Assembly: GCA_964652195.1 (NCBI GenBank)
Contig: CAZZBB010000076.1
Location: 16,228 to 80,227, forward strand
Direction: 5' to 3'
DNA length: 64,000 bases
Source: an uncultured bacterium
GTDB taxonomy: Bacteria; Poribacteria; WGA-4E; WGA-3G
Shown: positions 1-64,000 of the stretch, in pieces
How the letters are laid out: every line of letters starts with the position of its first letter
Numbering within the stretch: the stretch's first letter is position 1
Program-made: the position numbers and the translations under genes
The notes under the pieces: model-generated
The model's input: only the letters and a program-made list of their open reading frames with translations
Told to the model about the DNA's origin: nothing
Databases searched by the model: none

Positions 1-2
1 GT

Positions 3-2474
3 GTTAACCCAATTATTGGATGCGAGGTAAATGTAAAAAAAGAAGATTCATCAACCGTAGGAAAGGGGGAAGAGATATCTTATGAACTTACTTTACTGGC
101 TGAAAATAACGAAGGATATCATAACCTATTAGAGTTGACATCATTGGGTTATACACAGGGATTTCAGCGGAAACCATACGTCAGTATGGAAATGTTACGG
201 GAATATCATTCTGGTATTATAGCGTTAACAGGTTGTATTAATGGAATAGTACCGAAACTAATCCATTCAAATCAGAGAGATGAAGCCATTCGAAATCTAT
301 TGACACTAAAGGATATAATGGGTGAAGACCATCTCTATGTTGAGATACAGAACCATTATATGGATCAAGAGAGGGCTGTATATCCTACAATGGTGGAATT
401 TGCCAAAGAGTATAATATTCCAATAGTAGGAACAAATGACTGTCACTATCTAAGAAAAACTGACCATAGAATGCATGATATACTGCTCTGTATTAAAGGA
501 AAGAAATCTGTCAACGATCCAGATCGGCTACGTTTCAACAACCATTTTTACTTTAAGAATGCGGAGGAAATGCAGGATGCTCTAAAGGATTACCCATCTG
601 AAGCTATTATTAATACACTTGAGATAGCTGAACGATGTAACTTACGACTTAACTACGATGATCGAGTGATGCCAAAATTTGATATTCCTGAAGGATATAC
701 ACATAAAACTTACTTAAGAAAACTTTGTTATGATGGGTTATATGAAAAGTATGGGAGTCATCTCTCTGATCCAATTCAAAAACGAATGGATTACGAATTA
801 GATGTAATAGAAAAGACAGGCAGTGCTGACATTTTCTTAATCGTTTCAGATTATGTAAATTATGCAAGGAAACAAGGACACCTAATGTCAGCTCGCGGTA
901 CAGCAGCGAGTAGTCTCGTTCTATATGCATTGGATGTAATTAACTTTAATCCAATGGATTATGGGTGTTTATTCGAAAGATTCCTAAACCTTGATAGGAT
1001 GAAATCACCTGATATTGACATTGATTTTGCTGATAATGCTCTTGACGATGTGCTAGATTATATCGTAAGAAAATACGGGCATGATTCTGTAGGGAAAATC
1101 GCAGCCTTCACAACATTTAGGGCAAGAGATGCTATAAAAAATGTTGGACGTGTTCTGGAAATTTCAAATGAGAAAATTAAGGAGTTGATTGATCTTGTTC
1201 CAGGTATAAGTATTTCTCTTGATGGAATAATAAAACGAGATACAGAATTTCAAAGCCTTGTAGAACTACCTGAGAATAAAGAATTAATAGAAATTAGTAG
1301 AGCAATAGAAGGAATGAAACATCATGTATTCACCCATGCATCTGCAATCGCTATTGCAAACGGTCCACTCACTGGATACGTGCCCCTCTTTAAGGATCGA
1401 AAGGGGCAAATAGCAGCTCAGTTTGGAAGTAAAGACATTAAAAATATAGGGTTAGTAAGATTTGATTCACTCGGTGTACGGAGTCTATCAGAAACTGCAG
1501 ACTGTTTGGAAATGATTTCAGAGAATCATAAAGTCAAGATTAATCTTGAAGATATCCCACTTGATGATATAACAACTTACACACTATTTAGTGAAGGATT
1601 ACTTGCCGGTATATTTCAATTTGATATATCACAAGATTTTAAACAGGTCGTAGCAGAGTTAAGACCTGAGAACTTTGAAGAATTCTCTGCTATCCTTACT
1701 CTGTTTCGTCCTGCACCTATTCATAACGGGGATCTTCAATTGTTCATAGAACGTAAACATGGCAATCAACCGATAGAATACATACATACATCCCTTGAAC
1801 CTGTCCTCAAGAATACATACGGTATCTGTTTATATCAAGAACAGGTTATGCAGATTGTATGTGATGTAGCGGGATTTTCTCTTGGCAAGGCAGAAATACT
1901 GCGGAATGCAATAGGTAGAAGGGATGAATTTACAACAAATGAAATACATTCCGATTTCATAAGCGGTTCAATGAATAATGGTATAATAAGAGATGATGCT
2001 CAAAGAATTTTTGACTATCTGAAATCTGTTGGAGAGTATGCTTTTAACAGATCTCATGCTATTGCTTATTCATTGTTAGCCTATAGGATGGCATATCTCA
2101 AAGTTCATTATCCACATGAATTTATGACTGCAATAATGAAAAGCAAGATCACAGATTCAGAGAAAATTCAGCTTTACAAAGCAGAATGTTCAAGACTCAA
2201 AGATTTCTTGGATGTAGAAATCAACCTACTTCCATTAGATATCAACTATAGTTCAAAAGACTTCACAATAGACGGAAAGAGTATCCGAGTTGGTTTACTC
2301 ACTATTGACGAACTTAATGAAGAAACAGTTGATTCGATTATTACAGAAAGAAATCGTAATGGAATATATACTTCTATCTCCGACTTCAAAAATCGATTGT
2401 TAGGGAATGCAATTAATAAGGAACAAATTAATCACATTGCTGCATCAGGTGCATTTGATAAATTACCTGAATAA
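3..2474 (+). CDS. dnaE: DNA polymerase III alpha subunit (DnaE family), 5' end outside window, C-terminally short
   Basis: Frame is open from position 3 (VNPIIGCEVNV...YELTLLAENNEGYHNLLEL), upstream of the ORF-track start at 135. PHP motifs LTGC, EIQNH and TNDCHY; catalytic SPDIDIDF and RFDSLG; YQEQVMQ, YAFNRSHAIAY; ends at the HhH-region motif ASGAFDKL. Confidence 0.93.
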   Translation, partial: VNPIIGCEVNVKKEDSSTVGKGEEISYELTLLAENNEGYHNLLELTSLGYTQGFQRKPYVSMEMLREYHSGIIALTGCINGIVPKLIHSNQRDEAIRNLLTLKDIMGEDHLYVEIQNHYMDQERAVYPTMVEFAKEYNIPIVGTNDCHYLRKTDHRMHDILLCIKGKKSVNDPDRLRFNNHFYFKNAEEMQDALKDYPSEAIINTLEIAERCNLRLNYDDRVMPKFDIPEGYTHKTYLRKLCYDGLYEKYGSHLSDPIQKRMDYELDVIEKTGSADIFLIVSDYVNYARKQGHLMSARGTAASSLVLYALDVINFNPMDYGCLFERFLNLDRMKSPDIDIDFADNALDDVLDYIVRKYGHDSVGKIAAFTTFRARDAIKNVGRVLEISNEKIKELIDLVPGISISLDGIIKRDTEFQSLVELPENKELIEISRAIEGMKHHVFTHASAIAIANGPLTGYVPLFKDRKGQIAAQFGSKDIKNIGLVRFDSLGVRSLSETADCLEMISENHKVKINLEDIPLDDITTYTLFSEGLLAGIFQFDISQDFKQVVAELRPENFEEFSAILTLFRPAPIHNGDLQLFIERKHGNQPIEYIHTSLEPVLKNTYGICLYQEQVMQIVCDVAGFSLGKAEILRNAIGRRDEFTTNEIHSDFISGSMNNGIIRDDAQRIFDYLKSVGEYAFNRSHAIAYSLLAYRMAYLKVHYPHEFMTAIMKSKITDSEKIQLYKAECSRLKDFLDVEINLLPLDINYSSKDFTIDGKSIRVGLLTIDELNEETVDSIITERNRNGIYTSISDFKNRLLGNAINKEQINHIAASGAFDKLPE

Positions 2475-2555
2475 TCTATTTACTTGTATTTGGCAGAATT
2501 GGAGATCAATTCCTATAGGAAGATATATTTGGAAAGTTAGAGAATTTAGACATTA

Positions 2556-2590
2556 AATAAGGCAGATGGATATGTTCCATCTGCCTTATT
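2556..2590. terminator. Probable bidirectional intrinsic terminator between convergent genes
   Basis: Perfect 15-bp inverted repeat aataaggcagatgga-N5-tccatctgccttatt. Confidence 0.75.
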
Positions 2591-2610
2591 TGGTAGGTAT
2601 TGTAAGTAAA

Positions 2611-4890
2611 TTATCTATTGAAAAGGAATGACCTTGATGATATTAATGCCCAAAGCAGGTCTTCCGTATCATCTCGTCTTGTTGATTCTTCAGCAAGATG
2701 TGATATTGCTATATCAAGTTCAACTTCACTCGGATAACGGCTTAGAGTCATTAGATACAATTCGTTAATCAACTCTTTTGGAGGCAACTTTTCTCCCGTC
2801 TTCGGTTCGAGAAATTGTGTGATTGTACCGTTACTGGCTTTCAACTTTTCATTTACATCACGAGAGTTTATGATATGTAATGCCTGTGTAAGAGTTGGTT
2901 CAAGTAAAGGATCTAAGTTCCCTAAGAATTCCCTATCAGAACGTCCAAAAAGGTTAAGGAAACGGGAACTGACGGGTAGTGGCACTTCAACTGCTCGCGT
3001 ACCGTCCGGATAACGTCCATAGTTCTGTGATGTTCCTGTAACATCGTTTAGTACATCCAGTAGCACTTGTGCCATGAGAGGCCTTGGCATAAAACGAGAG
3101 AAGAATCTATCGTCTAATTCATTCGTTTCATTTGGTGCCGCTGACAGTTGATACGTGCGTGAATTTAGTATTAGTTTGATGATATGTTTAGTATCATACC
3201 CGCTTCGTATAAATTCCTCTGCTAAAGCTTCTAATAGTCCTTCAACACTTGCAGGTGTTGTTGCACGCATATCATCCACAGGATCAACGATGCCTCTACC
3301 AAAATAGTAACTCCACAAACGGTTAACCGTTGCTTTTGCGAAATATGGATTAGTATCCTCAATAATCCAATCTGCAAGATGATTTATAGCCTCCGGCCGA
3401 TAAGCCTCTGGTAGTGTATTTCCTCCGAGGAAAGTAGGAACTGCAACTTGTCCTCTATTTCCTTGAACAGATTGATTTATGACACGTCCGCCAGGATTAT
3501 GGTAAACAACGAGTTCTTGATAAATTTCACCACCACGAGTATTGACTTTACCAGTGAAGGCAGCGAAGTTCCAATAATCATCAGTTGTCCATTCGTCAAA
3601 TGGATGTTTATGACATCTTGCACAACTGAGCCGTATACCTAAGAAAACTTGCGCCGTGGTTTCTGCTCTACCTGAAGGTTGGCGTTCAATTCGATAATAG
3701 TTCGTAGGTCCATGCTGGTATGTACTTCCCCGGGCAGTAATGATTTCATGGACAAATTGGTTATAGGGTTTATCTTCTACGACTGAATCTCTTATGTATT
3801 CATGGAAAAGTGTCGCAGCACGGTCACCATACTGTCCGTTTCCGAGTCTACGGGGATGTACACGTAACATATCCGCAATTTTCAGTGTACGTAAGTCAAT
3901 CCATTCTGGTGTATCCATTAATGAATCAATTAATACTGATCGTTTATCTTGATGTTGGTCGCTGAGGAATGTACGCACTTCTTCAGTCGTTGGTAATTTA
4001 CCAACTGTATCTAAATAAATTCGACGTATGAATACTTCATCAGACGCGAGTTCAGAGGGACGGACATTTAGTTTCTCAAGTTTTGCAGCGACGAAATCAT
4101 CAATGAAATTGTTCTTTTGTAATTCTGGATATGGTTCACCGCCAGACTCTCGTGGAACGGTAATGAATGTAGATGAGACGACTCCTAAATATCGTGCTAA
4201 GATAGCAGTTCCACCCCAACGTTCACTCGTTACCAATCCATTTTCTGTGACAGCTGCAACCGGTTCGTCTTTAGATTCAAAGACGGCTTGGTGGGTTACA
4301 TCTTCCATGGAGCCATCTGTAAAATGTGCGATAACCTTTAACTGTTTTGTTTCTCCCACTGTATTAAAGACAGTCTCTTTTGGCTGCATCTCAAGTTTGT
4401 CTAAGCGGGGTTCATCAGGTGAGAAGGGGGCACCAGCAGAAATCCAACGTAGGATTGTATCTGCTTCATTAGAATCAGGTTCAAATCTCATACCACCAGC
4501 ATGTGGGATTTGTCCAGTAGGTTTCAGGTATAGAAGACTTTGATCAGGTTCAATTAGGTTGATACGTCTACCCCGATTATGGAATACAATGGGTTTATGA
4601 TCGGATTCCGGATTTAGGGTAAGTAAAGATAGATTTAAGCCTCCCTGTCCGCCAAATTTACCATGGCATAATCCTGCGGAACATCCTTGTTTGTCAAGAA
4701 TAGGTGCAATATCTTTGAGGAAAAGAGGCGTACGTTCGGTTACTTCGTCATGAGATTGGGTATCACTGTCTACTACCCCCCAACAAATTGTTGGCTCTAA
4801 CATATATGTATATGCTGTGATTGTACACACAATCAAGATGGTTATAGTGATCTTTAATCTAACGCCTTTCATATCGTATCTCCTTCCCAA
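2611..4890 (-). CDS. DUF1549/DUF1553 (planctomycete PSD1/PSCyt-type) secreted protein with Ig-like domain
   Basis: Signal peptide; CSAGLCHG and CARCHKH motifs; FIRRIYLDTVGKLPT, NRLWSYYFGRGIVDP, FGRSDRE and EDLLWALISS match DUF1549/1553 signatures; Big_2-like Ig segment (QLKVIAHFTDGS...VAAVTENGLV). Confidence 0.85.
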   Translation of the reverse strand: MGRRYDMKGVRLKITITILIVCTITAYTYMLEPTICWGVVDSDTQSHDEVTERTPLFLKDIAPILDKQGCSAGLCHGKFGGQGGLNLSLLTLNPESDHKPIVFHNRGRRINLIEPDQSLLYLKPTGQIPHAGGMRFEPDSNEADTILRWISAGAPFSPDEPRLDKLEMQPKETVFNTVGETKQLKVIAHFTDGSMEDVTHQAVFESKDEPVAAVTENGLVTSERWGGTAILARYLGVVSSTFITVPRESGGEPYPELQKNNFIDDFVAAKLEKLNVRPSELASDEVFIRRIYLDTVGKLPTTEEVRTFLSDQHQDKRSVLIDSLMDTPEWIDLRTLKIADMLRVHPRRLGNGQYGDRAATLFHEYIRDSVVEDKPYNQFVHEIITARGSTYQHGPTNYYRIERQPSGRAETTAQVFLGIRLSCARCHKHPFDEWTTDDYWNFAAFTGKVNTRGGEIYQELVVYHNPGGRVINQSVQGNRGQVAVPTFLGGNTLPEAYRPEAINHLADWIIEDTNPYFAKATVNRLWSYYFGRGIVDPVDDMRATTPASVEGLLEALAEEFIRSGYDTKHIIKLILNSRTYQLSAAPNETNELDDRFFSRFMPRPLMAQVLLDVLNDVTGTSQNYGRYPDGTRAVEVPLPVSSRFLNLFGRSDREFLGNLDPLLEPTLTQALHIINSRDVNEKLKASNGTITQFLEPKTGEKLPPKELINELYLMTLSRYPSEVELDIAISHLAEESTRRDDTEDLLWALISSRSFLFNR

Positions 4891-5102
4891 TATGGGAATT
4901 CGTAGCGATGTTTTATCACATAGCGAGTATCGTAATGTAATCTCTCAAGTATCCAATGTCAATATTATATTAATTGTCTATGCCTTGTAAATTGATCTCG
5001 TCAAGTATTTCAGTATTGAGTGCTTGTTTAAAGAGTTTGTCAATATGTAAGTACTTTTAATTTCCTTGTAGTGTAAATTATACCTTAAATCTAATCTAAA
5101 TG

Positions 5103-7586
5103 TCATACAAAAACTTCAGAAAAGACTTCGGAAACATGTTCAACAAAATGGAATTTGAGACCGTCTTGAATATCTTCTGGGATTTCAACAAAATCCTTCT
5201 CATTACCTTGAGGCACAATGACTGTCTTAATACCAGCCTGTTTAGCAGCAAGTATTTTCTCTTTTATACCTCCGATAGGGAGAACTCTACCCCTTAGTGT
5301 CATTTCACCGGTCATTGCGATTTCTGGATTAACACCACGTTTTGTTGCTATTGAGGCAATCGCAGTTGCGATTGTTATACCAGCGGAGGGACCATCTTTT
5401 GGTATTGCCCCTGCAGGAACATGAATATGTATATCCTCCTGCAAAACATTAGATTCAAATCTTAGTTCAGATGATTGTGATTTAACATACGTGAGTGCAG
5501 TCTGTGCGGATTCCTGCATTACGTCCCCTAACTGACCCGTAATGCGTAGATCACTGTTTCCAGTTTGACTTTGTGTTGCAGTTGCTTCCACGAAGAGTAT
5601 TTCTCCTCCAGCAGGTGTGACAGAGAGTCCGGTAGCTACCCCCACATCAGGATCACGTCCTGCTATTTCGGATTCAAATTTTGGCGGACCAAGGTAGTTA
5701 GGTATTTCATCATCTCCGATTGTTGTCTGCTCAATTCCTCCTTCTGCGAACTTGCGTGCAGATTTACGGCAAAGTGTACCGAGTTCTCTTTCTAAATTAC
5801 GCACTCCTGCTTCTCGGGTGTATTTTGTAATGACATTTTCAATTGCGTCATCGGAGATCTCTAATTGTTTATCAGTGATTCCGTTGGCAGTAAGTTGTCG
5901 TGGAATTAGATATTGCTTGGCTATCTGCTTTTTCTCATTAGAGGTATACCCCAGCAAATCAATTGTTTCCATTCGATCACGAAGGGGTGGTGGAATTGTA
6001 TGAATCTGATTGGCAGTCGTGATAAACATAATATTGGATAGATCAAATGGAACATCTAAATAGTTATCAGTAAATGCGTTATTTTGTTCGGGATCCAGCA
6101 CCTCAAGGAGTGCTGCTGCAGGATCTCCACGGAAATCTGATCCGAGTTTATCAATCTCATCCAGCATGAAGACGGGATTATTAGATTCTGCTTGCCGTAT
6201 TCCTTTAACAATACGTCCCGGCATAGATCCTATATATGTTCGCCGATGACCACGTATTTCTGCTTCGTCGTGCATACCACCTAAAGAGATACGAACGAAT
6301 TTTCTTCCGATGGCACGAGCTATAGACTTACCCAAAGAGGTTTTTCCTACACCTGGTGGTCCTACAAAACAGAAAATAGGTCCCTTCATGTCGGATTTGA
6401 GCAACTGTACTGCCAGATAATCAACGATTCTCTCTTTTACCTTTGTCAGGTTGTAATGGTCTTCGTCAAGAATCTCCATTGCCCTTGTTAGTTCGATGGA
6501 ATCCTCTGTACTTACCGACCATGGCAGGTTTAGTAGCCAATCCAGATAATTGCGGGAAACAGTTGATTCTGGAGAATAGGATTGCATTTTTGATAATCTA
6601 TTGAGTTCTTTTGTTGCTGCTTTTTCTGCTTTTTCAGGTAGACCTGCAGACTCTAATTGTTCGCGCATCTCATCAATATCAGCTGTTAAATCATCTGCTT
6701 CACCGAGTTCTGTCTGTATTGCCTTAAGTTGTTCCCGAAGGAAATATTCACGTTGTCCCTTATTGATAACAGCTTGTGCGTTGGATTGGATTTTACTTTC
6801 TAATTCATGAAGGTCAACTTCTTTGGCGAGGATGACAGTGAGTTTGTTCAGCCGTTCAGGTATATCAATTGCTTCAAGAATCTGTTGTTTTTCTTGAGGT
6901 TTTATGTCTAAAACAGCAGCAACATAATCCGCCAATTGTCCCGGTTCATCAATATTTTTTGTCATGAGTCCATGTTCCTCTTGGTAACGTGAGGAAAGTT
7001 GGACAATCCGTTGGAACATTTCGTCTATGCTGCGGACAAGTGCTTCAATCTCCATATCATCTTGATCGGATGATTCGGATGTTTCTTCAGATAATTCTGG
7101 AGTTTCATCATCTTGAATTAACCGAACCCGTGCTTTTAGAAATGGCTCTGTGTGAAGAATTTCCTCAATCTGTACTCTGGAACGGCCATAGGCAAGAAAC
7201 AGAACATCGTCATCATCTTTTTTAGATCGTAGGATATTAATCTGACTACCAATGGGACTTAATTCATCAATCGTCATATCCTTCACAACGTTGGGGTCCG
7301 TGTCTAAACTTCGACCAGATGTAGTTTGGAAGATGCAAAGTACTCGCTCACAATTTAACATTGCATCATCAACGGCATCCATAACGGTTTTACCTGAAAG
7401 CGCGACATGATGTGGCGGAAAAGGTGGAACTGGTGGCATTGAAGGGAATACTACCAGATCATCAACTGGCAGAATAGGTAATTCTACAATCTCTTCTTCT
7501 TCTTCAACATCTTCAGATTCTTTTTTAGCTTTAACTTCTTTGATATCTTCAGAATCTTCTTGTTCTATTGTGTTTTCATTTTCCAC
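5103..7586 (-). CDS. lon: ATP-dependent protease La (Lon)
   Basis: Walker A GPPGVGKT, GGMHDEAEIRGHRRTYIG, LLEVLDPEQN, catalytic PKDGPSAG and GGIKEK. Confidence 0.97.
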   Translation of the reverse strand: MENENTIEQEDSEDIKEVKAKKESEDVEEEEEIVELPILPVDDLVVFPSMPPVPPFPPHHVALSGKTVMDAVDDAMLNCERVLCIFQTTSGRSLDTDPNVVKDMTIDELSPIGSQINILRSKKDDDDVLFLAYGRSRVQIEEILHTEPFLKARVRLIQDDETPELSEETSESSDQDDMEIEALVRSIDEMFQRIVQLSSRYQEEHGLMTKNIDEPGQLADYVAAVLDIKPQEKQQILEAIDIPERLNKLTVILAKEVDLHELESKIQSNAQAVINKGQREYFLREQLKAIQTELGEADDLTADIDEMREQLESAGLPEKAEKAATKELNRLSKMQSYSPESTVSRNYLDWLLNLPWSVSTEDSIELTRAMEILDEDHYNLTKVKERIVDYLAVQLLKSDMKGPIFCFVGPPGVGKTSLGKSIARAIGRKFVRISLGGMHDEAEIRGHRRTYIGSMPGRIVKGIRQAESNNPVFMLDEIDKLGSDFRGDPAAALLEVLDPEQNNAFTDNYLDVPFDLSNIMFITTANQIHTIPPPLRDRMETIDLLGYTSNEKKQIAKQYLIPRQLTANGITDKQLEISDDAIENVITKYTREAGVRNLERELGTLCRKSARKFAEGGIEQTTIGDDEIPNYLGPPKFESEIAGRDPDVGVATGLSVTPAGGEILFVEATATQSQTGNSDLRITGQLGDVMQESAQTALTYVKSQSSELRFESNVLQEDIHIHVPAGAIPKDGPSAGITIATAIASIATKRGVNPEIAMTGEMTLRGRVLPIGGIKEKILAAKQAGIKTVIVPQGNEKDFVEIPEDIQDGLKFHFVEHVSEVFSEVFV

Positions 7587-7677
7587 AGTTTTCGTCTCCT
7601 TAAGAAACGAGGTAAGAGTTTATTCTGATAGTACATTGTGTTTTGAAATATAGTTTAACAATATTTCATTAAAATGT

Positions 7678-8799
7678 CTAATTATTACTCTTTTGGTTGG
7701 TAGTTTCAATCCAACCACGTTCTTCTCTAATTATAACCTCTGTATTAAGTTCAGCACACCGTTTCTGATAATCCTTCAAAGTTTCTATTGCTGTGCCCTG
7801 TAAGTTGGGCTTTTTAGGTTTCGGCACGATTTCTTTTGCGTGTAGTACACTTGGTTGGGGAATTGACTTTCCCATTTTATCTACTAAGATTGGTATCAAT
7901 TCAATGGATTTTAGATTGCTATCATCATAGACTATCTTTGGAATAACAGTACGGGCATATTGTAAGGAATAGTTATCGTAGATAAAGTCAGCCAAACTAT
8001 AAATAATAGGTTTTTCGTTATAGATTTCAATCCCACTAAGTGAATGAAGTTGTTGACACAATACTAAATCTGCCCCTTCGTCAATCAGTGCTTGTGCAAA
8101 GATACGTTGCCGACCAATACTTGCTTTACGGGTCTTTGCATCAGCTTCACTTTTGCCCCAATGTAGCCAGACGATAACCAGATCAGCCTGATTATCTACA
8201 CTTCTAACAGCACGGGTCATTTGACTATAGGCAGCTGAAGCGACAGGGTCTAATGTTGCCATATTGAATTCATTACCACGGAGATATGCAAAAAATGCAA
8301 TTTTTTTATCTTTAACATCTATCCACGCGGGTTTGTTTGCTGCTTCAGGTGTAATACCAGCACCCATTGATTTCACATTATACCAATCAAGATGTGTCAC
8401 TGTATCTTCAAGCGCAACTATGCCGAAATCCATGATATGGGGTGTTGCTAAGGAAATAGCATCAAAACCAGCGTTTGCCAAAGCGCGTGCAAGTCCGGGT
8501 GCTGCACGGAATCGGAACTCTTGATTTGGATCTGGTTCACCTCTATCTGATATACTGGAATTGAGGGATACAGTAGCTACATCTGCAGATTGAATTATTG
8601 ATGCCGTTCCTTCAAAAAACACGCCTGCACCACTTCGTTCTATCAAAGGTGTAAACGCACTTCCGATGGTGATATCGCCAACAGCAATAATAGAAATTTC
8701 ACCCTCATTTTCTTGTGGGGTCGTGGATGCTGCTATCAACGGAATCCCACTTTGTAATATAGCGATTGCAAGTGTGAGGTAGAGGACTCGTATTTTCAT
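7678..8799 (-). CDS. CapA family (metallophosphoesterase-fold) secreted protein with degenerate motifs
   Basis: Signal peptide; AVGDI, FRFRA, GFDAISLATPHIMDFG, LHWG, IIYSLADF follow the CapA motif order. Confidence 0.8.
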   Translation of the reverse strand: MKIRVLYLTLAIAILQSGIPLIAASTTPQENEGEISIIAVGDITIGSAFTPLIERSGAGVFFEGTASIIQSADVATVSLNSSISDRGEPDPNQEFRFRAAPGLARALANAGFDAISLATPHIMDFGIVALEDTVTHLDWYNVKSMGAGITPEAANKPAWIDVKDKKIAFFAYLRGNEFNMATLDPVASAAYSQMTRAVRSVDNQADLVIVWLHWGKSEADAKTRKASIGRQRIFAQALIDEGADLVLCQQLHSLSGIEIYNEKPIIYSLADFIYDNYSLQYARTVIPKIVYDDSNLKSIELIPILVDKMGKSIPQPSVLHAKEIVPKPKKPNLQGTAIETLKDYQKRCAELNTEVIIREERGWIETTNQKSNN

Positions 8800-9269
8800 T
8801 CTTCATTCTTAAGTTGTGTGCCGATTCTAATCAATGCATCAGCGAGTGTATGTCGGTCGACTTGAATATTCTTTTGCAGCATTTGCGATTCTGTACGTAG
8901 TTCTTCAATTTGGGCATGGAAGTCAGTAGCAAACTCATTGATGAGTTGTGATAATTTATCAAGATCATTTTCGTTTCGACTAATCAGTTCATCAATCCGT
9001 GTATCAACCCGTTGCACGATATTGTCAGGTATATTCCCGTGTTGCTCTTTAACTTCTGAGAGTTCACTTACAAGTCTCGCTTCGACATCTGCGATACTCT
9101 TTCGTGTATTTTCAAGCTCCTGTGTTAATAACTCTAATTTCTCATTATACACACGAAAATCATCACCAAAAATATTATTGCGTAGATAGGATTCTAAGTT
9201 GGGTTGTTGTTGTGTTTCTGTCTCCTGTGATTCTTCAATCTCAGAGGGTTTTATTTCTCGCATTAACAA
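8796..9269 (-). CDS. Hypothetical coiled-coil protein
   Basis: 157 aa helical heptad-rich ORF; contains LRNNIFG-like motif; overlaps the start of the CapA gene by 4 nt. Confidence 0.7.
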   Translation of the reverse strand: MLMREIKPSEIEESQETETQQQPNLESYLRNNIFGDDFRVYNEKLELLTQELENTRKSIADVEARLVSELSEVKEQHGNIPDNIVQRVDTRIDELISRNENDLDKLSQLINEFATDFHAQIEELRTESQMLQKNIQVDRHTLADALIRIGTQLKNEE

Positions 9270-9450
9270 TCTCCTTGGACTATTTTAAACTTAGATGTAT
9301 TTCCTATCATTTTTGTTTATATTATCTCTAAGCGAGATTATATTTTTTTGCCAGACTGTTAAGTGCAGTTCCCTAATCTCACCATCCTAGATTCAGTAAA
9401 TCAGATATTATTCCTGTTATTGGAACTTGAAAGATTTCCTTCTTCAAGTA

Positions 9451-10509
9451 CTATGGATAGTTATACAGATTCTGAGGTGTCTCTTCATCTTGTTCTTGGT
9501 CTATTTGCGTTATGGGTTCAACTGTGTCTTGATTGCGATTTGCGTTGAATTCACGAAGGATACAGTCGACTATGTCCTCACTGTATGCTTCAGCAGAAAC
9601 CTGTCCTTGATTTGCCTCCCAAGCCATTCGTGCTACTGCTTCAAAATATTCTGCATGTTTATAAGCATCTAAAAGGTCTGACCCGCGAGAGAATGTGCCA
9701 TGCCCTATCCAATATAAGATGTAACGCATAGGATCAGATCCATTTTCAAATAAACGTAAACTCTCAAACGATAGATCAGGTATTCCTGGAACTCTCTCTT
9801 GTACGAATCCGATACCCCCGCATGTATCATAAATAATCGGTGTTTCCGGTTCATATCCTCTCAGAAAACTGTAAAACCTATCTGGGTGTCCATGTTGTGT
9901 ACGTGAAATAAGGTTTAAAAACTTGGGCTGCAGGTGGACTAATGCTTGAAATCCGTCGTTCTCTAACTGTTCAAAAACAAGTAGATAGTGGAACATTTCA
10001 CTTGTAGGTACACACTTTAAAGATGATTCCTCCAAATTAACTTGATTCAACTGTTCTTGGTTTGGTGTACCGAACCGCATCCGGTAATGTGTCCCGTCTG
10101 GTTCAACTTCTATGACGGTGAGATTCAATGCTGGGTGTTCTATGCCAATCATATCCAATCTTGAACCAGATTTGGACAGAAGGATATGTCTTCCTGCCAA
10201 TCCTTTAACCACAATTGCTTCAGGGAGTGCATATCGTGGAGATTGTTCATAGGTGAGAAGACATTTTTCCTCTACTGTCTCTGACAATATCACACCCATA
10301 TTCCCCGCAGATGCCCACAGGTAATCGTGGAAATGTGCATGTGCTCCCACCCAACCCATTTGACCAATACAAGTGCCAATTTCACTGTCGGATGATAAGG
10401 GATGGAGATTGGGTTGATAACCTCTTGCACACCACTGTTTATAACGATAACTATGTGCTGGTGGGGGTTGTAGATGTGTTAGGTACGGATTGGCTAAAGA
10501 TAACTCCAC
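9451..10509 (-). CDS. Class II aldolase/adducin-fold protein (RhaD-like), divergent
   Basis: WASAGNMG, LLSKSG, PTSEMFHY, ALVHLQP and WIGHGTFSRG resemble the RhaD motifs NGGN, PTSE, MHCH and WPFHG. Confidence 0.6.
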   Translation of the reverse strand: MELSLANPYLTHLQPPPAHSYRYKQWCARGYQPNLHPLSSDSEIGTCIGQMGWVGAHAHFHDYLWASAGNMGVILSETVEEKCLLTYEQSPRYALPEAIVVKGLAGRHILLSKSGSRLDMIGIEHPALNLTVIEVEPDGTHYRMRFGTPNQEQLNQVNLEESSLKCVPTSEMFHYLLVFEQLENDGFQALVHLQPKFLNLISRTQHGHPDRFYSFLRGYEPETPIIYDTCGGIGFVQERVPGIPDLSFESLRLFENGSDPMRYILYWIGHGTFSRGSDLLDAYKHAEYFEAVARMAWEANQGQVSAEAYSEDIVDCILREFNANRNQDTVEPITQIDQEQDEETPQNLYNYP

Positions 10510-10810
10510 TTAGACACCGTTTTGTTTTGTTTCTTAGCTGGTTATATAGTCTTAAACTATAACATGTTAGAATGGGTTTACGCAAGTTAAAAGACTTGTT
10601 AGCAGGATTATACAGTTTTATGTATTTTGGTTAGGTTTCATCACCATGAAATCTCGGAACCACTCTGAGCAATTAGTCTTACCCACAATGATACTATTCA
10701 GCTAAAACCCAGATAATTGGCGAAGGTCTTGAATAATGCTTTTTATTTAAACTGTATTGAAAAAATGACGTTAACCCTACTAAACATCAATAGAGAATCC
10801 CACAACGCAC

Positions 10811-13012
10811 TTGGCCATTCACTATTTTATTGTTGAATTAGTAGAAGGAAATATGATGTCTTGTCGGTTAGTTCTGATATTATTTCTCACCACAATTGTA
10901 TCCCCCATAAATGCTGATATAGAGAAAAAAGAGATTGTTGCCCTCAGAACAGAGGAGGTAATTGTAATTGATGGACTTCTAAATGAAAAGGATTGGTCTG
11001 AAACTCAGATAATAGATGATTTTACACAACAATATCCTCATGAAGGTAAACCATTATCTGAAAAAACAGAAGTACGTATACTGTATAATAAAGAGAAAAT
11101 CTACATATCCTTTAATTGTTTCGATTCCAAACCAGAAAGAATAGTTGCGAATGAGATGCGTCGAGACGGTAATCTATGGCAGAATGATAATGTATATATC
11201 ATGCTGGATACCTATGGTGATAAAAGACAGTGCTTCTTCTTTAGAATTAATCCGTTAGGAGCACAGTCTGACACTGCTGTAACAGATGGTGGAGAGAATC
11301 TAAACGGAAGTTGGGATTGTATATGGGAATCAGCTGGACAGCTACATGATAAAGGATGGACAGTTGAAATAGCCATTCCCTTCAATCAACTAAGGTTCAA
11401 ACCAGAGGAAACAATGGTTTGGGGTGTTAATTTTGGTAGAAATATACCGCGTACAAATGAAACATCACAATGGATTCAAGTACCCAAGAGTCAAAGTTGG
11501 CCAGGAACATTCCATCCAATTTATCAGGGAAAATTGACAGGATTGCAGGATATTACTTCACCATCCCATTTGGATGTAAAACCTTACCTACTTGGTGGTA
11601 TGGAAGATATACTTGAGGATGAGGTATGGCAACAAAGAACTGCGGGGGATCTTGGATTGGATATGAAATACAGTATAATATCCAATCTCACATTAGATCT
11701 GACATTAAATACCGATTTTGCTCAAGTAGAAGCAGACCAAGAAGAAGTAAACCTTAATAGATTCAGTCTATATTATCCAGAAAGGAGAGATTTCTTCCTT
11801 GAAGGAAGTGGATTATTTGCTTTTGAAGCGGGTCTTGGTGATTGGGGACCACCACCGCTTTCAGTTTTCTACAGTAGACGAATTGGTATTGAAGATGAAG
11901 AAGAAGTGAGAATTCTTGGTGGAGGAAAACTAACTGGTAAAGTAGAGGATTATAGTATCGGTGCTCTCAACATGACAACAGCTGCTTCTGGTGAAACACC
12001 TATGACTAATTTCTCTGTAATTCGCATGCAGAGAAATATACTTAGTGACTCAAGTGTTGGATTCATCATGACAAACAGACAAAGTGACTTCAGTGAGGGT
12101 TTCCATAGAAATGGTGGAGTAGATATTTTTATTCGTCCCCATGATCAATGGCGTATGCGTGCATTAACAGTTGGAAGTTGGTCTCCAAACCCTAATGAGA
12201 ATGATATTGCATTTTACCTATCAAATAATTGGCGAAATGAACACTTTAGGCTTAATGCATCTTATCTTGACATAGGACCAGATTTTACGACAGAGATGGG
12301 ATACATGTATCGTAGAGATATACGGACACTTCAAATTAGCACTGGGGCAAATAAACAGATCAATAGAAAATATGTACGGGATCTTGGTTCAGGCATTTCA
12401 GGAAAATATTCACTGGATAATGACAATAATTTAATTGGATGGGAGATATATATTGGAGGGGATATCTCATTTCCACAGGGTGATGGTGTAAACCTTGATT
12501 TTCAAAGATATTATGACCGTGTTGATGAATCGTTTTCTATTGAAGAAGCAGAAATACCAGCTGGTGAATACCAAATGAATCAATCCTCAATAGGCTTTTA
12601 TTCTGATGCAAGTCGTCCATTTTCTGTTTATATGGGTGGAAATTATGGAGACTTTTTTCATGGTAGCAAATTAGGATTTTATGCCGAAAGTCAATGGAGA
12701 ATTACACATCAACTCGCAATTGATACAAGGTTTGGTCAAAATTTCCTCTTCCTACCTGGGATTGACTTGTTAACAACAACGGTCATCGGTGGTCGAATAA
12801 ATTACGCATTCAACACACGGATTTTTACAAAACTATATACACAATGGAACGATAGTGCTGAAAGAGCAAGTGCAAACTTCTTACTAAATTATATCTATAG
12901 ACCTGGAAGTGATTTTTATATTGTATATAACCATAGTTGGGATACATCTAATGGGTTTAAAACCAATGCTTGGACAATATTGAGCAAACTGACAGTTCTA
13001 TTCAGTTTATAA
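10811..13012 (+). CDS. Carbohydrate-binding family 9-like / DUF5916 outer-membrane protein
   Basis: IDGLLNEKDW, TEVRILY, FRINPLGAQSD, WTVEIAIPF, LNTDFAQVEAD, FYSRRIG; C-terminal beta-barrel pattern. True start is probably the ATG near 10853. Confidence 0.82.
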   Translation: MAIHYFIVELVEGNMMSCRLVLILFLTTIVSPINADIEKKEIVALRTEEVIVIDGLLNEKDWSETQIIDDFTQQYPHEGKPLSEKTEVRILYNKEKIYISFNCFDSKPERIVANEMRRDGNLWQNDNVYIMLDTYGDKRQCFFFRINPLGAQSDTAVTDGGENLNGSWDCIWESAGQLHDKGWTVEIAIPFNQLRFKPEETMVWGVNFGRNIPRTNETSQWIQVPKSQSWPGTFHPIYQGKLTGLQDITSPSHLDVKPYLLGGMEDILEDEVWQQRTAGDLGLDMKYSIISNLTLDLTLNTDFAQVEADQEEVNLNRFSLYYPERRDFFLEGSGLFAFEAGLGDWGPPPLSVFYSRRIGIEDEEEVRILGGGKLTGKVEDYSIGALNMTTAASGETPMTNFSVIRMQRNILSDSSVGFIMTNRQSDFSEGFHRNGGVDIFIRPHDQWRMRALTVGSWSPNPNENDIAFYLSNNWRNEHFRLNASYLDIGPDFTTEMGYMYRRDIRTLQISTGANKQINRKYVRDLGSGISGKYSLDNDNNLIGWEIYIGGDISFPQGDGVNLDFQRYYDRVDESFSIEEAEIPAGEYQMNQSSIGFYSDASRPFSVYMGGNYGDFFHGSKLGFYAESQWRITHQLAIDTRFGQNFLFLPGIDLLTTTVIGGRINYAFNTRIFTKLYTQWNDSAERASANFLLNYIYRPGSDFYIVYNHSWDTSNGFKTNAWTILSKLTVLFSL

Positions 13013-13048
13013 TCAAGGAATCCAAATAAAGAATATAGAAAAACAAAA

Positions 13049-13076
13049 GGGAAGTGTCAATAGAATAACACCTCCC
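13049..13076. terminator. Weak hairpin between convergent genes
   Basis: gggaagtgt-N10-acacctccc, one mismatch. Confidence 0.35.
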
Positions 13077-13122
13077 AGCTTAATTTAAAGTCCAATTAAC
13101 CTCATGTAAATTGACTAATAAA

Positions 13123-14139
13123 TTATTCCCATGGATCTAAAATTACTTTTCCACATTCACCGGTAGCTTGCAACTCCCATGCATCTTGAACTTGACTCAT
13201 TGGAAATCTATGTGTGATATAGGTGTCAATTTTATCAGTAGATTCTTGAATGACCTTCATGAGTTTAGGAAAGAAACCAAGGTTGTAGTGCCAATTTCCA
13301 CGTAAGACAAGACCTTTACGGATCATATCACGACTTGCAGCCAATGGAAATTCTCCCCCTTCACCCACGAATGTAACCTGTCCTTTTCTCCGTGCTGCAT
13401 CAACCATCAATCGATGGGCAGCAGAAGCTCCAGAACAATCAACTGCTTTGTCAATGCCTATTCCGTTCGTCAATTCTCTAATTTTGTCAAGGATATCCTC
13501 ATCAGTTGGGTCAAGTACCTCTTCTGCACCTAACTTCTTCGCAAGCTCAGCACGATAGGGATGACTTTCAACACCAATGACACGTGCCCCTCGATAACTG
13601 GCATTGATGATACCACCTAATCCGACTGGCCCTAAACCAGTGACCATGACTGTATCTAAAGCATCAACTTCCATCTGTTCCATTGCACCGAAGGTCGGTC
13701 CGAGTCCACAACATGCCATACCACCATGTTCGAAACTCACATCATCCGGAATAGGAAATAGCATGTCCTCCATCTTATGCATATACTGAGCATAGGTAGC
13801 ACCCGCAACATATTCACCTACCATTTCTCGTATGTTCCGACCACCTGTACAGTGTATATGTTCACCTGTAACACACATATTACACTTGCCACATGCATTT
13901 TGTGGTTGTACAACCACACGATCCCCAACCTTTACACGTCCTGGTTGGGCAACTTCAACAACTTCACCCGCTGCTTCGTGCCCAAAACTTTCTCCTGAAC
14001 CACCACCTTTGAAACCCTTATATTCAGTACACATGGGGACAGCACGGATTTTTACGACCGCTACATCACCACCAGCTTTTGGATCTGGTTTATCAACTAA
14101 CCCACCTTTTTCTTCACCAAACATTGCTGCTACTTTCAT
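13123..14139 (-). CDS. Zinc-binding medium-chain alcohol dehydrogenase
   Basis: GHEAAG, structural Zn CGKCNMC...C, nucleotide-binding GLGPVG, GKVIL. Confidence 0.92.
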   Translation of the reverse strand: MKVAAMFGEEKGGLVDKPDPKAGGDVAVVKIRAVPMCTEYKGFKGGGSGESFGHEAAGEVVEVAQPGRVKVGDRVVVQPQNACGKCNMCVTGEHIHCTGGRNIREMVGEYVAGATYAQYMHKMEDMLFPIPDDVSFEHGGMACCGLGPTFGAMEQMEVDALDTVMVTGLGPVGLGGIINASYRGARVIGVESHPYRAELAKKLGAEEVLDPTDEDILDKIRELTNGIGIDKAVDCSGASAAHRLMVDAARRKGQVTFVGEGGEFPLAASRDMIRKGLVLRGNWHYNLGFFPKLMKVIQESTDKIDTYITHRFPMSQVQDAWELQATGECGKVILDPWE

Positions 14140-14295
14140 ATTATGTTTAACTCCAAGACTCTATTAATGAGCAAGAGTGTCCTCCTTCTGTGTTGTAATA
14201 ACACATTATCACATCAAATAAATTCAGTCAATGCAAATCTATAGTAAATCCATACTAATGGAGCGTCAATTTAATCATCACCCAACATAAACCAA

Positions 14296-14520
14296 GCGTA
14301 TTGGGTTTCGTCTGCTATACCCAGCCTACATAAATCATTCACGTGTGTAAATATAATACCAATTCTAATAAATAATATGCCATTACATAAAATCTATGGA
14401 ATTGAATATTATTGTAAACTATCTTCTGTAGGTGCAACCTCACAGTCGCGACTTGGTGATTGACCCTGCAAAATCTCCAAAATCAATGTAACAGTCCAAC
14501 ACTCCAGCGAAGTGCTATGT
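14296..14520. repeat. Cluster of REP-like palindromic elements
   Basis: Minus-strand GTAGGCTGGGTATAGCAGACGAAACCCAAT (14296-14330), plus-strand GTAGGTGCAACCTCACAGTCGCGAC (14428), and cactccagcgaagtgctatgt (14500), which recurs at 51463. Confidence 0.55.
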
Positions 14521-14946
14521 CCCAATACACTTTGTATGAAAAACATATAAGTACTTAATACATGCTTAAGTTATATATTTGTTAACATATGTGATTCGCG
14601 GAGAATTGGGGTAATTGAAATTATAAACCTTTATAGAATAAGGCTTCGTAGAATTGCTCCGTGAAGGTTTCCGTGAAAGTGTAATAAATTCAAGACGACA
14701 AATATTAACAGTTTTTTCAATACACAGTATCCATACATCTAAAATAACTGGAGTTGAGATGAATACTAAAGATGATACTTGAGATAAATATTGGTACACA
14801 GGTACCAATATTTAGTGAGAAAAACTTACATACCCCACAGGCAAAACACAATATAGCAGAATGTTATAAAATATGATAGAATGGACATACTAAGATTCAA
14901 CCATTAAGAATAGAATATTTAGATAGATTGGAATTGGGAACTGATT

Positions 14947-15684
14947 TTGACACCTTCAGATCTACACAAATACAAACAAAACGGATTCGTCATACTCAAG
15001 AAAATTTTCTCTAAAAAAGAATGTGATGAAGTTGTACAACATATGGAAGATCTCCATCTGGGAAATAAACATCTTGAAGGATTCTTCCAACAGGATAAAT
15101 ATGGGGCACGGACATTTAATCAGCATCTATACGACCCATTAGTTTTAAGGTTATTAATTCATCCGCGTTTACACCAACCATTATCTACTTGCTTTGGTGA
15201 TGAACCTGAAGGAATACAATCGATGCATTTTTATGAGGGTTCTGAGCACCCCTTACATCAAGATCAATATTATTTACCTGATTGTATGTCTGCATGGATG
15301 GCAATGGTAGATGTTAATGAGAACAATGGTGCTTTAGTAGTCCAACCCGGCTCAAATAGAGGTAGGTTAGTTACAAAAAATGATGTGCCAATGATCATGC
15401 AACCCAATGAGACCTATGAACAGCAACAACACAACCGTTATTTCCCCGCAGTACAAAATGTATTTAAAGAAAATGGAAATGAACTCATTCATGTGTATGT
15501 TGATGTAGGGGATGTTGTATTGTTTGATGGAAAGCTCATACATGGAGGAGCAAAAATACAAAGACCTGGAACACGCAGACATGCCTTGGCATGCCACTAT
15601 ATTCCCTATAGTTCTGAAAATTGGGAACGCGATTGGCCGAGATTTTCATTCAATGGAACTAAACGAGTACATTATAGAAAGTAA
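14947..15684 (+). CDS. Phytanoyl-CoA dioxygenase (PhyH) family Fe(II)/2-oxoglutarate oxygenase
   Basis: HxD motif LHQDQ, SAWMAM, PGSN, GDVVLFDGKLIHGG, R-H-A-L. Confidence 0.9.
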   Translation: MTPSDLHKYKQNGFVILKKIFSKKECDEVVQHMEDLHLGNKHLEGFFQQDKYGARTFNQHLYDPLVLRLLIHPRLHQPLSTCFGDEPEGIQSMHFYEGSEHPLHQDQYYLPDCMSAWMAMVDVNENNGALVVQPGSNRGRLVTKNDVPMIMQPNETYEQQQHNRYFPAVQNVFKENGNELIHVYVDVGDVVLFDGKLIHGGAKIQRPGTRRHALACHYIPYSSENWERDWPRFSFNGTKRVHYRK

Positions 15685-15863
15685 TGTGAATTCAGTATAG
15701 GGAAAACAAAGTAATCAATTCCGTAAACCTATATGGAAAAATACTAAGATAAATGGTATACTATTGTAGATATAAGTAAATAGTTCAACATAGTTTTCAA
15801 CTTAAAAATATATTTTTACTCATCTAACTGTAATATGACTTAAGAAAATTACATATAGGAGAA

Positions 15864-18491
15864 TTGTTGATGCGTAAGCTTTGGATTTTCTGTATTGGTG
15901 TAATTGCCTTTTCTTGTTATTGTCAAATTATTTCTGCTCAAGAGACTACAAATAAGGAACAACCTGCAGCTGCAAATGAAACTGATAAAAAGAAAAAAGA
16001 ATATGAGGATTTTGCAAAAGTAATTGAAGATAGTAAGAGTTATCAAGGTTTGTATAGACTCTACCAGAAAAAAGAAAACTTATACTGTGAAATAGAACCA
16101 AACCAATTAAACAAACCATTTCTATGTATGTTAAGTATCTCTCGAGGTATCGGATCAGGTCGTATATTATCAGGAATGACAATGGATGAATGGTTACTTG
16201 AATGGCGTCGTGTTGGCGACAAGGTTCATCTTGTTCGAAAAAATGTCAGGTTCCGTGCAAAAAAAGGAACACCGATAGGACATGCGGTAGATTATGGCTA
16301 TAGCGATTCAGTGCTCTTCGCTTTAAAATTAGAAAGTATACATCCCCAACGCAAAAGTCTATTAGTAAACATCACACCGGTATTTATTTCAGATCTACCT
16401 CCATTATCAGGTAGTATAGGTGGTGGCGCACGATTTGATAAAAGCAGAAGCACGTGGGAAGCAATCAAGGTTTTTCCGAAAAATGTTGAATTAAGAGTTG
16501 CAGCTGTATACTCGGCTGGTGGAAGTCGAGAAACTATTCCAGATTCACGAGGAATACAGGTGGGTATTCACTATAGTCTCGCTGCACTTCCATCAAACAA
16601 CTATCAACCCCGTTTCGCAGATGATCGTGTAGGCCATTTTATGACTACTGTAAAAGACTATTCTCTGCAAACAAGTGAAGAACCATATATACGTTATGTC
16701 AATAGATGGCATTTAGAAAAAGCTGATAAGAAAGCAAAACTATCTCCTCCAGTAGAACCAATCATCTTTTATATTGAAAAAACTGTACCCCATAAGTTAA
16801 GACCTTATGTCAGACAAGGTATCTTAGAATGGAATAAAGCTTTTGAAACTGCTGGATTTGTTGATGCGATTGAAGCACGGATTCAACAAGATCATGAGAC
16901 TTGGGATCCAGAGGATGCAAGATATAATACAATACGATGGATTGTTGGCGCTTCCTTCGCTATTGGACCTTCTCGTGTTAATCCATTAACTGGACAAATA
17001 CTTGATGCTGACATACTTGTTGGTGAAAGTTGGATTAGATATTGGCAAAGAGAATATTCTACATTCATTGAGGAATTAGAACATGAACGAGAACATCCTG
17101 TTGATCACACATCACGTTTTAACTGTCAAATGGCTGCTGGATTAGCCAGACAGATGGGATTCATGGCAAGTGTATTGCAAGCACGTGGACTAATGGATGA
17201 TGATGGTGAAATACCTGATGAATTTATCGGACAAGCACTAAAAGCTTTAATAATGCACGAAGTAGGACATACATTAGGATTACGTCATAACTTCAAGGCA
17301 AGTACTGTATATTCACTTAAAGAAATTCACGGAAGAAAAGGTGAACCACTGGTCGGTTCTGTAATGGAATATGATTCTGTAAATATCGCTCCAGAAGGGA
17401 AAAAGCAAGGGGATTACTATACTTCAACACTTGGACCATGGGATCATTGGGTAATTGAATATGCATATAAACCAGTGGGCGGTGGTTCTCCAGAGGAAGA
17501 ATTAAAAGAACTGGGTAAAATCGCCTCACGTGCCCCTGAATCAGAATTAAGATATGGCACAGATGGGGATGCTTCTATGTACCAATATCGGGATTTGGAT
17601 CCATTAGTAAATCGGTGGGATATGGGGTCAGATCCTCTAAATTTCGCTAAGCATCAAAGAGAAATCGTGTCAGAACTTTGGGATAAGATTTCTGATAAAG
17701 TCACAAAAGAAGGTATGGGGTATCAAAGAGTCCGACGGGCATTCAGATCTCTGCTGAGTGAATATAGTTCTTCAATGTTTCTCGCAACGCGATTCATAGG
17801 TGGACAATACCATCATAGAGACCATCGTGGTGATGAAAATGCACGTTTACCTTACGTTCCTGTTTCAGCGAAAAAACAACGTGAAGCACTAAAATTTATT
17901 AAAGATTTTGCACTTTCAGATGAAGCGTTTAATTTCTCGCCTGAATTATTGAATAGTTTGGCTATAACTCGTTGGAGTGATTGGGGATCAAGTAGCAATA
18001 ATTCAACACGATTGGATTATCCAATACATGATGTAATCCTCAGAAATCAATCTCAAATTATTGGACGTCTACTACATCCAAATATACTCGCTCGTGTACA
18101 GGATACTGAGTTAAAGTTTAATGAGAATGATGTATTTACATTACCAGAACTATTTAATGGGATTACAGAAGCAGTATGGGTAGATCTTGATGCAAACCCT
18201 GATGCGAAACAGTGGACAAATGCAGATGCTTATATCTCTGGATTCCGTCGCGGTTTACAACGGGAACATCTGAAGCAGCTAATTAAATTAGTGTTAGCTG
18301 CAGATAGTGGAACTCCTGAAGATGCAAGATCTCTTGCGAGACTACATCTTAGGCAAATTAACTCACGTATCCAAGATGTTCTTCAAAAATCCAAGCCACA
18401 ACTTGATGATTATACAGTCGCGCATTTGGAAGAATCACAAGTTAGAGTTGCGAAAGCGTTGGATGCTAATTTTGAAGTACTGAAGAGATAA
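15864..18491 (+). CDS. Zinc-dependent metalloprotease, EcxA/DUF5117-DUF4953 type
   Basis: Signal peptide; HEVGHTLGLRHNF zinc motif, SVMEY Met-turn, PRFADDRVGHF, GPSRVNPLTGQILDADI. Confidence 0.9.
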   Translation: MLMRKLWIFCIGVIAFSCYCQIISAQETTNKEQPAAANETDKKKKEYEDFAKVIEDSKSYQGLYRLYQKKENLYCEIEPNQLNKPFLCMLSISRGIGSGRILSGMTMDEWLLEWRRVGDKVHLVRKNVRFRAKKGTPIGHAVDYGYSDSVLFALKLESIHPQRKSLLVNITPVFISDLPPLSGSIGGGARFDKSRSTWEAIKVFPKNVELRVAAVYSAGGSRETIPDSRGIQVGIHYSLAALPSNNYQPRFADDRVGHFMTTVKDYSLQTSEEPYIRYVNRWHLEKADKKAKLSPPVEPIIFYIEKTVPHKLRPYVRQGILEWNKAFETAGFVDAIEARIQQDHETWDPEDARYNTIRWIVGASFAIGPSRVNPLTGQILDADILVGESWIRYWQREYSTFIEELEHEREHPVDHTSRFNCQMAAGLARQMGFMASVLQARGLMDDDGEIPDEFIGQALKALIMHEVGHTLGLRHNFKASTVYSLKEIHGRKGEPLVGSVMEYDSVNIAPEGKKQGDYYTSTLGPWDHWVIEYAYKPVGGGSPEEELKELGKIASRAPESELRYGTDGDASMYQYRDLDPLVNRWDMGSDPLNFAKHQREIVSELWDKISDKVTKEGMGYQRVRRAFRSLLSEYSSSMFLATRFIGGQYHHRDHRGDENARLPYVPVSAKKQREALKFIKDFALSDEAFNFSPELLNSLAITRWSDWGSSSNNSTRLDYPIHDVILRNQSQIIGRLLHPNILARVQDTELKFNENDVFTLPELFNGITEAVWVDLDANPDAKQWTNADAYISGFRRGLQREHLKQLIKLVLAADSGTPEDARSLARLHLRQINSRIQDVLQKSKPQLDDYTVAHLEESQVRVAKALDANFEVLKR

Positions 18492-18526
18492 GTAGAGTTT
18501 AATATTTCGAAATCTATTGATATGTG

Positions 18527-18558
18527 AAATCGGCGGGGGTGATACCTCCGCCGATTTT
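18527..18558 (+). terminator. Intrinsic terminator
   Basis: aaatcggcgg...ccgccgattt GC-rich stem followed by T-rich tract. Confidence 0.75.
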
Positions 18559-18603
18559 GTTGAAATTTAAAATAAGTCTTGAGGAATATATAGAAATAAT
18601 TCA

Positions 18604-19518
18604 ATGGAAGTAATGCAATATACACCAGATTTGTTAGAGTCAATAACAGACTTTTATAATAACCTTATACATAATGTGCCGTATTGTTACCCTGTATCAA
18701 TAGGTAAATTTGAATCTGTATTACAAAGTATAACTGGTAATCCTGAAGATAGTGAAGATGACGAATTAAAGGAAGAAACAGCCTATCTTGTAATTAATAA
18801 TGGTATTGTTGAAGCTTATATCCATATTGGAATCGAAACCGATGAGGATAAAAAGGAATATGGGGGAATAATCAAGTTTTTTGGCTACAAACGTGGATCA
18901 AGAGAAGCAGGACAAATCATACTCAAGAAAGCAGAAGATTTTCTGAGAACAAACAATGCCACTCGTATTTATGCTTTCTCAAAGCAATATCAATATCCAA
19001 TTTACCACTACAGATACGCACACTTGTCAAATACACTTGACCATATTGAAGCATTGTTTGGAATGAATGGATTTACACGCTGTAGTGGGCAAGTATTCTT
19101 GGATTGGAAAAATTACATTGTTAATCCTACACTATCAACTATTCCAATAGAGCTTAAACTTGATTGGAAAGATGGTAGAGGTAGACTACAGAATTGTAAT
19201 CTAACAGCATACATAGATGGTGAAGAAATTGGCCAATGTTGGACTAATTCATGTGGTGATTTTACTGATCATCAAGAGGTACAAGATTGGGTATATATTG
19301 ATTGGTTGGGTATAGAGGAAGAATATCAAGGACAAGGATTAGGGAAATATCTACTTGAATATACTTTACAAGAATTGAATAAAATCGGATATAAACACAC
19401 AACACTCAGTACAAGTTGGGATAATCATCTCGCATTTCTGTTATATACGAACTTAGGTTATCGCGTTATGGATTGGACTTACGGATATGAGAAAACATTC
19501 AAAGAAGAATCATCCTAA
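18604..19518 (+). CDS. GNAT family N-acetyltransferase
   Basis: C-terminal acetyl-CoA motif WLGIEEEYQGQGLGKYL, NHLAFLLYTNLGY. Confidence 0.88.
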   Translation: MEVMQYTPDLLESITDFYNNLIHNVPYCYPVSIGKFESVLQSITGNPEDSEDDELKEETAYLVINNGIVEAYIHIGIETDEDKKEYGGIIKFFGYKRGSREAGQIILKKAEDFLRTNNATRIYAFSKQYQYPIYHYRYAHLSNTLDHIEALFGMNGFTRCSGQVFLDWKNYIVNPTLSTIPIELKLDWKDGRGRLQNCNLTAYIDGEEIGQCWTNSCGDFTDHQEVQDWVYIDWLGIEEEYQGQGLGKYLLEYTLQELNKIGYKHTTLSTSWDNHLAFLLYTNLGYRVMDWTYGYEKTFKEESS

Positions 19519-19524
19519 TACACA

Positions 19525-19580
19525 GATATAGGATGTGGTATATTTGTTATATTGTATACTTCAATATACCACATCATATC
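19525..19580. terminator. Hairpin between convergent genes (probable bidirectional terminator)
   Basis: gatgtggtatatt...aatataccacatc 13-bp inverted repeat. Confidence 0.55.
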
Positions 19581-19597
19581 CGTAATAATATTCATAT

Positions 19598-21583
19598 CTA
19601 CCAAATGAAAGTTAATTTGGCAAAAGCTTGGTTTACTGTTTCTTTAGCATCTTGATCCCCATAAACGAGATAGAAGACAAAATTCTCAAGGAATGAATAC
19701 TTGAACACAGCATTGAGATTAGGTTTATGGTCACCCCCCGTTCGTACCCGGAATGTAATCCATTTTTCTTCGCCTATTTCAATGTTTAAGCTTGTACGAA
19801 GAGAAAATTCCTGATTTGTCTTTCCATCAGGGAAAGTCTGCCATAAATTCTCACCTTTCAACCCTATAGACAGAAATTGGAAAGGTATTATATTTGTAGC
19901 TGTAGTAAGAAATGTTGCCTTTGCACCTTCAAATTCACCATATTGTCCTACTACAAAAACCCTTGCTGGACTCTGGCGGTTATAAACAGCTTGTGCTGCC
20001 ATAACCCAATTATTGTGCACATCATAAGACCAATTCCTGTAAAACGTGCCAGTTTGCCATTTTTCTCCCAAATCAAATTCAACAAGTTGAAAATGATCGC
20101 CCCGTATCCTTTCACCTGAATGGTTCCAAGTGAGTGATTGTACGGATTCAAACTTAATAGTCTGTATAATTCCTTGCTCAATTGGCCAACGGTAGACTCC
20201 CCAGAAACTTGGCTGTCTTATGTCTGTAAGTCGTACAAACCCGTTAATAGGATTAAAACCTTCTGTAATATCTCTATAGGCAAAACTGATGATCGGGTTA
20301 CCTCTACGATTTATCTCAGTCAATATTGCACGATTGTCATCTTGGCCAGTTTCCCAATTGATTGCATAATTCCCGATGAAATTAAATGACTGGGGTAATC
20401 GAATTCTGGTATCAACAGATAACGATCTGTTATATGTCTCTTTTAGTTCTTTTGTAGCTCCAAACACACCAACAGATGATGAATTCCCTAAATCCCACAT
20501 ACCTCTTAGTAATGTATTATGACTCTTATCTTCTGTCTCTCTAACATTCATGAATCCGTATGTGGCATTTCCTAACTTTCCAATTATTTTTCCTCCATAA
20601 TCTATTTCACCAATCCGTCTGCTATAGAATAACGAAATAGGGGCACGGAAAATACGACCATCTTCTTGGAAGAATGGTCTTCTATCAGTTAGCCTTTGCT
20701 CAAGATCAGACAATACAATACCTTGTACTTCAGATTCGTTATGACTAAAATCAGGAAAGAGTGTACCAATGATTCGAGTGCTTGTATTAGGTTTATAGGA
20801 TACATCAGCTCCAATATGTGGTGATAAACGGTCAAATAAGACATCTGATTCAATAGTTCCATCATATTTGGTAGATAAATAACCGATAACTTCGTACTTC
20901 TTGTCTGAGATCTCATGAACAAACTTTAGATTCTCCAATGTTCCAAATCTATTCGCATCCGATACATTTACTCCTGTATCTGCCCAAGTACTTGTTCGAT
21001 CAAGACTTTGATGACGGCGTACTAAGTTTAACCCCCAACTTTGCTCAGTTTTTTCAGGTAAGTCAAGAATTTTATATGGAATCTTCATCTCAACAGTCCA
21101 AACTGACTCATCTATTAAAGCTGCAGCTGACCAAACACCATCCCATCCGATATCACCCTGTTTGTCATCAAGTTGTGTTCCTAAAGGATTTACTGCAAAA
21201 CAATAGGTTCGTATTTTATCATGATAGGTATCAATGTAAATTGCAACATGATCCTCAAACTTAAAACTACCATCTCTTCGTGTCTGATTAGCTATCATTT
21301 GCGAAGCTTCCTGAAAACAACGAAAGCCAACGTAGAGTGCATTATTATCATATCCGATATATATTTGTGTCTTGTCTGGAACCGTTGTCTCTAATTCAGC
21401 AACTCGAAACTCTTCAATTGGTGTTATTTGTTTCCATATTTCATCATCCACATTACCATCAATCACAGGTGGAGTTTCCAGTTTCTTTACTTCTATTGTT
21501 TGAGAAAACACTATTGAAGATTGAATTAAGAGAAAAACACAGAAAATCAATAGACCAATTCGTAGACTGTGTATTATAGTCAT
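19598..21583 (-). CDS. Carbohydrate-binding family 9-like / DUF5916 outer-membrane protein (paralogue of 10811)
   Basis: Signal peptide; PVIDGNVDDEIW, FAVNPLGTQLD, WTVEMKIPY, PDFSHNES, RPFFQE, LFYSRRIG. Confidence 0.8.
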   Translation of the reverse strand: MTIIHSLRIGLLIFCVFLLIQSSIVFSQTIEVKKLETPPVIDGNVDDEIWKQITPIEEFRVAELETTVPDKTQIYIGYDNNALYVGFRCFQEASQMIANQTRRDGSFKFEDHVAIYIDTYHDKIRTYCFAVNPLGTQLDDKQGDIGWDGVWSAAALIDESVWTVEMKIPYKILDLPEKTEQSWGLNLVRRHQSLDRTSTWADTGVNVSDANRFGTLENLKFVHEISDKKYEVIGYLSTKYDGTIESDVLFDRLSPHIGADVSYKPNTSTRIIGTLFPDFSHNESEVQGIVLSDLEQRLTDRRPFFQEDGRIFRAPISLFYSRRIGEIDYGGKIIGKLGNATYGFMNVRETEDKSHNTLLRGMWDLGNSSSVGVFGATKELKETYNRSLSVDTRIRLPQSFNFIGNYAINWETGQDDNRAILTEINRRGNPIISFAYRDITEGFNPINGFVRLTDIRQPSFWGVYRWPIEQGIIQTIKFESVQSLTWNHSGERIRGDHFQLVEFDLGEKWQTGTFYRNWSYDVHNNWVMAAQAVYNRQSPARVFVVGQYGEFEGAKATFLTTATNIIPFQFLSIGLKGENLWQTFPDGKTNQEFSLRTSLNIEIGEEKWITFRVRTGGDHKPNLNAVFKYSFLENFVFYLVYGDQDAKETVNQAFAKLTFIW

Positions 21584-21793
21584 TTTACTCCTTCAGATTT
21601 TATATCTTTTAAAATAAAATGGCACTAAATCAGATATGGTTGAGTATCATCTTATATTATGGTGATTTCAACCAAATTACTTAGTACCAGATTTTCATAT
21701 TTGTATTCTTGGGTATATTAGTTTTATATTGTTTTTTTTCTAATTGAACATTCAATTATAAATGAAAACCTTCATAAAAACCCATTATAGATA

Positions 21794-22825
21794 TTATACA
21801 TTTAATTCCTTCAAAACTGTAGTGGCTTTTATAGCCATATCAGATGTAGGATCACGTCTGACTATTCTATTTAATTGATATACTGCACGTTCATCTCCCT
21901 CCTCTGCTAATACTAATGCCTCCTCAAAACCCTTGTTAATATAGCTTAAATCTCTTGGAAATATTGTTAGGTCTAAATCTCTCCAATAGTACTTCAATTC
22001 ATCAGAATCCCATTTCTCATAAACATCATCCCATTTTAGATTGTTAAAAATATTCAAGTGTGGTTCAAGCATATGTTCTGCTATTGGATCATCAACTGCT
22101 TGATACCGGTTGTCGAGAGACACACGAAGCCGATCCTCTGATAAATTTGGAAGTGCCTTATGGATTGTTAATGCAGGGAAAATTAAAGTATCACCAATTT
22201 CATAGTTGGTTGTATGCCATTCACCTGATAACTCATCTGTATCAACACAGAGTCCACCTGCCCCCAGTGAAAAGTGGTGTTCCATCACACTCTTGACTTT
22301 ATGTGATCCGGGTAATACTGCCAAACCACCTAACTCAATTGGACAATCACCAACTGGTGCCCAACAGGTGTATGTCTGGAAATTACCTTGAAAATGTACA
22401 AAATCCTGATGTATCGGCGTTGTATGTTCAGTATATTTTGGATACCAAAGTCGTGCAATCTTCTGTGGGTGTGGTAATACCTCTTTACCTATGATTTTCT
22501 CCAGCATTTCAACGACTTCTAACCAATGACCTGACCGATGAAATACTTCCAATTTGTAAACCTCATGGTAAACATCAGTGTATTCTGGATCTCCCTCAGT
22601 ACACTGTGTTGAAATATCAGCAATTCCATCCATTGGATCTGTGTCTGGAATTAGCCAACCACTCTTCTGCATGGTTGAAAGCATTTCCATTCGTAAATCC
22701 AGCAACTTGTAAGGATCTTGCAACTTCTTGAAAAATAGATAACCTTCATCCGACATTCTTGAACGAAGCCTTTCTGGATTATCCATTATATCATTAGATA
22801 TGCGAAGTTCTCGTAATTCCTCCAT
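21794..22825 (-). CDS. Phytanoyl-CoA dioxygenase (PhyH) family oxygenase
   Basis: TTPIHQDF (HxD), TCWAPVGD, LPGSH, GDTLIFPALTIHKA, RVSLDNRY. Confidence 0.9.
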   Translation of the reverse strand: MEELRELRISNDIMDNPERLRSRMSDEGYLFFKKLQDPYKLLDLRMEMLSTMQKSGWLIPDTDPMDGIADISTQCTEGDPEYTDVYHEVYKLEVFHRSGHWLEVVEMLEKIIGKEVLPHPQKIARLWYPKYTEHTTPIHQDFVHFQGNFQTYTCWAPVGDCPIELGGLAVLPGSHKVKSVMEHHFSLGAGGLCVDTDELSGEWHTTNYEIGDTLIFPALTIHKALPNLSEDRLRVSLDNRYQAVDDPIAEHMLEPHLNIFNNLKWDDVYEKWDSDELKYYWRDLDLTIFPRDLSYINKGFEEALVLAEEGDERAVYQLNRIVRRDPTSDMAIKATTVLKELNV

Positions 22826-23082
22826 ATTCTGAGTACTCCTTGGTCAACCTGTTAATTTAGCTATAATTGCTTTCGGATTTAGTCGTTTTAGACTTGGTAA
22901 AATGTTTGAAGAGTGCGATAAACCCTTGTATTGATTGGGTTTATATGGTATAAGAGATAAGAAATTAGGGGCTGGACCCCCTAATTGAACACAAAAAACG
23001 AGTTGTTTTCTAATGTTCTCGCTTTTCTACATTGTATAAGAATCCGTCAGAAAAATCAACTTATTACGGAGTATCTGATGGA

Positions 23083-23142
23083 TTGATTAAGATTATAGAG
23101 ATGTTCCCAACCCAAGAGGATTGTATAGCGTATTTGGAGCGT
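23083..23142 (+). mobile_element. Short N-terminal remnant of an IS1595-like transposase
   Basis: LIKIIEMFPTQEDCIAYLE resembles the 'F-P-T-x-E-x-C-x-x-Y-L-E' start of IS1595 transposases; the similarity stops abruptly at the neighbouring IS remnant. Confidence 0.55.
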
Positions 23143-23580
23143 CCCTTGACGCTTACTAAGGACACAGTTAAAATGACAAACCGGGAATCGCTTTTCCAGG
23201 TAATGAAGAAAAGAAGCGGTCTATTCCATAAGTCTTTTTCCAGTTTTGACACCATGCTTATCTGCTACAAGGATATACAAACTTTTAGGATCAAACAGAT
23301 AGTTTTGAACAACAACAAATACATCTTTGACCAAGGGAAACCTGTGCTAAAGAAGCGTTGTATCGTGCGATAGCTACCTCCTTTTGATGTCCACCGGGAG
23401 ATATTTAACAAGGTGACCTGACCAGTCATCGCAAGCAGGGAAAATACAACTTGGCATAACTGGCGGATCATAGTAGTAGATAAACATGGATTAAGTACAG
23501 TAAATAATGCTATAATTTCTGGTATGGATGTGTGTCCTTTCTAAGTTATGATAAAGTTTTAAAACTTTAGGACAGACACC
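23140..23580 (-). pseudogene. Frameshifted, truncated DDE transposase (IS4/IS701-like)
   Basis: Minus strand IPEIIALFTVLNPCLSTTMIRQLCQVVFSLLAMTGQVTLLNISRWTSKGGSYRTIQRFF; after frameshifts GKKTYGIDRFFSSLPGKAIPGLSF..VSLVSVKGR. Start codon appears decayed (ATA). Confidence 0.7.
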
Positions 23581-23662
23581 CTTTTTATTTAAGTGTTTTT
23601 GGCGAAGGTTTTGTAAACGTAAAAAGCTATTCAATATCCATTTTCGTAATATCAAAGGTGGC

Positions 23663-23890
23663 TTGCACAATTTTCAGGAGGTATGGCCAGATGAGGGAGA
23701 TGTTGATATGTTCCGGGTTGCAAAAACATTGCGTGATGTAGAATATCCATACATGTCGATGCCTGATCATGCCCCATCACATCCAGATGATAAATCACCT
23801 AGAGGTGTTTCTGGTCATGTTCGTCAAGCGTGGGGATACCAATTTGGATATATTATTGCATTGATTCAAGTGGTTAATTCCATGAATTGA
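23663..23890 (+). pseudogene. uxuA: C-terminal fragment of mannonate dehydratase
   Basis: FQEVWPDEGDVDM...MPDHAP...AWGYQFGYIIAL matches the UxuA C-terminus; the N-terminal ~280 aa are absent where the IS remnant lies. Confidence 0.72.
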
Positions 23891-23963
23891 ATTCATTTTT
23901 TCATTATTTATTGATAAGCAATATTAAATAATAATCTTACGATTTTCGATAGGTGTCAAACCC

Positions 23964-23987
23964 GTAGGGGCGGGGTTTCCCCGCCCG
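23964..23987 (+). repeat. REP-like palindrome
   Basis: GTAGGGGCGGGGTTTCCCCGCCC; a related copy GTAGGGACGGGGTCTCCCCGTCC lies at 52014. Confidence 0.65.
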
Positions 23988-24077
23988 TTATTGACGCACA
24001 ATGTGAATATTTAATATTGAAACTTGCTTAAATAGTAAACACAACATGAGTTGGATGTAAGAGAAATGAGGTTTTAA

Positions 24078-25250
24078 TTGCAAATGAAAACAGAAGAGAA
24101 TAGTAGCTTAAATATTGAAAGTGCACGGGAATTAAACCGGCTTGCTTCTGAAGATATTTCACAGGGAGAGATTGAATCTGCATGTGAGAAATTACTTGAT
24201 GCAATTCGAATAGCACCTAACTTAGCTGCACCCCATACCAATTTGGGGGTTTTATATTGTTGGGAAGGAAAGTTGGATGAAGCAATTAGATTACATCTAA
24301 AAGCACTACATCTGGAGCCTAATCTCTCAGCACCACACACGAATCTTGGGGTAGCTTATGCATGGAATGGACAACTTGACATAGCAATTCAATCCGTTAA
24401 AGCTGCCCTCAAATTCAATCCAAATTCTGCGGAAGCACATACCTGTCTTGGGTTCATCTATATTTCCAAAGGTGATATTGAGGCTGCAATAGAATCAACA
24501 AATGAAGCAATCCGTCTCGGTGATGGGGGAGAAGCACATTCTAATCTTGGGTTAATCTATACATGGCAAGGACAATTTGATAAAGCTGTAGATCTCTATA
24601 AAAAGGCAATTGAAACCGATCCAACTTTAGCAGAACCGCATAACAATCTTGGATTGCTTTACATGTTTAAAGGGGAAAGTGATAATGCTATCAAAGCATT
24701 CAAGTCTTCCATCAAACACGATGGAGGAGAAGAACCACGTTCAAACCTTGGATTACTTTATACATGGCAAGGGGATTTCAAAAAAGCAATTTCCTTACAT
24801 CAAGAAGCAATTGAAATGGCACCGGATACAACGGAAGTTCATATCAATTTGGCATACACATACTTTTCTCAGAGTAAACTTGATGAAGCAATGAAGACTA
24901 TAAAGGATGCTCTACGGACAGACCCAAATTCCGCAGAAGCAAACAACAATATAGGAATAATCCATTTCTTACAAAATAGAACTACCGAAGCGATTTCTTC
25001 CTATAAAAAAGCAGGAACATTAGCTGAAGCACGAAACAATTTGGGAATCGTCTATTATCAACAAGGTAATCAAGATGCAGCAATTACGGAATTCAACGCA
25101 TCTATTGAAGCTGAAAACTTGGAGGAAGCAAACAACAATTTAAAAATGATAACTTCAAAATCAAAAACCGTTGATGCATCTGAACTTCAGATCTCTCCGA
25201 TTGGTGCACCGATGGGTGCACCCGCGGTATGGTGTGAAATTGTAGATTGA
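24078..25250 (+). CDS. Tetratricopeptide repeat protein
   Basis: About 9-10 TPR units (e.g. APHTNLGVLYCWEGKLDEAI, EAHSNLGLIYTWQGQFDKAV, EARNNLGIVYYQQG). Confidence 0.92.
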   Translation: MQMKTEENSSLNIESARELNRLASEDISQGEIESACEKLLDAIRIAPNLAAPHTNLGVLYCWEGKLDEAIRLHLKALHLEPNLSAPHTNLGVAYAWNGQLDIAIQSVKAALKFNPNSAEAHTCLGFIYISKGDIEAAIESTNEAIRLGDGGEAHSNLGLIYTWQGQFDKAVDLYKKAIETDPTLAEPHNNLGLLYMFKGESDNAIKAFKSSIKHDGGEEPRSNLGLLYTWQGDFKKAISLHQEAIEMAPDTTEVHINLAYTYFSQSKLDEAMKTIKDALRTDPNSAEANNNIGIIHFLQNRTTEAISSYKKAGTLAEARNNLGIVYYQQGNQDAAITEFNASIEAENLEEANNNLKMITSKSKTVDASELQISPIGAPMGAPAVWCEIVD

Positions 25251-25294
25251 GAAATCCTTAGATTTACTTAATAAAACTAATCACGGAGATAAAT

Positions 25295-26575
25295 ATGGAA
25301 AAGCTACCGAACATTGTTTTTATACTTGCTGATGATCACGGTTATGGTGATATCTCAGCACATAATGGACCCTCAATTCAAACACCACATATTGATAGAA
25401 TCGCAGATGAAGGCATACGACTTACACAATTCTATGCAAACTCATCTGTCTGTTCACCAAGTCGCGCATCGCTTATGACGGGTCGCTATCCGGATAGAGT
25501 TGGTGTGCCGGGGGTAATTCGAACACACCCAGAAAACAATTGGGGATATTTTCGACAGGATGCTATCACACTCCCATCAATATTAAAACAGAAAGATTAC
25601 AAAACATCTCTAATTGGTAAATGGCATCTTGGACTTGAAGATGAGAATCACCCATGTAAAAGAGGATTTGATTATTTTCACGGCTTTCTCGGTGATATGA
25701 TGGATGACTATTACACACATCTTCGCCATCAGAATAACTATATGCGTCGTGATTTTGAAACAATTGACCCAAGAGGACACGCTACCGATCTATTCTCAGA
25801 TTGGAGTGTTGAGTTTATCCAAGAACAGACACAATCTACACAACCCTTCTTTCTATATCTCGCATATAATGCACCGCACACACCGATTCAACCGCCGGAT
25901 GATTGGGTTGATAGAGTGAAGGATCGTGAACCAGATATTTCAGAACAACGGGCAAAATATATCGCTCTTGTTGAACACATGGATGCAGGTATTGGACGGG
26001 TTCTTGATTCACTTGAAAAAAACGATCAACTTTCAAATACTCTTGTGATTTATACATCTGACAACGGGGGGCAGATGGGGGTTGGAGCACATAACGGACC
26101 ACTCCGTGGGGAGAAGGGGCAGATGTATGAAGGTGGTATACGGGTGCCTACTTGTGCCATGTGGAAAGGAAATATTCCTCAAGGACATGTCTCAGATCAA
26201 GTCAGTATGATAATGGATTTTTATCCTACTCTTTGTGAAATAACAGGGATACATATAAACCATGATATTGAGGGACAGTCAATTTTGAAAACATTGCAAG
26301 GCGGAAAACAGGATCTATCCGAAAGGCTACTCTACTGGATTCGAAGAGAGGGAGGACAACAGTTCTTAGGAGATTGTCAACATGCAGTTAGACGTGGTGA
26401 TTTAAAACTGCTGCATAACAGACCCTTTGAACCACTTGAACTTTACGACTTATCAAATGATCCATTTGAAGCAACAGATACTGCCAAAACGAATACAGAT
26501 CTATTTAAAGAGATGGGGAATCTTTTTCAACAAGAAATACAGAAATCAGGGAGCATTCCTTGGCAAAAGGGATAA
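25295..26575 (+). CDS. Sulfatase (arylsulfatase A-like)
   Basis: PNIVFILADD, formylglycine motif CSPSR followed by LMTGRY, GKWHLG, YNAPH, SDNG, YEGGIRVP. Confidence 0.95.
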   Translation: MEKLPNIVFILADDHGYGDISAHNGPSIQTPHIDRIADEGIRLTQFYANSSVCSPSRASLMTGRYPDRVGVPGVIRTHPENNWGYFRQDAITLPSILKQKDYKTSLIGKWHLGLEDENHPCKRGFDYFHGFLGDMMDDYYTHLRHQNNYMRRDFETIDPRGHATDLFSDWSVEFIQEQTQSTQPFFLYLAYNAPHTPIQPPDDWVDRVKDREPDISEQRAKYIALVEHMDAGIGRVLDSLEKNDQLSNTLVIYTSDNGGQMGVGAHNGPLRGEKGQMYEGGIRVPTCAMWKGNIPQGHVSDQVSMIMDFYPTLCEITGIHINHDIEGQSILKTLQGGKQDLSERLLYWIRREGGQQFLGDCQHAVRRGDLKLLHNRPFEPLELYDLSNDPFEATDTAKTNTDLFKEMGNLFQQEIQKSGSIPWQKG

Positions 26576-26726
26576 TCAATTTCTATATTTAAAGGTTTTT
26601 ACAATTTTGGTTAATTACAAATATTTTTACTTGATCCATGCTAATTGAGGAAGCATAAAATGAACGCATCTCTCATCAGAAATCTATCCTTAGAAATTAC
26701 TATCTTTTGGATATAAAATGACTCTT

Positions 26727-26761
26727 TAACGTTGGTGTATACTATGTATACACCAACGTTA
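26727..26761. promoter_or_regulatory. Perfect 16-bp inverted repeat upstream of the grpE-hsp70 promoter (operator or terminator)
   Basis: taacgttggtgtatac-tat-gtatacaccaacgtta, ending 11 nt before the -35 box. Confidence 0.6.
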
Positions 26762-26772
26762 TTTCGTTAACA

Positions 26773-26801
26773 TTGACATGCCGTAAAATCCGTTGTATAA
26801 T
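26773..26801 (+). promoter_or_regulatory. Consensus sigma70 promoter of the Hsp70/J-like array locus
   Basis: TTGACA (26773-26778), 17-nt spacer, TATAAT (26796-26801). Confidence 0.8.
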
Positions 26802-26865
26802 CAAACAAAAACAATTTGAATGTATAATAGTCATTCCTACATCATAGGTATGAGAGGATTCAGTT

Positions 26866-27582
26866 TTGAGCAGTGAAATGAATAACGATCTTGATGCAAA
26901 ATTAAAAAAAATCTTGGATAGTCAGACAAACTTAGATACGGAAAATCCTGATGACACAGTAGATACTGTTGGAGATACCCCAATGGAGGACATGGAATTA
27001 CATCAGATAAATACACTTACTGAGATTAACCAGTCTTTGACGGTATTACTCGAATTATTTGAAAAACACATATCTGGAAATCAGAATCAAGTCCAGATGT
27101 TTGATAAAATGTATGCCGAAATGAAGGACTATAAAGAGAGTTTTCTACTTGAAGTACTTCATAAACCGGTTATCCATAACTTAATTCAACTCTACGATAG
27201 TTTTATATCACTTGAATCTCAACTTACTAACCTTATTGATGAGAATAATGATAACACACTATTAAATGAGTTGAGGCAATATAGTAGTAATTTACAGAAT
27301 TTTCGTTTTGAACTTGAAGAAGTTTTATACCGCATGGATGTAACACCCTATCAGAATTCACCAGATACATTGGATAGGCAGTTACATAAGACACGGAAAG
27401 TTATATCTACAGACGATCCAAATATGGATCAGAAAGTAGCAGAAGTGCATAAAATCGGATTCTATTGGCGTGAGAAAGTGTTTCGTCCGGAAGATGTAAC
27501 CATTTATCGTTATATGGCCTCCACAGAAAAATCTGAAAATGGTAATACTAAACATTCTTCAGATAAACAAAGGGGAGATTAA
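26866..27582 (+). CDS. grpE: GrpE-like nucleotide exchange factor
   Basis: Acidic N-terminal tail, long coiled coil, and C-terminal beta domain ...DQKVAEVHKIGFYWREKVFRPEDVTIY; its stop directly abuts the Hsp70 ATG. Confidence 0.8.
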   Translation: MSSEMNNDLDAKLKKILDSQTNLDTENPDDTVDTVGDTPMEDMELHQINTLTEINQSLTVLLELFEKHISGNQNQVQMFDKMYAEMKDYKESFLLEVLHKPVIHNLIQLYDSFISLESQLTNLIDENNDNTLLNELRQYSSNLQNFRFELEEVLYRMDVTPYQNSPDTLDRQLHKTRKVISTDDPNMDQKVAEVHKIGFYWREKVFRPEDVTIYRYMASTEKSENGNTKHSSDKQRGD

Positions 27583-29178
27583 ATGGGTAAAGTTGTCGGA
27601 ATAGATTTAGGTACGACATTTTCTGCGATAGCACATATAAATGAGCATGGACAACCTGAAATTATCCCCAATTTGGAGAGTGACCGAATTACACCATCGG
27701 TCGTAATGTTTGAAGACAATCTTGTAACCGTTGGAAAAATAGCTAAGCAGAATGCCAGAGCTGTCCCTGAACAAATTGTTGAGTTTATCAAAAGGGAGAT
27801 GGGTAAATCAAGAACGAATTTCTTCCGTACATTCGATGAAAAAGACTATTCCCCTGAAGAACTATCTGCGCTCATTATGAGGAAACTGAAACAAGATGCT
27901 GAGATCTATCTGAATGAAGAGGTGACTGATGCTGTAATCACTGTTCCTGCGTATTTTCACGACGCAGAAAGAGAAGCTACGCGAAATGCAGGGAAAATTG
28001 CTGGTTTTAATGTGCTTCAAGTCCTAAACGAACCGACCGCAGCTGCACTCGCTTATGGAATCGATCAACTTGGTAATAACCAAAATGTATTTGTATTTGA
28101 CCTTGGTGGTGGAACATTTGATGTGACAATTATGCAGGTCTCAGAATCTGAAATAAAAATGTTAGCAACAAATGGGGACCATCGGTTAGGGGGCAAAGAT
28201 TGGGACGACAAAATCATTACCTATGTTGCTGAGATGTTTGAGATAGAACATGGAGAGAATCCTCTGGATGATCTTCATACATATCAAGACCTTCAACTGG
28301 ATGCAATTGGAGCCAAAGAATCCTTATCTCAACGACAAAGAGCATTAATTGTATGTGGATATAACGGGAAGACAACCCGTGTTGAATTACTACGCGAGAA
28401 ATTTGAAGAACTTACGACAGATCTACTTGAAAGATGTCGAACTTTGTGTGAGTTAGTATTATCAGAGGCAGAAATGTCTTGGACAGATATTGACAAGATC
28501 TTATTGGTTGGGGGATCGACACGGATGCCTATGGTACAGGAAATGATCCGGTCAATAAGCGGTAAAGAGATTAATCCACATGAAGTTAATCCTGATGAGG
28601 TCGTCGCATTAGGAGCGGCTATTCAAGGAACTCTTCGTCAAATTACAGACGATACTGTTGAAACACCGGAAATGCCTGAAGCTGTTATAGAACGGTTTAT
28701 TGGACCGGATGGAGTACCAAAAGTCACTGTAACGGACGGTGCTACACATAATCTGGGTCTTGTTGTCCTCAATTCACAACGCGATTATATTATCCATGTT
28801 ATGATCCCAAAAATGACTGCTGTTCCGTGTGAAATTGCTGATCAATTCTTGACTGTTGACGAAAACCAACCAACTGTGCTAATTGAGGTAGTGCAAGGAC
28901 TTGAACAGGATCAACTTAGGGATCAAATACCATTTTTTGATGAATATAAGCTGGGAGAATGCACACTTGAATTACCTAACGGATTACCACAAGGATCTCC
29001 AATTGAGGTAAACTATAAATATAATTTAGACCAAAATCTCGAGGTAACAGCAAAATCATTGACAGATGACGGTCCTACAGCAGTTTTTGATATCTTTTCA
29101 ATAATTGATAGACCTACACTTAATGAAGAAGAAGTTTCCAAAGCACAAACAGATCTGCAAGAACTGACAGTTGAATAA
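27583..29178 (+). CDS. Non-canonical Hsp70 (DnaK-like) protein lacking the C-terminal lid
   Basis: GIDLGTTFS, TVPAYF, NEPTAAALAYG, VFDLGGGTFD, LVGGSTRMP, NPDEVVALGAAIQ; beta substrate-binding domain present; only 531 aa. Confidence 0.93.
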   Translation: MGKVVGIDLGTTFSAIAHINEHGQPEIIPNLESDRITPSVVMFEDNLVTVGKIAKQNARAVPEQIVEFIKREMGKSRTNFFRTFDEKDYSPEELSALIMRKLKQDAEIYLNEEVTDAVITVPAYFHDAEREATRNAGKIAGFNVLQVLNEPTAAALAYGIDQLGNNQNVFVFDLGGGTFDVTIMQVSESEIKMLATNGDHRLGGKDWDDKIITYVAEMFEIEHGENPLDDLHTYQDLQLDAIGAKESLSQRQRALIVCGYNGKTTRVELLREKFEELTTDLLERCRTLCELVLSEAEMSWTDIDKILLVGGSTRMPMVQEMIRSISGKEINPHEVNPDEVVALGAAIQGTLRQITDDTVETPEMPEAVIERFIGPDGVPKVTVTDGATHNLGLVVLNSQRDYIIHVMIPKMTAVPCEIADQFLTVDENQPTVLIEVVQGLEQDQLRDQIPFFDEYKLGECTLELPNGLPQGSPIEVNYKYNLDQNLEVTAKSLTDDGPTAVFDIFSIIDRPTLNEEEVSKAQTDLQELTVE

Positions 29179-29253
29179 ATTCCTACACAAATTTACATTT
29201 TCTTAGATAATATCATTAGCATTTCTACCTAAGGTTAACAACAGGATTTACGA

Positions 29254-30648
29254 ATGTCTGATCGAGATGAATTTATATCCTTTGTAACAGATTTTAAAGT
29301 TGTCTCACCTACTATTTCGGACGAACAACGTAAAGGTCTTTTACGGAGAGCTGTACATCAACACGGTCTTACAGTTGAAGATGCTAATGGAATATTGGAT
29401 AATACGGGTCTTGTAATTGGTGAACAACAGGTAAATTATTTTGAAGTATTAGGTATACTGCTTGAAGAGACTAAAAATAAGACCGAATCAGAGATTTCAG
29501 ATCATGTTGTTTCCATACACAAGAGACTATATAGTAAATCCTTGAATTCAGGGGGTCGTCCACGGCATGATGGAAGGTCAGAAGAACAGTGGCGAAGATT
29601 ATTGAATCAAGCTCGTGATGTCCTTATTGATCCCATTAAGAGGCAAGGATATATTGATGAGCTAAATACTTACGATAATGAAGATACTTACGATAATGAA
29701 GAGTTTCATGATGATATATCAATTAAGCCAACCACTTCTATAAGCAATTTATCATTTAATGTTGATGAAAGGGTTATACCAGCACACAAAAAAGTTGTAT
29801 TTACTGTAGTATTTTCACCTGATGGCACATGTGTTGCCAGTGGTAGTGCTGACAAATCAATATGTATCTGGGATATTCAGGCTGAAAAGCAGAAACATAT
29901 TCTTAATGGTCATAATGATACAGTAACATCTGTTAGGTATTCACCAGACGGTAAAACCATAGCAAGCGGGAGTTTTGACGGAACAGTATGTTTATGGAAT
30001 GCTAAATCCGGAGAGTTGAAAAAACGATTAACTGGACAAAAAGATAAGATTAGTTCCGTGGCTTATTCACCTGATGGAAAAACAATAGCAAGTGGAAGTT
30101 ATAATGGAACTATTCAATTATACAATGCTGAGACTGGTGAACCAAAAATCCTCCTCAAAGGACATAGAAATTGGGTTAGTTCAGTTGTATACTCACCTGA
30201 TGGGAAAACAGTTGCATGTGCAAGTTATGACGGGAAGGTCTATTTGTGGAATACTGAAACAGGCGTAAATATACATGTCCTAACAGGTCATAAATTTAGT
30301 GTTATCGCAGTAACCTATTCACCTAATTCTGATACAATCATAAGTACAGATCTGCAAGGAACAATTCTTGCCTGGAATGCAGTTTCTGGCGAACCAAGAA
30401 TCCTACCTACGGGTTTTATGTCCTGGATTAGTTCAGTAGCATATTCCCCGGATGCAACTATTCTCACTTGTGGTAGTTTTCATGGATCAATCACTTTATG
30501 GAATACAGATACATGGGAGGAATTAAAAACTATTAAGGGGCATACGTCAACTGTAAAAGCACTATCCTACTCTCCAGATGGAAGGATTCTGGCAAGCTGC
30601 GGTGGAGATGGTAATGTACGTCTTTGGAGTTCATCATTATACGAATAA
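29254..30648 (+). CDS. J-like N-terminal module fused to WD40 beta-propeller (array member 1)
   Basis: N-terminal ...VNYFEVLG...GGRPRHDGRSEEQWRRLLNQARDVLIDPIKR; seven WD40 repeats (GH...V.SV.YSPDG...ASGS.DG.V.LW). Confidence 0.9.
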   Translation: MSDRDEFISFVTDFKVVSPTISDEQRKGLLRRAVHQHGLTVEDANGILDNTGLVIGEQQVNYFEVLGILLEETKNKTESEISDHVVSIHKRLYSKSLNSGGRPRHDGRSEEQWRRLLNQARDVLIDPIKRQGYIDELNTYDNEDTYDNEEFHDDISIKPTTSISNLSFNVDERVIPAHKKVVFTVVFSPDGTCVASGSADKSICIWDIQAEKQKHILNGHNDTVTSVRYSPDGKTIASGSFDGTVCLWNAKSGELKKRLTGQKDKISSVAYSPDGKTIASGSYNGTIQLYNAETGEPKILLKGHRNWVSSVVYSPDGKTVACASYDGKVYLWNTETGVNIHVLTGHKFSVIAVTYSPNSDTIISTDLQGTILAWNAVSGEPRILPTGFMSWISSVAYSPDATILTCGSFHGSITLWNTDTWEELKTIKGHTSTVKALSYSPDGRILASCGGDGNVRLWSSSLYE

Positions 30649-30734
30649 TACCTACTCAAGCTGCCGATCATTAATGATAGAATACTACAACTGAATTATA
30701 CAGGTTCATATAGAATTTCAAATTGGTTTAATTA

Positions 30735-31985
30735 ATGTCCAAGCGCGATGAATTCTTTGCTTTTATCAATACTCTCAAAGATGCATCACCTACGATTACT
30801 GACGAACAGCGTAAAGGTTTTCTCAGGCTTGCAGTTGAAAAATATGGTTTAACTGTTGATGAAGCAACATCTATATTCAATGCATCGGGTATAATAATTG
30901 GTGAAATAGTTGATCTATTTGAAATCTTTGGATTAACTGGCATAGAGATTAAGAGATATAATCAATCTGAAATTGTCGATCGCGTTGAGTCAATCCATAG
31001 TAAACTATATAGTGAATCTTTAAAGTCCGGGGGTCGTCCGCGTCCAGATGGTAGGTCAGAGGAACAGTGGCGAAGATTGTTAAATCAAGCACGAGACACA
31101 CTAACTGACCCGAAAAAACGTCACGAATATCTTGCAACACTTCAATATAAAGAACCATTAACTGAAACAATTTCAGGAACTACAAGCCTTGAGAATATGT
31201 CACTTATTCCTGAAGGTGAGTTTGAAATGGGTAGCAACGATGACGAGACTTTTGATGATGAACATCCGGTTCATACCGTTTTTCTAAACGAATTCTATAT
31301 TGACCAATATCCTGTAACCAATGCACAATACAAGGCATTCCTTGATGCGAATCCACAGTGGAATAAGCATGAAATCCCAAAAAAGTATTGTGATGTTGAC
31401 TATCTTAAGCATTGGCGTAGGAGTAGTTTTCCAAGTGGGGAAGCAGATTATCCTATTGTCAATGTAAGTTGGTATGCTGCTATGGCTTATGCTCAATGGC
31501 GAGGTAAACGTCTTCCCACTGAAGCTGAATGGGAAAAAGCTGCACGTGGTGGTCTTGCCGGCAAACAATACCCATATGGTAATTCATTAGATTCTACTCA
31601 AGCGAATTATGACTGGAATGAGGGACATGCCACACCCGTTGCCAAATATCCTTCTAATGGATATGAACTTTATGACATGTGTGGCAATGTTTGGGAATGG
31701 TGTCTTGATAGATATGAGAAACATTATTATAGAAACTCACCGACTCGTAACCCTATTGCTGGTGATGATACTATTGACTGGTTGAATGACAACTTCTTAG
31801 ATATTAAATCCAATCGTGTATTACGTGGTGGTTCATGGCGGATACCTGCCTCATTAGTGAGAACAGCAAAACGAAATGCAGAATCTCCCATGTTTTCACT
31901 GAATGTGATTGGGTTTCGTTGTGTAATTCAAGCTTTACCGACAGATAATTCTCATTTCCCTCCTACCGTAGGATATGCTGCCTAA
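30735..31985 (+). CDS. J-like module plus FGE-sulfatase/SUMF1-fold domain (array member 2)
   Basis: Shared N-terminal module; [65 protein letters not shown]. Confidence 0.9.
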   Translation: MSKRDEFFAFINTLKDASPTITDEQRKGFLRLAVEKYGLTVDEATSIFNASGIIIGEIVDLFEIFGLTGIEIKRYNQSEIVDRVESIHSKLYSESLKSGGRPRPDGRSEEQWRRLLNQARDTLTDPKKRHEYLATLQYKEPLTETISGTTSLENMSLIPEGEFEMGSNDDETFDDEHPVHTVFLNEFYIDQYPVTNAQYKAFLDANPQWNKHEIPKKYCDVDYLKHWRRSSFPSGEADYPIVNVSWYAAMAYAQWRGKRLPTEAEWEKAARGGLAGKQYPYGNSLDSTQANYDWNEGHATPVAKYPSNGYELYDMCGNVWEWCLDRYEKHYYRNSPTRNPIAGDDTIDWLNDNFLDIKSNRVLRGGSWRIPASLVRTAKRNAESPMFSLNVIGFRCVIQALPTDNSHFPPTVGYAA

Positions 31986-32007
31986 CCTTCTCTATCGAAA
32001 TTAGACT

Positions 32008-33393
32008 ATGCTTAAACGTAATGAGTATATAGACTTTATAAATGAATTTAAAACTGTATCTCCAACTATCACAGATGAACAAAGGATTGGTCTTCTGCGA
32101 CGAGGTGTTCAACAACATGGTCTATCAATTTCTGAGGCAGAGAACATAATTCTATCATCAGGATTAATTATCGGTGAACAGATAGATTATTTTCAAATAT
32201 TAGGATTATCCATAGAAGATATACAGAATCAAAACGAGGACTTAATTACAACAGAAGTTGATACGATACACAGAAAACTATATAACGCCTCCTTAAAAGC
32301 AGGAGGTCGTATACGATCAGATGGTAGGACTGAGGAACAGTGGCGTATCATACTAAATGAAGCACGGGATACTCTCAAGAATGTTGAAAAACGAAAATCT
32401 CATATTGAAATACTACAAACCGATGTTCTACCCCCGATTGAAATCCTATCTGAAGATACTCCTATACAAGAAACTGAAACAACACAAGAAACAATTCCAA
32501 CACAACCGACAGAACAGTCAAGTGTGTTGCCATCAGTAGAAGTTCTTCCTGAAGATGAATCTATTCAAAGAACTGATACTCTTGAAGAATCCATTTCATC
32601 ACAACCCGTAGTAGAAGATGGTATGGCACTCATTCCTGCCGGAGAATTTCAAATGGGGAGTAACGATATTGAGGCTTACAATGACGAAAAGCCTATACAT
32701 ACTGTATACATAGATACATTCTATATTGATCAATATCCTGTCACGAATGTAGAATATAAAGAGTTTATTGATGCCAATCCTGAATGGCATAAACCCAAAA
32801 AATGGTATGATAATACTGGAAATATTGATGGTATTCACAAGAAATATCATGACGGTGATTACCTAAAGACTTGGAAAAGAAACAACTTTCCAAAAAATGA
32901 AGTTCATCATCCTGTAACTTGGGTGAGTTGGTATGCTGCAATGGCTTACGCACAATGGAAAGGTAAACGACTACCAACCGAAGCTGAATGGGAAAAAGCT
33001 GCACGAGGTGGTTTGACAGGACAAAAATATCCATGGGGAAATACCATAAGCCTGAATCGTCTAAACTACGATCTATATATCAGTAATACAACCGAAGTAG
33101 GTCAATATCCTGAAAATGGTTATGGTATTTATGATATGGCGGGAAATGTATTTGAATGGTGTATAGATGTATGGAATGAAAACTACTATATTAATTCTCC
33201 ATACAATAATCCTGTCGCTGATGGATATTTAGCAGATATTTTAGCTGATTTCACAAGTGTAATGACACCGAGAGTGGTGCGTGGTGGATCTTCTGTAAGT
33301 ACTCCGAGAAACACACGGGTTTCATATCGACATAGAAATACACCTAAATTGACATGTTTTAGTATTGGATTCCGTTGTGTAAGATCTAAATAA
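32008..33393 (+). CDS. J-like module plus FGE-sulfatase-fold domain (array member 3)
   Basis: Same architecture; long E/T/Q/P-rich linker. Confidence 0.9.
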   Translation: MLKRNEYIDFINEFKTVSPTITDEQRIGLLRRGVQQHGLSISEAENIILSSGLIIGEQIDYFQILGLSIEDIQNQNEDLITTEVDTIHRKLYNASLKAGGRIRSDGRTEEQWRIILNEARDTLKNVEKRKSHIEILQTDVLPPIEILSEDTPIQETETTQETIPTQPTEQSSVLPSVEVLPEDESIQRTDTLEESISSQPVVEDGMALIPAGEFQMGSNDIEAYNDEKPIHTVYIDTFYIDQYPVTNVEYKEFIDANPEWHKPKKWYDNTGNIDGIHKKYHDGDYLKTWKRNNFPKNEVHHPVTWVSWYAAMAYAQWKGKRLPTEAEWEKAARGGLTGQKYPWGNTISLNRLNYDLYISNTTEVGQYPENGYGIYDMAGNVFEWCIDVWNENYYINSPYNNPVADGYLADILADFTSVMTPRVVRGGSSVSTPRNTRVSYRHRNTPKLTCFSIGFRCVRSK

Positions 33394-33422
33394 CCTACAT
33401 TTTTTATATAATTATTCTATCT

Positions 33423-34595
33423 ATGGCTGAAAATAAAGAATTCATCGCATTTGTAAATAGATTAAAAACACTATCACCAACCATAACCGAAGAGCAGCGT
33501 ATTGGTCTTCTGCGGCAAGGTGTGCAAGAATATAGCCTCACTACAGATGAAGCGGATAATATTCTGAAAACATCAGGATTAATTGTTGGAGAACAAGATA
33601 GTTATTTTGATGTCTTAGGAATCTCAATTGAAGAACTAGAAAATCTTAGTGACGCTGATATCCTTGCACATGTTGAATCTTCCCACGCCAAACTTTACCG
33701 AGAATCATTGAATGCAGGGGGTCGTCCAAGAACCGATGGTAGGACAGAAGAAGAGTGGCGGACACTTCTAAATCAAGCTCGAGATACATTAATAGATTCT
33801 GATATACGACGATTACACTATACAAATTTACAACATGCAGAAACTTCTTTAGATGATGGGATAACACATCAAAGTTCTGAAAATATGGTGTTAATCCCAG
33901 AAGGAGAGTTTCAGAATGAGTATATTGATGCATTCTATATAGACTCATATCCGGTTACGAATCTACAGTACAAGTTATTCCTGGATGCAAACCGTCAGTG
34001 GAAGATTCCTAAACTAATTGATGTTTTTAGGATGGGGAAATTTAGAGATGGAGACTATTTGAAGACTTGGGTAAGGAACAAATTTCCACCTGGGAAAGAA
34101 GATCATCCTGTAACTTGGGTGAGTTGGTATGCAGCAATGGCATACGCTCAATGGTTAGGTAAAAGATTACCCACAGAAGCAGAATGGGAAATAGCGGCAC
34201 GTGGAGGTTTAATAGAGAAAAAATTTCCATGGGGGAATTCGGTTGATCATTCTTTAGCAAATTATAATAAATACATAGGTGAGACAACTCCTATTGGTAA
34301 ATATCCTGCTAACAATTATGATGTATATGATATGGTTGGGAATGTATCTGAGTGGTGTTTAGATGAATGGGATAGAGACGTAAATCAATCTTCCTTTCGA
34401 ATAAATCCAGTTGAAGAAGAGAGTATTGAGGATATAATAGAGAATTATTCCGAATCGAGAAAGAAACGTGTATTAAAAGGTAGTTCATGGTATTCTTCCA
34501 CTAAAGACCTACAGATATCCTACAGATACGGATTAGCACCAAGGAAAACAGTAAGCGTAGTAGGATTTCGCTGTGTGAAACCAATTAATAAGTAA
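33423..34595 (+). CDS. J-like module plus FGE-sulfatase-fold domain (array member 4)
   Basis: Same architecture; lacks the MGS...HxV hairpin found in all siblings. Confidence 0.88.
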   Translation: MAENKEFIAFVNRLKTLSPTITEEQRIGLLRQGVQEYSLTTDEADNILKTSGLIVGEQDSYFDVLGISIEELENLSDADILAHVESSHAKLYRESLNAGGRPRTDGRTEEEWRTLLNQARDTLIDSDIRRLHYTNLQHAETSLDDGITHQSSENMVLIPEGEFQNEYIDAFYIDSYPVTNLQYKLFLDANRQWKIPKLIDVFRMGKFRDGDYLKTWVRNKFPPGKEDHPVTWVSWYAAMAYAQWLGKRLPTEAEWEIAARGGLIEKKFPWGNSVDHSLANYNKYIGETTPIGKYPANNYDVYDMVGNVSEWCLDEWDRDVNQSSFRINPVEEESIEDIIENYSESRKKRVLKGSSWYSSTKDLQISYRYGLAPRKTVSVVGFRCVKPINK

Positions 34596-34637
34596 ACCGA
34601 ATATTTCTCTTGTTAAAGACCTATTTGAGGATCAAGC

Positions 34638-35930
34638 ATGCGTGAATATGAAGAATTTATCTCTGTCATTAATACACTCAAAGTACTATCAACGATCATC
34701 ACTGAAGCACAACGTATTGGTCTTTTGCAACAAGGTGTGCAAGAATTTGGTCTCACTACAGATGAAGCGGATAATATTCTGAATACATCAGGATTAGTTG
34801 TTGGAGAACAAGATAGTTATTTTGATGTCTTAGGAATATCAATTGAAGAACTTGAAAAACTCAGTGAAGCTGATATCCTTGCACATGTTGAATCTGTCCA
34901 CGACAAACTTTACCGAACATCTTTGAATGCAGGGGGTCGTCCGCGGTCTGATGGCAGATCAGAAGTAGAGTGGCGAAACCTTTTGAATCAAGCAAAAGAT
35001 ACAATAACAGATCCCCTAAAAAGAAGTGAATATATTTCCATTCTACAACAGGTAAAAATACAGGATTTCAGTGCTGAACCATCACAGGAATTGGATTCAT
35101 CCGATGCAAACACAAATAGACCTCATGCCTTAAGTAATACATTTGTACCAGATGGTATTGATGTGCCTGATGACATGGTATATATACCAGCAGGTGAATT
35201 TCAAATGGGGAGTGAACATGCAGATGCTGAGGAGGATGAACAGCCTATTCACACAGTTTTTGTTAATGCATTTCTTATGGATAAAAATCCTGTGACAAAT
35301 AGAGAATTTAGAGAATTTCTACATACTAATCCTGAGTGGCAGAAACCTGATCATCTTAATTATCATATCATTTCGAATTTTCATGATGGTTCATATTTGA
35401 AGGATTGGCAGATGAATATGTATCCACCTGGAAAACGTGATCATCCAGTGACGCAGGTGAGTTGGTTTGCTGCGATGGCGTATGCCAGATCAGTAGGTAA
35501 GCGTCTGCCGACTGAAGCAGAATGGGAAAGAGCAGCACGCGGCGGCTTGGATGGTAAACACTATTCTTGGAGTAATGTTGAAGATTTCGTTAATGCAGAT
35601 GAGTATTTAAATGCTGAAGATACTTTACCAATCGGTCTTACACCTGCCAATAACTATGGACTTTATGATATGTGTGGCAATGTATGGGAATGGTGTCTTG
35701 ATGCATATAATGAGGATTTCTATAACGAGGCACCATAGAATAACCCATTTTATGGACCTAATAGCAAAGAATGGGTAGTAGAAAACTTTAGCCGTATAAC
35801 AATCGAACGTGTATTACGCGGTGGTCCTTGGGGTTTTGATGCTTTAGGGGCACGAGTTTCACAACGACTCAGTAGTGCCCCAACCGATACTTTACCAACT
35901 TACAGTTTTCGTTGTATAAAGTATATTTGA
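34638..35930 (+). pseudogene. J-like module plus FGE-sulfatase-fold domain (array member 5) with one in-frame TAG
   Basis: ORF stops at TAG 35736-35738, but the same frame continues NNPFYGPNSKEWVVENFSRITIERVLRGGPW...YSFRCIKYI to TGA at 35930. Confidence 0.85.
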
Positions 35931-35995
35931 TGGGAATGGTCTTATCAATTGAATTATTTCATAGAATACTGAAAATATAAATCGACTTATTAAAA

Positions 35996-37276
35996 ATGGC
36001 AAAACGTGAAGAATTCATTCAGCTTATCAACACTTTTAAAGCGGTGTCAGCTACAATAACAAACAATCAAAGACGAGGTTTGTTGCAGCAAGCTGTACAG
36101 ATCTATGATCTCTCTATTGAAGAAGGTATAGAGATATTGGATTCATTAGGAATAGTTGTTGGGGATGAGGTAAATTATTTCGAGATATTAGGACTATCCA
36201 TTGAGGAAATACAAGGCAAGGATGACCAGACGGTTACTGATATTGTTAAAATAGCACATGATGACTTGTATAAAGTCTCCTTAACTGCTGGAGGACGGGT
36301 CAGATCAGATGGAAGGACTGAAGACCAGTGGCGAATATTACTGAATCAAGCGCGGAATATTCTGGGTGAAAAAGAAAAAAGAAACGAATACATCTCTGCT
36401 CTTCTTCAAGAAGAGTCTAAAGAATTTTCAACTCCGAATACACCTACGATTCCGAGTACCGAACCAAATTCTATTGAAATTGTATCTGAACCGACCTCTC
36501 ACATAATAACAGATCCTGACGATATAGAAATACCATCTGAAATGGTATTGATCCCTTCAGGAGTATTTATTATAGGATCTCAAAGTAAAGACATAAACGG
36601 TAGTGATTTACCACTACATAATGTGTACTTACACTCATTCCTGATTGATAAATATCCTGTAACTAATTCTGAATTCCGTGTTTTTCTCACTGAGAACGAA
36701 CAATGGCAGAAGAAATACATATCCGAAAAATATCACAATGGTAAATACCTTAGATCTTGGAACGGGAATAACTATCCAAAAAATAAAGACAATGATCCGG
36801 TTGTCGATATAAGTTGGTATGCTGCAATGGCTTATGCTCAATGGATAGAGAAACGACTTCCTACAGATATTGAATGGGAAAAAGCTGCACGTGGAGGGTT
36901 AACTGAAAAAACGTATCCCTGGGGCGATGATATTACTAACGACCTGGCGAATTACGGAATGTTTGTCGGGAATACAACCCCTGTTGGAAACTACCCTCCA
37001 AATGAGTATGGTGCGTTTGATATGGTTGGCAATGTATGGGAATGGTGTCTTAATCATTATGAACATATTGAAGCATTTAGTAAACCAAGTATATCTGTTG
37101 AACAGATGAGTAATATCTTAGATTCCTATTTAGATGTCGAAAGCAATCGTGTGTTACGTGGAGGTTCATGGGCAAGTAGTGAACGAGCTCTTTCGGTTGC
37201 ATATAGAGGTAGTGCTGCTCCTAGTTGTACATATTACAGTTACGGATTTCGATGTGTTAAGGATATTCATAGATAA
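35996..37276 (+). CDS. J-like module plus FGE-sulfatase-fold domain (array member 6)
   Basis: Same architecture; GGRVRSDGR loop; RVLRGGSW...YGFRCV. Confidence 0.9.
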   Translation: MAKREEFIQLINTFKAVSATITNNQRRGLLQQAVQIYDLSIEEGIEILDSLGIVVGDEVNYFEILGLSIEEIQGKDDQTVTDIVKIAHDDLYKVSLTAGGRVRSDGRTEDQWRILLNQARNILGEKEKRNEYISALLQEESKEFSTPNTPTIPSTEPNSIEIVSEPTSHIITDPDDIEIPSEMVLIPSGVFIIGSQSKDINGSDLPLHNVYLHSFLIDKYPVTNSEFRVFLTENEQWQKKYISEKYHNGKYLRSWNGNNYPKNKDNDPVVDISWYAAMAYAQWIEKRLPTDIEWEKAARGGLTEKTYPWGDDITNDLANYGMFVGNTTPVGNYPPNEYGAFDMVGNVWEWCLNHYEHIEAFSKPSISVEQMSNILDSYLDVESNRVLRGGSWASSERALSVAYRGSAAPSCTYYSYGFRCVKDIHR

Positions 37277-37336
37277 AATATCTTCAACTCTAATGTATAT
37301 CTAATTTTTAGAGTTCATCTCATTGGTACTGTATTA

Positions 37337-38713
37337 ATGGCAAAACGTGAAGAATTTATAGATGCAATCAATTTGTTTAGGTCTGCCTCACAATCCATAT
37401 CGGTAGAACAACGGATAGGACTTTTACAACAAGCTGTACAAGAGTATGGACTATCAATAAAAGAAGCTGATGAGATAATCAAAGAAACAGGGCTAATAGT
37501 CGGCGGGACTATTAATTACTTTAGGGTCTTAGGTTTGTCCAATCATGAATTTGAAAATCTAAATGAAACCACTATTACATCAATTATAGATGAAGCACAT
37601 AGAAAACATTATACAGAATCATTAAGAGCTGGGGGACTTCCTCGTCCTGACGGGAGAACCCAAGAACAGTGGCGAATCATCCTAAATCATGCACGATATA
37701 CTTTAATAGATCCTCATAAACGCGAAGAATATCTATCACAATTATTGAGAGAAGAAGATTCATCTGATAGTTTCATTAATGATGTTTCCAACAATAATAC
37801 CACTGATACAGAAAACTATAATCCGAATCTTGCCCAGTCAATCTCAACTGATAATAAAGAACATTTAGCGCATGCACCTTCGATTGTAGAAAATAAACAA
37901 GTATTTATTCATCCTGATGTACCTGCAAATATGGCATATATCCCTGCTGGTGACTTCAGGATGGGGAGTAATGATGAAAAAGTTGGAAACATAGAAAAAC
38001 CTGCCCATGTTGTGTATGTTGACGAGTTTATTATAGACAAGTATTTAGTTACCAATGCAGAATATAAAGAGTTTGTAGATGCTAACCCTCAATGGGCAAA
38101 GCCAACAAAATGGTATCACTTTGAGAAACAGAAGAAATCCTATATACATGAAAAATACCATGATGGAGATTATCTTAAGCATTGGAATGAGAATACATAC
38201 CCTGATAGTAAAGCAGAACATCCAGTGACATGGGTGAGTTGGTATGCAGCAATGGCGTATGCTGAATGGGTGGGTAAACGTCTCCCAACAGAAGCAGAAT
38301 GGGAAAAAGCTGCGCGCGGTGGAATAACTGGACAGAATTATCCTTGGGGAGAATCAATTGATTATACTAAGGCTAATTATAATAGCTATATTGGTGAAAC
38401 AACTTCTGTAGGTGAGTATCCAGCAAACGGATATGGAATTCATGATATGATAGGAAATGTTTGGGAATGGTGTCTTGACGAGTATCAGGAAAATTACTAT
38501 GCAAGTTCAGAACGCAAGAACCCAATTTGTGGTGTAAATACGGTTGAATCAATAGAATATAGTGATATGGATAATAGACATGCACGGGTAATGCGAGGAG
38601 GTTCTTGGCTTGATTCCTCTCAATTCGTCCGTTCTGCATCCCGTTACAGGAACACCCCTATACGTACTCTCGCAAGAATTGGGTTTCGTTGTGTAAAAAT
38701 CGTTCCTTCATAA
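37337..38713 (+). CDS. J-like module plus FGE-sulfatase-fold domain (array member 7)
   Basis: Same architecture; GGLPRPDGR loop. Confidence 0.9.
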   Translation: MAKREEFIDAINLFRSASQSISVEQRIGLLQQAVQEYGLSIKEADEIIKETGLIVGGTINYFRVLGLSNHEFENLNETTITSIIDEAHRKHYTESLRAGGLPRPDGRTQEQWRIILNHARYTLIDPHKREEYLSQLLREEDSSDSFINDVSNNNTTDTENYNPNLAQSISTDNKEHLAHAPSIVENKQVFIHPDVPANMAYIPAGDFRMGSNDEKVGNIEKPAHVVYVDEFIIDKYLVTNAEYKEFVDANPQWAKPTKWYHFEKQKKSYIHEKYHDGDYLKHWNENTYPDSKAEHPVTWVSWYAAMAYAEWVGKRLPTEAEWEKAARGGITGQNYPWGESIDYTKANYNSYIGETTSVGEYPANGYGIHDMIGNVWEWCLDEYQENYYASSERKNPICGVNTVESIEYSDMDNRHARVMRGGSWLDSSQFVRSASRYRNTPIRTLARIGFRCVKIVPS

Positions 38714-38769
38714 TCGAAGCATTATGATTTTTTCTACGACAATCTACACTAATAAAATGGTGGTTTGTT

Positions 38770-40155
38770 TTGGCTAATCGTAACGAATTTATCTCAATTG
38801 TCAACACACTTATATCCCTATCAAAATCAATTACAGATGACCAGTATAAAAGTCTTCTACAACAAGCTGTTCAGGAATATGACCTAACTCTTGATGATGC
38901 ATCGGAGATATTGACGACATATGGATTGGTTGTTGGTGAAAGTGTTAACTATTTTGAGGTATTAGGTCTATCCATTGATGAACTTACCCATCAAGATGAA
39001 ACTGAGATTGCTTCACATATTGAGATTGCACATAAGAGACATTATACAGAGTCTTTACAGGCAGGTGGACTTCCGCGATCAGATGGTAGAACACAAGAAC
39101 AGTGGCGGACATTGCTAAATGATGCATTTTATACGCTAATAGATTCCCAGAAACGAACTGAATATATAGACTCCTTAACGAAGAATAGATCCCAAGATGA
39201 AGGACAAGAAAATATAGGAGATGACCCAAAATCAGAAGAGCAAGTAATTACTACTCAGAAATCAACATCTATAAGTTTCTCTGTTCCAGAAAACATGAAT
39301 CATATCACCTCTGGAGAATTTCAGATGGGTAATCAAAACGAAAATGCAAATGATCGTGAAATTCCTGTACATTCTGTCTTTGTCGATGAGTTTTATATGG
39401 ATAAATATCCTGTGACAAATGCACAGTATAAGAGATTTGTTGATGCTAATCCGGTATGGAGTAAACCAGCAAGCAGTTTGGTTTGGCATAGAAAAAACAA
39501 ACGAATTATTACAGGTAGGATGACCCGACAAGATTACTTAAAGAATTGGAATGGAAACACTTTTCCACAAGAAATGGAAGACCATCCAGTTACTTATATT
39601 AATTGGTATGCTGCAATGGCGTATGCAAAATGGATCGGTAAACGTTTACCAACAGAAGCTGAATGGGAAAAAGCTGCACGTGGGGGGATAATAGGTCAGA
39701 ATTATCCATGGGGAAACACTTTGGATGCCGACAGAGCAAATTGTAATAATACTATTGGTGAAACCACCTCTGTTGGAAAATTTCCTCCGAATAACTACGG
39801 TTTGTATGATATGGTTGGAAATGTCTGGGAATGGTGTCTGGATGAATATCAGACTGACTACTATTCTCATTCACCGAATGAAAATCCAATTGCGGGATAT
39901 GACACTAAAGAGAAATTGTATGCTTTATGTTCTTATTATGGGAATATTGATACTGAACGTGTGTTACGAGGGGGCACTCTATTTTATTCATCTGAACCCA
40001 TTAATATCCACGTTAGATGGGGAGGTGATCCATCACTTACAAATTACTATTCTTCAGATTCATCAAAGATAGTTGCACGATATTCTTCAGGACTCATGGT
40101 AAACATTGGGTTCAGATGTGTTTGGGATGTGAATATGCAGAAACAATCTAAATAG
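38770..40155 (+). CDS. J-like module plus FGE-sulfatase-fold domain (array member 8)
   Basis: Same architecture; 18-aa insertion in the C-terminal variable segment. Confidence 0.9.
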   Translation: MANRNEFISIVNTLISLSKSITDDQYKSLLQQAVQEYDLTLDDASEILTTYGLVVGESVNYFEVLGLSIDELTHQDETEIASHIEIAHKRHYTESLQAGGLPRSDGRTQEQWRTLLNDAFYTLIDSQKRTEYIDSLTKNRSQDEGQENIGDDPKSEEQVITTQKSTSISFSVPENMNHITSGEFQMGNQNENANDREIPVHSVFVDEFYMDKYPVTNAQYKRFVDANPVWSKPASSLVWHRKNKRIITGRMTRQDYLKNWNGNTFPQEMEDHPVTYINWYAAMAYAKWIGKRLPTEAEWEKAARGGIIGQNYPWGNTLDADRANCNNTIGETTSVGKFPPNNYGLYDMVGNVWEWCLDEYQTDYYSHSPNENPIAGYDTKEKLYALCSYYGNIDTERVLRGGTLFYSSEPINIHVRWGGDPSLTNYYSSDSSKIVARYSSGLMVNIGFRCVWDVNMQKQSK

Positions 40156-40280
40156 GAGGTTTCTACTTTGATAGTAATTGGTAATGTGAGTTCATGATAA
40201 GAAATACTATACCATTTTAAATTGATAGATTTAAATTAGGACTTTCTTGTTACGAGGATTATCATATACATATTATGAGT

Positions 40281-40415
40281 CCCGGGGAATGCAATAAGGC
40301 ATTCATACCCGACGAATGCCCGGTGAATGACCTAATGTCATTCATACCTGGTGAATGCTATATAGCATTCATACCGTTGATTCCTTGATTCCTTGATTTG
40401 GTAGGGACGAAATGT
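40281..40415. repeat. Composite palindromic/octamer repeat element
   Basis: Three GAATG-loop-CATTCATACC hairpin units, TTGATTCC repeats, then CGAAATGT; same layout at 55251. Confidence 0.8.
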
Positions 40416-40504
40416 TTATAGAAAACACCAAAATTCGTGAAAACAACAAAAACATTTAGTTAACTGGCACAAGTCGTTATAGTCATCTATATAATTAATA
40501 ACTG

Positions 40505-41980
40505 GTGGTACGCATGTCAAATCGTGATGAGTTTATTGCTGTCGTAAATACACTCAAAACACTCTCTCATACAATTACAGATGAACAGAATAGGAGTTTA
40601 TTACAGCAGGCAGTCCACGATCATGGTCTCTCAGTAGAAGGCGCGATGGAGATAATCAATTCATTAGGGATAACTGTAGGGGAAAGGATAAACTACTTTG
40701 AGGTATTGGGGTTTTCTATTGAAGATTTAACTTCGCAAGATGAATCTTCTATTACTAAAAATCTTGAAAATGCTCACATAAAATACTACACCGAATCATT
40801 ACAAGCAGGTGGGTTACCCCGACAGGATGGTAGGACTCAAGAACAGTGGCGTACAATTCTAAATCAAGCCTATGATACATTGAAAGATCCAATAAAACGC
40901 AAGGAACATATTGAAACCGTACAAACTGAGTCATCTCATGAAGAAAACACATCAACTATAGTAACCGAAATATCTGAGCCTAAAGATACCTCATTACAAG
41001 TTGCAGTTCCAGAAGAAATGGTCTTAATTCCATCTGGGGATTTTCAGATGGGTAATAGTGATGAAAATGCAAATCTACGGGAAACACCAGTACATATTGT
41101 CGGAACGGATGCATTTTATATTGACAAATATCCAGTTACAAATGAACAATATAAAGCGTTTATAGATGCAAACCCATTATGGCGGAAACCATCTGATGGG
41201 ATGTGGTTAGATCTTCAAAAATGGTATGAGAAATATAAGGCGTTTATAGATGCAAACCCATTATGGCGCCCATTATGGCGGAAACCATCTGATGGAACGT
41301 GGTTAGATCTTCAAAAATGGTATGAGAAAGGGGGCGATCGGTATAATTACATATATGATAAATATCATGATGGAGAGTATCTGAGACATTGGACACACAA
41401 TAAGTTCCCTCTTGAGACAGCTGATCATCCTGTTACGAATGTAAGTTGGTATGCAGCAATGGCGTATGCACAATGGGTTGGCAAACGTCTGCCAACAGAA
41501 GCTGAGTGGGAAAAAGCTGCGCGTGGAGGGTTAAATGGTCAGAAATATCCTTGGGGTGATTTCATGAATTCAAGCATGGCAAATTGTGGTGAGAATGCAG
41601 ATAAGACCACACCTATAGGTAAGTATCCTGCAAACAATTTCGGTATTTTTGATATGGTTGGGAATATATGGGAATGGTGCCTTGATGAATATGTAATTGA
41701 TTATTATACTTCCTCTACATCTCTGAATCCTATCGCAGGTGTTGACTCAAAGAAGGACTTGGATAATTTAATTCGTAATTTTAGAGTGGTTGATAGTGAT
41801 CGTGTTTTGCGAGGTGGCACATCCTTTATTTCATCAGAACCTATCCATACTTCCGCACGATGGGGTGGAACACCTATTCTTACTGAATTTACTGCCTCCT
41901 ATATGACAAAGTATTTAGAAGCTTTTTCAATGACAATCGCTGCAAACATTGGCTTCAGATGTGTATGGGATACAACGTAA
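40505..41980 (+). CDS. J-like module plus FGE-sulfatase-fold domain (array member 9)
   Basis: Same architecture; internal 84-bp tandem duplication; 18-aa C-terminal insertion like member 8. Confidence 0.9.
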
Positions 41981-42044
41981 AACGAATCCTTAATTTTTGT
42001 TAAAACCAATTTATTAAACATTGATTTCATAACCTAAAGAGAGA

Positions 42045-44357
42045 TTGATTATGAGAAACAAAAATAATTACGTGTTATGGTATAACCAACCCGCACAAGA
42101 GTGGACGGATGCCCTACCCATTGGAAATGGACGACTTGGGGCAATGGTGTTTGGGGGAGTAGAACAGGAACGTATCCAACTCAATGAAGAAAGTCTTTGG
42201 GAAGGTAGTTTTCAGGATACAAATAATCCTAAAGCACTTGATGCACTCCCAATAGTTCAACAATTGTTGTTTGAAGACAAAAATGATGAAGCCACAAAAC
42301 TTGCTGGGGAAACGATGTTGGGGGTTCCACATCGTATAAAATCCTATCAGTCTTTAGGTGACATTTTTATTGATTTTGCCAATCACAGTAAAATTACAGA
42401 ATATAACCGAGAACTTGATTTAGTTACAGGTATAGCAAAGACAACCTATCAGGTTGGTAATGATAAGATCAACAGAGAAGTCTTCGCTACTGCTGTTGAT
42501 GATATTATCATTATCCGTATTAAATCCAATTCTGCCAATGGGGTTAATTTTGATGTCACAATGACTCGAGAACAGGACGCATTGATTGCATGCATATCAG
42601 ACAATATCCTTAGACTTGATGGAGAATGTAGTGATGGTGGTCTACGTTTTTCTGCATATCTGAAGGCAAATGTTGATGATGGAAAAATAGAATCGAATGA
42701 AGATAGAATTTCTATTCGTTCTGCAAGCAGTGTGACATTGCTACTGTCTGGGGCAACGAGCTATATCAATCAAAAAGATGCAACGGGTAATCCACATGAA
42801 TTGTGTGAAGGTTATCTTGCATCAGCAGAATACAAATCTTATGATGAATTACGTTCAGACCACATTCAGGAACATCAATCCCTATTCCAAAGAGTGGACA
42901 TTAACCTCGGTTCAAGCGATGCGGATAATCTACCTACAGATGAACGTTTAGCAAAAGTGAAGGAAGGGGCATCTGACCCAGGACTTGTTTCACTATATTT
43001 TCAGTTTGGACGTTATTTGTTAATGGGTAGTTCAAGACCTGGATGTCTCCCAGCAAACCTTCAGGGAGTTTGGAACCATCATATGAAGGCTCCTTGGAAT
43101 AGTGATTACCACACCAATATTAATTTACAAATGAATTACTGGGTTCCAGAAGTATGCAATCTTGCAGAGTGTCACAAACCACTATTTGATTATATGGATA
43201 CACTCGTTGAACCCGGAAGTGAAACAGCAAAACGGCATTATGGTGCAGGTGGTTGGGTTGTACATCACTTATCTGATATATGGGGATTTACAACCCCAGC
43301 AGATGGAATTTGGGGTATATCACCTGTGGGTGCAGCATGGTTAAGTGAACATGTTTGGGAACATTACCTATTTGGGGGTGATGAGGATTTTCTTAGAGAG
43401 CAAGGATACCCTTTAATGAAAGGTGCTGCACGGTTTATGCTTGATTTTCTAATTGAAGCACCAGAAGGAACGCCTTTTGCTGGAAAACTCGTAACGAATC
43501 CTTCCCATTCACCTGAAAACAGTTTCCAAAAAGCAGATGGTACGCGTTCACTCTTCACTTACGCCGCAACAATTGACCTTGAGATAATTCATGAACTATT
43601 TACAAATTGTATAGATTGTCTTGATGTACTTGAAATTGATGCGGATTTCCGAGAAGAATTAGTTTCATCTCTGGAGCGGTTGGCACCACTACAAATTAGT
43701 GAAAAAACAGGTAGACTGCAGGAGTGGATATATGACTATGACGAACCGGAACCAGGACATAGACATATGTCGCATATGTATGGTCTGCATCCCAGTTGTC
43801 AAATAACACTACGGGGCACTCCTGAGTTAGCAGAGGCAGCACGAAAATCTTTGGAATATCGATTACAACATGGTGGTGGACAAACAGGATGGAGTCGGGC
43901 ATGGTTGGTGAATTTCTTAGCACGACTTGAAGATGCTGAGGAAGCGTATAACCATTTACATGCACTCCTGGCAAGGTGCACCTTAACGAACCTGTTCGAT
44001 ACTCATCCTCCATTCCAGATTGATGGAAACTTTGGGGGAACTGCCGGAATTGCTGAGATGCTTATTCAAAGTCATGCCGGAGAAATTAACCTATTACCTG
44101 CACTACCAAAAGCATGGGATACGGGTTATGTGAGGGGATTACGTGCTCGAGGTGGGTTTGAAGTGGATATGGAATGGGAAAATGGTTCACTTACCAAGTC
44201 GAGTATATCTTCTCAACTTGGTAGGGAATGTACGGTTCGATCAACAGAAACTGTTTCAGTGTCGTGTGGAGGTGAAGAAATTGAAACAACTGAATCTGAT
44301 TCAGTGACAACATTCAGCACAGAAATTGGAAAAACTTATGTATTATCTACGTCATAG
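42045..44357 (+). CDS. Glycoside hydrolase family 95 (alpha-1,2-L-fucosidase-like)
   Basis: [55 protein letters not shown]. Confidence 0.93.
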
Positions 44358-44396
44358 TTTTAATACAGATTCATCGGAATCCTATCCTTCAAAAAG

Positions 44397-44435
44397 CAAT
44401 AGACTCCGTCAATTTTTCATTGATGGAGTCTATTG
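44397..44435. terminator. Bidirectional terminator between convergent genes
   Basis: caatagactccgtcaa-N7-ttgatggagtctattg, 16-bp stem with one G:U. Confidence 0.75.
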
Positions 44436-44473
44436 GTAATACCAAGAATGTTTTGTGAGTATTGTGATGATTA

Positions 44474-45265
44474 CTATTTGGTCTTCAAATTCCCCCAAGT
44501 TGTTGTCAACTTACCAACTGCTTCAACAGCAGTAATCGCAGAAATACCATCTTCCATCACAGATTTTACTTCATCATGGGTTAACCCTCGTTTCCAAACT
44601 TGCATGTCATCCATGAGTCCAGCAAATGGCCGTTTATTGTCTATATTAAAACCAACACGTGCACCTTGACCCCAATCTCCTGCGATAGGATCTGGCAATC
44701 GTGCTTTTTCCTCGCCTACTTTTTCACCATTGATATAGAGGTACGCCATAGCTTCTTCACGACTGAATGTCCCAGCATAATGTGTCCATACTTTTGCAGT
44801 GTTTTTACCGGCGCGGATATCAAATAATGTCTTACCCGGATTATGTCCCCGATTGAGCCAACGAAAATTACCATCTCCTCGGGCTTCAGGGTGTACTAAC
44901 CATGTACCATCTGTTGCACGAGCGTTGAAGAGTGCCATATCTGTAACTGCATCAACATTAATCCATGCAACAATACTCATACCTTGTGTTGGTATATGGT
45001 CTGGATCAACGTTTGGACCATCTATATCAAGATAACTGCCAGAAACAAAATGTCCAGCTTTACCGAATTTACCCGCATTCGCTTGAGTCACAGTTCCATT
45101 GATCGTACCGTCATAGCCATGACCTGATTGATCAATCACTTTATTTCCAGAAAATTCTTCAAAACCAAAGTAGAATACTAAATCCTCATCTAACACATTT
45201 GCAGACAAATTACTAATATGAGATGCAAAAATCAAACATATAGCTACCATTATGAAACGTTTCAT
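44474..45265 (-). CDS. Secreted LamG/concanavalin A-like domain protein with Poribacteria-type C-terminal motif
   Basis: Signal peptide; DLVFYFGFEE, GKFGKA, SIVAWI, WTHYAGTF, YINGE, FAGLMDD; ends AVEAVGKLTTTWGNLKTK. Confidence 0.88.
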   Translation of the reverse strand: MKRFIMVAICLIFASHISNLSANVLDEDLVFYFGFEEFSGNKVIDQSGHGYDGTINGTVTQANAGKFGKAGHFVSGSYLDIDGPNVDPDHIPTQGMSIVAWINVDAVTDMALFNARATDGTWLVHPEARGDGNFRWLNRGHNPGKTLFDIRAGKNTAKVWTHYAGTFSREEAMAYLYINGEKVGEEKARLPDPIAGDWGQGARVGFNIDNKRPFAGLMDDMQVWKRGLTHDEVKSVMEDGISAITAVEAVGKLTTTWGNLKTK

Positions 45266-45605
45266 GTAGATTACTCCTTTTACATTTGAATGAAATCAAC
45301 ATTTTGATTGCTAAATGTAGATTAGTATAACAGAGTTAATATTCTAAGGCAAACCAAATTCAAGGTTAACATTACTTAATCATAAGAAATTGGTTGCACA
45401 TATAGGATTTTCCTTTTAGATAGCTTATTGATTTTCATGGTATTTTTGCAGAATTCAATATAATACCATATCTGGTAATTAGAGACCCAACAATAAAATC
45501 TCTTGACTGTATCCCAAACTTTCATTATCTGTAGTATTTCAAGACATAAAAATAACCTAATCAAGGTAGAATCACTTATATATAGTATTCCATTTTTCCT
45601 CTTCT

Positions 45606-45630
45606 GTGGGAGGGGATTCCGATCCCCGAT
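45606..45630 (+). repeat. REP-like palindrome
   Basis: GTGGGAGGGGATTCCGATCCCCGAT; same family as 51241-51360 and 63567-63630. Confidence 0.6.
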
Positions 45631-45791
45631 CTTATCTTATCAACACAAACCATAGTTAAGACAAATAAAACCATTTACGGAGAATCATTTATATAAATGG
45701 TATAAGAAAAAGTATCGTAATTCAAAATCTTTTAACTTGATTAATCAGAAATTATTAGGTAAATTATGACAAGAAGACAGGAGCTTCCAGA

Positions 45792-47576
45792 ATGAAAATA
45801 TCACCTATAGATTGGGCTATAATTATCGGCTATATCCTTTTTGCATTAGGGCTTGGCATCTATTTCTCTAAAAGAGCCGGTAAGAATATAAGTGAATTCT
45901 TCATCTCTGGTCGCAACCTCCCTTGGTGGCTTGCTGGTACCTCTATGGTCGCAACTACCTTCGCTTCAGACACTCCGCTTGCGGTAACCGAAATCGTTGT
46001 AAAAGATGGTATATCAGGTAATTGGTTATGGTGGAATGCAGTCTTGAGTGGAATGTTGGCAACATTCCTTTTTTCTCGATTATGGCGTCGTTCTGAAATC
46101 ATCACCGATGTTGAATTCACAGAGTTACGTTATTCAGGACCATCAGCAAGTTTTCTCCGTGGTTTCCGTGCCTTATATATCGGACTGCCAATTAACTGCA
46201 TCACAATGGGGTGGGTTATCCTTGCAATGCAGAAAATCGTTGTGATTACCTTTGCCCTACCTGACACAACCTATACCAAAGTCCTCGTCGTATTAGGATG
46301 TCTTATAATTGCCGGGATCTATTGTGCTTTGTCAGGATTTTGGGGTGTTGTAATGACCGACCTTGTCCAATTTGGAATGGCAATGATCGGTTCATTCTCT
46401 CTGGCTATTATCGCCATAACTAAAATTGGTGGAATAGGGGCATTAAAAGATAAACTCGTCGAAAACTATGGCGTAGAACACAATATACTGGATTTCAATC
46501 CCGATTTCAGTACCGGGAAAATGGCGATAATTACCTTTGGTGTTTATATCGGTATGCAATGGTGGGCATCAAACGGTGTGGATGGAAGTGGTTATATAGC
46601 ACAGAGAATGTTTGCTGCGAAAAATGAACGACATACACTCCTCGCAACACTTTGGTTTAACATTGCTCACTACACACTTCGTCCTTGGCCCTGGATCCTT
46701 GTGGCATTGGTAGCAATGGTCGTGTATCCGGGTATAGGTGATCCTAATCATATTGATACTTCATTGCAGGATCCTACAGCAGGATATGTTCTGTTAATGC
46801 TTGATTATTTACCTGTCGGTCTACTGGGGTTAATGCTTACAGCATTCTTAGCTGCCTTCATGTCCACAATTGACACACATCTCAATTGGGGAGCATCCTA
46901 CCTTGTGAATGATTTTTATAAGAGGTTTATTGCATCCGATGAAACACCTGAACATTATGTTGCCATCTCCCGTTTCTCTGTAATTCTGATAATGATTTTC
47001 GCTGGAATAACAAGTCTATTCATGGATTCAATCGCAGGTGCTTGGAAATTTCTGATTGCCTTAAATGCTGGAATTGGACTTGTCCAAATATTAAGATGGT
47101 ACTGGTGGCGAATAAATGCTTGGTCAGAAATATCTGCTATGGTCGCAGCATTAGTCGTTTCCATTTGTGTCTTTATTATTCCTGCAACCAAAGGTGAATT
47201 CGCACTTCAAATGCTGTTCATTGTTCCAATCTCAACAGTAGTCTGGTTAGTTGTCACATTTAACACACAACCCGTTTCCATTAAAACATTGATTAGCTTT
47301 TACAAGAGAGTAAGACCATCAAGATTAGGCTGGAATCAGATTATCAAAATAATAAATAGTGAAGATAAAACCACAACTATTGAACCTGTTTCAAGTGGAA
47401 TTCCTCCAATGATAAATTGGATAATTGGTGTGGTTTTCATATATTCACTGTTATTTGGTATTGGAAAGTTTATCTTAGGATTTACTGATATAGGTGTTTT
47501 ATATCTATTTATTGCAATTATCTCAGGATTTATCATGTATCTGAATTTACCTCGTAAAGAGAAAGACAACTCTTGA
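45792..47576 (+). CDS. Sodium:solute symporter family transporter
   Basis: FFISGRNLPWWLAGTSMVATTFA, GVVMTDLVQF, LAAFMSTIDT; many hydrophobic segments. Confidence 0.92.
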   Translation: MKISPIDWAIIIGYILFALGLGIYFSKRAGKNISEFFISGRNLPWWLAGTSMVATTFASDTPLAVTEIVVKDGISGNWLWWNAVLSGMLATFLFSRLWRRSEIITDVEFTELRYSGPSASFLRGFRALYIGLPINCITMGWVILAMQKIVVITFALPDTTYTKVLVVLGCLIIAGIYCALSGFWGVVMTDLVQFGMAMIGSFSLAIIAITKIGGIGALKDKLVENYGVEHNILDFNPDFSTGKMAIITFGVYIGMQWWASNGVDGSGYIAQRMFAAKNERHTLLATLWFNIAHYTLRPWPWILVALVAMVVYPGIGDPNHIDTSLQDPTAGYVLLMLDYLPVGLLGLMLTAFLAAFMSTIDTHLNWGASYLVNDFYKRFIASDETPEHYVAISRFSVILIMIFAGITSLFMDSIAGAWKFLIALNAGIGLVQILRWYWWRINAWSEISAMVAALVVSICVFIIPATKGEFALQMLFIVPISTVVWLVVTFNTQPVSIKTLISFYKRVRPSRLGWNQIIKIINSEDKTTTIEPVSSGIPPMINWIIGVVFIYSLLFGIGKFILGFTDIGVLYLFIAIISGFIMYLNLPRKEKDNS

Positions 47577-48424
47577 AAAGCATAGGAATCATTCCCGCAC
47601 GATATGCATCATCTCGGTTTGAAGGTAAACCTTTAGCTGATATATTTGGTAAACCGATGATACAGTATGTATACGAGGGCGCATGTAGATCAAAGTTCCT
47701 TGAACAAGTGATCGTTGCTACCGATGATAAACGGATATACGATGTCGTTCAGAATTTTAACGGAAATACTGTGATGACATCTGAGTGTTCAACTGGAACT
47801 GAGCGGGTTGCCCTTGTCGCTAAAGAGTTGAAATGTGATATCGTACTCAACATACAAGGTGATGAACCATTAATTGAACCTGAACATATTGATTTAATGC
47901 TTCAACCTTTCTTAACAACTCCATCTATTCAAGTATGTACATTAAAGGAGAGAGTTCACTCTATTGAGGATTATCTGGACCCAAACGTCGTTAAAGTTGT
48001 TACAAATCTTAACGGAGATGCGTTGTATTTTTCAAGAAGTTCTCTGCCACATATTCCTGATAAAAATCAGAAATTGATAAACAAAAACAAATATATATAT
48101 AGGCATATTGGTTTATACGCATATCGGAGAGAACAACTTCTTGAATTCATTACATGGGAATCTACCCCTAATGAAATAGCCGAAGGGTTAGAACAGTTAC
48201 GATTTTTGGAGCACGACGTAAATATACATGTCGTTGAAACGGATAAACCCCTTATTGGAGTTGATGTTCCTACAGACTTAGATCGGGTAAAACATATCTT
48301 AGAAAAGAGAGGGATTGAAAAAAATGACAAAATATATCTTTGTAACAGGTGGTGTGATCTCAGGTATTGGAAAGGGAATTACAACGGCTTCACTCGGGAG
48401 ATTACTAATCAATCGCGGTTTTAA
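47573..48424 (+). CDS. kdsB: 3-deoxy-manno-octulosonate cytidylyltransferase
   Basis: IPARYASSRFEGKPL, TGTERV, NIQGDEP, LYFSRS, HIGLYAY, LEQLRFLE, GVDVPTDL; C-terminal extension overlaps pyrG. Confidence 0.95.
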   Translation: MKSIGIIPARYASSRFEGKPLADIFGKPMIQYVYEGACRSKFLEQVIVATDDKRIYDVVQNFNGNTVMTSECSTGTERVALVAKELKCDIVLNIQGDEPLIEPEHIDLMLQPFLTTPSIQVCTLKERVHSIEDYLDPNVVKVVTNLNGDALYFSRSSLPHIPDKNQKLINKNKYIYRHIGLYAYRREQLLEFITWESTPNEIAEGLEQLRFLEHDVNIHVVETDKPLIGVDVPTDLDRVKHILEKRGIEKNDKIYLCNRWCDLRYWKGNYNGFTREITNQSRF

Positions 48425-49955
48425 AGTTAATGTCGTCAAAATTGATCCGTATCTAAATGTTGATGCAGGGGTTATGAACCCTTTTCAACACGGTGAAGTT
48501 TTTGTAACACATGATGGCGCGGAAACGGATTTAGATGTTGGGAACTATGAGCGGTTCTTAGGTGTTGATTTGAATCAACAATCTAATTTCACTACAGGTT
48601 CAGTATATAATGAAGTAATTCAAAAAGAACGAAGAGGGGATTACCTTGGGCAAACCGTACAATTAATACCTCATATTACGGATGAAATCAAAAAAAGAAT
48701 ATATCAAATTGGTAAAGATAACCATGTCGATATCGTTATTACGGAAATTGGTGGAACCATAGGTGATTTTGAGATGCCGCCGTTTGTTGAAGCAATTAGA
48801 CAAATTGCTATGGAAGTAGGAAGAGAGAATACACTTTTCTTACACGTCTCCTTGATTTACACATTACCCAATGGAGAAAGTAAGAGTAAACCCACGCAAC
48901 ATAGCATCAGAAAACTTCAGGAATTTGGTATACAACCAGATCTATTATTGTGTCGTACAAGTCAACATCTTGAAGATAGTGTCAGACGAAAAATATCACT
49001 CCTATGTGGGATCAGTGAGGATTTTATCATAGAAGGATTAGATACGAACTGTGTAGATGAAATACCTCTGAATTTTGAGGAACAAGGTATGGGACACCTT
49101 GTAGCAAAAAAATTAGGACTTGAAAGACGCGCAACATTAGATGCAGAGTGGATTGCAATGGTAGATAAATTAAAAAATCCTAAACACCACACGACCATCG
49201 CTATAGTTGGGAAATATACTACTGGAAGTGATGCTTATATAAGTGTTCAAGAAGCAATTAAACATGGTGGTATAGGAAACGAAGCTTCAGTAAATATTGA
49301 GTGGATTGAAGCGGAAGAGGTAACAGAACTGTCCAATCTTGACAAGTTGTTTGAGAATATAGATGGTATATTAGTTCCAGGTGGATTTGGGGATCGCGGT
49401 ATTGAAGGCATGTTAACTACAGTCAAATATGCTCGTGAGAATAAAATCCCTTACTTCGGATTATGCCTCGGTATGCAATGCCTTGTAATTGAATTTGCCC
49501 GGAATGTAGCAAACTTAGAAGACGCCAATAGCACAGAAGTTGATGAAAACACCCAATATCCCGTAATTGATTTGATGTTGGACCAACGTTCAATAGCAGA
49601 TTTAGGTGCAACGATGAGACTTGGACACTATCCGTGTGTACTAAAGGAAAATACGAAAAGTTACAATGCTTATCAACAACCTATAATTATTGAACGACAT
49701 CGACACAGATATGAATTGAATAACGATTTTCGTATAGAATTAGAAAACGCGGGTCTCTGTTTTAGTGGTGTTTCCCCAGATGAAAGTCTTGTCGAAATCG
49801 CTGAAGTCCCAGACCATCCGTGGATGGTTGGTTCTCAATTTCATCCTGAATTCCAATCAAAACCACTTGCCCCACACCCCTTATTCAGAGAATTCATTTC
49901 TGCAGTATTAACTCACCAGCAAGAGAGAATAAATACAGGAGACGATGATGAATAA
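48324..49955 (+). CDS. pyrG: CTP synthase
   Basis: TKYIFVTGGVISGIGKG, KIDPYLN, HGEVFVT, GLCLGMQ, ERHRHRYE, QFHPEF. ATG at 48324 preferred over TTG 48315. Confidence 0.97.
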   Translation: MTKYIFVTGGVISGIGKGITTASLGRLLINRGFKVNVVKIDPYLNVDAGVMNPFQHGEVFVTHDGAETDLDVGNYERFLGVDLNQQSNFTTGSVYNEVIQKERRGDYLGQTVQLIPHITDEIKKRIYQIGKDNHVDIVITEIGGTIGDFEMPPFVEAIRQIAMEVGRENTLFLHVSLIYTLPNGESKSKPTQHSIRKLQEFGIQPDLLLCRTSQHLEDSVRRKISLLCGISEDFIIEGLDTNCVDEIPLNFEEQGMGHLVAKKLGLERRATLDAEWIAMVDKLKNPKHHTTIAIVGKYTTGSDAYISVQEAIKHGGIGNEASVNIEWIEAEEVTELSNLDKLFENIDGILVPGGFGDRGIEGMLTTVKYARENKIPYFGLCLGMQCLVIEFARNVANLEDANSTEVDENTQYPVIDLMLDQRSIADLGATMRLGHYPCVLKENTKSYNAYQQPIIIERHRHRYELNNDFRIELENAGLCFSGVSPDESLVEIAEVPDHPWMVGSQFHPEFQSKPLAPHPLFREFISAVLTHQQERINTGDDDE

Positions 49956-51204
49956 TACTGCAACAGTATATACTGGTGCATGGTATGGAGATAACGAACT
50001 CTCACTCAACTTCCCTGATGGTTGGGAGGTTGAGATGCTTAATCAGAATGATGCTCCAGCCCTTTCTGACACTGAAATTCAAAAAGCATTTGCTGAACCA
50101 ATTGGAACAGAACGTATATCTGAAATAGCGAAAAATAAAAAAAGTGCTGCTATCATCGTAGATGACCTTAGTAGACCGACCCCTGCATATAAGGTTATAC
50201 CATTCTTACTTAAGGAGCTTTTTGCTGCGGGTGTGCCAAAATCTGAGATTCGGTTCGTAGTCGGTGTAGGTGGACATCGTCCTATCTCAGAAGAAGAAAT
50301 GGTTAAAAAAGTTGGGGCAGAAATCTTCTCTGAATACGAAGTGACAAATCATAATTTTCTCAGTGGTGATTTAAGAGCGATAGGGAAACTTGGTAACGGA
50401 ACTCCTGTATATATCAATCGAACAGTAGCCGATTCTGATTTCAAAATTTGCTTGGGTGGAATATATCCTCACAGTTCAGTCGGATTTAGCGGTGGAGCGA
50501 AACTAATTGTTCCTGGTACTGCTGGTTTTTCAACAATGTACTATTTCCATAAATTCCCACCAGGTAGGGGACCAGCAAATATTGAAGGAGACAGTGACGA
50601 ACCTGATAGACGAGATACCATTGAAATGGCAGCTGGACTCCTGGGACTTAATGCAATAGCCAATGTTGTGCTAAATAGTCGTCGTGAAATCGCGGGTCTT
50701 TTTGTAGGTGATTTTGTAAAAGCACATCGTAAAGGTGCACATTTTGCTTTGAATACCTATAAGACTGAAATTTTAGACACGACTCGAACGCAAAACGATC
50801 TTGTGGTGATTAATTGCTATCCTTTAGATGCAGATGGAATACAACTCGATAAAGCTTTATCAGCATTTTCATATTTTGAAAATGCATATACAATTGCACT
50901 ATATCCTGCTTCTGACGGATCATGTTTCCACGGATTATTTGACAGGCTTGATTATCCGCGATATCTCAAGCAGAAATTAGAACACATACCCTCTGCCCCT
51001 TCACCACCACCAAAACTTGGGACACGAAATCAACTACATGTTTGGTCTGAGAGTTTTGATAGAGATGATTTCTACAAGGAATACCCATCCTCACTTCTTT
51101 TCCGAGACATAGATCAACTCATAAACCTTTTCACTGAAGAACTTCCATCGCAAGCAAAAGTAGCAATATTACCAGTGGCAGGAATTCAGGTATTATCACC
51201 CTAA
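49945..51204 (+). CDS. LarA-family (nickel-pincer cofactor dependent isomerase / DUF2088) protein
   Basis: IIVDDLSRPTP, GGHRP, VTNH, PHSSVGFSGGAKLIVPG, IQLDKA. Confidence 0.85.
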   Translation: MMNNTATVYTGAWYGDNELSLNFPDGWEVEMLNQNDAPALSDTEIQKAFAEPIGTERISEIAKNKKSAAIIVDDLSRPTPAYKVIPFLLKELFAAGVPKSEIRFVVGVGGHRPISEEEMVKKVGAEIFSEYEVTNHNFLSGDLRAIGKLGNGTPVYINRTVADSDFKICLGGIYPHSSVGFSGGAKLIVPGTAGFSTMYYFHKFPPGRGPANIEGDSDEPDRRDTIEMAAGLLGLNAIANVVLNSRREIAGLFVGDFVKAHRKGAHFALNTYKTEILDTTRTQNDLVVINCYPLDADGIQLDKALSAFSYFENAYTIALYPASDGSCFHGLFDRLDYPRYLKQKLEHIPSAPSPPPKLGTRNQLHVWSESFDRDDFYKEYPSSLLFRDIDQLINLFTEELPSQAKVAILPVAGIQVLSP

Positions 51205-51240
51205 TCCTATATAGAAATAGAATTCTCTTATCTTTTCTTC

Positions 51241-51483
51241 TGTAGGAGGGGATTCAGATCCCCGATCTTCTCTTACATTTTATACTTCTTACATTCTGTA
51301 GGAGGGATTCCAATCCCCGATCTTCTCTCTTGTTGGAGGAATTCCGATCCTCGATCCTTCAAGATCCTGTTCCTATTTTGATCGTTTCAACACAGTTTTT
51401 CTCACACTTTCCTTACCACAGAGGGGGTGATATGTCTATAGAAGAGGTATATCAACATCCTGCACTCCAGCGGAGTGCTATGT
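51241..51483. repeat. Cluster of REP-like palindromes
   Basis: Three related units TGTAGGAGGGGATTCAGATCCCGAT, TGTAGGAGGGATTCCAATCCCCGAT and TGTTGGAGGAATTCCGATCCTCGAT, plus GCACTCC-AGC-GGAGTGC at 51462-51478. Confidence 0.65.
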
Positions 51484-52013
51484 AAGCAAATAGGTGGCAA
51501 CTTGTGTGCCAATATACTTTTTATGAGATACACTAAACAAAATTCACATCTACAGAAAAAGATAGAACAACGCCAGTTTGATAATTACAAATGTCAGTTC
51601 GAGAAATAGTATTTTGTCCAGAGAATAGTCTTTGTAGCACAAACTTTCCAGTTTGTGCATTCTGGTATTTACTAAAAGTTTGGGTTACAATGTGTCATAT
51701 CAGAATCACGTTAGAACAAAAATAGGAAGAGAAAAAATGACAATCCAAAATATTCATAAAAATATAGTCAGACAAAGAAAAATAGCGAATTGCTTCAAAG
51801 ATCAAGAAATTCAGAAAAACCAGAAAATAACACAAATCTCAAAATTCTTAAATTTCAAAATTCTTAAATTTCAAGATAATTACATTAAACCCAATCTACC
51901 ACAGGGATTAGAGCAATATTACAAAGTTACACCATGTAACGAAAAGTGTAACTTTTTCATTTTACTCTCTTTCATTTTACTAAAGAGTATCACATTAAAT
52001 ACAGTTCTTCTTC

Positions 52014-52036
52014 GTAGGGACGGGGTCTCCCCGTCC
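52014..52036 (+). repeat. REP-like palindrome
   Basis: GTAGGGACGGGGTCTCCCCGTCC. Confidence 0.6.
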
Positions 52037-52169
52037 GTATTTTCAATATATTATACTTGTCAAGAAACAAATCACTCTCAATATAATGATTTATGAGATA
52101 TGACCTATAAACTGTGTGATCCGTGATATTCATGCCGAAAACGTTACACACCCTATCAATTTCTTGTAT

Positions 52170-52198
52170 TTGACAGATATTCAAGACTATGTTACAAT
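52170..52198 (+). promoter_or_regulatory. sigma70-type promoter upstream of the PHP/GT9/HAD genes
   Basis: TTGACA, 17 nt, TACAAT, with an extended -10 TG. Confidence 0.6.
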
Positions 52199-52284
52199 AT
52201 AGGTTCGGTAGGATCCAAGGGATGCTGATCTCATAAAGATCAGAATAACAGTCCTAAATTTTCTAATTCTACATAGAGGTAACT

Positions 52285-53160
52285 ATGAACACGACAAATC
52301 CTTTTAAGCAACAGGGTCAATGGTATCGTGGCAATACACATAGCCATAGTACGGAATCAGATGGTCAACTCTCCGTTTCAGATAGGTTTTCTGCATATAG
52401 GGATGCAGGATATGACTTCTTAGTATTAACAGACCACAGAAAAGTTAATGATGTTCAACCTTACAGTACTTCAGATTTCTTAGCAATTTCTGGTAGCGAA
52501 GTACATCCATCCAATCCTTATGGTGGCGGTACCTACCACTTTGTCGCCATTAATATTCATGAACCAGTAAATTGTGCAAAAATGCATCCAAATGCTGTCC
52601 TTGATGATATAAAAGAACAAGGAGGAGAAGCAGTATTGTGTCATCCTTATTGGTGTGGACATACAATATCAGATTATTTGCCATTACGTAATTACTTCGC
52701 AGTTGAAGTTTACAATGACACCTGTATGGGGATAGGCAAAGGCTTCTCAGAACAGGCATGGGATGATCTATTAGATAGAGGAGGTCCTGTTCTTGGTATT
52801 GCCTCTGATGATGCACATGGTACGGAACATGATTGTTTCCACGGTTGGATAAATGTAAAAGCCGAAGATTTATCAATTGATAACATCATGGAGTCTCTCA
52901 GAACTGGTGCATTTTATTCAACACTGGGACCAGAAATTGTTGATTTGGATCTTACGGATAATGTTGTTTCAGTCAAGTGTTCTGAAGCAAGGTCTATTTG
53001 CTTTAAAGCAGATTGTACCAGAGGTAAATATATACAAGCTCCAGAAGGAGAACTTTTAACCGAAGCTTCCTATAGTGTTCCAGACAGTGCTAAATATGTA
53101 CGTGTTGAAATTACTGATGAAACTGGTAAGAAAGCTTGGTCTAATCCGTTCTTTTTCTAA
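52285..53160 (+). CDS. PHP-domain metallohydrolase (CehA/McbA-like)
   Basis: GNTHSHS, TDH, CHPYW, EVYN, SDDAH, LRTGAFYST. Confidence 0.88.
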   Translation: MNTTNPFKQQGQWYRGNTHSHSTESDGQLSVSDRFSAYRDAGYDFLVLTDHRKVNDVQPYSTSDFLAISGSEVHPSNPYGGGTYHFVAINIHEPVNCAKMHPNAVLDDIKEQGGEAVLCHPYWCGHTISDYLPLRNYFAVEVYNDTCMGIGKGFSEQAWDDLLDRGGPVLGIASDDAHGTEHDCFHGWINVKAEDLSIDNIMESLRTGAFYSTLGPEIVDLDLTDNVVSVKCSEARSICFKADCTRGKYIQAPEGELLTEASYSVPDSAKYVRVEITDETGKKAWSNPFFF

Positions 53161-54209
53161 TGCATAGAATACTGGTATGTCATACCGGGGGTTGGATTGG
53201 CGACATGGTTCTCATAACCCCCACATTACGTAAGTTGAAGGAGATATATCCCAGTTCATTTCTATCCATATTATTGCGTCCACTTGTTGCTGACCTGATG
53301 TCATTCAATCCTTATGTGGATAAGTGTCTAATTGATTCAAAGAGTGTTGGATCTTTGAAATCAATCATTGGTTTAGTAAAGACAATACGCCGTTTACTCT
53401 TTGATATTGCTATAATTCTGCATCCTACCTCCTACCGAAATGCATTCATACCATACTTGGCTCGTATTCCTATGAGGATCGGTTCAAATTATAAAGGACG
53501 TGCAACATTTTTGACATCTTCTGTACCTTATAATGTTAAGCAACATGAGGTAGAACGTTATCTAAGTATTCTGCAACTCCTAAATTATGAAGATGAGTTG
53601 CTTACAGTGGGTTCGTTCAATCCGAATGAATCAGAATCAAAATTAGAGTTCTGGCATTCTGATAATGAAACAGAAACAATAGCGAATAAGTTTCTTACAA
53701 ATGATATATCATCCACAGATACGCTGATTGCAATTAATATCGGTACAACTTGGCAGACTAAACAGTGGCACATAAGGAATTTTTCAGAACTCATCAAACA
53801 TATTACGGATATAAAACATAATATCAGAATAATTATAACTGGCTCTGAGTCTGAACAAAGTCTATCGCATGAATTACCAAAGTCTGATAGGGTTGTAAAC
53901 CTGGTGGGTAAGACTGACATACTTCAACTCGGAGCATTATTAGAAAAATGTGAATTATGTATATCATGTGATAGCGGACCGATGCATATTGCAGCAGCTG
54001 TTGGTACACCTACAATTGCACTATTTGGACCAACAGATCCGTTGAGACATAGACCGTATGGGGTAAATCATACAATAATTGAAAAACCTGTCTACTGTAG
54101 ACCTTGTTATAAGACATATTGTCATCGGAAAGACGAACCAAACGTTTGTATGAATGAGATTACTGTTCGAGATGTAGTTAATGAAATTACAAGAAAATTA
54201 CGAATCTAA
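53160..54209 (+). CDS. Glycosyltransferase family 9 (LPS heptosyltransferase-like)
   Basis: WIGDMVL, HEVERYL, KQW, VNLVGKT, DSGPMHIAAA, LFGPT. Confidence 0.9.
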   Translation: MHRILVCHTGGWIGDMVLITPTLRKLKEIYPSSFLSILLRPLVADLMSFNPYVDKCLIDSKSVGSLKSIIGLVKTIRRLLFDIAIILHPTSYRNAFIPYLARIPMRIGSNYKGRATFLTSSVPYNVKQHEVERYLSILQLLNYEDELLTVGSFNPNESESKLEFWHSDNETETIANKFLTNDISSTDTLIAINIGTTWQTKQWHIRNFSELIKHITDIKHNIRIIITGSESEQSLSHELPKSDRVVNLVGKTDILQLGALLEKCELCISCDSGPMHIAAAVGTPTIALFGPTDPLRHRPYGVNHTIIEKPVYCRPCYKTYCHRKDEPNVCMNEITVRDVVNEITRKLRI

Positions 54210-54254
54210 GAATTCCAATCAGACATAATAGAAAATTATAAATAAGGACATTGA

Positions 54255-55013
54255 ATGAGTAAAATTATTGCATTGATTTTCGATTTTGGGGGTACATTAG
54301 ATGGAAATGGTATACACTGGTTAGAACGAACATATCAGTTCATAAAAACACATCATCCGGAGATTAGTCGAGAAGAATTTGATACTGCTGATAAAGCTGC
54401 AGTTACTGAATTTGCACTTGGTGATGCTTATCCAGAAGCTACATATCAAGAAGGGTCAATGCTACCAGTAGGTGTGACATCAACTGATCTGAAAGCATCA
54501 AAATGCAATTTTCGTGAAACAGTTGATGCAATTGGAGTAGGTATTTTTACACGACTTGGTATAAGCGAAGAATCAAAGGATGAATATGTTGAATGGTTTT
54601 GTAAAGGTGCAGAAGAAAACCTTACGCAAAATCGTGAATGGTTACAAACTCTTTATGGGAAGTATAAACTTGGTGTAATAAGCAACAATTTTGGTAATAC
54701 TACTGGATGGTGTGATGATTACGAACTTATATCATTGCTTGATGTAATTATTGATTCAACAGTATTGGGTATTTCAAAACCGGAACCAGGTATATTTGAA
54801 GCAGCTTTGTCTGAATTAAATGTCTCTCCGAGTGAATCTATCTATATTGGTGATAGCTATAAGGCTGATATGGTAGGAGCAAAAGGAGTAGGTATGTGGA
54901 CAGCATGGATGGTAGGAAATCAGCAAAAAGAATGTTTAGACCTGTCTGTGGTAGATGTACAACTATCACATTTACATGAACTGACAGATTTCCTTTTAAC
55001 ACAGAGCAAATAG
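54255..55013 (+). CDS. HAD-superfamily hydrolase
   Basis: FDFGGTL, ISNN, SKPEPGIF, YIGDSYKADMVGAKGVG. Confidence 0.88.
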   Translation: MSKIIALIFDFGGTLDGNGIHWLERTYQFIKTHHPEISREEFDTADKAAVTEFALGDAYPEATYQEGSMLPVGVTSTDLKASKCNFRETVDAIGVGIFTRLGISEESKDEYVEWFCKGAEENLTQNREWLQTLYGKYKLGVISNNFGNTTGWCDDYELISLLDVIIDSTVLGISKPEPGIFEAALSELNVSPSESIYIGDSYKADMVGAKGVGMWTAWMVGNQQKECLDLSVVDVQLSHLHELTDFLLTQSK

Positions 55014-55250
55014 TATATTGTTCTGATTTGGTAGAAATTAATCTCAATAGACCCAATTTGTCTTACTCCAAAATCTTCAAGCATATATATTTGATACGGA
55101 ATTGGATTTTACACGTTTTATATTATAGTTTAACTAAAGTTTGGACAATTTTTTCTGTAGCATGCTATATTTTCAAGGATAGATGTATATTTATTGTGTT
55201 TTATAGGGTATTAACTTGTAGAAAATCTATCATATACAAATAAGGACAGT

Positions 55251-55433
55251 CCAGGGGAATGCCATAAGGCATTCATACCCGGGGAATGACTAAATGTCAT
55301 TCATACCCGGGGAATGACTAAATGTCATTCATACCCGGGGAATGACTAAATGTCATTCATACCGTTGATTCCTTGATTCCTTGATTCCTTGATTCCTTGA
55401 TTCCTTGACTCCTTGATTCGCGGAGCGAAATGT
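55251..55433. repeat. Composite tandem palindrome plus octamer microsatellite element
   Basis: Four abutting 27-28 bp units GGGGAATG(AC/CC)-loop-(GT/GG)CATTCATACCC, seven TTGATTCC-type octamers (55365-55420), then CGAAATGT. Confidence 0.9.
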
Positions 55434-55651
55434 GTATTGATATAGTCTTGATTAGAAGGTTATCCCTGAATTTGATCAACCTAAAAATATCGGATAATTG
55501 TCCAAACTATAGTAATTTTCGGTAATTTGAAGTGCAAAATATAGAATTATATAATTCTATATTCAAATGGTTATCGGACTATAGACATGTAACAATTTCC
55601 ATTTCTCTCCCGATTCTCCAGAAAGTTCTCTTGCCAAATGGAGATTCCAAA

Positions 55652-56269
55652 ATGATAAAATATATAATATATATAACATTGGTTCTGAATCTATTATCGG
55701 GAATAGTTATAGCAGAGAAAGACGAAATCACTGTCAAAATAGATGAAAAAGTTATTGAGTGGTGTCTGAAAAATACTGAAAAGGAAATTCATACTCTTAC
55801 ACAGTTAAGTAAAGATAAAGAAATTGTTGTACTTGTCTTTATGGCAACCCAATGTCCTGCAGCAGATGATTATAACGAACGGATATTGAAATTGTTTGAA
55901 GATTATAAGGAAAAAAAGATACAATTTGTAGGAATTCACTCAAACAAACATGAGACTATTGATGAAATAAAGGAATACCATAAGAAAAACAAAATTGAAT
56001 TTCCAATTCTTATAGATCCAGAGAATAAAATTGCAGACTATTTTCAAGCACGTAGAACACCTGAGGTTTTTGTAATTGATAAGGCAAATTTACTAAGATA
56101 CAGAGGTGGGATTGATGATAGTCGTAAAAACCCAAAAACACAATATCTGAGGACAATTTTGGAATATATCCTAAATGGAAAACCTATACCAGAGAAAGAA
56201 AAAAAGACACGTGCAATTGGATGTACAATCAAGAGAGTTAGAAAAACAGATATTAACCGAACTCCATAA
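55652..56269 (+). CDS. Redoxin (AhpC/TSA-like) domain protein
   Basis: Signal peptide from ATG 55652; VFMATQCP, FVGIHSN, ARRTPEVFV, YRGGIDD, AIGCTIK. Confidence 0.85.
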   Translation: MIKYIIYITLVLNLLSGIVIAEKDEITVKIDEKVIEWCLKNTEKEIHTLTQLSKDKEIVVLVFMATQCPAADDYNERILKLFEDYKEKKIQFVGIHSNKHETIDEIKEYHKKNKIEFPILIDPENKIADYFQARRTPEVFVIDKANLLRYRGGIDDSRKNPKTQYLRTILEYILNGKPIPEKEKKTRAIGCTIKRVRKTDINRTP

Positions 56270-56326
56270 TTAATGTCATAGACTACATGCTCATGCGATA
56301 TCTAAATTCAATACAGAGGTAAGTTA

Positions 56327-58828
56327 ATGCTACGATTATTGAATACTATCCTACAACTGATACTGACAATTATCTTTACTGGTGCTTTACTAATATTTTT
56401 TGCCGTATGCTTTGCTATTGGTGTAGCGGGTGGTTTCACGTTAGGTTGTTGGGAGGATGTCGTCGCACTTGATCTGGAAAAATTAAAATATACAAAAGAC
56501 ACACAAACTTGGCGACAACATACAGAGGTATACTCAGCGGTCTGTGAAGTCCAACGAAATGATACAACAACATTCCTAATAGATAAATTACAACGTTTGG
56601 ATTATGAGATGAAAAAATCCAGTGATTTAGGTGTTACCTCACAAGGACAATATTCGACAAATCTAACAGGAGCAACAGGCAAACAAAATGGATCAATTCA
56701 CGTTTTTCTGAGAGAATTCGAATTTCCAAATATGGATGAAGAAACGAAACCAAAACGTGTAAATTTAACAATAAAAAACAGCAAAATCGAATTAATTCAA
56801 GATGGGACAGGAAATATACTACGCAATTTTTTTCTTGAACCAGAGTTGATTGATGAATTAGCAGATACAGACACAGGTTCAACACGGAATATTATACCAT
56901 TAGTAGAAATGCCGGAAAATCTTGTTAATGCCTTCATCGCAATTGAGGACCACAGATTTTATCAGCATTTCGGTATTGATATTATACGGCTAATTGGTGC
57001 TATGAGAGATGCATTGTTAAGGAAAAGTGTTCCAGAAGGTACAAGTACTCTTACACAACAACTAACACGAAATATATATTTGGGTGATGAATCAACAATC
57101 GTCAGAAAAGTACGCGAGATGCTACTCTCGTTTAGAATTGAGAAAAAATTATCAAAATCGCAGATTTTAGAAGGATACCTGAATTTTATTGACTTAGGTC
57201 GTTTTGGATCACAAACTCTCTATGGTGTGCAAAAAGCATCAATGGCATACTTTGATAAAGAAGTATCCGAACTTGAAATTGACGAATGTGCACTTCTCGC
57301 AGGGATACCTAAAGCAACAACTGGATATTCTCCTATTACTAATCCCGAAAATGCAAAAAAGAGACGTAATCTTATACTAAATGCAATGTATAAAAGCGGG
57401 TGGATTACACCACAAGAGTATCTCTTAAATCGTAAGAAACCCATATCAGTGCAGAGTTCTTCTGATACAATCTTAAAACAAAGATACTATACTGCTGGGC
57501 ATTTTATAGATCACATACAATCTCTACTCAAAGATATTCCTGAACTAAAAAACAGTATATATAAGGATGGTTTGAAAGTATATACTACTATTGATATGTC
57601 TATGCAGTCTGTAGCAATGAAAGCTGTTGCAAATCATTTACTTGAGTTAGATAAACTTACTCGATCACCTAACTATGTTACCAATAAAGATAATCCTAAA
57701 GGGATTGATCCTATAAGGAATTACCTACAAGCTGCACTAATATCAATCGATCCTCAGTCAGGTCATGTTAAAGCTATGGTTGGAGGACGTGATTACTTCA
57801 TTTCAGATAAAAGAAAACCTAATTTTAACTACCTTAACAGAACTATAGGAACTAAGAATGAACCGTCGCGTCGTCAACCAGGATCGGCGTTTAAACCGAT
57901 CGTGTTTGCATCACTACTACAAGAACCATCACTAATTACTCCTGCTTCCATTTATATTGATGAACCATGGATAATTCAACATGTTCAAGGACAATTCTGG
58001 AAACCTGATAATTATACTAAAAAATTCAGAGGACCCGTATCAATTCGAACTATCTTAAAGAGATCAATTAATGTTCCAACAGCAAGAGCTGCTTGGGAAA
58101 CACCAGATACAACGGATGGGTATAAAGAAGGGATAGTACGCACAATAGATCTTTCTAAGGAAATGGGTATCACTACACCTATGGATCCTGCAAAACCCGC
58201 ACTCATTTTGGGGGCATTCGGAATGACGGTACTCGAACTTACTTCGGCGTATGGTGTTTTTGCCAACCGTGGTATATTAACTGAACCGATTTTCATTCAT
58301 TATGTAACAGATGCAAATGGAAAACAAATCTATCCACCACCCAGCTATCAACAGGAACGAAGACAAGTCTTAGATGAAAGGATTGCTTACCAAATAACCT
58401 CTTTTCTGGAGAGTGTAATTACTGCAGGAACAGGAATCAGAGCAATTTCTACAGCTTTTCCGTATCAAATCACAAGACCAATCGCAGGAAAAACTGGAAC
58501 AACAAATGACAACGTGGATGCTTGGTTTGTAGGTTATAGTACAGATCTTGTGACGGGTGTCTGGGTGGGACTTGATAAGCAGAGAAGGGGACTTCGTAAT
58601 TATAATGAAGAAGGTGCTAAAGCCGCTTTGCCAATATGGGCACGTTTTATGAAGGATGCATCCAGAGGTCCTGAAAAACCGTTTCCAATACCGGAAGGTA
58701 TAGAATTCTGGGAAATTGACAATACTACCGGTTTACTAAAAAATAAAGATAAATGTCCACCTGAAAATATCAGTATGGAACCGTTTCTTGAGGATCAAGT
58801 TCCCTCAAGAATCTGCGATAAACACTAA
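56327..58828 (+). CDS. Class A penicillin-binding protein (transglycosylase/transpeptidase, PBP1a/1b-like)
   Basis: N-terminal TM; AIEDHRFYQHFG, GTSTLTQQL, RKVRE, ILEGYLN; transpeptidase QPGSAFK, SIN, KTGT. Confidence 0.94.
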   Translation: MLRLLNTILQLILTIIFTGALLIFFAVCFAIGVAGGFTLGCWEDVVALDLEKLKYTKDTQTWRQHTEVYSAVCEVQRNDTTTFLIDKLQRLDYEMKKSSDLGVTSQGQYSTNLTGATGKQNGSIHVFLREFEFPNMDEETKPKRVNLTIKNSKIELIQDGTGNILRNFFLEPELIDELADTDTGSTRNIIPLVEMPENLVNAFIAIEDHRFYQHFGIDIIRLIGAMRDALLRKSVPEGTSTLTQQLTRNIYLGDESTIVRKVREMLLSFRIEKKLSKSQILEGYLNFIDLGRFGSQTLYGVQKASMAYFDKEVSELEIDECALLAGIPKATTGYSPITNPENAKKRRNLILNAMYKSGWITPQEYLLNRKKPISVQSSSDTILKQRYYTAGHFIDHIQSLLKDIPELKNSIYKDGLKVYTTIDMSMQSVAMKAVANHLLELDKLTRSPNYVTNKDNPKGIDPIRNYLQAALISIDPQSGHVKAMVGGRDYFISDKRKPNFNYLNRTIGTKNEPSRRQPGSAFKPIVFASLLQEPSLITPASIYIDEPWIIQHVQGQFWKPDNYTKKFRGPVSIRTILKRSINVPTARAAWETPDTTDGYKEGIVRTIDLSKEMGITTPMDPAKPALILGAFGMTVLELTSAYGVFANRGILTEPIFIHYVTDANGKQIYPPPSYQQERRQVLDERIAYQITSFLESVITAGTGIRAISTAFPYQITRPIAGKTGTTNDNVDAWFVGYSTDLVTGVWVGLDKQRRGLRNYNEEGAKAALPIWARFMKDASRGPEKPFPIPEGIEFWEIDNTTGLLKNKDKCPPENISMEPFLEDQVPSRICDKH

Positions 58829-60915
58829 TGGTTGGGAGAGATAATATGAGAGAGAATTTAGAAACAAGACCAACTGTTTCTCCTATAAATATAAATCCTG
58901 ATGTGCCATCCAAACCCTTCGAATTGGTCTCAGAATTCGAACCACAAGGGGACCAACCAGAAGCAATTGAAAAATTGACGGAAGGAATACAGCGTAAAGA
59001 CAGAGCGCAAACATTATTAGGCGTTACAGGGTCTGGTAAGACTTTTACAATGGCACATGTCATTCAAAATATACAACGACCAACACTCGTTATTTCACCT
59101 AACAAAACTCTCTCCGCTCAATTATACAACGAATTTAAAACCTTCTTCCCACAGAATGCAGTACACTATTTCGTTAGCGACTATGAATACTACCAACCTG
59201 AAGCATATATCCCATCCACGGACACCTTCATAGAAAAAGATGTACAGATCAACGAAGAAATCACAAGGATGAGGCTCGCATCAACTGCATCTCTTATGTC
59301 AAGGCGAGATGTTGTAATTGTGGCAAGTGTCTCATGTTTATACGGACTGGGTTCACCACGGGAATTTGAGAATCAGAAGGTTGATGTAAATATTGGTCTG
59401 ACCATCCGTCGTGATGAATTTCTCCGTTCATTAATTGATATACAATACGTACGAAACGACGTTGATTTTTGGCAAGGAACTTTCAGAGTAAGAGGCGATG
59501 TTGTTGAGGTATTTCCAGCTTATAGTGAAAGGGCATACAGAATTGAGTTGTTTGGAGATGAAGTTGATAGAATCTGTGAAATCAATACAACAACTGGTGA
59601 GATCCTTGACAAACAGGATTCTCTTGAAATCTATCCTGCAAAACATTTTATGACGGATGATGAAATATTTGAGGAAGCACTCGTTAACATTGATCTGGAA
59701 TTACAAGAACGAATTGTCACATTCGAAAAAGAAAATAAACTGTTAGAAGCACAACGCATAGAACAACGTACACGTTTTGATTTAGAAATGTTAAGGGAAG
59801 TAGGGTATTGTTCAGGAATCGAAAACTATTCACGACATCTAACAGGGTTACAACCTGGTGAAGCTCCATATTGTCTGCTAAATTACTTTCCTGAAGATTT
59901 CATGCTCTTTATTGATGAATCCCATGTCACTATTCCACAATTGAAAGGAATGTATCGTGGAGATCGGGCAAGAAAACTTACACTTGTGGAATATGGGTTC
60001 CGTCTTCCATCCGCATTAGATAACCGTCCATTACAATTTGAAGAGGTTGAAAGATACCTAAATCAAGTGGTATATGTCTCTGCAACTCCGGGCAACTATG
60101 AAATGGAAGAGGGTGGACAAATCGTAGAACAGATCATTCGACCAACTGGATTGATTGACCCCCAAGTTTCTTTGCACCCTGTTAAAGGGCAAATTGACCA
60201 TCTCATCGGCAAAATCAAAGAACGGGTGAAAATGAAGCAAAGAGTTCTTGTTACCACGCTCACAAAACGGATGGCTGAAGATTTAAGTGAATATCTCATT
60301 GAAGCAGGAATACGGGCAAATTATATGCATTCTGAAATTGATGTCTTTGACAGAGCACGAATTCTAATGCAGCTACGTAAGGGTGATTTTGATGTACTCA
60401 TCGGAATTAATCTACTACGAGAAGGACTTGATTTACCTGAAGTTTCTTTAGTCGCAATTTTGGATGCAGATCGTCCAGGTTTCCTACGTTCGGTTACCTC
60501 TCTGGTTCAAACTTCTGGTCGTGCTGCCAGAAATGTAGATGGTGAAGTTTTATTTTATGGTGACACCATCACCGATGCTATGGCAGATGCTATGGCTGAG
60601 ACAAAGAGAAGAAGGGAACTTCAGATGGAATACAATAAAGAGAATAATATCACACCTGCCACCATACAAAAAGCAATTGAGATGCTAATTGCTGAATCAC
60701 ATGAAGAATATGTGACGGATAAGAGTGAACCAGATATTCCTGATATTATTGAAGAGAGTAGTATCGAAGAAATAGATACAATAATCGTAGACCTTACACG
60801 GCAAATGCAAAAAGCTGCTGTCGAACTTGATTTTGAACTGGCAGCAACCTTGCGTGACCAGATCTCAGAATTAAATGAAAAACTGAATCAATCAGAATTG
60901 GATTCAACAGAATAA
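58828..60915 (+). CDS. uvrB: Excinuclease ABC subunit B
   Basis: PQGDQP, GVTGSGKT, YYQPEAY, DESH, GINLLREGLD, QTSGRAARN, C-terminal UVR motif LDFELAATLRD. Confidence 0.97.
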   Translation: MVGRDNMRENLETRPTVSPININPDVPSKPFELVSEFEPQGDQPEAIEKLTEGIQRKDRAQTLLGVTGSGKTFTMAHVIQNIQRPTLVISPNKTLSAQLYNEFKTFFPQNAVHYFVSDYEYYQPEAYIPSTDTFIEKDVQINEEITRMRLASTASLMSRRDVVIVASVSCLYGLGSPREFENQKVDVNIGLTIRRDEFLRSLIDIQYVRNDVDFWQGTFRVRGDVVEVFPAYSERAYRIELFGDEVDRICEINTTTGEILDKQDSLEIYPAKHFMTDDEIFEEALVNIDLELQERIVTFEKENKLLEAQRIEQRTRFDLEMLREVGYCSGIENYSRHLTGLQPGEAPYCLLNYFPEDFMLFIDESHVTIPQLKGMYRGDRARKLTLVEYGFRLPSALDNRPLQFEEVERYLNQVVYVSATPGNYEMEEGGQIVEQIIRPTGLIDPQVSLHPVKGQIDHLIGKIKERVKMKQRVLVTTLTKRMAEDLSEYLIEAGIRANYMHSEIDVFDRARILMQLRKGDFDVLIGINLLREGLDLPEVSLVAILDADRPGFLRSVTSLVQTSGRAARNVDGEVLFYGDTITDAMADAMAETKRRRELQMEYNKENNITPATIQKAIEMLIAESHEEYVTDKSEPDIPDIIEESSIEEIDTIIVDLTRQMQKAAVELDFELAATLRDQISELNEKLNQSELDSTE

Positions 60916-61122
60916 CATTCCCTACCTTAAATCACAACCAAACGTATCAATACTTAGCAGAATTTATAAATTTATTGTTTGGAGGATTTTGCAGTAATTG
61001 TTCAATTAAAGGGATTTACATATCTCAATACCTTGAATTGCCCTACTACAAACAGTTTGATTCGTAGTAGAGTGATTTATCACACGTTGAGAAATTACTG
61101 AATTAATAACTTAATCTTCATT

Positions 61123-61156
61123 AGGCATTCACCGGGCATTCGGTGGGTATGAATAC
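61123..61156 (-). repeat. Partial inverted copy of the composite palindromic element
   Basis: Reverse complement gtattcatacccaccgaatgcccggtgaatgcct closely matches 40301-40329. Confidence 0.7.
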
Positions 61157-61167
61157 ATGTATGGCAG

Positions 61168-62277
61168 TCACAAGTCTCCCAAGTGAGAGGTACTAAATTC
61201 GACAGGATAGTCCCAATTAGATAAAAACTTAATAACTTCACTATATGTGAGTAAGAACGATTTTAGTGTTCCCCAGCGCAACTGTGCTTTCCCTCTCGGA
61301 GAGACAGGAAATGCACCATCACTGATCCAATCCAAAGATGGATTTTCCCAAGTCCGGTCTGTAATCTGGGTGATGGTACCTGTTGCGATATGGTATTTAT
61401 AAAGATGATAAGATAACCATAAAGTCTTTATGGGTTTATTCAACTCTGTTTCAACAGCACCAAAAACAATAGATTTTCCGTTATCCATCCAATCAAGAGA
61501 TGAACATTTGTATGTTTTCGGTATCAGAAGTTGCTTTGACAGTCTCGTACTTATATCGTAAATATAATATCGATTTGCTTGAGGAATGAAACCGTCTTTT
61601 GGATTAAACTTTGATTCATACTCATAATATGCTATCTGTCTCCCAGTTGGCGACCATCTGCCATAAGCACGTTCAATCAGTAGATTTCCTTGGGGTAGTG
61701 GTGGCGGTAGTAGTGGACGTGCACCTCCACCGTCACTATGCATTATCCATAGATTGCTACCCGTCTGTCCCAACACTGGAACAGAAGAATAAACTATTTG
61801 CCTTCCGTCCGGAGACCAATCGGGAAAGTTTGCACCCAATTCTACGATCTCTTTTATATTTTCGTTCTCCAAATCAATAACACAAATCCATCTTTTTAGT
61901 TCATTTTTTATTCTATCTGCTTTTCTAAACAAAATTGACTTTCCATCTGGTGAAAATACTGGAAAATTACTTTTTGAGTTTCGTTCAGTCAAAATCCGTT
62001 GATTTGTGCCGTCAGCGTTCATAATAACAAGCTGCTTCTGTTGAGAATTTATCTGCGTTGCCCATCTTGAGAAAACAATCTGCCTTCCATCGGGAGACCA
62101 CCGCGGAGTAATAGGATAGAGCGTATTGGTGAGTAGCTCAGTGACACCCGTGCCATCATCCTCCATCACGAATATCCCCTTTACACCCTCTTCAACTCGC
62201 GCTGCAAAAACTATTTTTGCCTTTGCTAACGGGGTAATTAAGAAAAAGAATAGTAGTATTGATATACATATTCGCAT
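61168..62277 (-). CDS. TolB-like PD40/WD40 beta-propeller secreted protein
   Basis: Signal peptide; PRWSPDGRQIVF, PVFSPDGKSI, PDWSPDGRQIVY, RWSPTG; then FPVSPRGKAQLRWGTLK. Confidence 0.87.
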   Translation of the reverse strand: MRICISILLFFFLITPLAKAKIVFAARVEEGVKGIFVMEDDGTGVTELLTNTLYPITPRWSPDGRQIVFSRWATQINSQQKQLVIMNADGTNQRILTERNSKSNFPVFSPDGKSILFRKADRIKNELKRWICVIDLENENIKEIVELGANFPDWSPDGRQIVYSSVPVLGQTGSNLWIMHSDGGGARPLLPPPLPQGNLLIERAYGRWSPTGRQIAYYEYESKFNPKDGFIPQANRYYIYDISTRLSKQLLIPKTYKCSSLDWMDNGKSIVFGAVETELNKPIKTLWLSYHLYKYHIATGTITQITDRTWENPSLDWISDGAFPVSPRGKAQLRWGTLKSFLLTYSEVIKFLSNWDYPVEFSTSHLGDL

Positions 62278-62293
62278 GAAATCTCTCCTTATA

Positions 62294-62327
62294 TCATACT
62301 GAAGGATAATAGAATCCTTCAGTATGA
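62294..62327. terminator. Perfect 14-bp hairpin between two minus-strand ORFs
   Basis: tcatactgaaggat-aataga-atccttcagtatga. Confidence 0.55.
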
Positions 62328-62339
62328 AAATTGAGATGA

Positions 62340-62654
62340 TTACGGATGTTCACAATCCATAGAATTTGTTAGATGATAATCATCGGTTTCTCCACCTACT
62401 GTTGCTATGATCCTTACGTACGCCTCTCCCCCGTAAGGTGTACCTGTCTCCCCTCCAAATATTGTTGTGCCGTAGGAGGAATCCGGATCGCTCCAGTATG
62501 TGTCACCAGACTCTTCTGTAATCCTACCACTGTTGGCGGGATTCTTTTTGTCTTCAATATTTAATTCATGGAAAGAGGCTTTGATCTCGGTTGACAAATT
62601 ACATGGAGGACAGTGTCCATTATGAGATGCAGACACACTATAATCGAAGGACAT
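62340..62654 (-). CDS. Hypothetical protein, possibly the 3' part of a decayed secreted-protein gene
   Basis: 104 aa ORF; frame stays open about 120 nt upstream without a start codon. Confidence 0.45.
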   Translation of the reverse strand: MSFDYSVSASHNGHCPPCNLSTEIKASFHELNIEDKKNPANSGRITEESGDTYWSDPDSSYGTTIFGGETGTPYGGEAYVRIIATVGGETDDYHLTNSMDCEHP

Positions 62655-63205
62655 ATAACCTGATCCGTCGTCATACGTCTGCTTGTTGATTGCTGCATAT
62701 CCACTAACGAAGTCGATGCTCCGAACACCATCTGGTGTGGTTGTATAAATCTGAATCGTACAAATTGCTACTTACACTAAAATATAATAACATTTGGCAA
62801 AGTTTTATTCAAGCTATATCTTTTATAGAATATGTCACATACATGACTTTGTGAAGTGAGGTTATTTGAATGTCCAGTCCTCTTTGTTAACTTTCCCATT
62901 CTTAAAAAAGATACCAATCTTACAAATATCTTATGTTGGTAAAACACGCCAATTAACATACATATCTTCTTATATTGGAAGGAATTCCAATTGTTCTCCA
63001 GTAGAGTTTTCTATCACGATTTGAAGATCCTTCCTACAGATAAACCATTGTAATAATTTGAGAATTCGACAATAGAATGTCTTTGTGTTGAAACTATTAT
63101 ACGTTGCATTTCTATTCAGAATTTGATACTATAGACAATACAATTCAAATAGATTTATGGTATTCCATATTACATATTATTATTGATAATAGGAAGGTAT
63201 TTGCT

Positions 63206-63463
63206 ATGTTTGTATGTATAGCTTGTGGTTATTTGTGGAAAGAAGCGGATGAACCCCCAGATGAATGTCCTGCATGTACAGCACCAAAAGAAAAGTATAT
63301 ACCCTATGATGACAGAGCAGAAAGATGGGTTAAAAGAGCAGTAGCCGCTCATGTTATGTATCCAGATGAAGAAGGTGCTGACCTTCGAGCAGAGAATTCA
63401 GCACTCTCATCACATATTAGATTCGCTTTAGTTGGTTTACTTGGGGATCTACAAAAGGAATAA
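63206..63463 (+). CDS. Small rubredoxin-like protein
   Basis: MFVCIACGY...PPDECPACTAPKEKY (CxxC...CxxC); RBS-like AGGAAGG before ATG 63206. Confidence 0.75.
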   Translation: MFVCIACGYLWKEADEPPDECPACTAPKEKYIPYDDRAERWVKRAVAAHVMYPDEEGADLRAENSALSSHIRFALVGLLGDLQKE

Positions 63464-63500
63464 GAAGAAAGCTCCGGTATTCTCACTGGGGCTTCTTTCT
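63463..63500 (+). terminator. Intrinsic terminator
   Basis: aagctccggt-N6-actggggctt followed by T-rich tract. Confidence 0.65.
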
Positions 63501-63566
63501 GTCTTTTCCATTATTTAGTATTAACCCTATTATAGTGAAAATTGAAAATAATAACACATATCCCTG

Positions 63567-63630
63567 TAGGAGCGATCTCCGAATCGCGATTTAACTTAGT
63601 GATAGTAGGGAATCGGAGTTCCCTCCTACA
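63567..63630. repeat. Facing pair of REP-like palindromes
   Basis: GTAGGAGCGATCTCCGAATCGCGAT on plus strand and GTAGGAGGGAACTCCGATTCCCTAC on minus strand. Confidence 0.6.
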
Positions 63631-63751
63631 TCTCAAAATGTTCCATTAATTCAAATGTTCACTATAGTAGGCATATTTCAATGTTATATAGTATGAACTA
63701 AGAAATGTAGCATTCAACTTAACTTATGAGTAAAACACCGGAAATAATATA

Positions 63752-64000
63752 ATGAAATATATACACATATTATTGATACTATCACTTGTAACATTACCAG
63801 TAATAGTATCTGCACAAGACCTTGAAGACAGAGTCGTCGAACATGTCTATCCGAATGGTCTGAAATTATTAATGATTGAACGTCATACCTCCCCCACAAT
63901 TGCTCCCTATATTCTTTTTAAAGCAGGTTCAGTAGATGAATCTGATGATGCACGGGGAATTGCACATATGTTAGAGCATATGTTGTTTAAGGGAACGAAT
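63752..64000 (+). CDS. M16 family (pitrilysin-like) peptidase, 3' end outside window
   Basis: Not in the ORF track. MKYIHILLILSLVTLPVIVSAQ signal peptide, PNGLKLL, AGSVDE, inverted zinc motif GIAHMLEHMLFKG. Confidence 0.9.
   Translation, partial: MKYIHILLILSLVTLPVIVSAQDLEDRVVEHVYPNGLKLLMIERHTSPTIAPYILFKAGSVDESDDARGIAHMLEHMLFKGTN

Follow-up and report, generated by a model that had tools for sequence, protein, structure and literature searches.

The question raised by this locus is what a private Hsp70 might do when nine proteins sharing one N-terminal module are encoded directly behind it. The operon lies in a 64-kb window (the whole stretch of DNA analysed) from the sponge-symbiont Candidatus Poribacteria and consists of a grpE-like gene, an hsp70 gene and nine co-directional module-bearing paralogues (Table 1). 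The preliminary description of this DNA was accurate as to the layout: the open reading frames were recovered, the stop codon of the grpE-like gene abuts the hsp70 start, and Pfam matches assign WD40 to one of the nine following paralogues and the FGE/C-type-lectin fold to the other eight. The spacers, given there as mostly 22–86 nt, have this length in most cases, but paralogues 8 and 9 are separated by 358 nt containing REP-like palindromes. An apparent 257-nt gap after paralogue 5 is the remainder of that gene, because the frame continues past an in-frame TAG to position 35930.

Table 1. Features of the operon and its upstream region, with positions in the window.
Feature	Position	Strand	Basis or remark
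Hairpin	26727..26761	+	perfect 16-bp stem, between sulfatase gene and operon promoter
Promoter, sigma-70-type, TTGACA-17-TATAAT	26773..26801	+	12/12 matches; ~65 nt 5' of grpE-like gene
GrpE-like nucleotide-exchange factor, 238 aa	26866..27582	+	Pfam PF01025
Dedicated Hsp70, 531 aa	27583..29178	+	PF00012
Adaptor 1: N-module + seven-blade WD40 propeller, 464 aa	29254..30648	+	seven WD40 repeats
Adaptor 2: N-module + 22-aa linker + non-catalytic FGE/CLec, 416 aa	30735..31985	+	PF03781, E 1.8e-62
Adaptor 3: N-module + 73-aa acidic linker + FGE/CLec, 461 aa	32008..33393	+	PF03781
Adaptor 4: N-module + FGE/CLec without first ~28 profile positions, 390 aa	33423..34595	+	PF03781 from position 29
Adaptor 5: N-module + FGE/CLec, in-frame TAG at 35736-35738	34638..35930 (ORF to 35738)	+	PF03781
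Adaptor 6: N-module + FGE/CLec, 426 aa	35996..37276	+	PF03781
Adaptor 7: N-module + FGE/CLec, 458 aa	37337..38713	+	PF03781
Adaptor 8: N-module + FGE/CLec with extended C-terminal loop, 461 aa, TTG start	38770..40155	+	PF03781
Adaptor 9: N-module + FGE/CLec, start at 40505 or 40514	40514..41980	+	PF03781

The upstream neighbour is a Cys-type sulfatase gene (CSPSR motif, no signal peptide) that is syntenic in most loci, and a GH95 gene downstream is equally syntenic. The hairpin in front of the promoter is a terminator-like element or an operator. Its arms are only partially conserved in the orthologous loci L001, L002 and L016, and both promoter hexamers are invariant across the intergenic regions of the same three loci. 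On the + strand, no terminator-like site follows the promoter until close to the end of the array. The operon is flanked by housekeeping and glycan-degradation genes and not by a defence island, secretion-system genes are found neither in it nor adjoining it, and the operon itself encodes no toxic or enzymatic effector. When the genes of the window were compared with the PADLOC-DB v2 profiles, no known defence family was recovered, the matches being chance-level or repeat-driven only.

Is the shared module a J domain? The preliminary description had called it J-like, and all nine paralogues do carry it (approximately 136 aa, 46–60% identity, 29 invariant positions). The fold stood up to analysis for residues 58–137, but the domain is not canonical, as another invariant loop replaces the HPD motif. 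An hhalign comparison with canonical J domains gave a probability of 93.6% (E 2e-7, residues 58–135), and a profile search of the PDB with the module returned the J domains of Zuotin and HscB as the sole matches, Zuotin being the best. The AF2 model of the adaptor 2 module (pLDDT 84.8) has helices at residues 77–97, 109–124 and 126–137; in a Foldseek search of the PDB with this model, the top 19 structures were all J domains (probability up to 0.98, target-normalised TM-score up to 0.73). By AF2, Foldseek and hhalign alike, the module has the four-helix J fold with an antiparallel helix II/III hairpin, and within the module this domain is preceded by a three-helix subdomain.

The HPD tripeptide is absent from all nine paralogues and from 52 aligned relatives. 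In its place stands loop 98–108, S/A-G-G-(R/L)-P-R-x-D-G-R (hereafter GG(R/L)PRxDGR), and its invariance in more than 200 genes suggests that it is not dead but may form a new active interface. None of the nine reaches the gathering threshold of the Pfam DnaJ profile PF00226; only two match it at all, with a best E of 0.026, and member 1 scores 12.7 bits (cut-off 27.8). The module family is also extremely rare, with 130 representatives among 1.84 billion proteins.

The two chaperone components were assessed in the same manner. The GrpE-like protein matches PF01025 over profile positions 12–163 of 165 (E 1.8e-8, 34.7 bits, gathering cut-off 25.8) and has no NCBIfam match; orthologues occur in 28 loci, and in some loci an ankyrin gene is found in place of GrpE. 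The match of the Hsp70 to PF00012 (E 5e-122) covers positions 1–515 of 599, with the nucleotide-binding domain (NBD) and SBD-beta intact and the helical lid absent. At 427 bits (cut-off 648), it does not reach the equivalog level of DnaK or HscA. Alignment to DnaK showed that the equivalents of the ATPase and allosteric residues K70, P143, R151, E171 and T199 are kept; the C-terminal tail DLxVE is conserved and dN/dS is 0.03–0.05. In DnaK, Arg167 makes contact with the HPD aspartate of J domains. At this position Gln is found in all 40 readable Hsp70s of the loci, as well as in those of L061, L062, L063 and L065, and an Hsp70-vWA paralogue retains Arg. Since the Arg that reads the HPD has been lost from the Hsp70, and the HPD itself from the module, a DnaJ-like triggering of ATP hydrolysis, which had been invoked for this locus, can only be inferred.

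We then turn to the C-terminal domains, which would determine what each adaptor binds. The eight FGE paralogues match the FGE-sulfatase family (PF03781) with E values from 1e-50 to 1e-63, and FGE structures in the PDB with E values down to 1e-36. The copper-binding Cys pair of FGE/SUMF1 (GGS-x-x-C-x-x-x-x-C) is present in none of the eight; the alignment to the structures 6muj and 2q17 shows another residue at the first Cys and a gap at the second. This absence of both catalytic Cys supports the proposal that the domains are non-enzymatic binding modules. Whole paralogues are 39–54% identical to one another, and the linkers are variable and acidic, 22–73 aa in length. In a hydrophobicity scan, no 19-residue window reached the level expected of a signal peptide or a membrane helix, and thus the proteins look cytoplasmic, as had been supposed.

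Of the nine genes, at least one looks like a pseudogene. The TAG in adaptor 5 probably reflects either a pseudogene or a sequencing error, and the orthologues in L001 and L016 are uninterrupted. Adaptor 4 lacks about 20 aa of the N-terminal part of the FGE domain relative to its longer L001 orthologue, and the L001 orthologue of adaptor 7 is split by a frameshift. The L001 orthologue of adaptor 1 is 88% identical; adaptor 8 has an orthologue in L002 (61% identical) and none in L001 or L016. Adaptor 9 contains an internal duplication of 84–96 nt (41142–41329), and homology suggests the ATG at 40514 as the start.

Across Candidatus Poribacteria the locus keeps its synteny, each array holding 2 to at least 11 adaptors, and the postulated linkage of the module to a dedicated Hsp70 holds in about 40 loci of this group and in more distant ones, usually together with GrpE. 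Hsp70 is present in 41 of 59 loci, and each examined Hsp70 of the Q167 clade is followed by a module protein. Had the linkage been spurious, homologues would occur mostly without an Hsp70 neighbour; instead, 206 of 246 unique module ORFs (84%) lie in Hsp70-headed arrays and about 16% away from Hsp70. A distant protein that has just the J-like half is not adjoined by an Hsp70. In other loci the adaptors end in TPR or ankyrin (ANK) domains or are membrane-anchored. Adaptors evolve approximately five times faster than the Hsp70, under purifying selection (dN/dS 0.15–0.32); calculated by region, dN/dS is 0.14–0.45 and purifying throughout, with 0.14–0.26 for the N-module. No arms race is visible; the repertoire is old and its positional orthologues are conserved. 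Purifying selection and positional orthology fit stable targets better than an arms race.

A link to biological conflict comes from relatives of the module. In two genomes (loci L039 and L030) the full N-module is found at the C-terminus of ZorD, within a complete ZorA-ZorB-ZorC-ZorD system which in L039 is classified by PADLOC as full Zorya type I (ZorD E 0); the window itself has no Zor genes. More distant relatives adjoin caspase and Hsp70-vWA genes. What the fusion shows is limited to the portability of the module and its use in a defence context; together, the fusion and these neighbours tilt the balance toward a conflict role. Intracellular FGS (FGE-sulfatase) domains have been predicted to be invader sensors (PMC8195603), and phage sensing by bNACHT25 is mediated by DnaJ (PMC12169576).

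On balance, we think it rather probable that the operon encodes a self-contained Hsp70 machine specific to Poribacteria, made up of a lidless Hsp70, its own GrpE and a germline repertoire of adaptors, each selecting a target and docking on the Hsp70, with surveillance or conflict as the most likely role. The C-terminal binding domain (FGE/CLec or WD40; elsewhere TPR, ankyrin or membrane-anchored) would select a particular target, and the N-module would dock, via its GG(R/L)PRxDGR loop, on the private Q167 Hsp70. The Hsp70 would then be loaded onto the target or the adaptor for ATP-driven holding, remodelling or disassembly, after which GrpE would reset the cycle. Intracellular surveillance of, or conflict with, phages or other invaders is a plausible role, favoured because the module occurs on ZorD and because caspase and vWA genes are found in related Hsp70/J-like loci. 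Several observations weigh against this picture: HPD-less J-like domains, e.g., Pam16, generally do not stimulate Hsp70, the window's genes match no PADLOC defence family, neither a defence island nor a toxic effector accompanies the operon, the adaptors evolve under purifying selection with conserved positional orthologues, some module genes and the distant J-like protein stand apart from an Hsp70, and GrpE gives way to an ankyrin gene in some loci.

Could the module proteins instead be the cargo of this Hsp70? The N-module might tag eukaryote-like FGE, WD40, ANK and TPR proteins for folding, assembly or export by the private Hsp70 toward the sponge host, much as trafficking domains do at the N-termini of proteins in polymorphic effector arrays. 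Tandem genes whose products keep one N-terminus and vary at the C-terminus would look like this, purifying selection and positional orthology agree with it, a lidless Hsp70 could take folded or large clients, and the FGE, WD40, ANK and TPR classes are enriched in sponge symbionts. We nevertheless consider it unlikely, since the operon is accompanied by neither secretion-system genes nor signal peptides, ZorD, to which the module is fused, is an intracellular nuclease/helicase, and the J fold marks co-chaperones, not clients. Somewhat less credence can be given to the possibility that the module is a non-stimulating regulator or an inert scaffold, which holds the Hsp70 inactive or oligomerises, or that the linkage is historical and the array a decaying paralogue family. 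The analogy is with Pam16; HPD is absent, the DnaJ score is far below the Pfam threshold, and a nonsense codon, a deletion and frameshifts are seen in the window and its close relatives. However, the replacement loop is invariant in all these genes, the low dN/dS of the module indicates constraint, and the Hsp70 linkage is kept across divergent loci.

The sulfatase gene immediately upstream raises another possibility, namely a chaperone for sulfatase maturation or quality control, in which unfolded sulfatases would be bound at their CxPxR motif by FGE-like domains, with the J-like module bringing in Hsp70 to keep them competent for modification or export in a sulfatase-rich organism. The family membership of the FGE domains and the synteny of the sulfatase gene speak for it, but the synteny may be merely positional, as the GH95 gene shares it; moreover, the hairpin and the conserved separate promoter split the sulfatase gene from the operon, the catalytic Cys are missing throughout, and the module's fusions to WD40, TPR, ANK and ZorD are at odds with such a role, which makes this reading quite improbable. 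An ordinary stress-response DnaK/DnaJ/GrpE paralogue set for general proteostasis shares the order grpE-hsp70-J with classical dnaK operons and the intact ATPase motifs with this Hsp70, but it is very improbable given the sub-cut-off, lidless Hsp70 with Gln for Arg167, the rarity of the module, and nine receptor-type paralogues devoid of a G/F region, a zinc finger and client-binding CTDs.

How does the self-contained machine compare with known systems? We found no description in the literature that matches its architecture, in agreement with the preliminary claim of novelty. With DnaK-DnaJ-GrpE, HscA-HscB and HscC-DjlB/DjlC it shares an Hsp70 with intact NBD and SBD-beta, GrpE, a J-fold co-chaperone and the gene order, as well as the pairing of one Hsp70 with dedicated class-C-like J proteins. 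It differs from them by GG(R/L)PRxDGR in place of HPD, by the lidless Q167 Hsp70, by adaptors that have a three-helix subdomain before the J fold and none of the G/F, zinc-finger and CTD parts, and by the tandem arrangement of 2 to at least 11 adaptors with lectin-like, WD40, TPR or ANK domains. Eukaryotic class C J proteins (auxilin, Zuotin, Sec63) likewise combine a J fold with a target-specific domain that brings Hsp70 to one substrate or site, and Pam16/Tim16 are, like the module, HPD-less J-like proteins acting with Hsp70 systems; unlike these, the present locus is bacterial and operon-encoded, with a private Hsp70 and an invariant replacement loop.

The NTP-dependent conflict systems of Kaur, Burroughs, Iyer and Aravind (eLife 2020, PMC7159879; eLife 2021, PMC8195603) employ the same domain classes, FGS lectin-fold domains and WD40/TPR repeats, as predicted invader sensors. 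In them an adaptor domain is repeated on several proteins per locus (the 'EAD principle'), chaperone NTPases serve as regulators, and one theme combines Hsp70, GrpE and a DnaJ-FNIII protein. Their Hsp70 systems, however, are built around GAP1-N2 or DO GTPases and tubulin in actinobacteria and firmicutes, whereas a GTPase, MoxR-vWA, a STAND NTPase, a DGR and an enzymatic effector are all absent from our locus. Neither paper describes the HPD-less module or the Q167 Hsp70 clade, and the module is not among the published EADs; it is found on FGE, WD40, TPR, ANK, membrane-anchored and ZorD proteins, alongside an Hsp70 NTPase. DGR variable proteins such as Treponema TvpA (PDB 2y3c, among our PDB matches) use the same FGE/CLec fold as a variable ligand-binding scaffold. 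The 64-kb window shows neither a YxDD ORF (reverse transcriptase) nor a second copy of the FGE C-terminal segments (template repeat), and adaptor diversity stems from old paralogues, not from hypermutation.

A further-reaching reading, which we offer tentatively and hold to be doubtful, is that of a new chaperone-based innate immunity. Lectin-fold and repeat receptors would aim the private Hsp70 at proteins or assemblies of an invader (phage), which would be neutralised by ATP-driven unfolding or disassembly, and the module would be a portable Hsp70-recruiting adaptor that also wires the chaperone to the ZorD nuclease and to caspase/vWA systems.

If the self-contained machine is real, it would be the first bacterial case of one Hsp70 directed to its targets by a large family of receptor-type co-chaperones encoded in an operon, a logic so far tied to eukaryotic J-protein networks. 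The exchange of HPD for an invariant loop, together with the changed Arg of the Hsp70, would be a natural experiment on the coupling of J domains to Hsp70, and the ZorD fusion would provide a concrete, testable chaperone link to a known anti-phage system. Some of the 'eukaryote-like' WD40/ANK/TPR and 'sulfatase-modifying' proteins of sponge symbionts would then be recast as intracellular chaperone adaptors.

The gene content and coordinates of the preliminary description hold, with corrections to the details of adaptors 4, 5 and 9 and to the 358-nt spacer. A GrpE-like gene and the gene of the private Hsp70 are followed by nine co-directional paralogous genes (adaptors 1-9, 29254-41980), the first encoding seven WD40 repeats and the remaining eight an FGE-sulfatase (C-type-lectin-like) domain (E 1e-50 to 1e-63). 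The earlier division into one WD40 and eight FGE-fold proteins was thus confirmed by profile matches; NCBIfam gave only sub-threshold matches for the window proteins. An acidic linker of 22-73 aa lies directly C-terminal to the shared N-terminal module (N-module) of the adaptors, none of which has a signal peptide, as already described, nor any hydrophobic segment. The perfect promoter, with both hexamers fully conserved across three orthologous loci, the hairpin preceding it and the absence of terminator-like sites on the + strand before the vicinity of the array end are together consistent with a single operon of ~15 kb, separate from the sulfatase gene. Compared by eye with the consensus, this hairpin showed no resemblance to a CIRCE/HrcA operator.

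Some adaptors are irregular. Adaptor 4 lacks the initial portion of its FGE domain, and adaptor 9 contains an internal duplication. The in-frame TAG of adaptor 5, whose orthologues in L001 and L016 are uninterrupted, reflects either a pseudogene or a sequencing error. Short sequences resembling the REP-like units of the spacer between adaptors 8 and 9 were also seen between genes elsewhere in Poribacteria, in eight or more further loci.

Features of the operon, its flanks and the Zorya loci with a module fusion (window positions unless a locus is named)
Feature	Position	Details
TPR protein, cytoplasmic	24078-25250	upstream; syntenic anchor across Poribacteria
Cys-type sulfatase (CSPSR motif), no signal peptide	25295-26575	upstream; syntenic anchor across Poribacteria
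Hairpin, 16-bp stem	26727-26761	between upstream sulfatase gene and promoter
Promoter TTGACA-17-TATAAT, perfect	26773-26801	hexamers conserved
GrpE-like gene	26866-27582	Pfam GrpE 34.7 bits, cut-off 25.8; stop directly abuts Hsp70 start
Hsp70, 531 aa	27583-29178	PF00012 E 5e-122
Hsp70 C-terminal acidic tail	29143-29178	...TDLQDL(V/T/I)VE-COOH; conserved in Hsp70 genes of 41 loci
Adaptor 5, in-frame TAG	35736-35738	reading frame runs 63 more codons, to 35930
Adaptor 8-9 spacer, 358 nt	40156-40513	contains three REP-like palindromes
REP-like units, three tandem, ~29 nt, palindromic	40281-40375	CC.GG.GAATGC...GCATTCATACC
Adaptor 9, internal duplication, 84-96 nt, in FGE domain	41142-41329	repeats a peptide ending ...LDLQKWYEK
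GH95 glycosidase	42045-44357	downstream; syntenic anchor across Poribacteria
Zorya type I operon ZorA, ZorB, ZorC, ZorD	L039:2326-10411; L030:~6599-10411	complete; two Poribacteria assemblies

The N-module (136 aa) is 46-60% identical between paralogues, with 29 positions invariant in the nine adaptors. The first clue to its fold was a weak NCBIfam HscB J-domain match on adaptor 9. Modelled by AlphaFold from 52 sequences (pLDDT 84.8), the module has a three-helix subdomain at residues 1-57 and then a helical domain at residues 58-137; adaptor 7 modelled at full length with AF2 reached a pLDDT of 52 and was unusable. In a Foldseek search of the PDB all of the top 19 hits of the modelled N-module were J domains (probability up to 0.98, target-normalised TM-score up to 0.73), with E-values of 0.3-2 that are not significant alone. 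Among PDB sequences a profile search matched just two, both J domains (Zuotin, E 0.27; HscB, E 0.61), and profile-profile comparison with seven canonical J-domain sequences gave 93.6% probability and an E-value of 2e-7 over residues 58-135. Taken together, these modelling and profile results support a J fold for residues 58-137. The J-like domain of the preliminary description stands as a fold. The HPD tripeptide is absent from every module member and Pfam DnaJ scores far under its threshold on the N-module, so the module is J-like but falls outside the J-domain family in its usual definition. In place of HPD, the helix II-III loop has S/A-G-G-(R/L)-P-R-x-D-G-R, then (S/T)-(E/Q)-E-(Q/E)-W-R, and G99, G100, R103, D105, G106, R107, W112 and R113 are invariant across the window modules. 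With the fold kept and HPD lost, a J-like domain that is inert or inhibitory is one rival, an unlikely one, to a working co-chaperone. The two halves of the module are separable, the J-like half occurring alone or in swapped order in distant relatives. A first word-indexed homology search for the module gave only fragments of up to 240 aa, and searching with a profile of the distant J-like half yielded nothing but short unnamed fragments.

The private Hsp70 retains the nucleotide-binding and allosteric residues (equivalents of DnaK K70, P143, R151, E171 and T199) and the beta-sandwich substrate domain, just C-terminal to which it ends. Since its Pfam match stops at position 515/599, it lacks the helical lid. 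The Arg167 position of E. coli DnaK is occupied by Gln (Q167) in 40 out of 40 readable orthologues and in four further loci, and an Hsp70-vWA paralogue in a neighbouring position retains the Arg. In DnaK, the HPD Asp is reported to pair with Arg167 (Suh et al. 1998; Kityk et al. 2018). Adaptors that have lost HPD and an Hsp70 that has lost the residue reading it look like a case of co-variation, which may mark a rewired interface. The private Hsp70 is highly conserved (dN/dS 0.03-0.05), with at least 120 clusters at 69% identity or more. Its acidic tail is reminiscent of the EEVD docking tail of eukaryotic Hsp70; the gene of a cytoplasmic TPR protein lies syntenically upstream of the acidic-tailed Hsp70.

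The module is rare, with 130 representatives among 1.84 billion proteins, and each of the 59 loci located in genomes is from Candidatus Poribacteria. The conserved order is TPR protein, cytoplasmic Cys-type sulfatase, GrpE-like protein, Hsp70, adaptors and GH95 glycosidase. Complete arrays hold 2-8 adaptors, against nine in the window and at least 11 in the orthologous locus L002. In about ten loci an ankyrin-repeat gene occupies the GrpE position; in one Poribacteria lineage (L014, L023, L025, L027, L029, L031, L033, L036, L038) this gene encodes ~300 aa (e.g., L025:4480-5388) and the arrays hold only 2-3 adaptors. Both genes are present in L028 and L052. Homologues do not occur mostly apart from an Hsp70, as Hsp70-headed arrays hold 206 of the 246 unique module ORFs (C-terminal domain FGE in 207, WD40 in 17), and the linkage proposed earlier is upheld. 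The exceptions are some arrays or pairs away from Hsp70 (for at least two, L034 and L049, the genome also contains the Hsp70 locus) and one high-GC protein with the J-like half only and no Hsp70 nearby. Transposase-like ORFs adjoin the detached adaptor pairs (L034:2603-3550 and 7045-7983; L049:8053-9246), which suggests that rearrangement has broken up the locus in some genomes.

In another type of module protein (L053, L056, L059, L061, L062, L048, L058) the N-module is combined with a conserved ~300-aa domain of unassigned function (motif FKFPNGDEA...) and membrane helices, often with a membrane-anchored FGE protein 3' of it. In L061 the order is sulfatase-GrpE-Hsp70-module/membrane protein-TPR-GH95, and in L053, L059 and L062 the same Hsp70 precedes the module/membrane protein, with the membrane-anchored FGE protein downstream. 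In two distant relatives (P0134, P0142), N-module, ~300-aa domain, membrane helices and FGE form one protein of ~1000 aa. The distant loci L063-L065 (GC 45%) encode GrpE and a 533-aa Hsp70, 69% identical and also Q167, followed by up to four proteins with the J-like half and ankyrin, membrane or FGE parts. Cargo or export tagging by the module is a further, rather unlikely rival reading.

Both catalytic cysteines are missing from the adaptors in alignment to solved FGEs, and no paralogue has the pair; they are thus not formylglycine-generating enzymes, and sulfatase maturation, despite the neighbouring Cys-type sulfatase, fares poorly. Neither reverse transcriptase nor template repeat lies in the window, so the adaptors are not DGR targets; by column entropy variability is spread across several FGE loops, with no concentration in the DGR-equivalent C-terminus. 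The paralogues are old (39-54% identity), and related genomes carry positional orthologues of them; arrays show gene gain and loss and strain-specific frameshifts or nonsense codons. By NG86, gene-wise and region-wise against three orthologous arrays, adaptor dN/dS is 0.15-0.32, against lower values for the sulfatase (0.07-0.08), GH95 (0.14) and the Hsp70. The adaptors evolve faster than their neighbours, yet every region is under purifying selection. No region exceeds 0.45, the value of the linker, so at this gene and region resolution there is no support for positive selection or an arms-race signature.

Connections to conflict systems were found outside the window. The full 136-aa N-module forms the C-terminus of ZorD in a Zorya type I operon of two independent assemblies, L039 and L030 (ZorA 2e-52, ZorB 6e-68, ZorC 6e-35, ZorD E 0), and in L057 the module is joined to TPR. 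Judged by these fusions, the module behaves as a portable adaptor, carried by sensors and, at least once, by a defence effector. GrpE/Q167-Hsp70/J-like loci (L063:3709-7976, L065:1-7331) adjoin genes for caspase-PEGA-FGE with a signal peptide, CARDB-caspase and Hsp70-vWA. Comparative genomics has predicted intracellular FGE-sulfatase domains as invader sensors and described a distinct Hsp70/GrpE/DnaJ-FNIII theme with GAP1-N2 GTPases at its core (PMC7159879, PMC8195603), and DnaJ mediates phage sensing by bNACHT25 (PMC12169576). Against a defence role, PADLOC found nothing meaningful among the window proteins, the flanking genes are metabolic, a toxic effector is absent, viral contigs carry no module relatives and the arms-race signal is not seen. 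General proteostasis is another rival, and a very unlikely one. The earlier interpretation is partly supported, the J fold and the Hsp70 linkage being upheld.

The components are of known kinds (Hsp70, GrpE, J fold, FGE/CLec and WD40 binders), as is the logic of J-protein targeting. The operon architecture is not described in PMC7159879, PMC8195603, PMC12169576 or the other literature searched, in agreement with the preliminary description. What appears undescribed is the receptor repertoire encoded by one operon, the combination of an invariant loop without HPD and a lidless Q167 Hsp70 clade, the additional N-terminal subdomain of the module and its fusion to ZorD.

We lean slightly towards a model in which the operon encodes a self-contained Hsp70 machine. 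The C-terminal domain of each adaptor would grip one particular target, the J-like module would engage the private Hsp70 via the rewired interface, ATP hydrolysis would trap and remodel this target, alone or in complex with its adaptor, and a new cycle would be made possible by the GrpE-like factor resetting the machine. Overall, a role of such a machine against invaders is plausible but less likely than not.

What the first reader, a model, noticed from the sequence alone, without database searches (positions are those of the whole stretch)
27583..29178. Hsp70 with a rewired J-domain interface: R167-equivalent is Gln, linker is VTVTD, long linker insertion, no lid
Seen: the DnaK segment VKRIINEPT reads VLQVLNEPT (CAA at 28018-28020). 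The linker VLLLD reads VTVTD (28723-28737) and is preceded by a ~20 aa insertion (DDTVETPEMPEAVIERFIGPDG). The protein ends shortly after the first lid helix. ATP-binding and catalytic motifs (GIDLGT, the K70-equivalent in IKREMG, NEP, GGGTFD) are intact. Known: DnaK R167 and the hydrophobic 389-VLLL-392 linker are central contacts for the DnaJ HPD loop. Inference: an active ATPase that has co-evolved with the HPD-less modules next door, forming a pair insulated from housekeeping DnaK/DnaJ.
Basis: partly seen in the sequence, partly recalled or inferred. Interest (0 to 1): 0.72.

Follow-up and report, generated by a model that had tools for sequence, protein, structure and literature searches.

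The report
Lidless Hsp70 with private J-like partners
This gene encodes a shortened Hsp70 chaperone of a sponge-associated bacterium (Poribacteria) that sits in one operon with its own GrpE-like factor and nine partner proteins whose J-like docking domains have lost the universal HPD motif, and both sides of the docking surface have changed together, so the pair is probably cut off from the cell's ordinary DnaK/DnaJ system.

Summary
The 531-aa Hsp70 (27583-29178) has Gln at the DnaK-R167 position, VTVTD for VLLLD, a 22-aa insertion before the linker and no lid beyond helix A. All ATPase residues are intact.

These traits are not peculiar to this gene. They define a large, uncharacterised clade of lidless bacterial Hsp70s ("DnaK derivates"). 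In that clade position 167 is R, D, Q, K, G, S or A, the linker alternates polar and hydrophobic residues, and the protein stops about 19 residues after DnaK-507.

Nine downstream paralogues carry an N-terminal module with a J-domain fold and no HPD (0 of 279 Poribacterial copies). It is fused to catalytically dead FGE-like lectin-fold domains or to WD40.

In a control sample, 68/68 canonical DnaKs keep R167 and 51/51 neighbouring DnaJs keep HPD. Lidless Hsp70s are almost always next to HPD-less J-like proteins.

In Poribacteria the electrostatic steering surface is inverted on both partners. However, residue 167 does not track the J-loop in detail: R and Q pair with the same loop. Q146 therefore looks like relaxed constraint, not a specific compensation.

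Verdict: interpretation partly supported; a new variant of a known kind; cellular function unknown.

The parts
26773..26801 (+). Perfect sigma-70 consensus promoter (TTGACA-17-TATAAT) 65 nt upstream of the grpE-like start. It marks the start of the GrpE-Hsp70-module transcription unit.
   Evidence: 12/12 match. The same promoter with a conserved spacer lies about 85-100 nt upstream of grpE in at least 18 of 33 Poribacterial loci.
26727..26761 (+). 16-bp perfect hairpin followed by a T-tract, between the sulfatase gene and the promoter. It is terminator-like or an operator.
   Evidence: It is not conserved in other loci.
26866..27582 (+). GrpE-like nucleotide exchange factor (238 aa). Its stop codon abuts the Hsp70 start codon.
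   Evidence: Pfam GrpE 34.7 bits, above the 25.8 cut-off. A GrpE gene lies directly upstream of lidless Hsp70s in 32/47 Poribacterial loci and in other phyla.
27583..29178 (+). Lidless Hsp70 (531 aa): NBD, modified linker, SBD-beta and lid helix A only.
   Evidence: Pfam HSP70 E = 5e-122. It scores below the NCBIfam DnaK and HscA cut-offs. The AF2 model has pLDDT 88.5 and pTM 0.90, and best matches ATP-state docked DnaK.
28018..28020 (+). Codon CAA = Gln146, the equivalent of DnaK R167.
   Evidence: The residue is Q in 44 and H in 3 of 47 Poribacterial orthologues.
28648..28713 (+). 22-aa insertion between the end of the NBD and the linker. The model shows a short helix at aa 366-372 with moderate confidence.
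   Evidence: An insertion of 14-66 residues occurs here throughout the lidless clade.
28723..28737 (+). Interdomain linker VTVTD (DnaK 389-VLLLD-393), predicted as a beta-strand.
   Evidence: KVTVTDGATH is invariant in 44/47 Poribacterial orthologues.
29125..29160 (+). The only remaining lid element (helix A, aa 515-526). The protein ends with the conserved tail DLQxLxVE.
29254..30648 (+). Module 1: N-terminal helical plus J-like domain (no HPD; loop GGRPRHDGR) fused to a 7-blade WD40 propeller.
30735..31985 (+). Module 2: J-like N-module plus an FGE-sulfatase-like (C-type-lectin fold) domain that lacks the catalytic Cys pair.
32008..33393 (+). Module 3: J-like N-module plus FGE-like domain.
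33423..34595 (+). Module 4: J-like N-module plus FGE-like domain. The N-terminal part of the FGE-like domain is shortened.
34638..35738 (+). Module 5: J-like N-module plus FGE-like domain, cut by an in-frame stop at 35736-35738. The rest of the domain continues in the same frame.
35996..37276 (+). Module 6: J-like N-module plus FGE-like domain.
37337..38713 (+). Module 7: J-like N-module plus FGE-like domain.
38770..40155 (+). Module 8: J-like N-module plus FGE-like domain.
40505..41980 (+). Module 9: J-like N-module plus FGE-like domain, with an internal 96-nt tandem duplication.
24078..26575 (+). Syntenic upstream neighbours: a TPR protein (24078-25250) and a cytoplasmic Cys-type sulfatase with a CSPSR motif (25295-26575). 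They probably form a separate transcription unit.
   Evidence: A sulfatase lies upstream in 43/47 loci and a TPR gene in 17/47. A hairpin and promoter separate them from grpE.

Best explanation
The gene encodes a Poribacterial member of a widespread, uncharacterised clade of lidless Hsp70 paralogues ('DnaK derivates').

Shown:
- It is a complete, catalytically competent Hsp70 core: NBD, linker, peptide-binding SBD-beta and lid helix A only.
- It is co-transcribed with its own GrpE-like exchange factor and an array of nine adaptor proteins.
- Each adaptor has a roughly 55-aa helical domain plus a J-domain fold in which HPD is replaced by an invariant G-G-x-x-R-x-D-G-R loop. This is followed by a binding domain: an FGE-like lectin fold without catalytic cysteines, or WD40.

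Inferred:
- The J-like module docks at the usual NBD/linker/SBD-beta site, but through a re-made surface.
- The HPD(D35)-R167 trigger is gone.
- The charge complementarity that steers DnaJ onto DnaK is inverted on both partners.
- The system therefore works as a private Hsp70 circuit that housekeeping DnaJ cannot drive, and whose adaptors cannot drive DnaK.
- The lectin-like and WD40 domains choose the targets. The lidless Hsp70 binds and releases them quickly, and GrpE resets it.

Gln146 itself is best read as relaxed constraint. Arg167 is needed only to read the HPD aspartate, so once the clade lost HPD the position drifted (R, D, Q, K, G, S, A) and was fixed as Q in Poribacteria.
For: Anatomy and intact catalysis.

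The traits are clade-wide. 72 lidless representatives share the alternating linker, a 14-66-aa insertion and a 19-residue tail. Among 128 representatives position 167 is R in 30, D in 22, Q in 16, K in 14 and G in 10.

J-fold of the N-module:
- AF2 pLDDT 82.
- The 18 best Foldseek PDB hits are all J-domains, probability up to 0.98.
- The only profile hits in the PDB are HscB, Jac1 and DnaJ.
- 0/279 modules have HPD and 0/241 FGE-like domains have the Cys pair.

Dedicated unit:
- GrpE-Hsp70-modules synteny holds in 47 loci. A module follows the Hsp70 directly in 46/47.
- The promoter is conserved.

Class-level association:
- Canonical DnaK: R167 in 68/68, with a neighbouring J carrying HP[DE] in 51/51.
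- Non-canonical Hsp70s: 14 J-like neighbours without HPD against 4 with it. Two of those 4 loci are near-canonical, lid-bearing Hsp70s.
- Examples: L066-L071, L073, L074, L080-L085 and L110.

Charge inversion:
- In Poribacteria (n = 47), Hsp70 position 206 is K/R in 62%, position 217 is Q in 91% and position 477 is K/R in 91%. The same positions are acidic in 91-97% of 68 canonical DnaKs.
- J helix II net charge is -1.0 (n = 268) against +2.7 (n = 51). The K26 equivalent is E/D in 79% of modules.
- These are the residues named as J-positioning contacts in Mayer 2021 (PMC8215388).

Other points:
- Q378, P419 and D393 are retained.
- The AF2 model adopts the docked ATP-like state: TM 0.86 to 7KRT and 5NRO.
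Against: - There is no biochemical evidence that the modules bind or stimulate this Hsp70. Docking at the J site is inferred from fold and charge patterns only.
- The loop alignment is ambiguous. HPD aligns either with (R/L)-P-R of the loop or with the S-x-S just before it.
- The class-level association counts lineages that are not independent.
- Some lidless Hsp70s keep R167 although their partner lacks HPD (L070, L071, L073). One J-like partner keeps NHPD (L076).
- 15 of 47 Poribacterial loci lack a recognisable GrpE.
- No canonical DnaK/DnaJ from this organism was examined.
- AF2 commonly returns the docked state for Hsp70s.
Confidence: 0.65

Rival explanations
1. Strict version of the first reader's idea. 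Gln146 and the VTVTD linker are specific compensatory changes that co-evolved residue for residue with the GGRPRxDGR loop. In this reading Gln146 reads the loop Arg that replaces D35.
For: One MAFFT alignment places (R/L)-P-R of the loop on H-P-D, so D35 would become Arg while R167 becomes Gln. The sister clade L073 has R167 together with a different loop, RRMPPNNPRK. Several pairs look charge-compatible: H or K at 167 with NAPD, D167 with SPH, and R167 with NHPD.
Against: Q167 (L066) and R167 (L070, L071) Hsp70s have the same QNAP[KR] loop. Q to H changes in three Poribacterial loci come with no loop change. A larger alignment puts HPD elsewhere. The alternating linker and the insertion are clade-wide whatever the loop type.
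Confidence: 0.15
2. The J-like modules are not ATPase triggers at all. Having lost HPD, they act only as tethers, as eukaryotic J-like proteins do, or they are themselves clients of the Hsp70. The lidless Hsp70 then cycles on its basal ATPase plus GrpE.
For: Replacing H or D of HPD abolishes stimulation in every system tested (Mayer 2021). R167 is free to vary. The lid is absent, which implies fast substrate exchange (literature cited in PMC12642450).
Against: The loop G-G-x-x-R-x-D-G-R is nearly invariant in 268 modules, and W/R/N/R of helix III are invariant. This argues for a conserved functional contact rather than a passive tether. Q378, P419, D393 and R151 of the allosteric path are retained.
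Confidence: 0.25
3. The system is a sulfatase-maturation helper. The FGE-like domains bind the CxPxR motif of unfolded sulfatases, as the inactive paralogue SUMF2/pFGE does, and recruit the Hsp70 to keep them unfolded for modification or export.
For: A Cys-type sulfatase (CSPSR) lies directly upstream in 43/47 loci. The best solved-structure relatives of the C-domain are true FGEs and SUMF2.
Against: Both catalytic cysteines are missing, with a 3-residue deletion, in 241/241 copies. The same N-module is fused to WD40, ankyrin and unknown domains. A hairpin plus a conserved consensus promoter separates the sulfatase from the operon. Sister loci (L073, L074) have no sulfatase.
Confidence: 0.1
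4. The operon is an Hsp70-gated intracellular recognition or conflict (immune-like) system. Diversified lectin-fold and WD40 sensors detect invader or host molecules, and the Hsp70 acts as the NTP-dependent switch.
For: FGS (FGE-like) domains are proposed as invader-sensing lectins coupled to NTPases, often in several paralogous copies (PMC8195603; PMC7159879). Lidless DnaK-like domains are fused to EACC1-protease death modules (PMC12642450). The sister locus L073 carries a caspase-like gene and an Hsp70-vWA fusion. Arrays hold 1-9 diverged paralogues, and there are orphan arrays as well.
Against: The Poribacterial operon has no recognisable toxin or effector domain. Its chromosomal synteny is stable across the phylum, unlike that of mobile defence islands. 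There is no meaningful PADLOC hit. No DGR-type template/variable repeat is present.
Confidence: 0.2
5. The gene is a decaying, non-functional DnaK duplicate, and R167Q and the linker changes are simply damage.
For: It lacks the lid, R167 and the hydrophobic linker, all of which are important in DnaK.
Against: Orthologues are 69-95% identical across the phylum, with all catalytic residues, the linker KVTVTDGATH and the C-terminal tail conserved. The same architecture is conserved in many phyla.
Confidence: 0.02

Closest known systems
DnaK-DnaJ-GrpE (canonical bacterial Hsp70 system)
   Same: The Hsp70 fold and all ATPase and most allosteric residues (K70, E171, D194, T199, D201, P143, R151, Q378, D393, P419). 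A GrpE partner encoded next door. Partner proteins with a J-domain fold.
   Different: No lid beyond helix A. R167 is Gln. VLLLD is VTVTD. There is a 22-aa insertion before the linker. The acidic J-positioning residues E206, E217 and D477 are neutral or basic. The partners lack HPD and have an acidic rather than basic helix II. It scores at about half of the NCBIfam DnaK cut-off.
HscC-DjlB/DjlC of E. coli (specialised Hsp70 with private J-proteins)
   Same: A specialised Hsp70 with a shortened lid, encoded beside dedicated, non-DnaJ J-proteins with a variant triad (HPE). It is not stimulated by DnaJ (PMC8215388; PMC10410713).
   Different: Only 31% identical. HscC keeps R167, has the linker VILTD and 83 residues after position 507, lacks the pre-linker insertion (13 residues against 33) and works without GrpE.
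Lid-truncated 'DnaK derivates' of complex bacteria such as Myxococcus xanthus (FEBS J 2026, PMC13580251)
   Same: [quoted passage not shown]
   Different: That review does not, in the passages I read, describe the dedicated GrpE, the HPD-less J-like partners, the loss of R167 or the J-like-FGE/WD40 arrays.
J-like proteins without HPD in eukaryotes (DNAJB13 from PMC10410713; Pam16/Tim16 from my own knowledge)
   Same: A J-domain fold with a degenerate HPD triad.
   Different: Those are single proteins that work alongside canonical Hsp70s and true J-proteins. Here a whole bacterial Hsp70 clade and its neighbours have both changed.
FGS (FGE-sulfatase-like) lectin-fold sensors of NTPase-centred conflict systems (Kaur et al. 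2020, 2021)
   Same: A non-catalytic FGE-like C-type-lectin-fold domain, present in several diverged paralogues and coupled to an NTPase.
   Different: The coupling there is by fusion to STAND or GTPase domains or by EAD adaptors, often with a DGR. Here it is through a J-like domain to an Hsp70, with no DGR and no effector domain in sight.
Lidless DnaK-like domains fused to EACC1-protease defence modules (bioRxiv 2025, PMC12642450)
   Same: [quoted passage not shown]
   Different: That one is fused to a protease/pore-forming module. This one is free-standing, with GrpE and J-like adaptors.
SUMF2/pFGE (inactive paralogue of formylglycine-generating enzyme)
   Same: An FGE fold without the catalytic cysteine pair. 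PDB 1Y4J is a hit at E = 1e-27.
   Different: SUMF2 is a secretory-pathway protein with no J-like domain and no Hsp70 link.

Membership tests
Hsp70 superfamily (Pfam PF00012) | Profile match above the gathering score, covering the NBD and SBD-beta. | tested here: met
   408.5 bits against a cut-off of 20.6, covering residues 4-526 on profile positions 1-515/599.
Hsp70 superfamily (Pfam PF00012) | Catalytic and nucleotide-binding residues D8, K70, E171, D194, T199, D201. | tested here: met
   All are identical in the alignment with E. coli DnaK.
DnaK (orthologue of the housekeeping Hsp70) | NCBIfam equivalog score (TIGR02350 cut-off 822.55; NF001413 cut-off 648). | tested here: not met
   412.7 and 427 bits.
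DnaK (orthologue of the housekeeping Hsp70) | R167, the hydrophobic VLLL linker, an alpha-helical lid, and acidic E206/E217/D477. | tested here: not met
   Q146, VTVTD, 19 residues after position 507, and Q/K/K at the three acidic positions. All 68 canonical controls have R167 and L391.
HscA | NCBIfam TIGR01991 equivalog score (cut-off 708.55). | tested here: not met
   325.2 bits.
HscC | Close similarity to E. coli HscC and its features: R167, a partly retained lid, HPE-type DjlB/DjlC partners and no GrpE. | tested here: not met
   31% identity. HscC has R167 and 83 residues after position 507. Its partners carry HPE.
Lidless 'DnaK-derivate' clade (no curated model) | The protein ends about 19 residues after DnaK-507. 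The linker alternates polar and hydrophobic residues and ends in D/N. There is an insertion of at least 14 residues before the linker. Position 167 is variable. | tested here: met
   All four features are shared with 72 representative clusters at 40-65% identity.
J-domain (Pfam PF00226) | Profile match above the gathering score (27.8 bits). | tested here: not met
   Best scores are 14.8 and 12.5 bits, E = 0.03-0.16.
J-domain (Pfam PF00226) | Four-helix J fold. | tested here: met
   AF2 pLDDT 82. Foldseek ranks 1-18 are all J-domains, with TM (normalised to target) up to 0.73 and probability up to 0.98. E-values are only 0.2-1.5.
J-domain (Pfam PF00226) | HPD tripeptide in the helix II-III loop. 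| tested here: not met
   0 of 279 Poribacterial modules. The loop is G[GA]xxRxDG[RK].
J-domain (Pfam PF00226) | Stimulation of the Hsp70 ATPase. | not testable with these tools
   This needs biochemistry.
GrpE (Pfam PF01025) | Profile match above the gathering score. | tested here: met
   34.7 bits against 25.8. No NCBIfam GrpE model is reached.
Formylglycine-generating enzyme (FGE/SUMF1) | FGE-sulfatase domain (PF03781). | tested here: met
   E = 1e-57 to 1e-62 for the modules.
Formylglycine-generating enzyme (FGE/SUMF1) | Catalytic cysteine pair (GGS-x-x-C-x-x-x-x-C). | tested here: not met
   In the alignment to solved FGE structures (6MUJ, 2Q17, 5NXL) the query has RIPASL plus a 3-residue gap opposite LCHDSYCNR. 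0/241 Poribacterial copies have the pair.
Known anti-phage defence systems (PADLOC 2.0) | A significant match of a core component. | tested here: not met
   Only marginal or repeat-driven hits: Hsp70 to PDC-M61B at E = 3e-4, plus WD40 and TPR repeats.

The most novel reading that the evidence does not exclude
Poribacteria, and with other adaptor types many other phyla, carry a naturally orthogonal Hsp70 circuit. It consists of a lidless Hsp70 whose J-docking surface is charge-inverted and which no longer uses the HPD-R167 trigger. It is driven only by its own HPD-less J-like adaptors. Those adaptors carry a diversified repertoire of lectin-fold, WD40 or ankyrin recognition domains. This would be a chaperone-powered intracellular recognition system, possibly for immunity or host interaction, and it would imply a second, HPD-independent way of switching an Hsp70.
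Probability: 0.25. Interest if true: 0.8.

Novelty: new variant of a known kind. Interest (0 to 1): 0.6.

Why it matters
HPD and R167 are treated as near-universal requirements for J-domain control of Hsp70s. This locus points to a large bacterial clade in which both have been given up together and the docking surface has been rebuilt. The clade still keeps an intact ATPase, an intact allosteric core and its own exchange factor.

If the J-like modules still regulate the Hsp70, that would reveal an HPD-independent trigger and a ready-made orthogonal Hsp70/co-chaperone pair. If they only tether, it would show how Hsp70s are repurposed as recruited binding modules.

It also gives a concrete, testable handle on the uncharacterised 'DnaK derivates'. 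Finally, it links non-catalytic FGE-like lectin domains, which have been proposed as intracellular sensors, to a chaperone motor.

Tried and rejected
- HscC membership. I fetched E. coli hscC, djlB and djlC. Identity is 31%, R167 and part of the lid are retained, and the partners carry HPE. Rejected.
- True FGE activity of the modules. The cysteine pair is absent in 241/241 copies. Rejected.
- DGR-type diversification. No near-identical template/variable repeat exists in 26800-42100, and the paralogues are 60-86% identical at the DNA level.
- Known defence system. PADLOC gave nothing meaningful.
- Homologue search with the 140-aa N-module alone. It gave only 9 hits, all Poribacterial fragments.
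- Genome scan with the module motif. It found only Poribacteria (64 loci), so it could not by itself show the wider distribution.
- Metagenome scan intended to collect D167-type Hsp70s. I used those as the control set instead.
- Residue-level covariation between position 167 and the J-loop. The few pairs are partly compatible with a charge rule but contradicted by L066 against L070/L071.
- Conserved operator. The 16-bp palindrome upstream of the promoter is not conserved.
- Literature searches. I found no description of a GrpE-lidless Hsp70-HPD-less J-like-FGE/WD40 operon. Barriot et al. 2020 (J Mol Biol) was not in the library, so prior mention there cannot be excluded.
Full report
**1. The observation**

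The ORF 27583-29178 (+) encodes 531 aa.
- CAA at 28018-28020 is Gln146 in FNVLQVLNEPT.
- VTVTD is aa 381-385 (28723-28737).
- DDTVETPEMPEAVIERFIGPDG is aa 356-377.

phmmer alignments against solved DnaK structures put Q146 opposite the Arg of VLRIINEPT. I also aligned the protein with E. coli DnaK, after checking that the DnaK numbering reproduces R167, V389-D393, K70 and E171. That alignment gives the following:
- Q at position 167.
- VPKVTVTDGA against VKDVLLLDVT.
- 33 instead of 11 residues between Q378 and V389.
- 19 instead of 132 residues after position 507.
- D8, G10, K70, E171, D194, T199, D201, P143, D148 and R151 unchanged.

Pfam HSP70 matches only to profile position 515/599.

It is not a chance variant. 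In 68 canonical DnaK genes from metagenomes, R167 and L391 are invariant.

**2. The neighbourhood**

The layout on the + strand is as follows:
- a TPR protein (24078-25250);
- a cytoplasmic Cys-type sulfatase (25295-26575);
- a hairpin (26727-26761) and a perfect sigma-70 consensus promoter (26773-26801);
- a GrpE-like gene (26866-27582; Pfam GrpE above threshold) whose stop codon abuts the Hsp70 start codon;
- the Hsp70;
- nine paralogous genes (29254-41980), separated by gaps of 22-349 nt.

All nine paralogues share a roughly 140-aa N-terminal module with an invariant loop GG(R/L)xRxDGR. The first continues into a WD40 propeller and the other eight into an FGE-sulfatase-like domain.

The organism is a member of Candidatus Poribacteria. 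The best Hsp70 homologues, at 70-95% identity, are named so. All 64 genome loci found with the module motif are Poribacterial MAGs.

**3. The N-module is a J-domain fold without HPD**

- Pfam DnaJ is reached only below threshold: E = 0.03, aligned over profile positions 2-61/63.
- A profile of 14 modules finds only HscB, Jac1 and DnaJ in the PDB, at E = 0.1-0.7.
- The AlphaFold model (pLDDT 82) has three N-terminal helices followed by a helix II - loop - helix III - helix IV unit.
- The 18 best Foldseek hits in the PDB are all J-domains, with probability up to 0.98.
- None of 279 Poribacterial modules contains HPD. The loop between helices II and III is G[GA]xxRxDG[RK].
- Which loop residues are equivalent to H-P-D depends on the alignment. 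It is (R/L)-P-R and the preceding S-x-S.

**4. The C-terminal domains are binding domains, not enzymes**

The closest solved relatives are true formylglycine-generating enzymes. However, opposite the catalytic LCHDSYCNR the modules have RIPASL plus a 3-residue gap. 0 of 241 Poribacterial copies have the cysteine pair.

The same N-module is also fused to WD40 (21 copies), to ankyrin repeats and to an unknown domain in related loci.

**5. The unit is conserved in Poribacteria**

Of 47 loci with the Hsp70:
- 46 have a module directly downstream;
- 32 have the GrpE-like gene upstream;
- 43 have the sulfatase upstream;
- 17 have the TPR gene upstream.

Arrays hold 1-9 modules within the fetched flanks. 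Eighteen further loci are arrays without an Hsp70.

The consensus promoter, with a conserved spacer, recurs about 85-100 nt upstream of grpE in at least 18 of 33 loci. This makes GrpE-Hsp70-modules the transcription unit and sets the sulfatase apart.

Across these orthologues Q146 is Q in 44 and H in 3. The linker KVTVTDGATH is invariant in 44/47.

**6. The four traits belong to a large clade, not to this gene**

An exhaustive HMMER search of 1.84 billion representatives returned, among the best 150, 72 clusters of 490-565 aa at 40-65% identity. They share these features:
- a tail of almost always exactly 19 residues after DnaK-507;
- a linker of alternating polar and hydrophobic residues ending in D/N (for example IEVID, FKVQD, VTITD);
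- an insertion of 14-66 residues before it;
- intact catalytic residues.

Position 167 in 128 representatives is R in 30, D in 22, Q in 16, K in 14, G in 10, S in 9 and A in 8, plus a few others.

Members occur in Bacillota (Thermoactinomycetaceae), Cloacimonadota and Planctomycetota, and are annotated only as 'Hsp70 family protein'.

They are not HscC. E. coli HscC is 31% identical, keeps R167 and part of the lid, and has HPE partners.

The literature position is as follows:
- The standard review recognises only DnaK, HscA and HscC in prokaryotes (PMC8215388).
- A 2026 review calls lid-truncated 'DnaK derivates' unexplored dark matter (PMC13580251).

**7. Partners of the clade elsewhere**

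Gene neighbourhoods of clade members show the same logic, with these J-like partners:

| Locus | Residue at 167 | Partner | J-like loop |
|---|---|---|---|
| L066 | Q | J-like-TPR | QNAPK |
| L070, L071 | R | J-like-TPR | QNAPK / QNAPR |
| L067 | H | J-like-TPR | TNAPD |
| L068 | K | J-like-TPR | TNAPD |
| L074 | D | J-like-TM-FGE-like protein | no HPD |
| L073 (65% identical to the window protein) | R | three proteins with the same N-module architecture, fused to ankyrin or unknown domains | RRMPPNNPRK |
| L076 | R and A (two lidless Hsp70s) | one J-like protein between them | keeps NHPD |

L066, L067, L070 and L071 also have a GrpE gene upstream of the Hsp70; none was detected in L068. L073 additionally sits beside a caspase-like gene and an Hsp70-vWA fusion.

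**8. Control sample**

I classified the Hsp70s in these loci and in the neighbourhood loci above (L065-L157) by linker and spacing.
- 68 were canonical. All 68 have R167, and all 51 neighbouring J proteins have HP[DE].
- 28 were non-canonical. 19 are not R at position 167. Among those with a J-like neighbour within 2 kb, 14 neighbours lack HPD and 4 have it. Two of those 4 loci are near-canonical, lid-bearing Hsp70s.

That condition is not met.

The detailed claim fails, though. Q167 and R167 Hsp70s share one loop type. Q to H changes in Poribacteria come without loop changes.

The simplest reading uses the known contact map: R167 is needed to read D35 of HPD (contact map in PMC8215388 and PMC7289447). 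Once the clade's partners gave up HPD, position 167 was released from constraint.

**9. A broader, two-sided change of the interface**

DnaJ is positioned on DnaK by basic residues R22, K26, R27, K48 and K51. These face acidic E206, D211, E217 and D477 on DnaK (PMC8215388).

On the Hsp70 side:

| DnaK position | 68 canonical DnaKs | 47 Poribacterial Hsp70s |
|---|---|---|
| 206 | acidic in 97% | K/R in 62% |
| 217 | acidic in 91% | Q in 91% |
| 477 | D in 94% | K/R in 91% |

Q378, P419 and D393 stay conserved in the Poribacterial proteins.

On the J side:
- Canonical neighbours have K/R at positions 22, 26 and 27 in 82-100%, and a helix II net charge of +2.7 ± 1.0 (n = 51).
- The 268 modules have A/V/T at position 22, E/D at position 26 in 79%, and a net charge of -1.0 ± 1.4.

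Both partners have therefore lost, and partly reversed, the canonical charge complementarity. This is what an orthogonal pair would look like. It is sequence inference only; binding was not tested.

**10. Structure**

The AlphaFold model of the Hsp70 has pLDDT 88.5 and pTM 0.90. It shows:
- the linker as a beta-strand (382-386);
- a short helix (366-372) in the insertion, at moderate confidence;
- a single C-terminal helix (515-526).

It superposes best on ATP-state, domain-docked DnaK, including the J-domain complex 5NRO (TM 0.84-0.86, rmsd 2.7-2.8 Å). It superposes poorly on undocked states (TM 0.52-0.60). This is compatible with canonical allostery, although AF2 often prefers this state.

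**11. What it most likely does**

Shown:
- a catalytically intact lidless Hsp70;
- its own GrpE-like gene;
- an array of J-fold adaptors with non-catalytic recognition domains;
- conserved co-location and a conserved promoter;
- a two-sided change of the J interface.

Inferred:
- The adaptors dock at the remodelled J site and recruit the Hsp70 to whatever their lectin-fold or WD40 domains bind.
- The missing lid gives fast client exchange.
- GrpE resets the cycle.
- Housekeeping DnaJ cannot engage.

The cellular role is open. I rate three possibilities:
- An intracellular recognition or conflict role is suggested by published views of FGS domains and of lidless DnaK-like fusions and by the L073 context. 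It is weakened by the lack of any effector and by the stable synteny.
- A sulfatase-maturation role is suggested by the sulfatase neighbour. It is weakened by the dead active site, the non-FGE adaptor variants and the separate promoter.
- Decay of the gene is excluded by conservation.

**12. Novelty**

The protein class is known to exist but is uncharacterised. I did not find the following described in the searchable literature:
- the pairing of this clade with HPD-less J-like partners and a dedicated GrpE;
- the release of R167;
- the charge inversion;
- the Poribacterial J-like-FGE/WD40 arrays.

One relevant paper, Barriot et al. 2020, was not available. I rate the finding as a new variant of a known kind.

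Noticed in passing
window 35736-35930: Module 5 stops at an in-frame stop codon (35736-35738). The same frame then continues with the missing C-terminal part of the FGE-like domain (...RVLRGGPWGF...YSFRCIKYI). This is a nonsense mutation, a pseudogene or a sequencing error.
   Followed up: partly
window 41173-41329: Module 9 carries a 96-nt tandem duplication (61-nt cores, 97% identical). It repeats [27 protein letters not shown] inside the FGE-like domain.
   Followed up: no
window 26727-26801: A perfect 16-bp inverted repeat (TAACGTTGGTGTATAC-TAT-GTATACACCAACGTTA) lies directly upstream of a 12/12 consensus promoter. The promoter and its spacer are conserved in many Poribacterial loci, but the palindrome is not.
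   Followed up: partly
L033 5812-6717, L037 5903-6802, L044 5651-6616: In a second type of Poribacterial locus there is no GrpE-like gene. A roughly 300-aa ankyrin-repeat protein lies between the sulfatase and the Hsp70. In L009, L010 and L048 the Hsp70 follows the sulfatase directly.
   Followed up: partly
L073 3-7513: The closest non-Poribacterial relative (65% identity, R167) lies downstream of a caspase-like peptidase gene (FAGHG / DACFSG motifs), a repeat protein and an Hsp70-vWA fusion of 692 aa. This context is typical of proposed prokaryotic conflict systems.
   Followed up: partly
L076 4196-8533: GrpE, a lidless Hsp70 with R167, a 220-aa protein whose C-terminal J-like domain keeps NHPD, and a second lidless Hsp70 with A167 lie in a row. 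This is a two-Hsp70 variant of the system.
   Followed up: no
L036 6605-10414 and L046 6611-10414: ORFs of about 1268 aa carry the J-like N-module at their C-terminal end instead of the N-terminus. The remainder was not identified.
   Followed up: no
L060 10001-12502; L073 8960-12156: A further C-terminal domain type recurs behind the N-module in Poribacteria and in the sister clade (motif IxKFxNGxEATxIPQLAxLM...). It has no Pfam match.
   Followed up: no
window 10811-13012 and 19598-21583: Two diverged paralogues of a large secreted protein (733 and 661 aa) share an N-terminal region (…IDG.L.E..W…F.Q..P.EG…). They lie on opposite strands, well upstream of the operon, and were not analysed.
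   Followed up: no

Follow-up and report, generated by a model that had tools for sequence, protein, structure and literature searches.

In the canonical DnaK-DnaJ-GrpE system, D35 of the HPD motif of DnaJ hydrogen-bonds to R167 and Q378 of the Hsp70 while H33 touches the linker at L391, and the D35N change in DnaJ is suppressed by R167H (PMC8215388; PMC7289447). Changes of R167 in DnaK and Ssq1 uncouple the domains, raise the basal rate and render J stimulation ineffective (PMC7289447). In HscA-HscB and HscC-DjlB/DjlC a diverged Hsp70 with a shortened lid has co-evolved with, and adjoins, dedicated J genes; DjlB and DjlC read HPE for HPD (PMC10410713; PMC8215388), and HscA and HscC, in which the GrpE signature motif and the residues that interact with GrpE are missing, are thought to be GrpE-independent (PMC8215388). 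The chaperone-based ternary systems built on MoxR and vWA proteins combine a chaperone NTPase, a co-chaperone and variable effectors, with Hsp70 and GrpE reported solely in GTPase-centred systems, together with a canonical DnaJ (Kaur, Burroughs, Iyer and Aravind, 2020; PMC7159879). A J fold without HPD is found in Pam16/Tim16, ARC6/Ftn2, DNAJB13 and plant CJD1, where it serves as a structural or regulatory module instead of, or beside, an ATPase trigger. J-like domains of this HPD-less kind, Pam16/Tim16 among them, are not known to stimulate Hsp70.

The locus described here lies in a 64-kb window, the whole stretch of DNA analysed, from a sponge-symbiont Poribacteria genome. Genes for a GrpE-like protein, an Hsp70 and nine paralogs (29254–41980), each of which begins with the same module of about 140 aa, follow one another on the forward strand and form one operon (Table 1). 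The stop codon of the GrpE-like gene abuts the Hsp70 start, and the gaps along the paralogs measure 22–86 bp except for two of 257 and 361 bp. A terminator-like hairpin and a promoter-like site, predicted by consensus scan, likely mark the start of the operon and stand between it and an upstream sulfatase gene (25295–26575).

Table 1. Window positions of the operon's genes, loop motifs and predicted start signals.
Feature	Position	Strand	Evidence or remark
Terminator-like hairpin, 16-bp stem	26727–26761	+	Consensus scan only
Perfect sigma-70-like promoter, TTGACA-17-TATAAT	26773–26801	+	Consensus scan only; function predicted
GrpE-like nucleotide exchange factor, 238 aa	26866–27582	+	Pfam GrpE, E 1.8e-8
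Dedicated Hsp70, 531 aa	27583–29178	+	Pfam HSP70, E 5e-122
W1: N three-helix (aa 1–57), J-like (aa 58–140), seven-blade WD40 propeller	29254–30648	+	
W1 loop	29551–29577	+	GGRPRHDGR
W2: N, J-like, FGE-sulfatase-like domain	30735–31985	+	No catalytic cysteines
W2 loop	31029–31055	+	GGRPRPDGR
W3: N, J-like, 65-aa linker, FGE-like domain	32008–33393	+	
W3 loop	32302–32328	+	GGRIRSDGR
W4: N, J-like, FGE-like domain	33423–34595	+	First hairpin short of 16 aa
W4 loop	33717–33743	+	GGRPRTDGR
W5: N, J-like, FGE-like domain	34638–35738	+	Reads on to 35930
W5 loop	34932–34958	+	GGRPRSDGR
W6: N, J-like, FGE-like domain	35996–37276	+	
W6 loop	36290–36316	+	GGRVRSDGR
W7: N, J-like, FGE-like domain	37337–38713	+	
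W7 loop	37631–37657	+	GGLPRPDGR
W8: N, J-like, FGE-like domain	38770–40155	+	TTG start; C-terminal insertion
W8 loop	39064–39090	+	GGLPRSDGR
W9: N, J-like, FGE-like domain	40514–41980	+	Internal tandem duplication, 41142–41329
W9 loop	40808–40834	+	GGLPRQDGR

The W5 frame is interrupted by an in-frame TAG (35736–35738), beyond which the remaining domain (...RVLRGGPW...SFRCIKYI) reads on in the same frame; W5 is probably a pseudogene or carries a sequencing error. The ATG at 40514 is the most likely start of W9.

The sequence-only reading had proposed a J-like module common to all nine genes. Alignment of their first 150 aa with MAFFT gives 28 invariant columns, among them H89, Y93, S96, L97, G100, G101, R104, D106, G107, R108, W113, R114, L117, N118, A120 and R130, and the loop motif GG[RL][PIV]RxDGR was matched exactly nine times when the window was translated in all six frames, with one match at an identical position in each paralog and none elsewhere. 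The motifs (Y/L)F(E/Q/D/R)(V/I)(L/F)G and H...Y..SL and the N-terminal segment (EF..., S.xI(T/S)..Q...L) are likewise present as described, W2 and W7 being the two copies that read R-P-D; (S/T)xxxWRxxLNxA...L and (K/I)Rxx(Y/H) were also found, but the DP said to precede the latter is variable (NV, DS and EK occur too). The likeness to J-domains is borne out for the module's C-terminal two thirds by profile searches, structural modelling and Pfam alike. A profile of the nine sequences retrieved only J-proteins from the PDB (HscB at E 0.019, Jac1, Zuotin), and a 43-sequence family profile retrieved 57 chains at E<=1, nearly all J-domains, led by mL77 (3e-6), Thermus DnaJ2 (2.7e-5) and E. coli DnaJ (5e-5); hmmsearch against E. 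coli DnaJ gave 24.7 bits over a full-length alignment. The AlphaFold model (pLDDT 79.7) has the J helical hairpin, with J-domain entries making up 19 of its 20 top Foldseek matches, at probabilities of 0.75–1.0 except for P58(IPK) at 0.35. Pfam DnaJ was matched by 15 of the 43 members (best E 5e-7) and any other family by at most two; the nine window copies fall below the DnaJ threshold, two of them matching at E>=0.034. On this profile and model evidence, residues 58–140 constitute a genuine J-domain, strongly diverged and now without HPD.

The earlier suggestion that RxD occupies the HPD position fared less well. The conserved motif does lie in the helix II–III loop, where HPD sits, but no alignment places HPD on R104-x-D106: profile alignments to mL77, Thermus DnaJ2 and E. 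coli DnaJ put H-P-D on L97-x-(A/S)99, the end of predicted helix II, whereas in MAFFT and in one weak HMM alignment it falls on Y93-x-x, and in a second weak HMM alignment one residue before that. Taken together, these alignments leave the exact register uncertain by up to one helical turn. At neither candidate position are H, P or D among the commonest residues in 134 J-like segments of the family, and helix II lacks the basic residues R19, R22 and K23 of DnaJ. The loop carrying R104-x-D106 is about five residues longer than usual, GG(R/L)PRxDGR being a family-specific extension of it. In 197 N-J-FGE proteins drawn from many genomes of Poribacteria, variability within the module is lowest in LY..SL.GG (0.94 bits per column), RPRxDGR... 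(0.77) and QWR..LN.AR (0.59), while most other columns lie at 1.2–2.0 bits, a single block of the N-domain reaching 0.95, and PRxDG is retained in 81–87% of 134 diverse members. Because the block of loop and helix III is the least variable across the 197 proteins, its conservation exceeds what shared descent would leave, which on sequence grounds indicates functional constraint.

The sequence-only reading overlooked what proves decisive for context: the dedicated GrpE and Hsp70 genes immediately upstream. The GrpE-like protein scores 34.7 bits in Pfam against a cutoff of 25.8. The Hsp70 is 36% identical to E. coli DnaK (BLASTP) and nearest to DnaK, not HscC, among NCBIfam models, though under every cutoff. 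As in DnaK-DnaJ-GrpE, there is a three-component gene set with a J hairpin and a GrpE homologue, the Hsp70 ATPase residues are intact and much of the allosteric network is kept (Q378, D393, K414, P419, D481, L484). Unlike DnaK, the window Hsp70 has Q146 in place of R167, a VTVTD linker for VLLLD, an acidic loop D208–D211 shortened by four residues, K for D477 and an α-helical lid that is nearly missing. Q stands at the R167 position in 51 of 53 Hsp70 ORFs of these loci, the two exceptions being one Hsp70-vWA fusion present in two loci, while all 53 keep K70, E171, D194 and D201; E206 has given way to Q/N/K/R and E217 mostly to K/Q, and the D208–D211 loop is deleted. An Hsp70 without the arginine that HPD contacts suggests that the chaperone system is private and rewired.

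The triad is conserved beyond this genome. Of 58 Poribacteria loci with N-J arrays, 40 have an Hsp70 gene upstream of the array, in most cases preceded by a GrpE-like gene that could be detected, an arrangement conserved in related loci; in the 10 kb fetched for each of the other 18 no Hsp70 was found, some of these being mid-array fragments and others perhaps unlinked arrays. In all six contexts examined of distant J-like-only relatives the order is GrpE, Hsp70, J-like, with ANK, HEAT, TM+PG_binding+PEGA or PG_binding+SH3+FGE at the C-termini. Where a DnaJ has a G/F region, zinc finger and client-binding CTD, the paralogs carry none of these, and their number per operon ranges from 2 to at least 10, differing between genomes and strains. 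The extra N-terminal helices noted earlier are present in all nine genes; they form a separable three-helix bundle (aa 1–57) with no identifiable relative, which in the wider family stands before J, after J, doubled or not at all. The idea of a docking pair like effector-associated adaptor domains found no counterpart, as the expected copy of this domain is absent from both the GrpE-like protein and the Hsp70.

In W2–W9 the C-terminal domains are clear members of the FGE-sulfatase/C-type-lectin fold (Pfam E 1e-50 to 1e-63), whose best PDB relatives are true FGEs, TvpA also being matched. In contrast to SUMF1/FGE, both catalytic cysteines are missing from every copy (FGE YLCHDSYCNRYR against W2 WRIPASL---VR), and the C-x4-C pair occurs in none of 207 Poribacteria N-J-FGE proteins. 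The stretch around the lost cysteines, also the variable region of DGR proteins, is the most variable part of the domain.

We consider it probable, with some reserve, that the locus encodes an insulated Hsp70 system with adaptor arrays. The nine paralogs would be the adaptor, co-chaperone-like parts of the machine encoded directly upstream, a GrpE-like exchange factor with a lidless, catalytically intact Hsp70. In place of HPD their module has the longer loop (L-x-A-G-G-x-P-R-x-D-G-R), followed by a highly conserved helix III, QWRxxLNxA, and the hairpin may still dock at the junction of NBD, linker and SBD-β, and affect the ATPase, of its cognate Hsp70 only. Loss of HPD together with loss of R167 and an eroded acidic J-docking patch would insulate the pair from housekeeping DnaK/DnaJ. 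The C-terminal modules, in the window one WD40 and eight catalytically dead FGE/C-type-lectin folds and elsewhere ANK, HEAT, TPR or periplasmic PG-binding, might then recruit particular targets to the Hsp70 or keep the Hsp70 at them. Such a system would differ from HscA and HscC in that a GrpE-like gene belongs to the operon, from DjlB/DjlC in that HPD is wholly lost, and from Pam16/Tim16, ARC6/Ftn2, DNAJB13 and CJD1, which are not encoded with a private Hsp70 lacking R167 and have neither the PRxDG loop nor paralog arrays with swappable C-terminal modules.

It is unlikely, but worth weighing, that the locus is an Hsp70-centred counterpart of the ternary conflict (immune-like) systems, in which arrays of diversifying WD40, ANK, HEAT and catalytically dead FGE/C-type-lectin modules would bind invader molecules, to sense or neutralise them, and the J-like domain would link binding to an NTP-driven Hsp70/GrpE switch. 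The FGS, WD40, ANK, HEAT and TPR repertoire with FGS always last, the small helical N-terminal domain on all effectors and the inactive enzyme domains recall MoxR-vWA effectors (PMC7159879), although an Hsp70 with GrpE takes the place of MoxR or a GTPase as the NTPase, and no core component carries a partner copy of the N-domain. Array size varies, with a pseudogene and internal rearrangements, and relatives have an Hsp70-vWA fusion, FHA and vWA genes, or HicAB and PIN genes close by; eukaryote-like repeat proteins of sponge symbionts, however, also typically expand as paralogs. The window itself holds no vWA, peptidase, toxin, nuclease or protease effector, reverse transcriptase or DGR template repeat, and the operon's neighbours are housekeeping or catabolic genes; PADLOC matched generic repeats only, and no phage-borne copies were found. 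The variability peak and the match to TvpA would fit such a role, but the FGE-like tip, at 2.1–2.8 bits, stays well under the 3.35 bits of the unstructured linker, which on these alignments is not DGR-like hypervariability.

Under a reading that is somewhat less likely still, the J-like domain would survive only as a degenerate relic or tether with no stimulating activity. The R167Q Hsp70 would then go through its cycle by itself, helped by GrpE, and would have the paralogs as obligate clients or structural partners, large aggregation-prone repeat or lectin proteins in need of folding help. Since R167 changes uncouple DnaK and Ssq1, the R167Q Hsp70 might indeed be J-independent, and the absence of HPD in all members and the erosion of both the helix II basic face and the NBD acidic patch agree with this; gene neighbourhood gives linkage without direction, so the paralogs may act as clients, not as co-chaperones. 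However, one would not expect a relic to have its loop and helix III as the most conserved segment across several C-terminal architectures, with PRxDG so widely retained, nor its Hsp70 to keep the allosteric residues D393, K414, P419, D481 and L484. Very improbable is a genuine FGE fused to a J-domain, with the Hsp70 keeping nascent sulfatases unfolded during Cys-to-formylglycine conversion: for all the strong FGE-sulfatase scores, the sulfatase richness of Poribacteria and the sulfatase gene upstream, also found at the equivalent place in syntenic locus L001, the enzymatic claim is largely refuted by the missing cysteine pair, that gene is cut off by the hairpin and promoter-like site, and elsewhere the triad bears WD40, ANK, HEAT or PG-binding modules.

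J-domains are commonly defined by an invariant His-Pro-Asp tripeptide (HPD) that opens the helix II-III loop and is considered indispensable. The second part of the N-terminal module shared by the nine paralogs W1-W9 (residues 58-140, W1 numbering, here called J) is a J-domain derivative. Its AlphaFold model (pLDDT 79.7) has helices at residues 78-98 and 110-125 flanked by 62-74 and 127-143, giving the four-helix J fold, in which helices II and III form an antiparallel hairpin, and J-domain entries account for 19 of the 20 top Foldseek matches of the model in the PDB, with target TM-scores of approximately 0.45-0.7 for isolated J-domains; the J-like fold proposed in the sequence-only reading is thus borne out. 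The motifs listed in that reading are likewise all present in the nine proteins, the first 150 residues of which align with 28 invariant columns, and the whole window, translated in six frames, contains GG[RL][PIV]RxDGR nine times, with a single copy in each of these genes and none outside them. A profile of the nine sequences retrieves J-proteins only, and weakly, from the PDB (HscB, E 0.019). One built from 43 diverse members of the family reaches E ≤ 1 with 57 chains, almost all of which are J-domains; mL77, a J-protein of the mitoribosome, comes first (3e-6), followed by Thermus DnaJ2 (2.7e-5) and E. coli DnaJ (5e-5). Pfam DnaJ (PF00226) matches 15 of the 43 members (best 5e-7) and any other family at most two. 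Taken alone, the nine window copies fall under the Pfam DnaJ gathering score, which is probably why they carry no J-protein annotation.

In the profile alignments the family sequence A-(H/Y)-x-K-L corresponds, for mL77, Thermus DnaJ2 and E. coli DnaJ alike, to A-Y-(K/R)-(K/R)-L of DnaJ, a register that places H33-P34-D35 on L97-x98-(A/S)99 (W1 numbering) at the predicted end of helix II; MAFFT and the weak HscB alignment shift HPD by one turn, onto Y93-x-x. Histidine, proline and aspartate are absent from the commonest residues at both candidate positions among 134 family segments. It had been proposed that RxD of the loop GG(R/L)xRxDGR occupies the HPD position. R104-x-D106 matches HPD in none of the three profile alignments nor in that of MAFFT, so that this register fails, and what stands is the looser idea of a conserved loop motif next to the old HPD site. 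Since, in addition, GG(R/L)PRxDGR sits in a II-III loop approximately five residues longer than that of DnaJ, HPD has been lost and another conserved loop motif has arisen alongside its old site. The loop is well conserved in the 134 segments (P 71%, R 84%, D 87%, G 81%, W 80%), and in 197 Poribacteria N-J-FGE proteins no part of the module varies less than this loop and helix III.

In the canonical interface, where R167 of DnaK sits at the junction of NBD, linker and SBD-beta, D35 of HPD hydrogen-bonds R167 and Q378, H33 contacts the linker residue L391 and K48 pairs with D477, while R167H suppresses DnaJ D35N (PMC8215388, PMC7289447). In an alignment with E. coli DnaK, to which it is 36% identical, the Hsp70 of the window presents an actin-like NBD with the catalytic residues K70, E171, D194, T199 and D201 and an SBD-beta, and further keeps D8, Q378, D393, K414, P419, D481 and L484. 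K166-R167 is replaced by L-Q and VLLLD by VTVTD, a four-residue deletion takes out D211, and E206, E217 and D477 are changed to Q, K and K respectively. An insertion of approximately 20 residues precedes the linker, and the alpha-helical lid is almost absent, the protein ending approximately 25 residues past the beta-basket (531 residues, compared with 638 in DnaK). Among 53 Hsp70 ORFs of related loci, glutamine is found at position 167 in 51, and K70, E171, D194 and D201 are kept in all; the linkers read VTVTD, VKVID or IRVID, as opposed to DVLLLD in DnaK. Helix II of the module lacks the DnaJ residues R19, R22 and K23, which matches the eroded acidic patch of the NBD. The parallel losses of HPD and R167, and of basic and acidic residues, would be explained by co-evolution of a private interface. 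The two ORFs other than Q167 are one Hsp70-vWA fusion present in two loci. In some relatives this R167-containing fusion gene immediately precedes the GrpE-Hsp70(Q167)-J-like triad, and in another locus (L064) FHA and vWA genes are found upstream.

The family is narrowly distributed. HMMER, run over all 1.84 billion representative proteins, returned only 130 relatives, the named ones from Candidatus Poribacteria, a major uncultivated phylum of sponge symbionts, and pattern matching across 185,579 species genomes gave 58 loci, all in Poribacteria MAGs except two labelled 'uncultured bacterium'. In 40 of these 58 loci the Hsp70 precedes two to at least ten arrayed genes of the N-J-FGE or N-J-WD40 type (N being the three-helix domain, residues 1-57, that precedes J), most of the 40 having a detectable GrpE-like gene before the Hsp70. 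The order GrpE, Hsp70 (521-537 residues), J-like-X is also found for distant J-only relatives in all six contexts examined, X being ANK, HEAT, TM+PG_binding+PEGA or PG_binding+SH3+FGE. The Hsp70 of one such J-only relative (L004), the one Hsp70 tested, is 71-77% identical to the Poribacteria Hsp70s, and most of the family may therefore be confined to Poribacteria. A phage origin was considered through a search for relatives in IMG/VR, which found none. Eight relatives (P0068, P0071, P0076, P0077, P0110, P0133, P0141 and P0161) contain a recurrent domain without Pfam match between the J-like and ANK/FGE modules, reading …IFKFPNGDEATSIxQLAxLMEKNxxEAxxALYxGYLEQSLGxAGE….

Within the window the GrpE-like gene, the Hsp70 gene and the nine paralogs run in the same direction, the gaps between paralogs measuring 22-86 bp except for two of 257 and 361 bp. 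The GrpE-like protein scores far under the NCBIfam equivalog cutoffs and is thus a diverged member of the GrpE family. A hairpin and a TTGACA/TATAAT site lie between the upstream sulfatase gene and the GrpE-like gene. The located features are collected in the table.

Features of the J-like operon, its surroundings and related loci (coordinates refer to the window unless another locus is named)
Feature	Coordinates	Strand	Description
Hairpin	26727-26761		16-bp stem, 5' of the GrpE-like gene; consensus match only
TTGACA-17-TATAAT	26773-26801		Perfect site 5' of the GrpE-like gene; consensus match only
Operon	26866-41980	+	Every gene on this strand
GrpE-like protein		+	238 aa; Pfam GrpE 34.7 bits versus cutoff 25.8, profile positions 12-163 of 165
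Hsp70		+	531 aa; abuts the GrpE-like gene; Pfam HSP70 E 5e-122
N domain with TAL-like helices 2-3	29254-29424	+	W1, and eight paralogs
W1 C-terminus		+	Seven-blade WD40 propeller
W2-W9 C-termini		+	FGE-sulfatase domain, Pfam PF03781, E 1e-50 to 1e-63
W5 in-frame TAG	35736-35738	+	64 further FGE-like codons in frame, to 35930
W9 tandem duplication	41142-41329	+	Unit ~90 nt, copies 93-97% identical; inside the FGE-like domain
Joins in related-strain contigs	29500 to 31004; 34777 to 35996		Run X13, ~96% identity; gaps 29501-31003 and 34778-35995
Palindromic repeats	40281-40398; 55251-55402		Tandem ~28-nt units
High-depth interval	40025-40625		~100 times flank depth in sponge-run contigs
CBM9 + DUF5916 proteins	10811-13012; 19598-21583 (-)		Two copies
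PhyH-family dioxygenases	14947-15684; 21794-22825 (-)		Two copies
Hsp70-vWA fusion	L004 2582-4753; L005 2626-4797; L066 1-954		723 aa, keeps R167
P0093	L066 8001-9611		Hsp70 NBD (Q167 type), then N + J-like

The coupling of the J-like proteins to the Hsp70 is predicted from genomic linkage, that is, from an operon shared with Hsp70 and GrpE, and it is fairly probable that they are J-derived adaptors working with this Hsp70. The triad would then constitute a J/Hsp70/GrpE system in which the coupling is rewired, the Hsp70/GrpE machine being private and its adaptors having swapped the HPD-R167 contact for another and carrying swappable binding modules. Alternatively, the J-like proteins may act as a non-stimulating tether of the Hsp70 or be its clients. 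With much less confidence, a replacement contact may be proposed for the J-derived adaptors from the retention of D393, D481 and Q378 and from the invariance of R104, D106 and R108: these three residues of the extended J-loop would act in trans on the D393/D481/Q378 network of the R167Q Hsp70, a reversed arrangement replacing the contact of the HPD aspartate with R167, such that only the private J-like adaptors would fire this Hsp70. The arrays of dead FGE-lectin, WD40, ANK and HEAT domains might then be diversified binders aiming the Hsp70 at invading or foreign proteins. We consider it improbable that such orthogonal activation through a reversed contact serves an immune-like system, as an Hsp70-based counterpart to the MoxR-vWA ternary conflict systems. 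The rival reading of an immune-like ternary system, comparable to the MoxR-vWA-FGS systems described by Kaur et al. (PMC7159879), is favoured by the variability of the arrays and by the effector repertoire, but toxic effectors are absent, PADLOC matches only generic ANK, HEAT and WD domains and no known defence system, and the family is absent from viral contigs.

Large JDP surveys drop sequences without HPD (PMC10410713), and families like the N-J one are therefore invisible to them; in the literature searched, the coverage of which is incomplete, no description of the GrpE/Hsp70/J-like triad was found. An HPD-less J lineage genomically tied to its own Hsp70 and GrpE, with a partner Hsp70 from which the arginine contacted by HPD has gone while the catalytic machinery is kept, offers a natural experiment in how J-Hsp70 coupling may be rewired and parallel Hsp70 networks insulated. 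The 'DnaK derivatives' of complex bacteria are described as functionally unknown in recent reviews (PMC13580251), and for one class of them the coupling predicted here supplies a concrete partner together with a working hypothesis. The hypothesis extends to a large paralog family of Poribacteria (dead FGE, WD40, ANK) that had gone unexplained.

The FGEs of S. coelicolor and T. curvata align well with the FGE-like domains, their YLCHDSYC corresponding to WRIPASL in W2. The catalytic copper-binding cysteine pair (C-x4-C after RGGS) is absent in W2-W9 and in all of the 207 Poribacteria N-J-FGE proteins examined. A functional FGE is rejected and true sulfatase maturation essentially excluded, because these cysteines are missing and the sulfatase gene stands outside the operon. 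The former active-site region is now the most variable part of the FGE-like domain, and corresponds to the region that varies in DGR systems as well.

The shared module comprises two domains, of which N is mobile relative to J: when 173 relatives were parsed with separate N and J HMMs, the arrangements N-J, J alone, J-N, J-N-N, N-N and N-J-J were all encountered. N is confidently predicted as a three-helix bundle (pLDDT 90), and it precedes WD40, FGE, ANK and other modules, a trait shared with EADs in being a small helical N-terminus found on many effectors. The sequence-only reading had gone on to suggest that N may serve in oligomerisation or docking, as EADs do; no copy of N or J was found on the GrpE-like protein, the Hsp70 or other ORFs of the window, so that EAD-style homotypic docking is unsupported here. 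TAL-effector repeats are the sole PDB matches of an N profile (summed E 1.8e-19 from 23 weak repeats, the best single repeat among the alignments shown having E = 21). The two have the motif Q..GLT..(E/Q)...I in common, and helices 2-3 of N (EQRKGLLrrAvQeYGLTveEAeqIL..sG) resemble the TAL repeat junction (ETVQRLLPVLCQAHGLTPDQVVAIASNxG). A Foldseek search with the N model gave a best E of 1.3, generic three-helix bundles throughout and no TALE match, and N was rejected as a TAL-effector repeat; as single repeats are insignificant, the likeness is probably convergence on a helix-capping motif. In one relative, P0093, N and J-like follow an Hsp70 NBD and replace the SBD; this single Hsp70-NBD-N-J fusion comes from a long-read contig with a stated coverage of 1x and may be genuine or an assembly artefact.

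The array itself seems to change in copy number when its conserved N-J modules recombine with one another. From the joins made by related-strain contigs, the bodies of the WD40 paralog and of W5 are missing there, and the skipping of one or other paralog indicates copy-number variation. Individual members differ too: the FGE-like domain of W4 lacks 16 residues, the duplication in W9 repeats a stretch of 28 residues, and the TAG codon of W5 may reflect a pseudogene, read-through or an assembly error. Palindromic units, for example CCGGGGAATGACTAAATGTCATTCATAC, then (GATTCCTT)n, fill the 361 bp that separate W8 from W9 and recur 15 kb downstream; they resemble a REP/MITE-like element present in high copy number in this genome or in co-resident ones. 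Outside the operon the neighbours are ordinary chromosomal genes (TPR, PhyH, GH95, symporter, CTP synthase, PBP), and the sequence of the window is present as contigs in sponge metagenomes and sponge genome runs. The paired CBM9 + DUF5916 and PhyH genes lie within 12 kb, as is typical of the paralog-rich, carbohydrate-degrading gene content of Poribacteria.

Follow-up and report, generated by a model that had tools for sequence, protein, structure and literature searches.

The window analysed here is the whole 64,000 nt (64 kb) stretch of DNA, and at positions 30735–41980 eight genes that encode an FGE-sulfatase domain, of C-type-lectin-like type, lie in tandem, all on the plus strand. The eight co-directional ORFs all matched Pfam PF03781 (FGE-sulfatase), with E-values of 1e-50 to 1e-63, and carried the core motifs quoted in the original prediction, in agreement with its description of eight FGE/CLec domains with a conserved core. 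These genes are members 2–9 of a nine-gene array of putative adaptors, which belongs to a co-directional cluster (26866–41980, plus strand) in the order GrpE-like gene, divergent Hsp70, WD40 adaptor and eight FGE-fold adaptors. The features are listed below; loop 1 denotes the loop after DANPxW, and VR the segment from RGG to GFRC.

26727–26761 (+): terminator-like hairpin with a 16-bp stem, 3′ of the upstream sulfatase gene; from a consensus scan only
26773–26801 (+): promoter-like site TTGACA-17-TATAAT (12/12), upstream of the GrpE-like gene; a consensus match only
26866–27582 (+): GrpE-like nucleotide-exchange factor, 238 aa; Pfam GrpE, E 1.8e-8
27583–29178 (+): divergent Hsp70, 531 aa, with a truncated lid; PF00012, E 5e-122
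29254–30648 (+): adaptor 0, J-like N-module and 7-bladed WD40 propeller; WD40, E 3e-69
30735–31985 (+): adaptor 1, N-module, linker and Cys-less FGE domain; loop 1 31362–31400, VR 31833–31910
32008–33393 (+): adaptor 2; loop 1 32788–32859, VR 33289–33366
33423–34595 (+): adaptor 3; loop 1 34002–34055, VR 34485–34562
34638–35927 (+): adaptor 4; ORF 34638–35738, closed by an in-frame TAG at 35736–35738; VR 35826–35903, 3′ of the stop
35996–37276 (+): adaptor 5; loop 1 36707–36745, VR 37166–37243
37337–38713 (+): adaptor 6, the member modelled with AF2; loop 1 38096–38170, VR 38603–38680
38770–40155 (+): adaptor 7; long VR of 44 aa, 39976–40107
40505–41980 (+): adaptor 8; loop 1 41183–41377, long VR 41819–41950

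The promoter-like site upstream of the GrpE-like gene is the only 12/12 match within 26400–42200, and the terminator-like hairpin suggests that the cluster may form a transcription unit apart from the sulfatase gene. The GrpE-like gene scored 34.7 bits against a Pfam GrpE cut-off of 25.8; its stop codon abuts the start of the Hsp70 gene, and a GrpE-like gene 5′ of Hsp70 is kept in many loci. The cluster Hsp70 scored 427 bits, compared with the 648-bit cut-off of the DnaK equivalog, and its alignment to DnaK stops near DnaK residue 508. At the position of DnaK R167, which in DnaK is the partner of the HPD aspartate of J-domains, the cluster Hsp70 has Q ('AGFNVLQVLNEPT'). An LQ motif was found here in 33 of the 35 cluster Hsp70s, compared with (K/Q)R167 in DnaK, and the housekeeping DnaK of L010 retains QR.

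All nine adaptor genes, namely, the eight FGE genes and the upstream WD40 gene, encode a common N-terminal module of 140 aa (45–56% identity, 29 invariant columns), followed by a disordered linker of 20–70 aa and a binding domain. Within the module, a small helical part is combined with a J-domain-like fold, which makes up the second half. AF2 modelled this J-like part with a pLDDT of 83, and the 14 best matches of its fold that Foldseek gave in the PDB were all J-domains (probability 0.85–1.0, TM on target 0.5–0.74), with weak E-values of 0.2–0.7. Weak profile matches were also obtained to the J-domains of HscB, Zuotin and Jac1 and to helix IV of Pfam DnaJ, the best, though weak, sequence match being HscB. 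In place of the HPD motif, the loop between helices II and III carries an invariant GG(R/L)PRxDGR(T/S); HPD was found in none of 245 N-modules, in which the GGxPRxDG loop was universal. In canonical J-domains the loss of HPD abolishes ATPase stimulation, and the J-like module might therefore serve as a passive tether or have some other point of action. The N-module is rare (130 representatives among 1.84 billion proteins), and was found fused to FGE (20), ANK (11), WD40, HEAT, TPR, a membrane-anchored domain and ZorD. The original prediction mentioned neither this module nor the disordered linker, nor the upstream GrpE-like and Hsp70 genes.

Arrays of GrpE-like, Hsp70 and adaptor genes were identified at 56 loci, all in Candidatus Poribacteria; the number of adaptors per locus ranges from 2 to 10 or more, the flanking genes are alike across loci, and the gene order is often unchanged. 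The adaptors most likely serve this Hsp70, which is conserved in sponge-symbiont Poribacteria, and we infer a physical interaction between it and the J-like module. In the context of the GrpE-like and Hsp70 genes, the J-like module would turn free-standing lectin-like binders into adaptors of a dedicated chaperone. The nearest kind of known system is that of the specialized Hsp70/J-protein pairs HscA–HscB and HscC–DjlC, together with the client-specific class C J-proteins. As in the cluster, these pairs have a second, short-lid Hsp70 beside the housekeeping DnaK, and dedicated co-chaperones give client specificity. However, HPD is retained in the J-domains of these systems, as is the R167 contact in their Hsp70s; none of them is accompanied by eight or nine adaptors in tandem, and the cluster is unusual in having a GrpE-like factor of its own. 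No description of the arrangement of an Hsp70 with an array of J-like adaptors was found in the searchable literature.

The catalytic CxxxxC of true formylglycine-generating enzymes, reported absent in the original prediction, was indeed missing from all eight copies, and none of the 187 family members that were examined has it. In the alignment with T. curvata FGE, the catalytic 'LCHESYC' lies opposite 'LDSSQF-', with non-Cys residues or a gap at the cysteine positions. Since both copper-binding cysteines are lost, the FGE fold appears to serve as a binding module rather than an enzyme, and the domains are probably non-catalytic as FGEs, as had been proposed. The public names of these proteins, 'formylglycine-generating enzyme family protein' and 'SUMF1/EgtB/PvdO family nonheme iron enzyme', imply instead active formylglycine-generating enzymes, multiplied for the many poribacterial sulfatases, and the strong PF03781 matches and the best fold matches, which were FGEs, agree with these names. 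Such activity is nonetheless highly improbable: besides the absence of both catalytic, copper-binding cysteines from all copies and the 187 relatives, the scores were far under every NCBIfam equivalog cut-off, the DinB-like iron domain of the EgtB/OvoA type is absent, and the J-like fusion and the linkage to Hsp70 are foreign to FGEs.

The closest relatives of the adaptor domains are FGEs (SUMF1; T. curvata and S. coelicolor), which have the same fold (phmmer E 2e-33, Foldseek E about 1e-22) and 30–32% identity, with GNVWEW and other core motifs in common. Compared with FGE, the adaptors lack both catalytic cysteines, have a groove shorter by 3 aa, are cytoplasmic, and are fused to the J-like module and linked to Hsp70. 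A further strong structural match (E 9e-20) was pFGE/SUMF2 (PDB 1Y4J), which, like the adaptors, has an FGE fold with the catalytic cysteines lost, and which works through binding instead of catalysis; unlike them, it is a single eukaryotic protein of the ER lumen, with no array, no J-like module and no dedicated Hsp70. In the AF2 model of adaptor 6 (mean pLDDT 79.7), the linker (residues 141–191) was below 50 and the VR was at 83–96, the groove segment thus folding confidently, and the best PDB fold matches of the model were true FGEs (Foldseek E about 1e-22).

Two regions differ between the copies, as was originally noted. In copies 1–8, loop 1 measures 13, 24, 18, 18, 13, 25, 25 and 65 aa, respectively. 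The VR has a length of 26 aa (six copies) or 44 aa (two copies) and shows approximately 21% identity between paralogues, compared with 62% for the core. The statement that the latter segment is fully divergent was correct as to this low identity but slightly overstated, as a scaffold of S1, W2, R10, R14, P19 and T22 is conserved. Its assignment as the counterpart of the FGE substrate groove and of the variable region of DGR-type CLec proteins was borne out. The designation 'hypervariable', however, did not withstand comparison of orthologues: between close orthologues the VR retains 78% aa identity with a dN/dS of 0.31, indicative of purifying selection, and the VR types recur phylum-wide with identity of up to 92%. 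The VR of adaptor 1 is 88–92% identical in distant Poribacteria genomes, compared with approximately 67% for the whole protein, and that of adaptor 2 is 100, 85 and 77% identical in L001, L002 and L003, respectively. Orthogroup-specific columns, which are conserved within and different between orthogroups, make up 11 of the 26 VR columns and at most 5% of any other region. Specificity-determining positions are thus concentrated in the VR. The proposed birth of the repertoire by duplication and divergence was supported. As the groove segment is divergent among paralogues and conserved for each orthologue across the phylum, these results suggest an old, fixed panel of specificities rather than a diversifying one.

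Three of the eight copies carry lesions or indels in the window, suggesting that not every member is indispensable. The TAG of adaptor 4 is CAG in the orthologues, and the frame runs on to 35927; the sponge-metagenome unitigs of run X1 show exactly the window sequence in this region. Adaptor 3 is the least constrained member, its VR being 58–69% identical to orthologues; compared with these, it has lost 16 aa in frame where the FGE domain begins. The length of 65 aa of loop 1 in adaptor 8 results from a recent in-frame 84-nt tandem duplication (41150–41233/41234–41329), which is present in L002 and absent in L001. For adaptor 7, an orthologue was detected only in L003 among the close genomes. 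The nonsense codon, the deletion and the duplication, together with a copy number that is unequal between close strains and a loop 1 of variable length and a dN/dS of about 0.5, could be taken as signs of redundant paralogues drifting in a decaying array, with the divergent segments as unconstrained loops. This is improbable in view of the purifying selection on the groove (92% identity in copy 1, compared with approximately 67% for the rest of the protein), the concentration of orthogroup-specific conserved positions in the groove segment, and the retention of the array order across distant genomes.

The original prediction had also raised past or remote input from a diversity-generating retroelement (DGR). 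The search for a DGR reverse transcriptase (RT) and a template, covering the 64 kb window and 56 related loci, gave no support for such input: no RT (RVT) domain was detected in ORFs of at least 150 aa in the window, a motif scan detected no RT-like ORF in the 56 loci, and no template-like repeat was detected in the window or in those loci. The position of the divergent C-terminal segment matches that of the VR in CLec/FGE-type DGR targets (PMC7159879), and the DGR protein TvpA is a detectable relative (E 1.6e-10 by sequence, rank 40 among the fold matches), as would be expected of receptors, present or former, whose VRs are rewritten from a template by a retroelement elsewhere in the genome. 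True FGEs are closer to the domains than TvpA is, both in sequence and in fold. TvpA (PDB 2Y3C) and Mtd share with the adaptors the superfold and the C-terminal location of the specificity segment; unlike in these DGR proteins, neither TR, RT nor Avd was found with the adaptors in the 64 kb window, and the segments are fixed between species. The substitutions between VR orthologues were ordinary in kind, and variation was not apparent in the source metagenome, where unitigs ran unbroken through all eight VRs at approximately 40x depth, these being contigs only, in which rare variants are not visible. Together with the conservation of the VRs between species (dN/dS 0.31), these observations make retroelement-rewritten receptors very improbable, and nothing indicates retroelement diversification of the eight genes.

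The reading that we prefer, with a probability of roughly 60%, is that the eight genes encode non-enzymatic adaptors with their own conserved grooves, which form a fixed, target-specific panel for a private Hsp70. The groove of each adaptor would hold a single kind of cytoplasmic target, and the adaptor would dock on the cluster Hsp70 via the J-like module; the loss of R167 in Hsp70 may render this pair orthogonal to the housekeeping DnaK and DnaJ. The Hsp70, recycled by the GrpE-like factor, would then hold, unfold or remodel the target. Target binding by the groove and the biological role are both predictions; most plausibly, the array recognizes a fixed set of intracellular proteins, foreign ones from phage or others.

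The targets could alternatively be sulfatases. The cluster is always flanked by a Cys-type sulfatase and a GH95 fucosidase, a constancy that could indicate a metabolic client set instead. Here, the Cys-type sulfatase gene (CSPSR, without a signal peptide) lies directly upstream of the cluster, the sulfatase neighbourhood is kept in at least 14 loci, and sulfatase and fucosidase genes surround the locus. The Cys-less FGE domains would be co-chaperones that, like pFGE/SUMF2, bind unfolded sulfatases at their CxPxR region and pass them to the private Hsp70; the sulfatases would be kept unfolded until another enzyme matured them or until they were exported. This role is consistent with the domains being closest in sequence and fold to true FGEs and pFGE, and with two paralogues in which the groove retains 'R(Y/H)RNTP', which is FGE-like. 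Nevertheless, we consider sulfatase handling rather unlikely: the terminator-like hairpin and the perfect promoter match lie between the sulfatase gene and the cluster, the motif is near-invariant among sulfatases and would make eight different grooves superfluous, the occurrence of the N-module on WD40, ANK, TPR, HEAT and ZorD points to general protein targeting, and the synteny, conserved in one phylum, may reflect descent only.

Returning to the panel of fixed specificities, a role in intracellular recognition or defence is plausible because, in two genomes, the ZorD protein of a Zorya system carries the N-module. The ZorD of the complete Zorya type I systems of the poribacterial L041 and L037 ends in an N-module of the cluster type; the link consists of this common module only, as the window contains no Zorya genes. 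Purifying selection on the groove and its deep orthology are unlike what an arms race with phage usually leaves, and count against defence. As a tentative and less probable extension, the germline-encoded, phylum-conserved panel of FGE, WD40, ANK and TPR receptors might capture conserved proteins of invaders (phage) in the cytoplasm for neutralization by the private Hsp70, as a form of innate recognition centred on Hsp70. The HPD-less J-like module, orthogonal to DnaJ/DnaK, would pass captured proteins to this Hsp70 and would also wire defence effectors such as ZorD into the Hsp70 hub. If so, the private Hsp70 would take the role that STAND NTPases have in NLR-like receptors.

Bacterial STAND immune receptors use FGE-like, WD40 and TPR domains as their sensors (PMC13581612; PMC8195603). 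The sensors of FGS/FGE-like conflict systems and STAND proteins resemble the adaptors in using a non-catalytic, cytoplasmic FGE fold for recognition (PMC7159879, PMC8195603, PMC13581612), in having multiple paralogues per genome coupled to an NTP-driven component, and in the way that FGE alternates with WD40, TPR and ANK behind one common N-terminal adaptor. In contrast to those systems, the NTPase here is Hsp70 with a GrpE-like factor and not STAND, MoxR-vWA or a GTPase, the adaptor module is J-like and not a described EAD or Death-like domain, and the cluster has neither an effector gene nor a DGR association. Domain searches of 26866–41980 and its flanks detected no STAND, MoxR-vWA, GTPase, TIR, caspase or nuclease-type domain, and PADLOC gave no significant match to the components of the cluster. 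As in the FGS-sensor arrangement of Kaur et al. (2020/2021), eight FGS domains and one WD40 domain stand on a shared N-module beside an ATPase, here the Hsp70.

The genes under study form one co-directional cluster at 26866-41980 on the + strand, with two candidate signals in the stretch that separates the upstream sulfatase gene from the GrpE-like gene:

26727-26761: terminator-like hairpin (consensus match only)
26773-26801: sigma-70 consensus, 12/12 and unique in the region (consensus match only)
26866-27582, +: GrpE-like gene (Pfam GrpE, 34.7 bits, over the cut-off)
27583-29178, +: Hsp70 gene (PF00012, E 5e-122), whose start directly follows the stop of the GrpE-like gene
29254-30648, +: gene encoding seven WD40 repeats
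within the cluster, +: eight genes, each with a single FGE-sulfatase domain (PF03781; E values from 1e-50 to 1e-63)

The intergenic gaps were 22-86 nt, with the sole exception of 349 nt ahead of the last gene. The other content of the window is that of an ordinary chromosome (DnaE, Lon, UvrB, CTP synthase, PBP1 and glycan-degrading genes), and Rfam at the gathering threshold gave no match in 22800-45500. Signal peptides were absent from the proteins of the system, indicating that it is cytoplasmic. Cluster coverage in the runs labelled RNA is no evidence of transcription, since the library type is unknown and these runs are represented by contigs only. The upstream gene, at 25295-26575, encodes a Cys-type sulfatase with the motif CSPSR which lacks a signal peptide and is thus predicted to be cytoplasmic; it directly precedes the cluster in at least 14 poribacterial loci (77-82% identity).

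Judged from its sequence, the cluster Hsp70 is not DnaK. It scored 427 bits against the 648-bit cut-off of the DnaK equivalog, and the protein ends soon after the beta-sandwich substrate-binding domain. A 140-aa module is shared by the N-termini of the WD40 protein and the eight FGE proteins, with 45-56% identity and 29 invariant positions. The structure model of this N-module showed a confident fold (pLDDT 83), in which residues 58-139 are predicted to be J-domain-like, followed by a disordered linker (pLDDT <50 at residues 141-191 of the sixth FGE copy). The top 14 fold matches in the PDB were J-domains throughout, and the best profile matches, all weak, were HscB, Zuotin and Jac1. The HPD motif was found in none of the 245 collected N-modules, and its place was taken by an invariant GG(R/L)PRxDGR(T/S) loop. 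In DnaK, R167 is the partner of the HPD aspartate. At the position of DnaK (K/Q)R167, 33 of 35 cluster Hsp70s carried LQ, whereas the housekeeping DnaK of a related poribacterial locus (L010) retains QR. With the HPD loop replaced and R167 changed to Q, both faces of the canonical interface were altered together, and from this joint change we infer an insulated Hsp70/J-like pair. If confirmed, the pairing of GGxPRxDGR with R167->Q would show that an insulated, orthogonal Hsp70/J interface exists in nature.

Across the FGE domains, the core was conserved as originally predicted, with the quoted motifs kept in all eight copies, and the two regions singled out as variable did differ between copies. 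Seven copies had a loop of 13-25 aa after DANPxW (loop 1), and copy 8 had one of 65 aa. The segment that separates RGG from GFRC had a length of 26 aa (six copies) or 44 aa (two copies), and its identity between paralogues was approximately 21%, compared with 62% in the core. The 65-aa loop of copy 8 arose by a recent in-frame 84-nt tandem duplication, which was overlooked by Tandem Repeats Finder and detected by direct alignment; it is present in one related locus (L002) and absent in another (L001). Copy 3 lacked 16 aa from the start of the FGE domain, and copy 4 carried a nonsense codon created by a C-to-T change (TAG for CAG), which was also seen in independent sponge-metagenome unitigs. 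The CxxxxC of true FGEs was missing from every copy, again as predicted, and from all 187 relatives; in the alignment, 'LCHESYC' of T. curvata FGE stood opposite 'LDSSQF-' of the window domain. Public records label these proteins as enzymes, and hundreds of poribacterial genes are annotated as formylglycine-generating or nonheme iron enzymes, yet lack the catalytic residues. The number of 'sulfatase maturases' counted in the genomes of sponge symbionts is therefore too high. Cys-less FGE domains 57-60% identical to that of adaptor 6 were also found in three proteins with other N-termini (P0250, P0251 and P0226), including a signal peptide and a TonB_C domain, and thus use of the FGE binding module extends beyond the J-like family and beyond the cytoplasm.

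By homology to the FGE groove, the two variable segments are predicted to be surface-exposed, and the paralogue-specific one between RGG and GFRC would lie in the groove of the domain. The original prediction regarded this segment as hypervariable, a view that the comparison of orthologues did not bear out. Collinear orthologous arrays in three related loci (L001, L002 and L003) were 70-91% identical position by position, and the array order was retained in more distant genomes. Between orthologues, the groove segments were 78% identical with a dN/dS of 0.31; the corresponding values were 85% and 0.16 for the core, 84% and 0.22 for the N-module, and 58% and 0.50 for loop 1. In six genomes, the identity of the copy-1 groove segment was 88-92%, against approximately 67% for the entire protein. 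A scaffold of S1, W2, R10, R14, P19 and T22 was retained in the segment. Columns conserved within orthogroups and differing between at least four of the six orthogroups made up 11 of the 26 groove columns, and no more than 5% of every other region. On this sequence comparison, the groove pattern is characteristic of ancient paralogues that each keep a fixed specificity of their own, not of continuing diversification.

Past or remote input from a diversity-generating retroelement (DGR), also raised in the original prediction, was rejected on searches of the window and of 56 related loci. No reverse transcriptase was found in the window (Pfam, all ORFs of at least 150 aa), and a regular-expression search for reverse transcriptase motifs in the 56 related loci returned nothing. 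Sensitive blastn with the 240-nt 3' segments revealed no template-like repeat: the window gave only weak paralogous matches, and the 56 loci only the ends of neighbouring paralogues. In sequence as well as in fold, TvpA, a DGR protein, was more distant from the domains than were true FGEs and pFGE.

Recombination between the conserved stretches that encode the N-modules alters the number of copies in the array. In L002, the first adaptor (3284-4558) is chimeric, with a front of the WD40-adaptor type, a rear of the copy-1 type and loss of the WD40 domain. Contigs of a strain approximately 3.5% divergent (metagenome runs X4 and X5) bypass 29501-31003 and 34778-35995; copy 4 and the WD40 member may be absent from this strain, although the contigs may be chimeric. 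Among the closest genomes, an orthologue of copy 7 was present in L003 only. The regions of copy-number change in the window are 29254-31003 and 34638-35995. The Hsp70 was 70-95% identical over more than 120 clusters, indicating that it evolves more slowly than the adaptors.

Exhaustive profile search identified 130 representatives of the N-module among 1.84 billion proteins, and was needed because a word-index search gave 11 matches only. When 185,579 species genomes were scanned, 56 loci were identified, all in Candidatus Poribacteria MAGs, and the window was identical to sponge-metagenome unitigs. By HMM annotation, the GrpE-Hsp70-adaptor arrangement was repeated in these loci with two to at least 10 adaptors of the FGE type, often accompanied by one or two of the WD40 type, between constant flanks of a Cys-type sulfatase and a GH95 gene. 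Within Poribacteria, the N-module was also fused to ankyrin, TPR or HEAT repeats, or to an uncharacterized membrane-anchored domain. A shorter relative, consisting of the J-like half only with an 'NVPRxDG' loop, stood at the head of other multidomain proteins. Fusions with membrane anchors and with a defence nuclease-helicase were located as follows:

L042 9953-11569, L044 9986-11590, L053 4462-6072 and L056 9983-11608: N-module, un-annotated middle domain and C-terminal TM helices
L041 2350-10414 (CBDBFT010000001.1): Zorya type I system (PADLOC: ZorA 1e-51, ZorB 5e-68, ZorC 5e-35, ZorD E=0)

The middle domain, starting with 'FKF(P/S)NG(D/A)EA', had no Pfam match in the four proteins; the same domain precedes ankyrin repeats in L032 and L038. 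Complete Zorya type I systems were present in two poribacterial genomes (L041 and L037), with the N-module at the C-terminus of the nuclease-helicase ZorD; in L041, the J-like module of approximately 135 aa occupied residues 1133-1269, beyond where the ZorD profile match stops.

The system thus comprises a second Hsp70 with its exchange factor and nine adaptors with a common J-like module, whose heads are of domain kinds serving protein recognition elsewhere; the groove of the Cys-less FGE heads holds paralogue-specific, conserved positions. Each adaptor would bind one target class in its groove and present it to the private Hsp70, which would then hold, unfold or remodel the target. Bacterial STAND immune receptors and Aravind-type conflict systems use FGE-like, WD40 and TPR domains as their sensors (PMC13581612, PMC7159879, PMC8195603). 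Because these sensor domains are shared with STAND receptors and ZorD carries the N-module, we favour a role in which the system recognizes a fixed panel of proteins inside the cell, perhaps those of invaders, and a chaperone-based branch of prokaryotic immunity becomes a possibility. Against the recognition role, no effector gene was found within the cluster, PADLOC gave noise-level matches only on the cluster proteins, and purifying selection acts on the groove. The leading alternative, in which the system would be a chaperone with sulfatases as its specific clients, appears unlikely; in its favour, FGE and pFGE are the nearest relatives of the domains, a Cys-type, predicted cytoplasmic sulfatase always adjoins the cluster, and the FGE-like RxRNTP is retained in two grooves.

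Taken separately, the parts of the system are of known kinds: the Hsp70 and J-like parts have counterparts in specialized Hsp70/J pairs such as HscA-HscB and HscC-DjlC, and the adaptor heads resemble pFGE, a known Cys-less FGE fold, and the FGS sensors of conflict systems. Full-text literature searches gave no account of an Hsp70-GrpE-J-like-FGE array or of these poribacterial genes, which are unmentioned in Kamke et al. 2014 on Poribacteria. In the literature found, what is undescribed is the combination of a lid-truncated Hsp70 (R167->Q) and its own GrpE-like factor with a conserved, tandem array of HPD-less J-like modules bearing FGE-fold heads. The function of extra DnaK paralogues in complex bacteria is an open question (PMC13580251). 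Here, one such paralogue is accompanied by a dedicated exchange factor and by nine adaptors that form a readable set. The segments that would set specificity span 26-44 aa, are conserved and can be swapped, which makes the question accessible to experiment.

Several minor features were also observed. A perfect 18-nt tandem duplication (2.1 copies) lies in the linker of the WD40 adaptor at 29666-29702, and one copy is missing in the metagenome strain X25. The protein encoded at 2611-4890 (- strand), in an otherwise housekeeping neighbourhood, is of the PSCyt2/PSD1 (DUF1549/DUF1553) type, a pair typical of Planctomycetes-like genomes. A REP-like intergenic repeat, composed of hairpin units GAATGC-loop-GCATTC followed by ATACC, was found at four places:

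40285-40400: three units, in the 349-nt gap ahead of adaptor 8
55269-55363: four units at 28-nt spacing
53442-53452: further occurrence
61146-61156, -: further occurrence

Its unitig depth in sponge metagenomes was approximately 18-30x that of the flanks, indicating a high-copy element.
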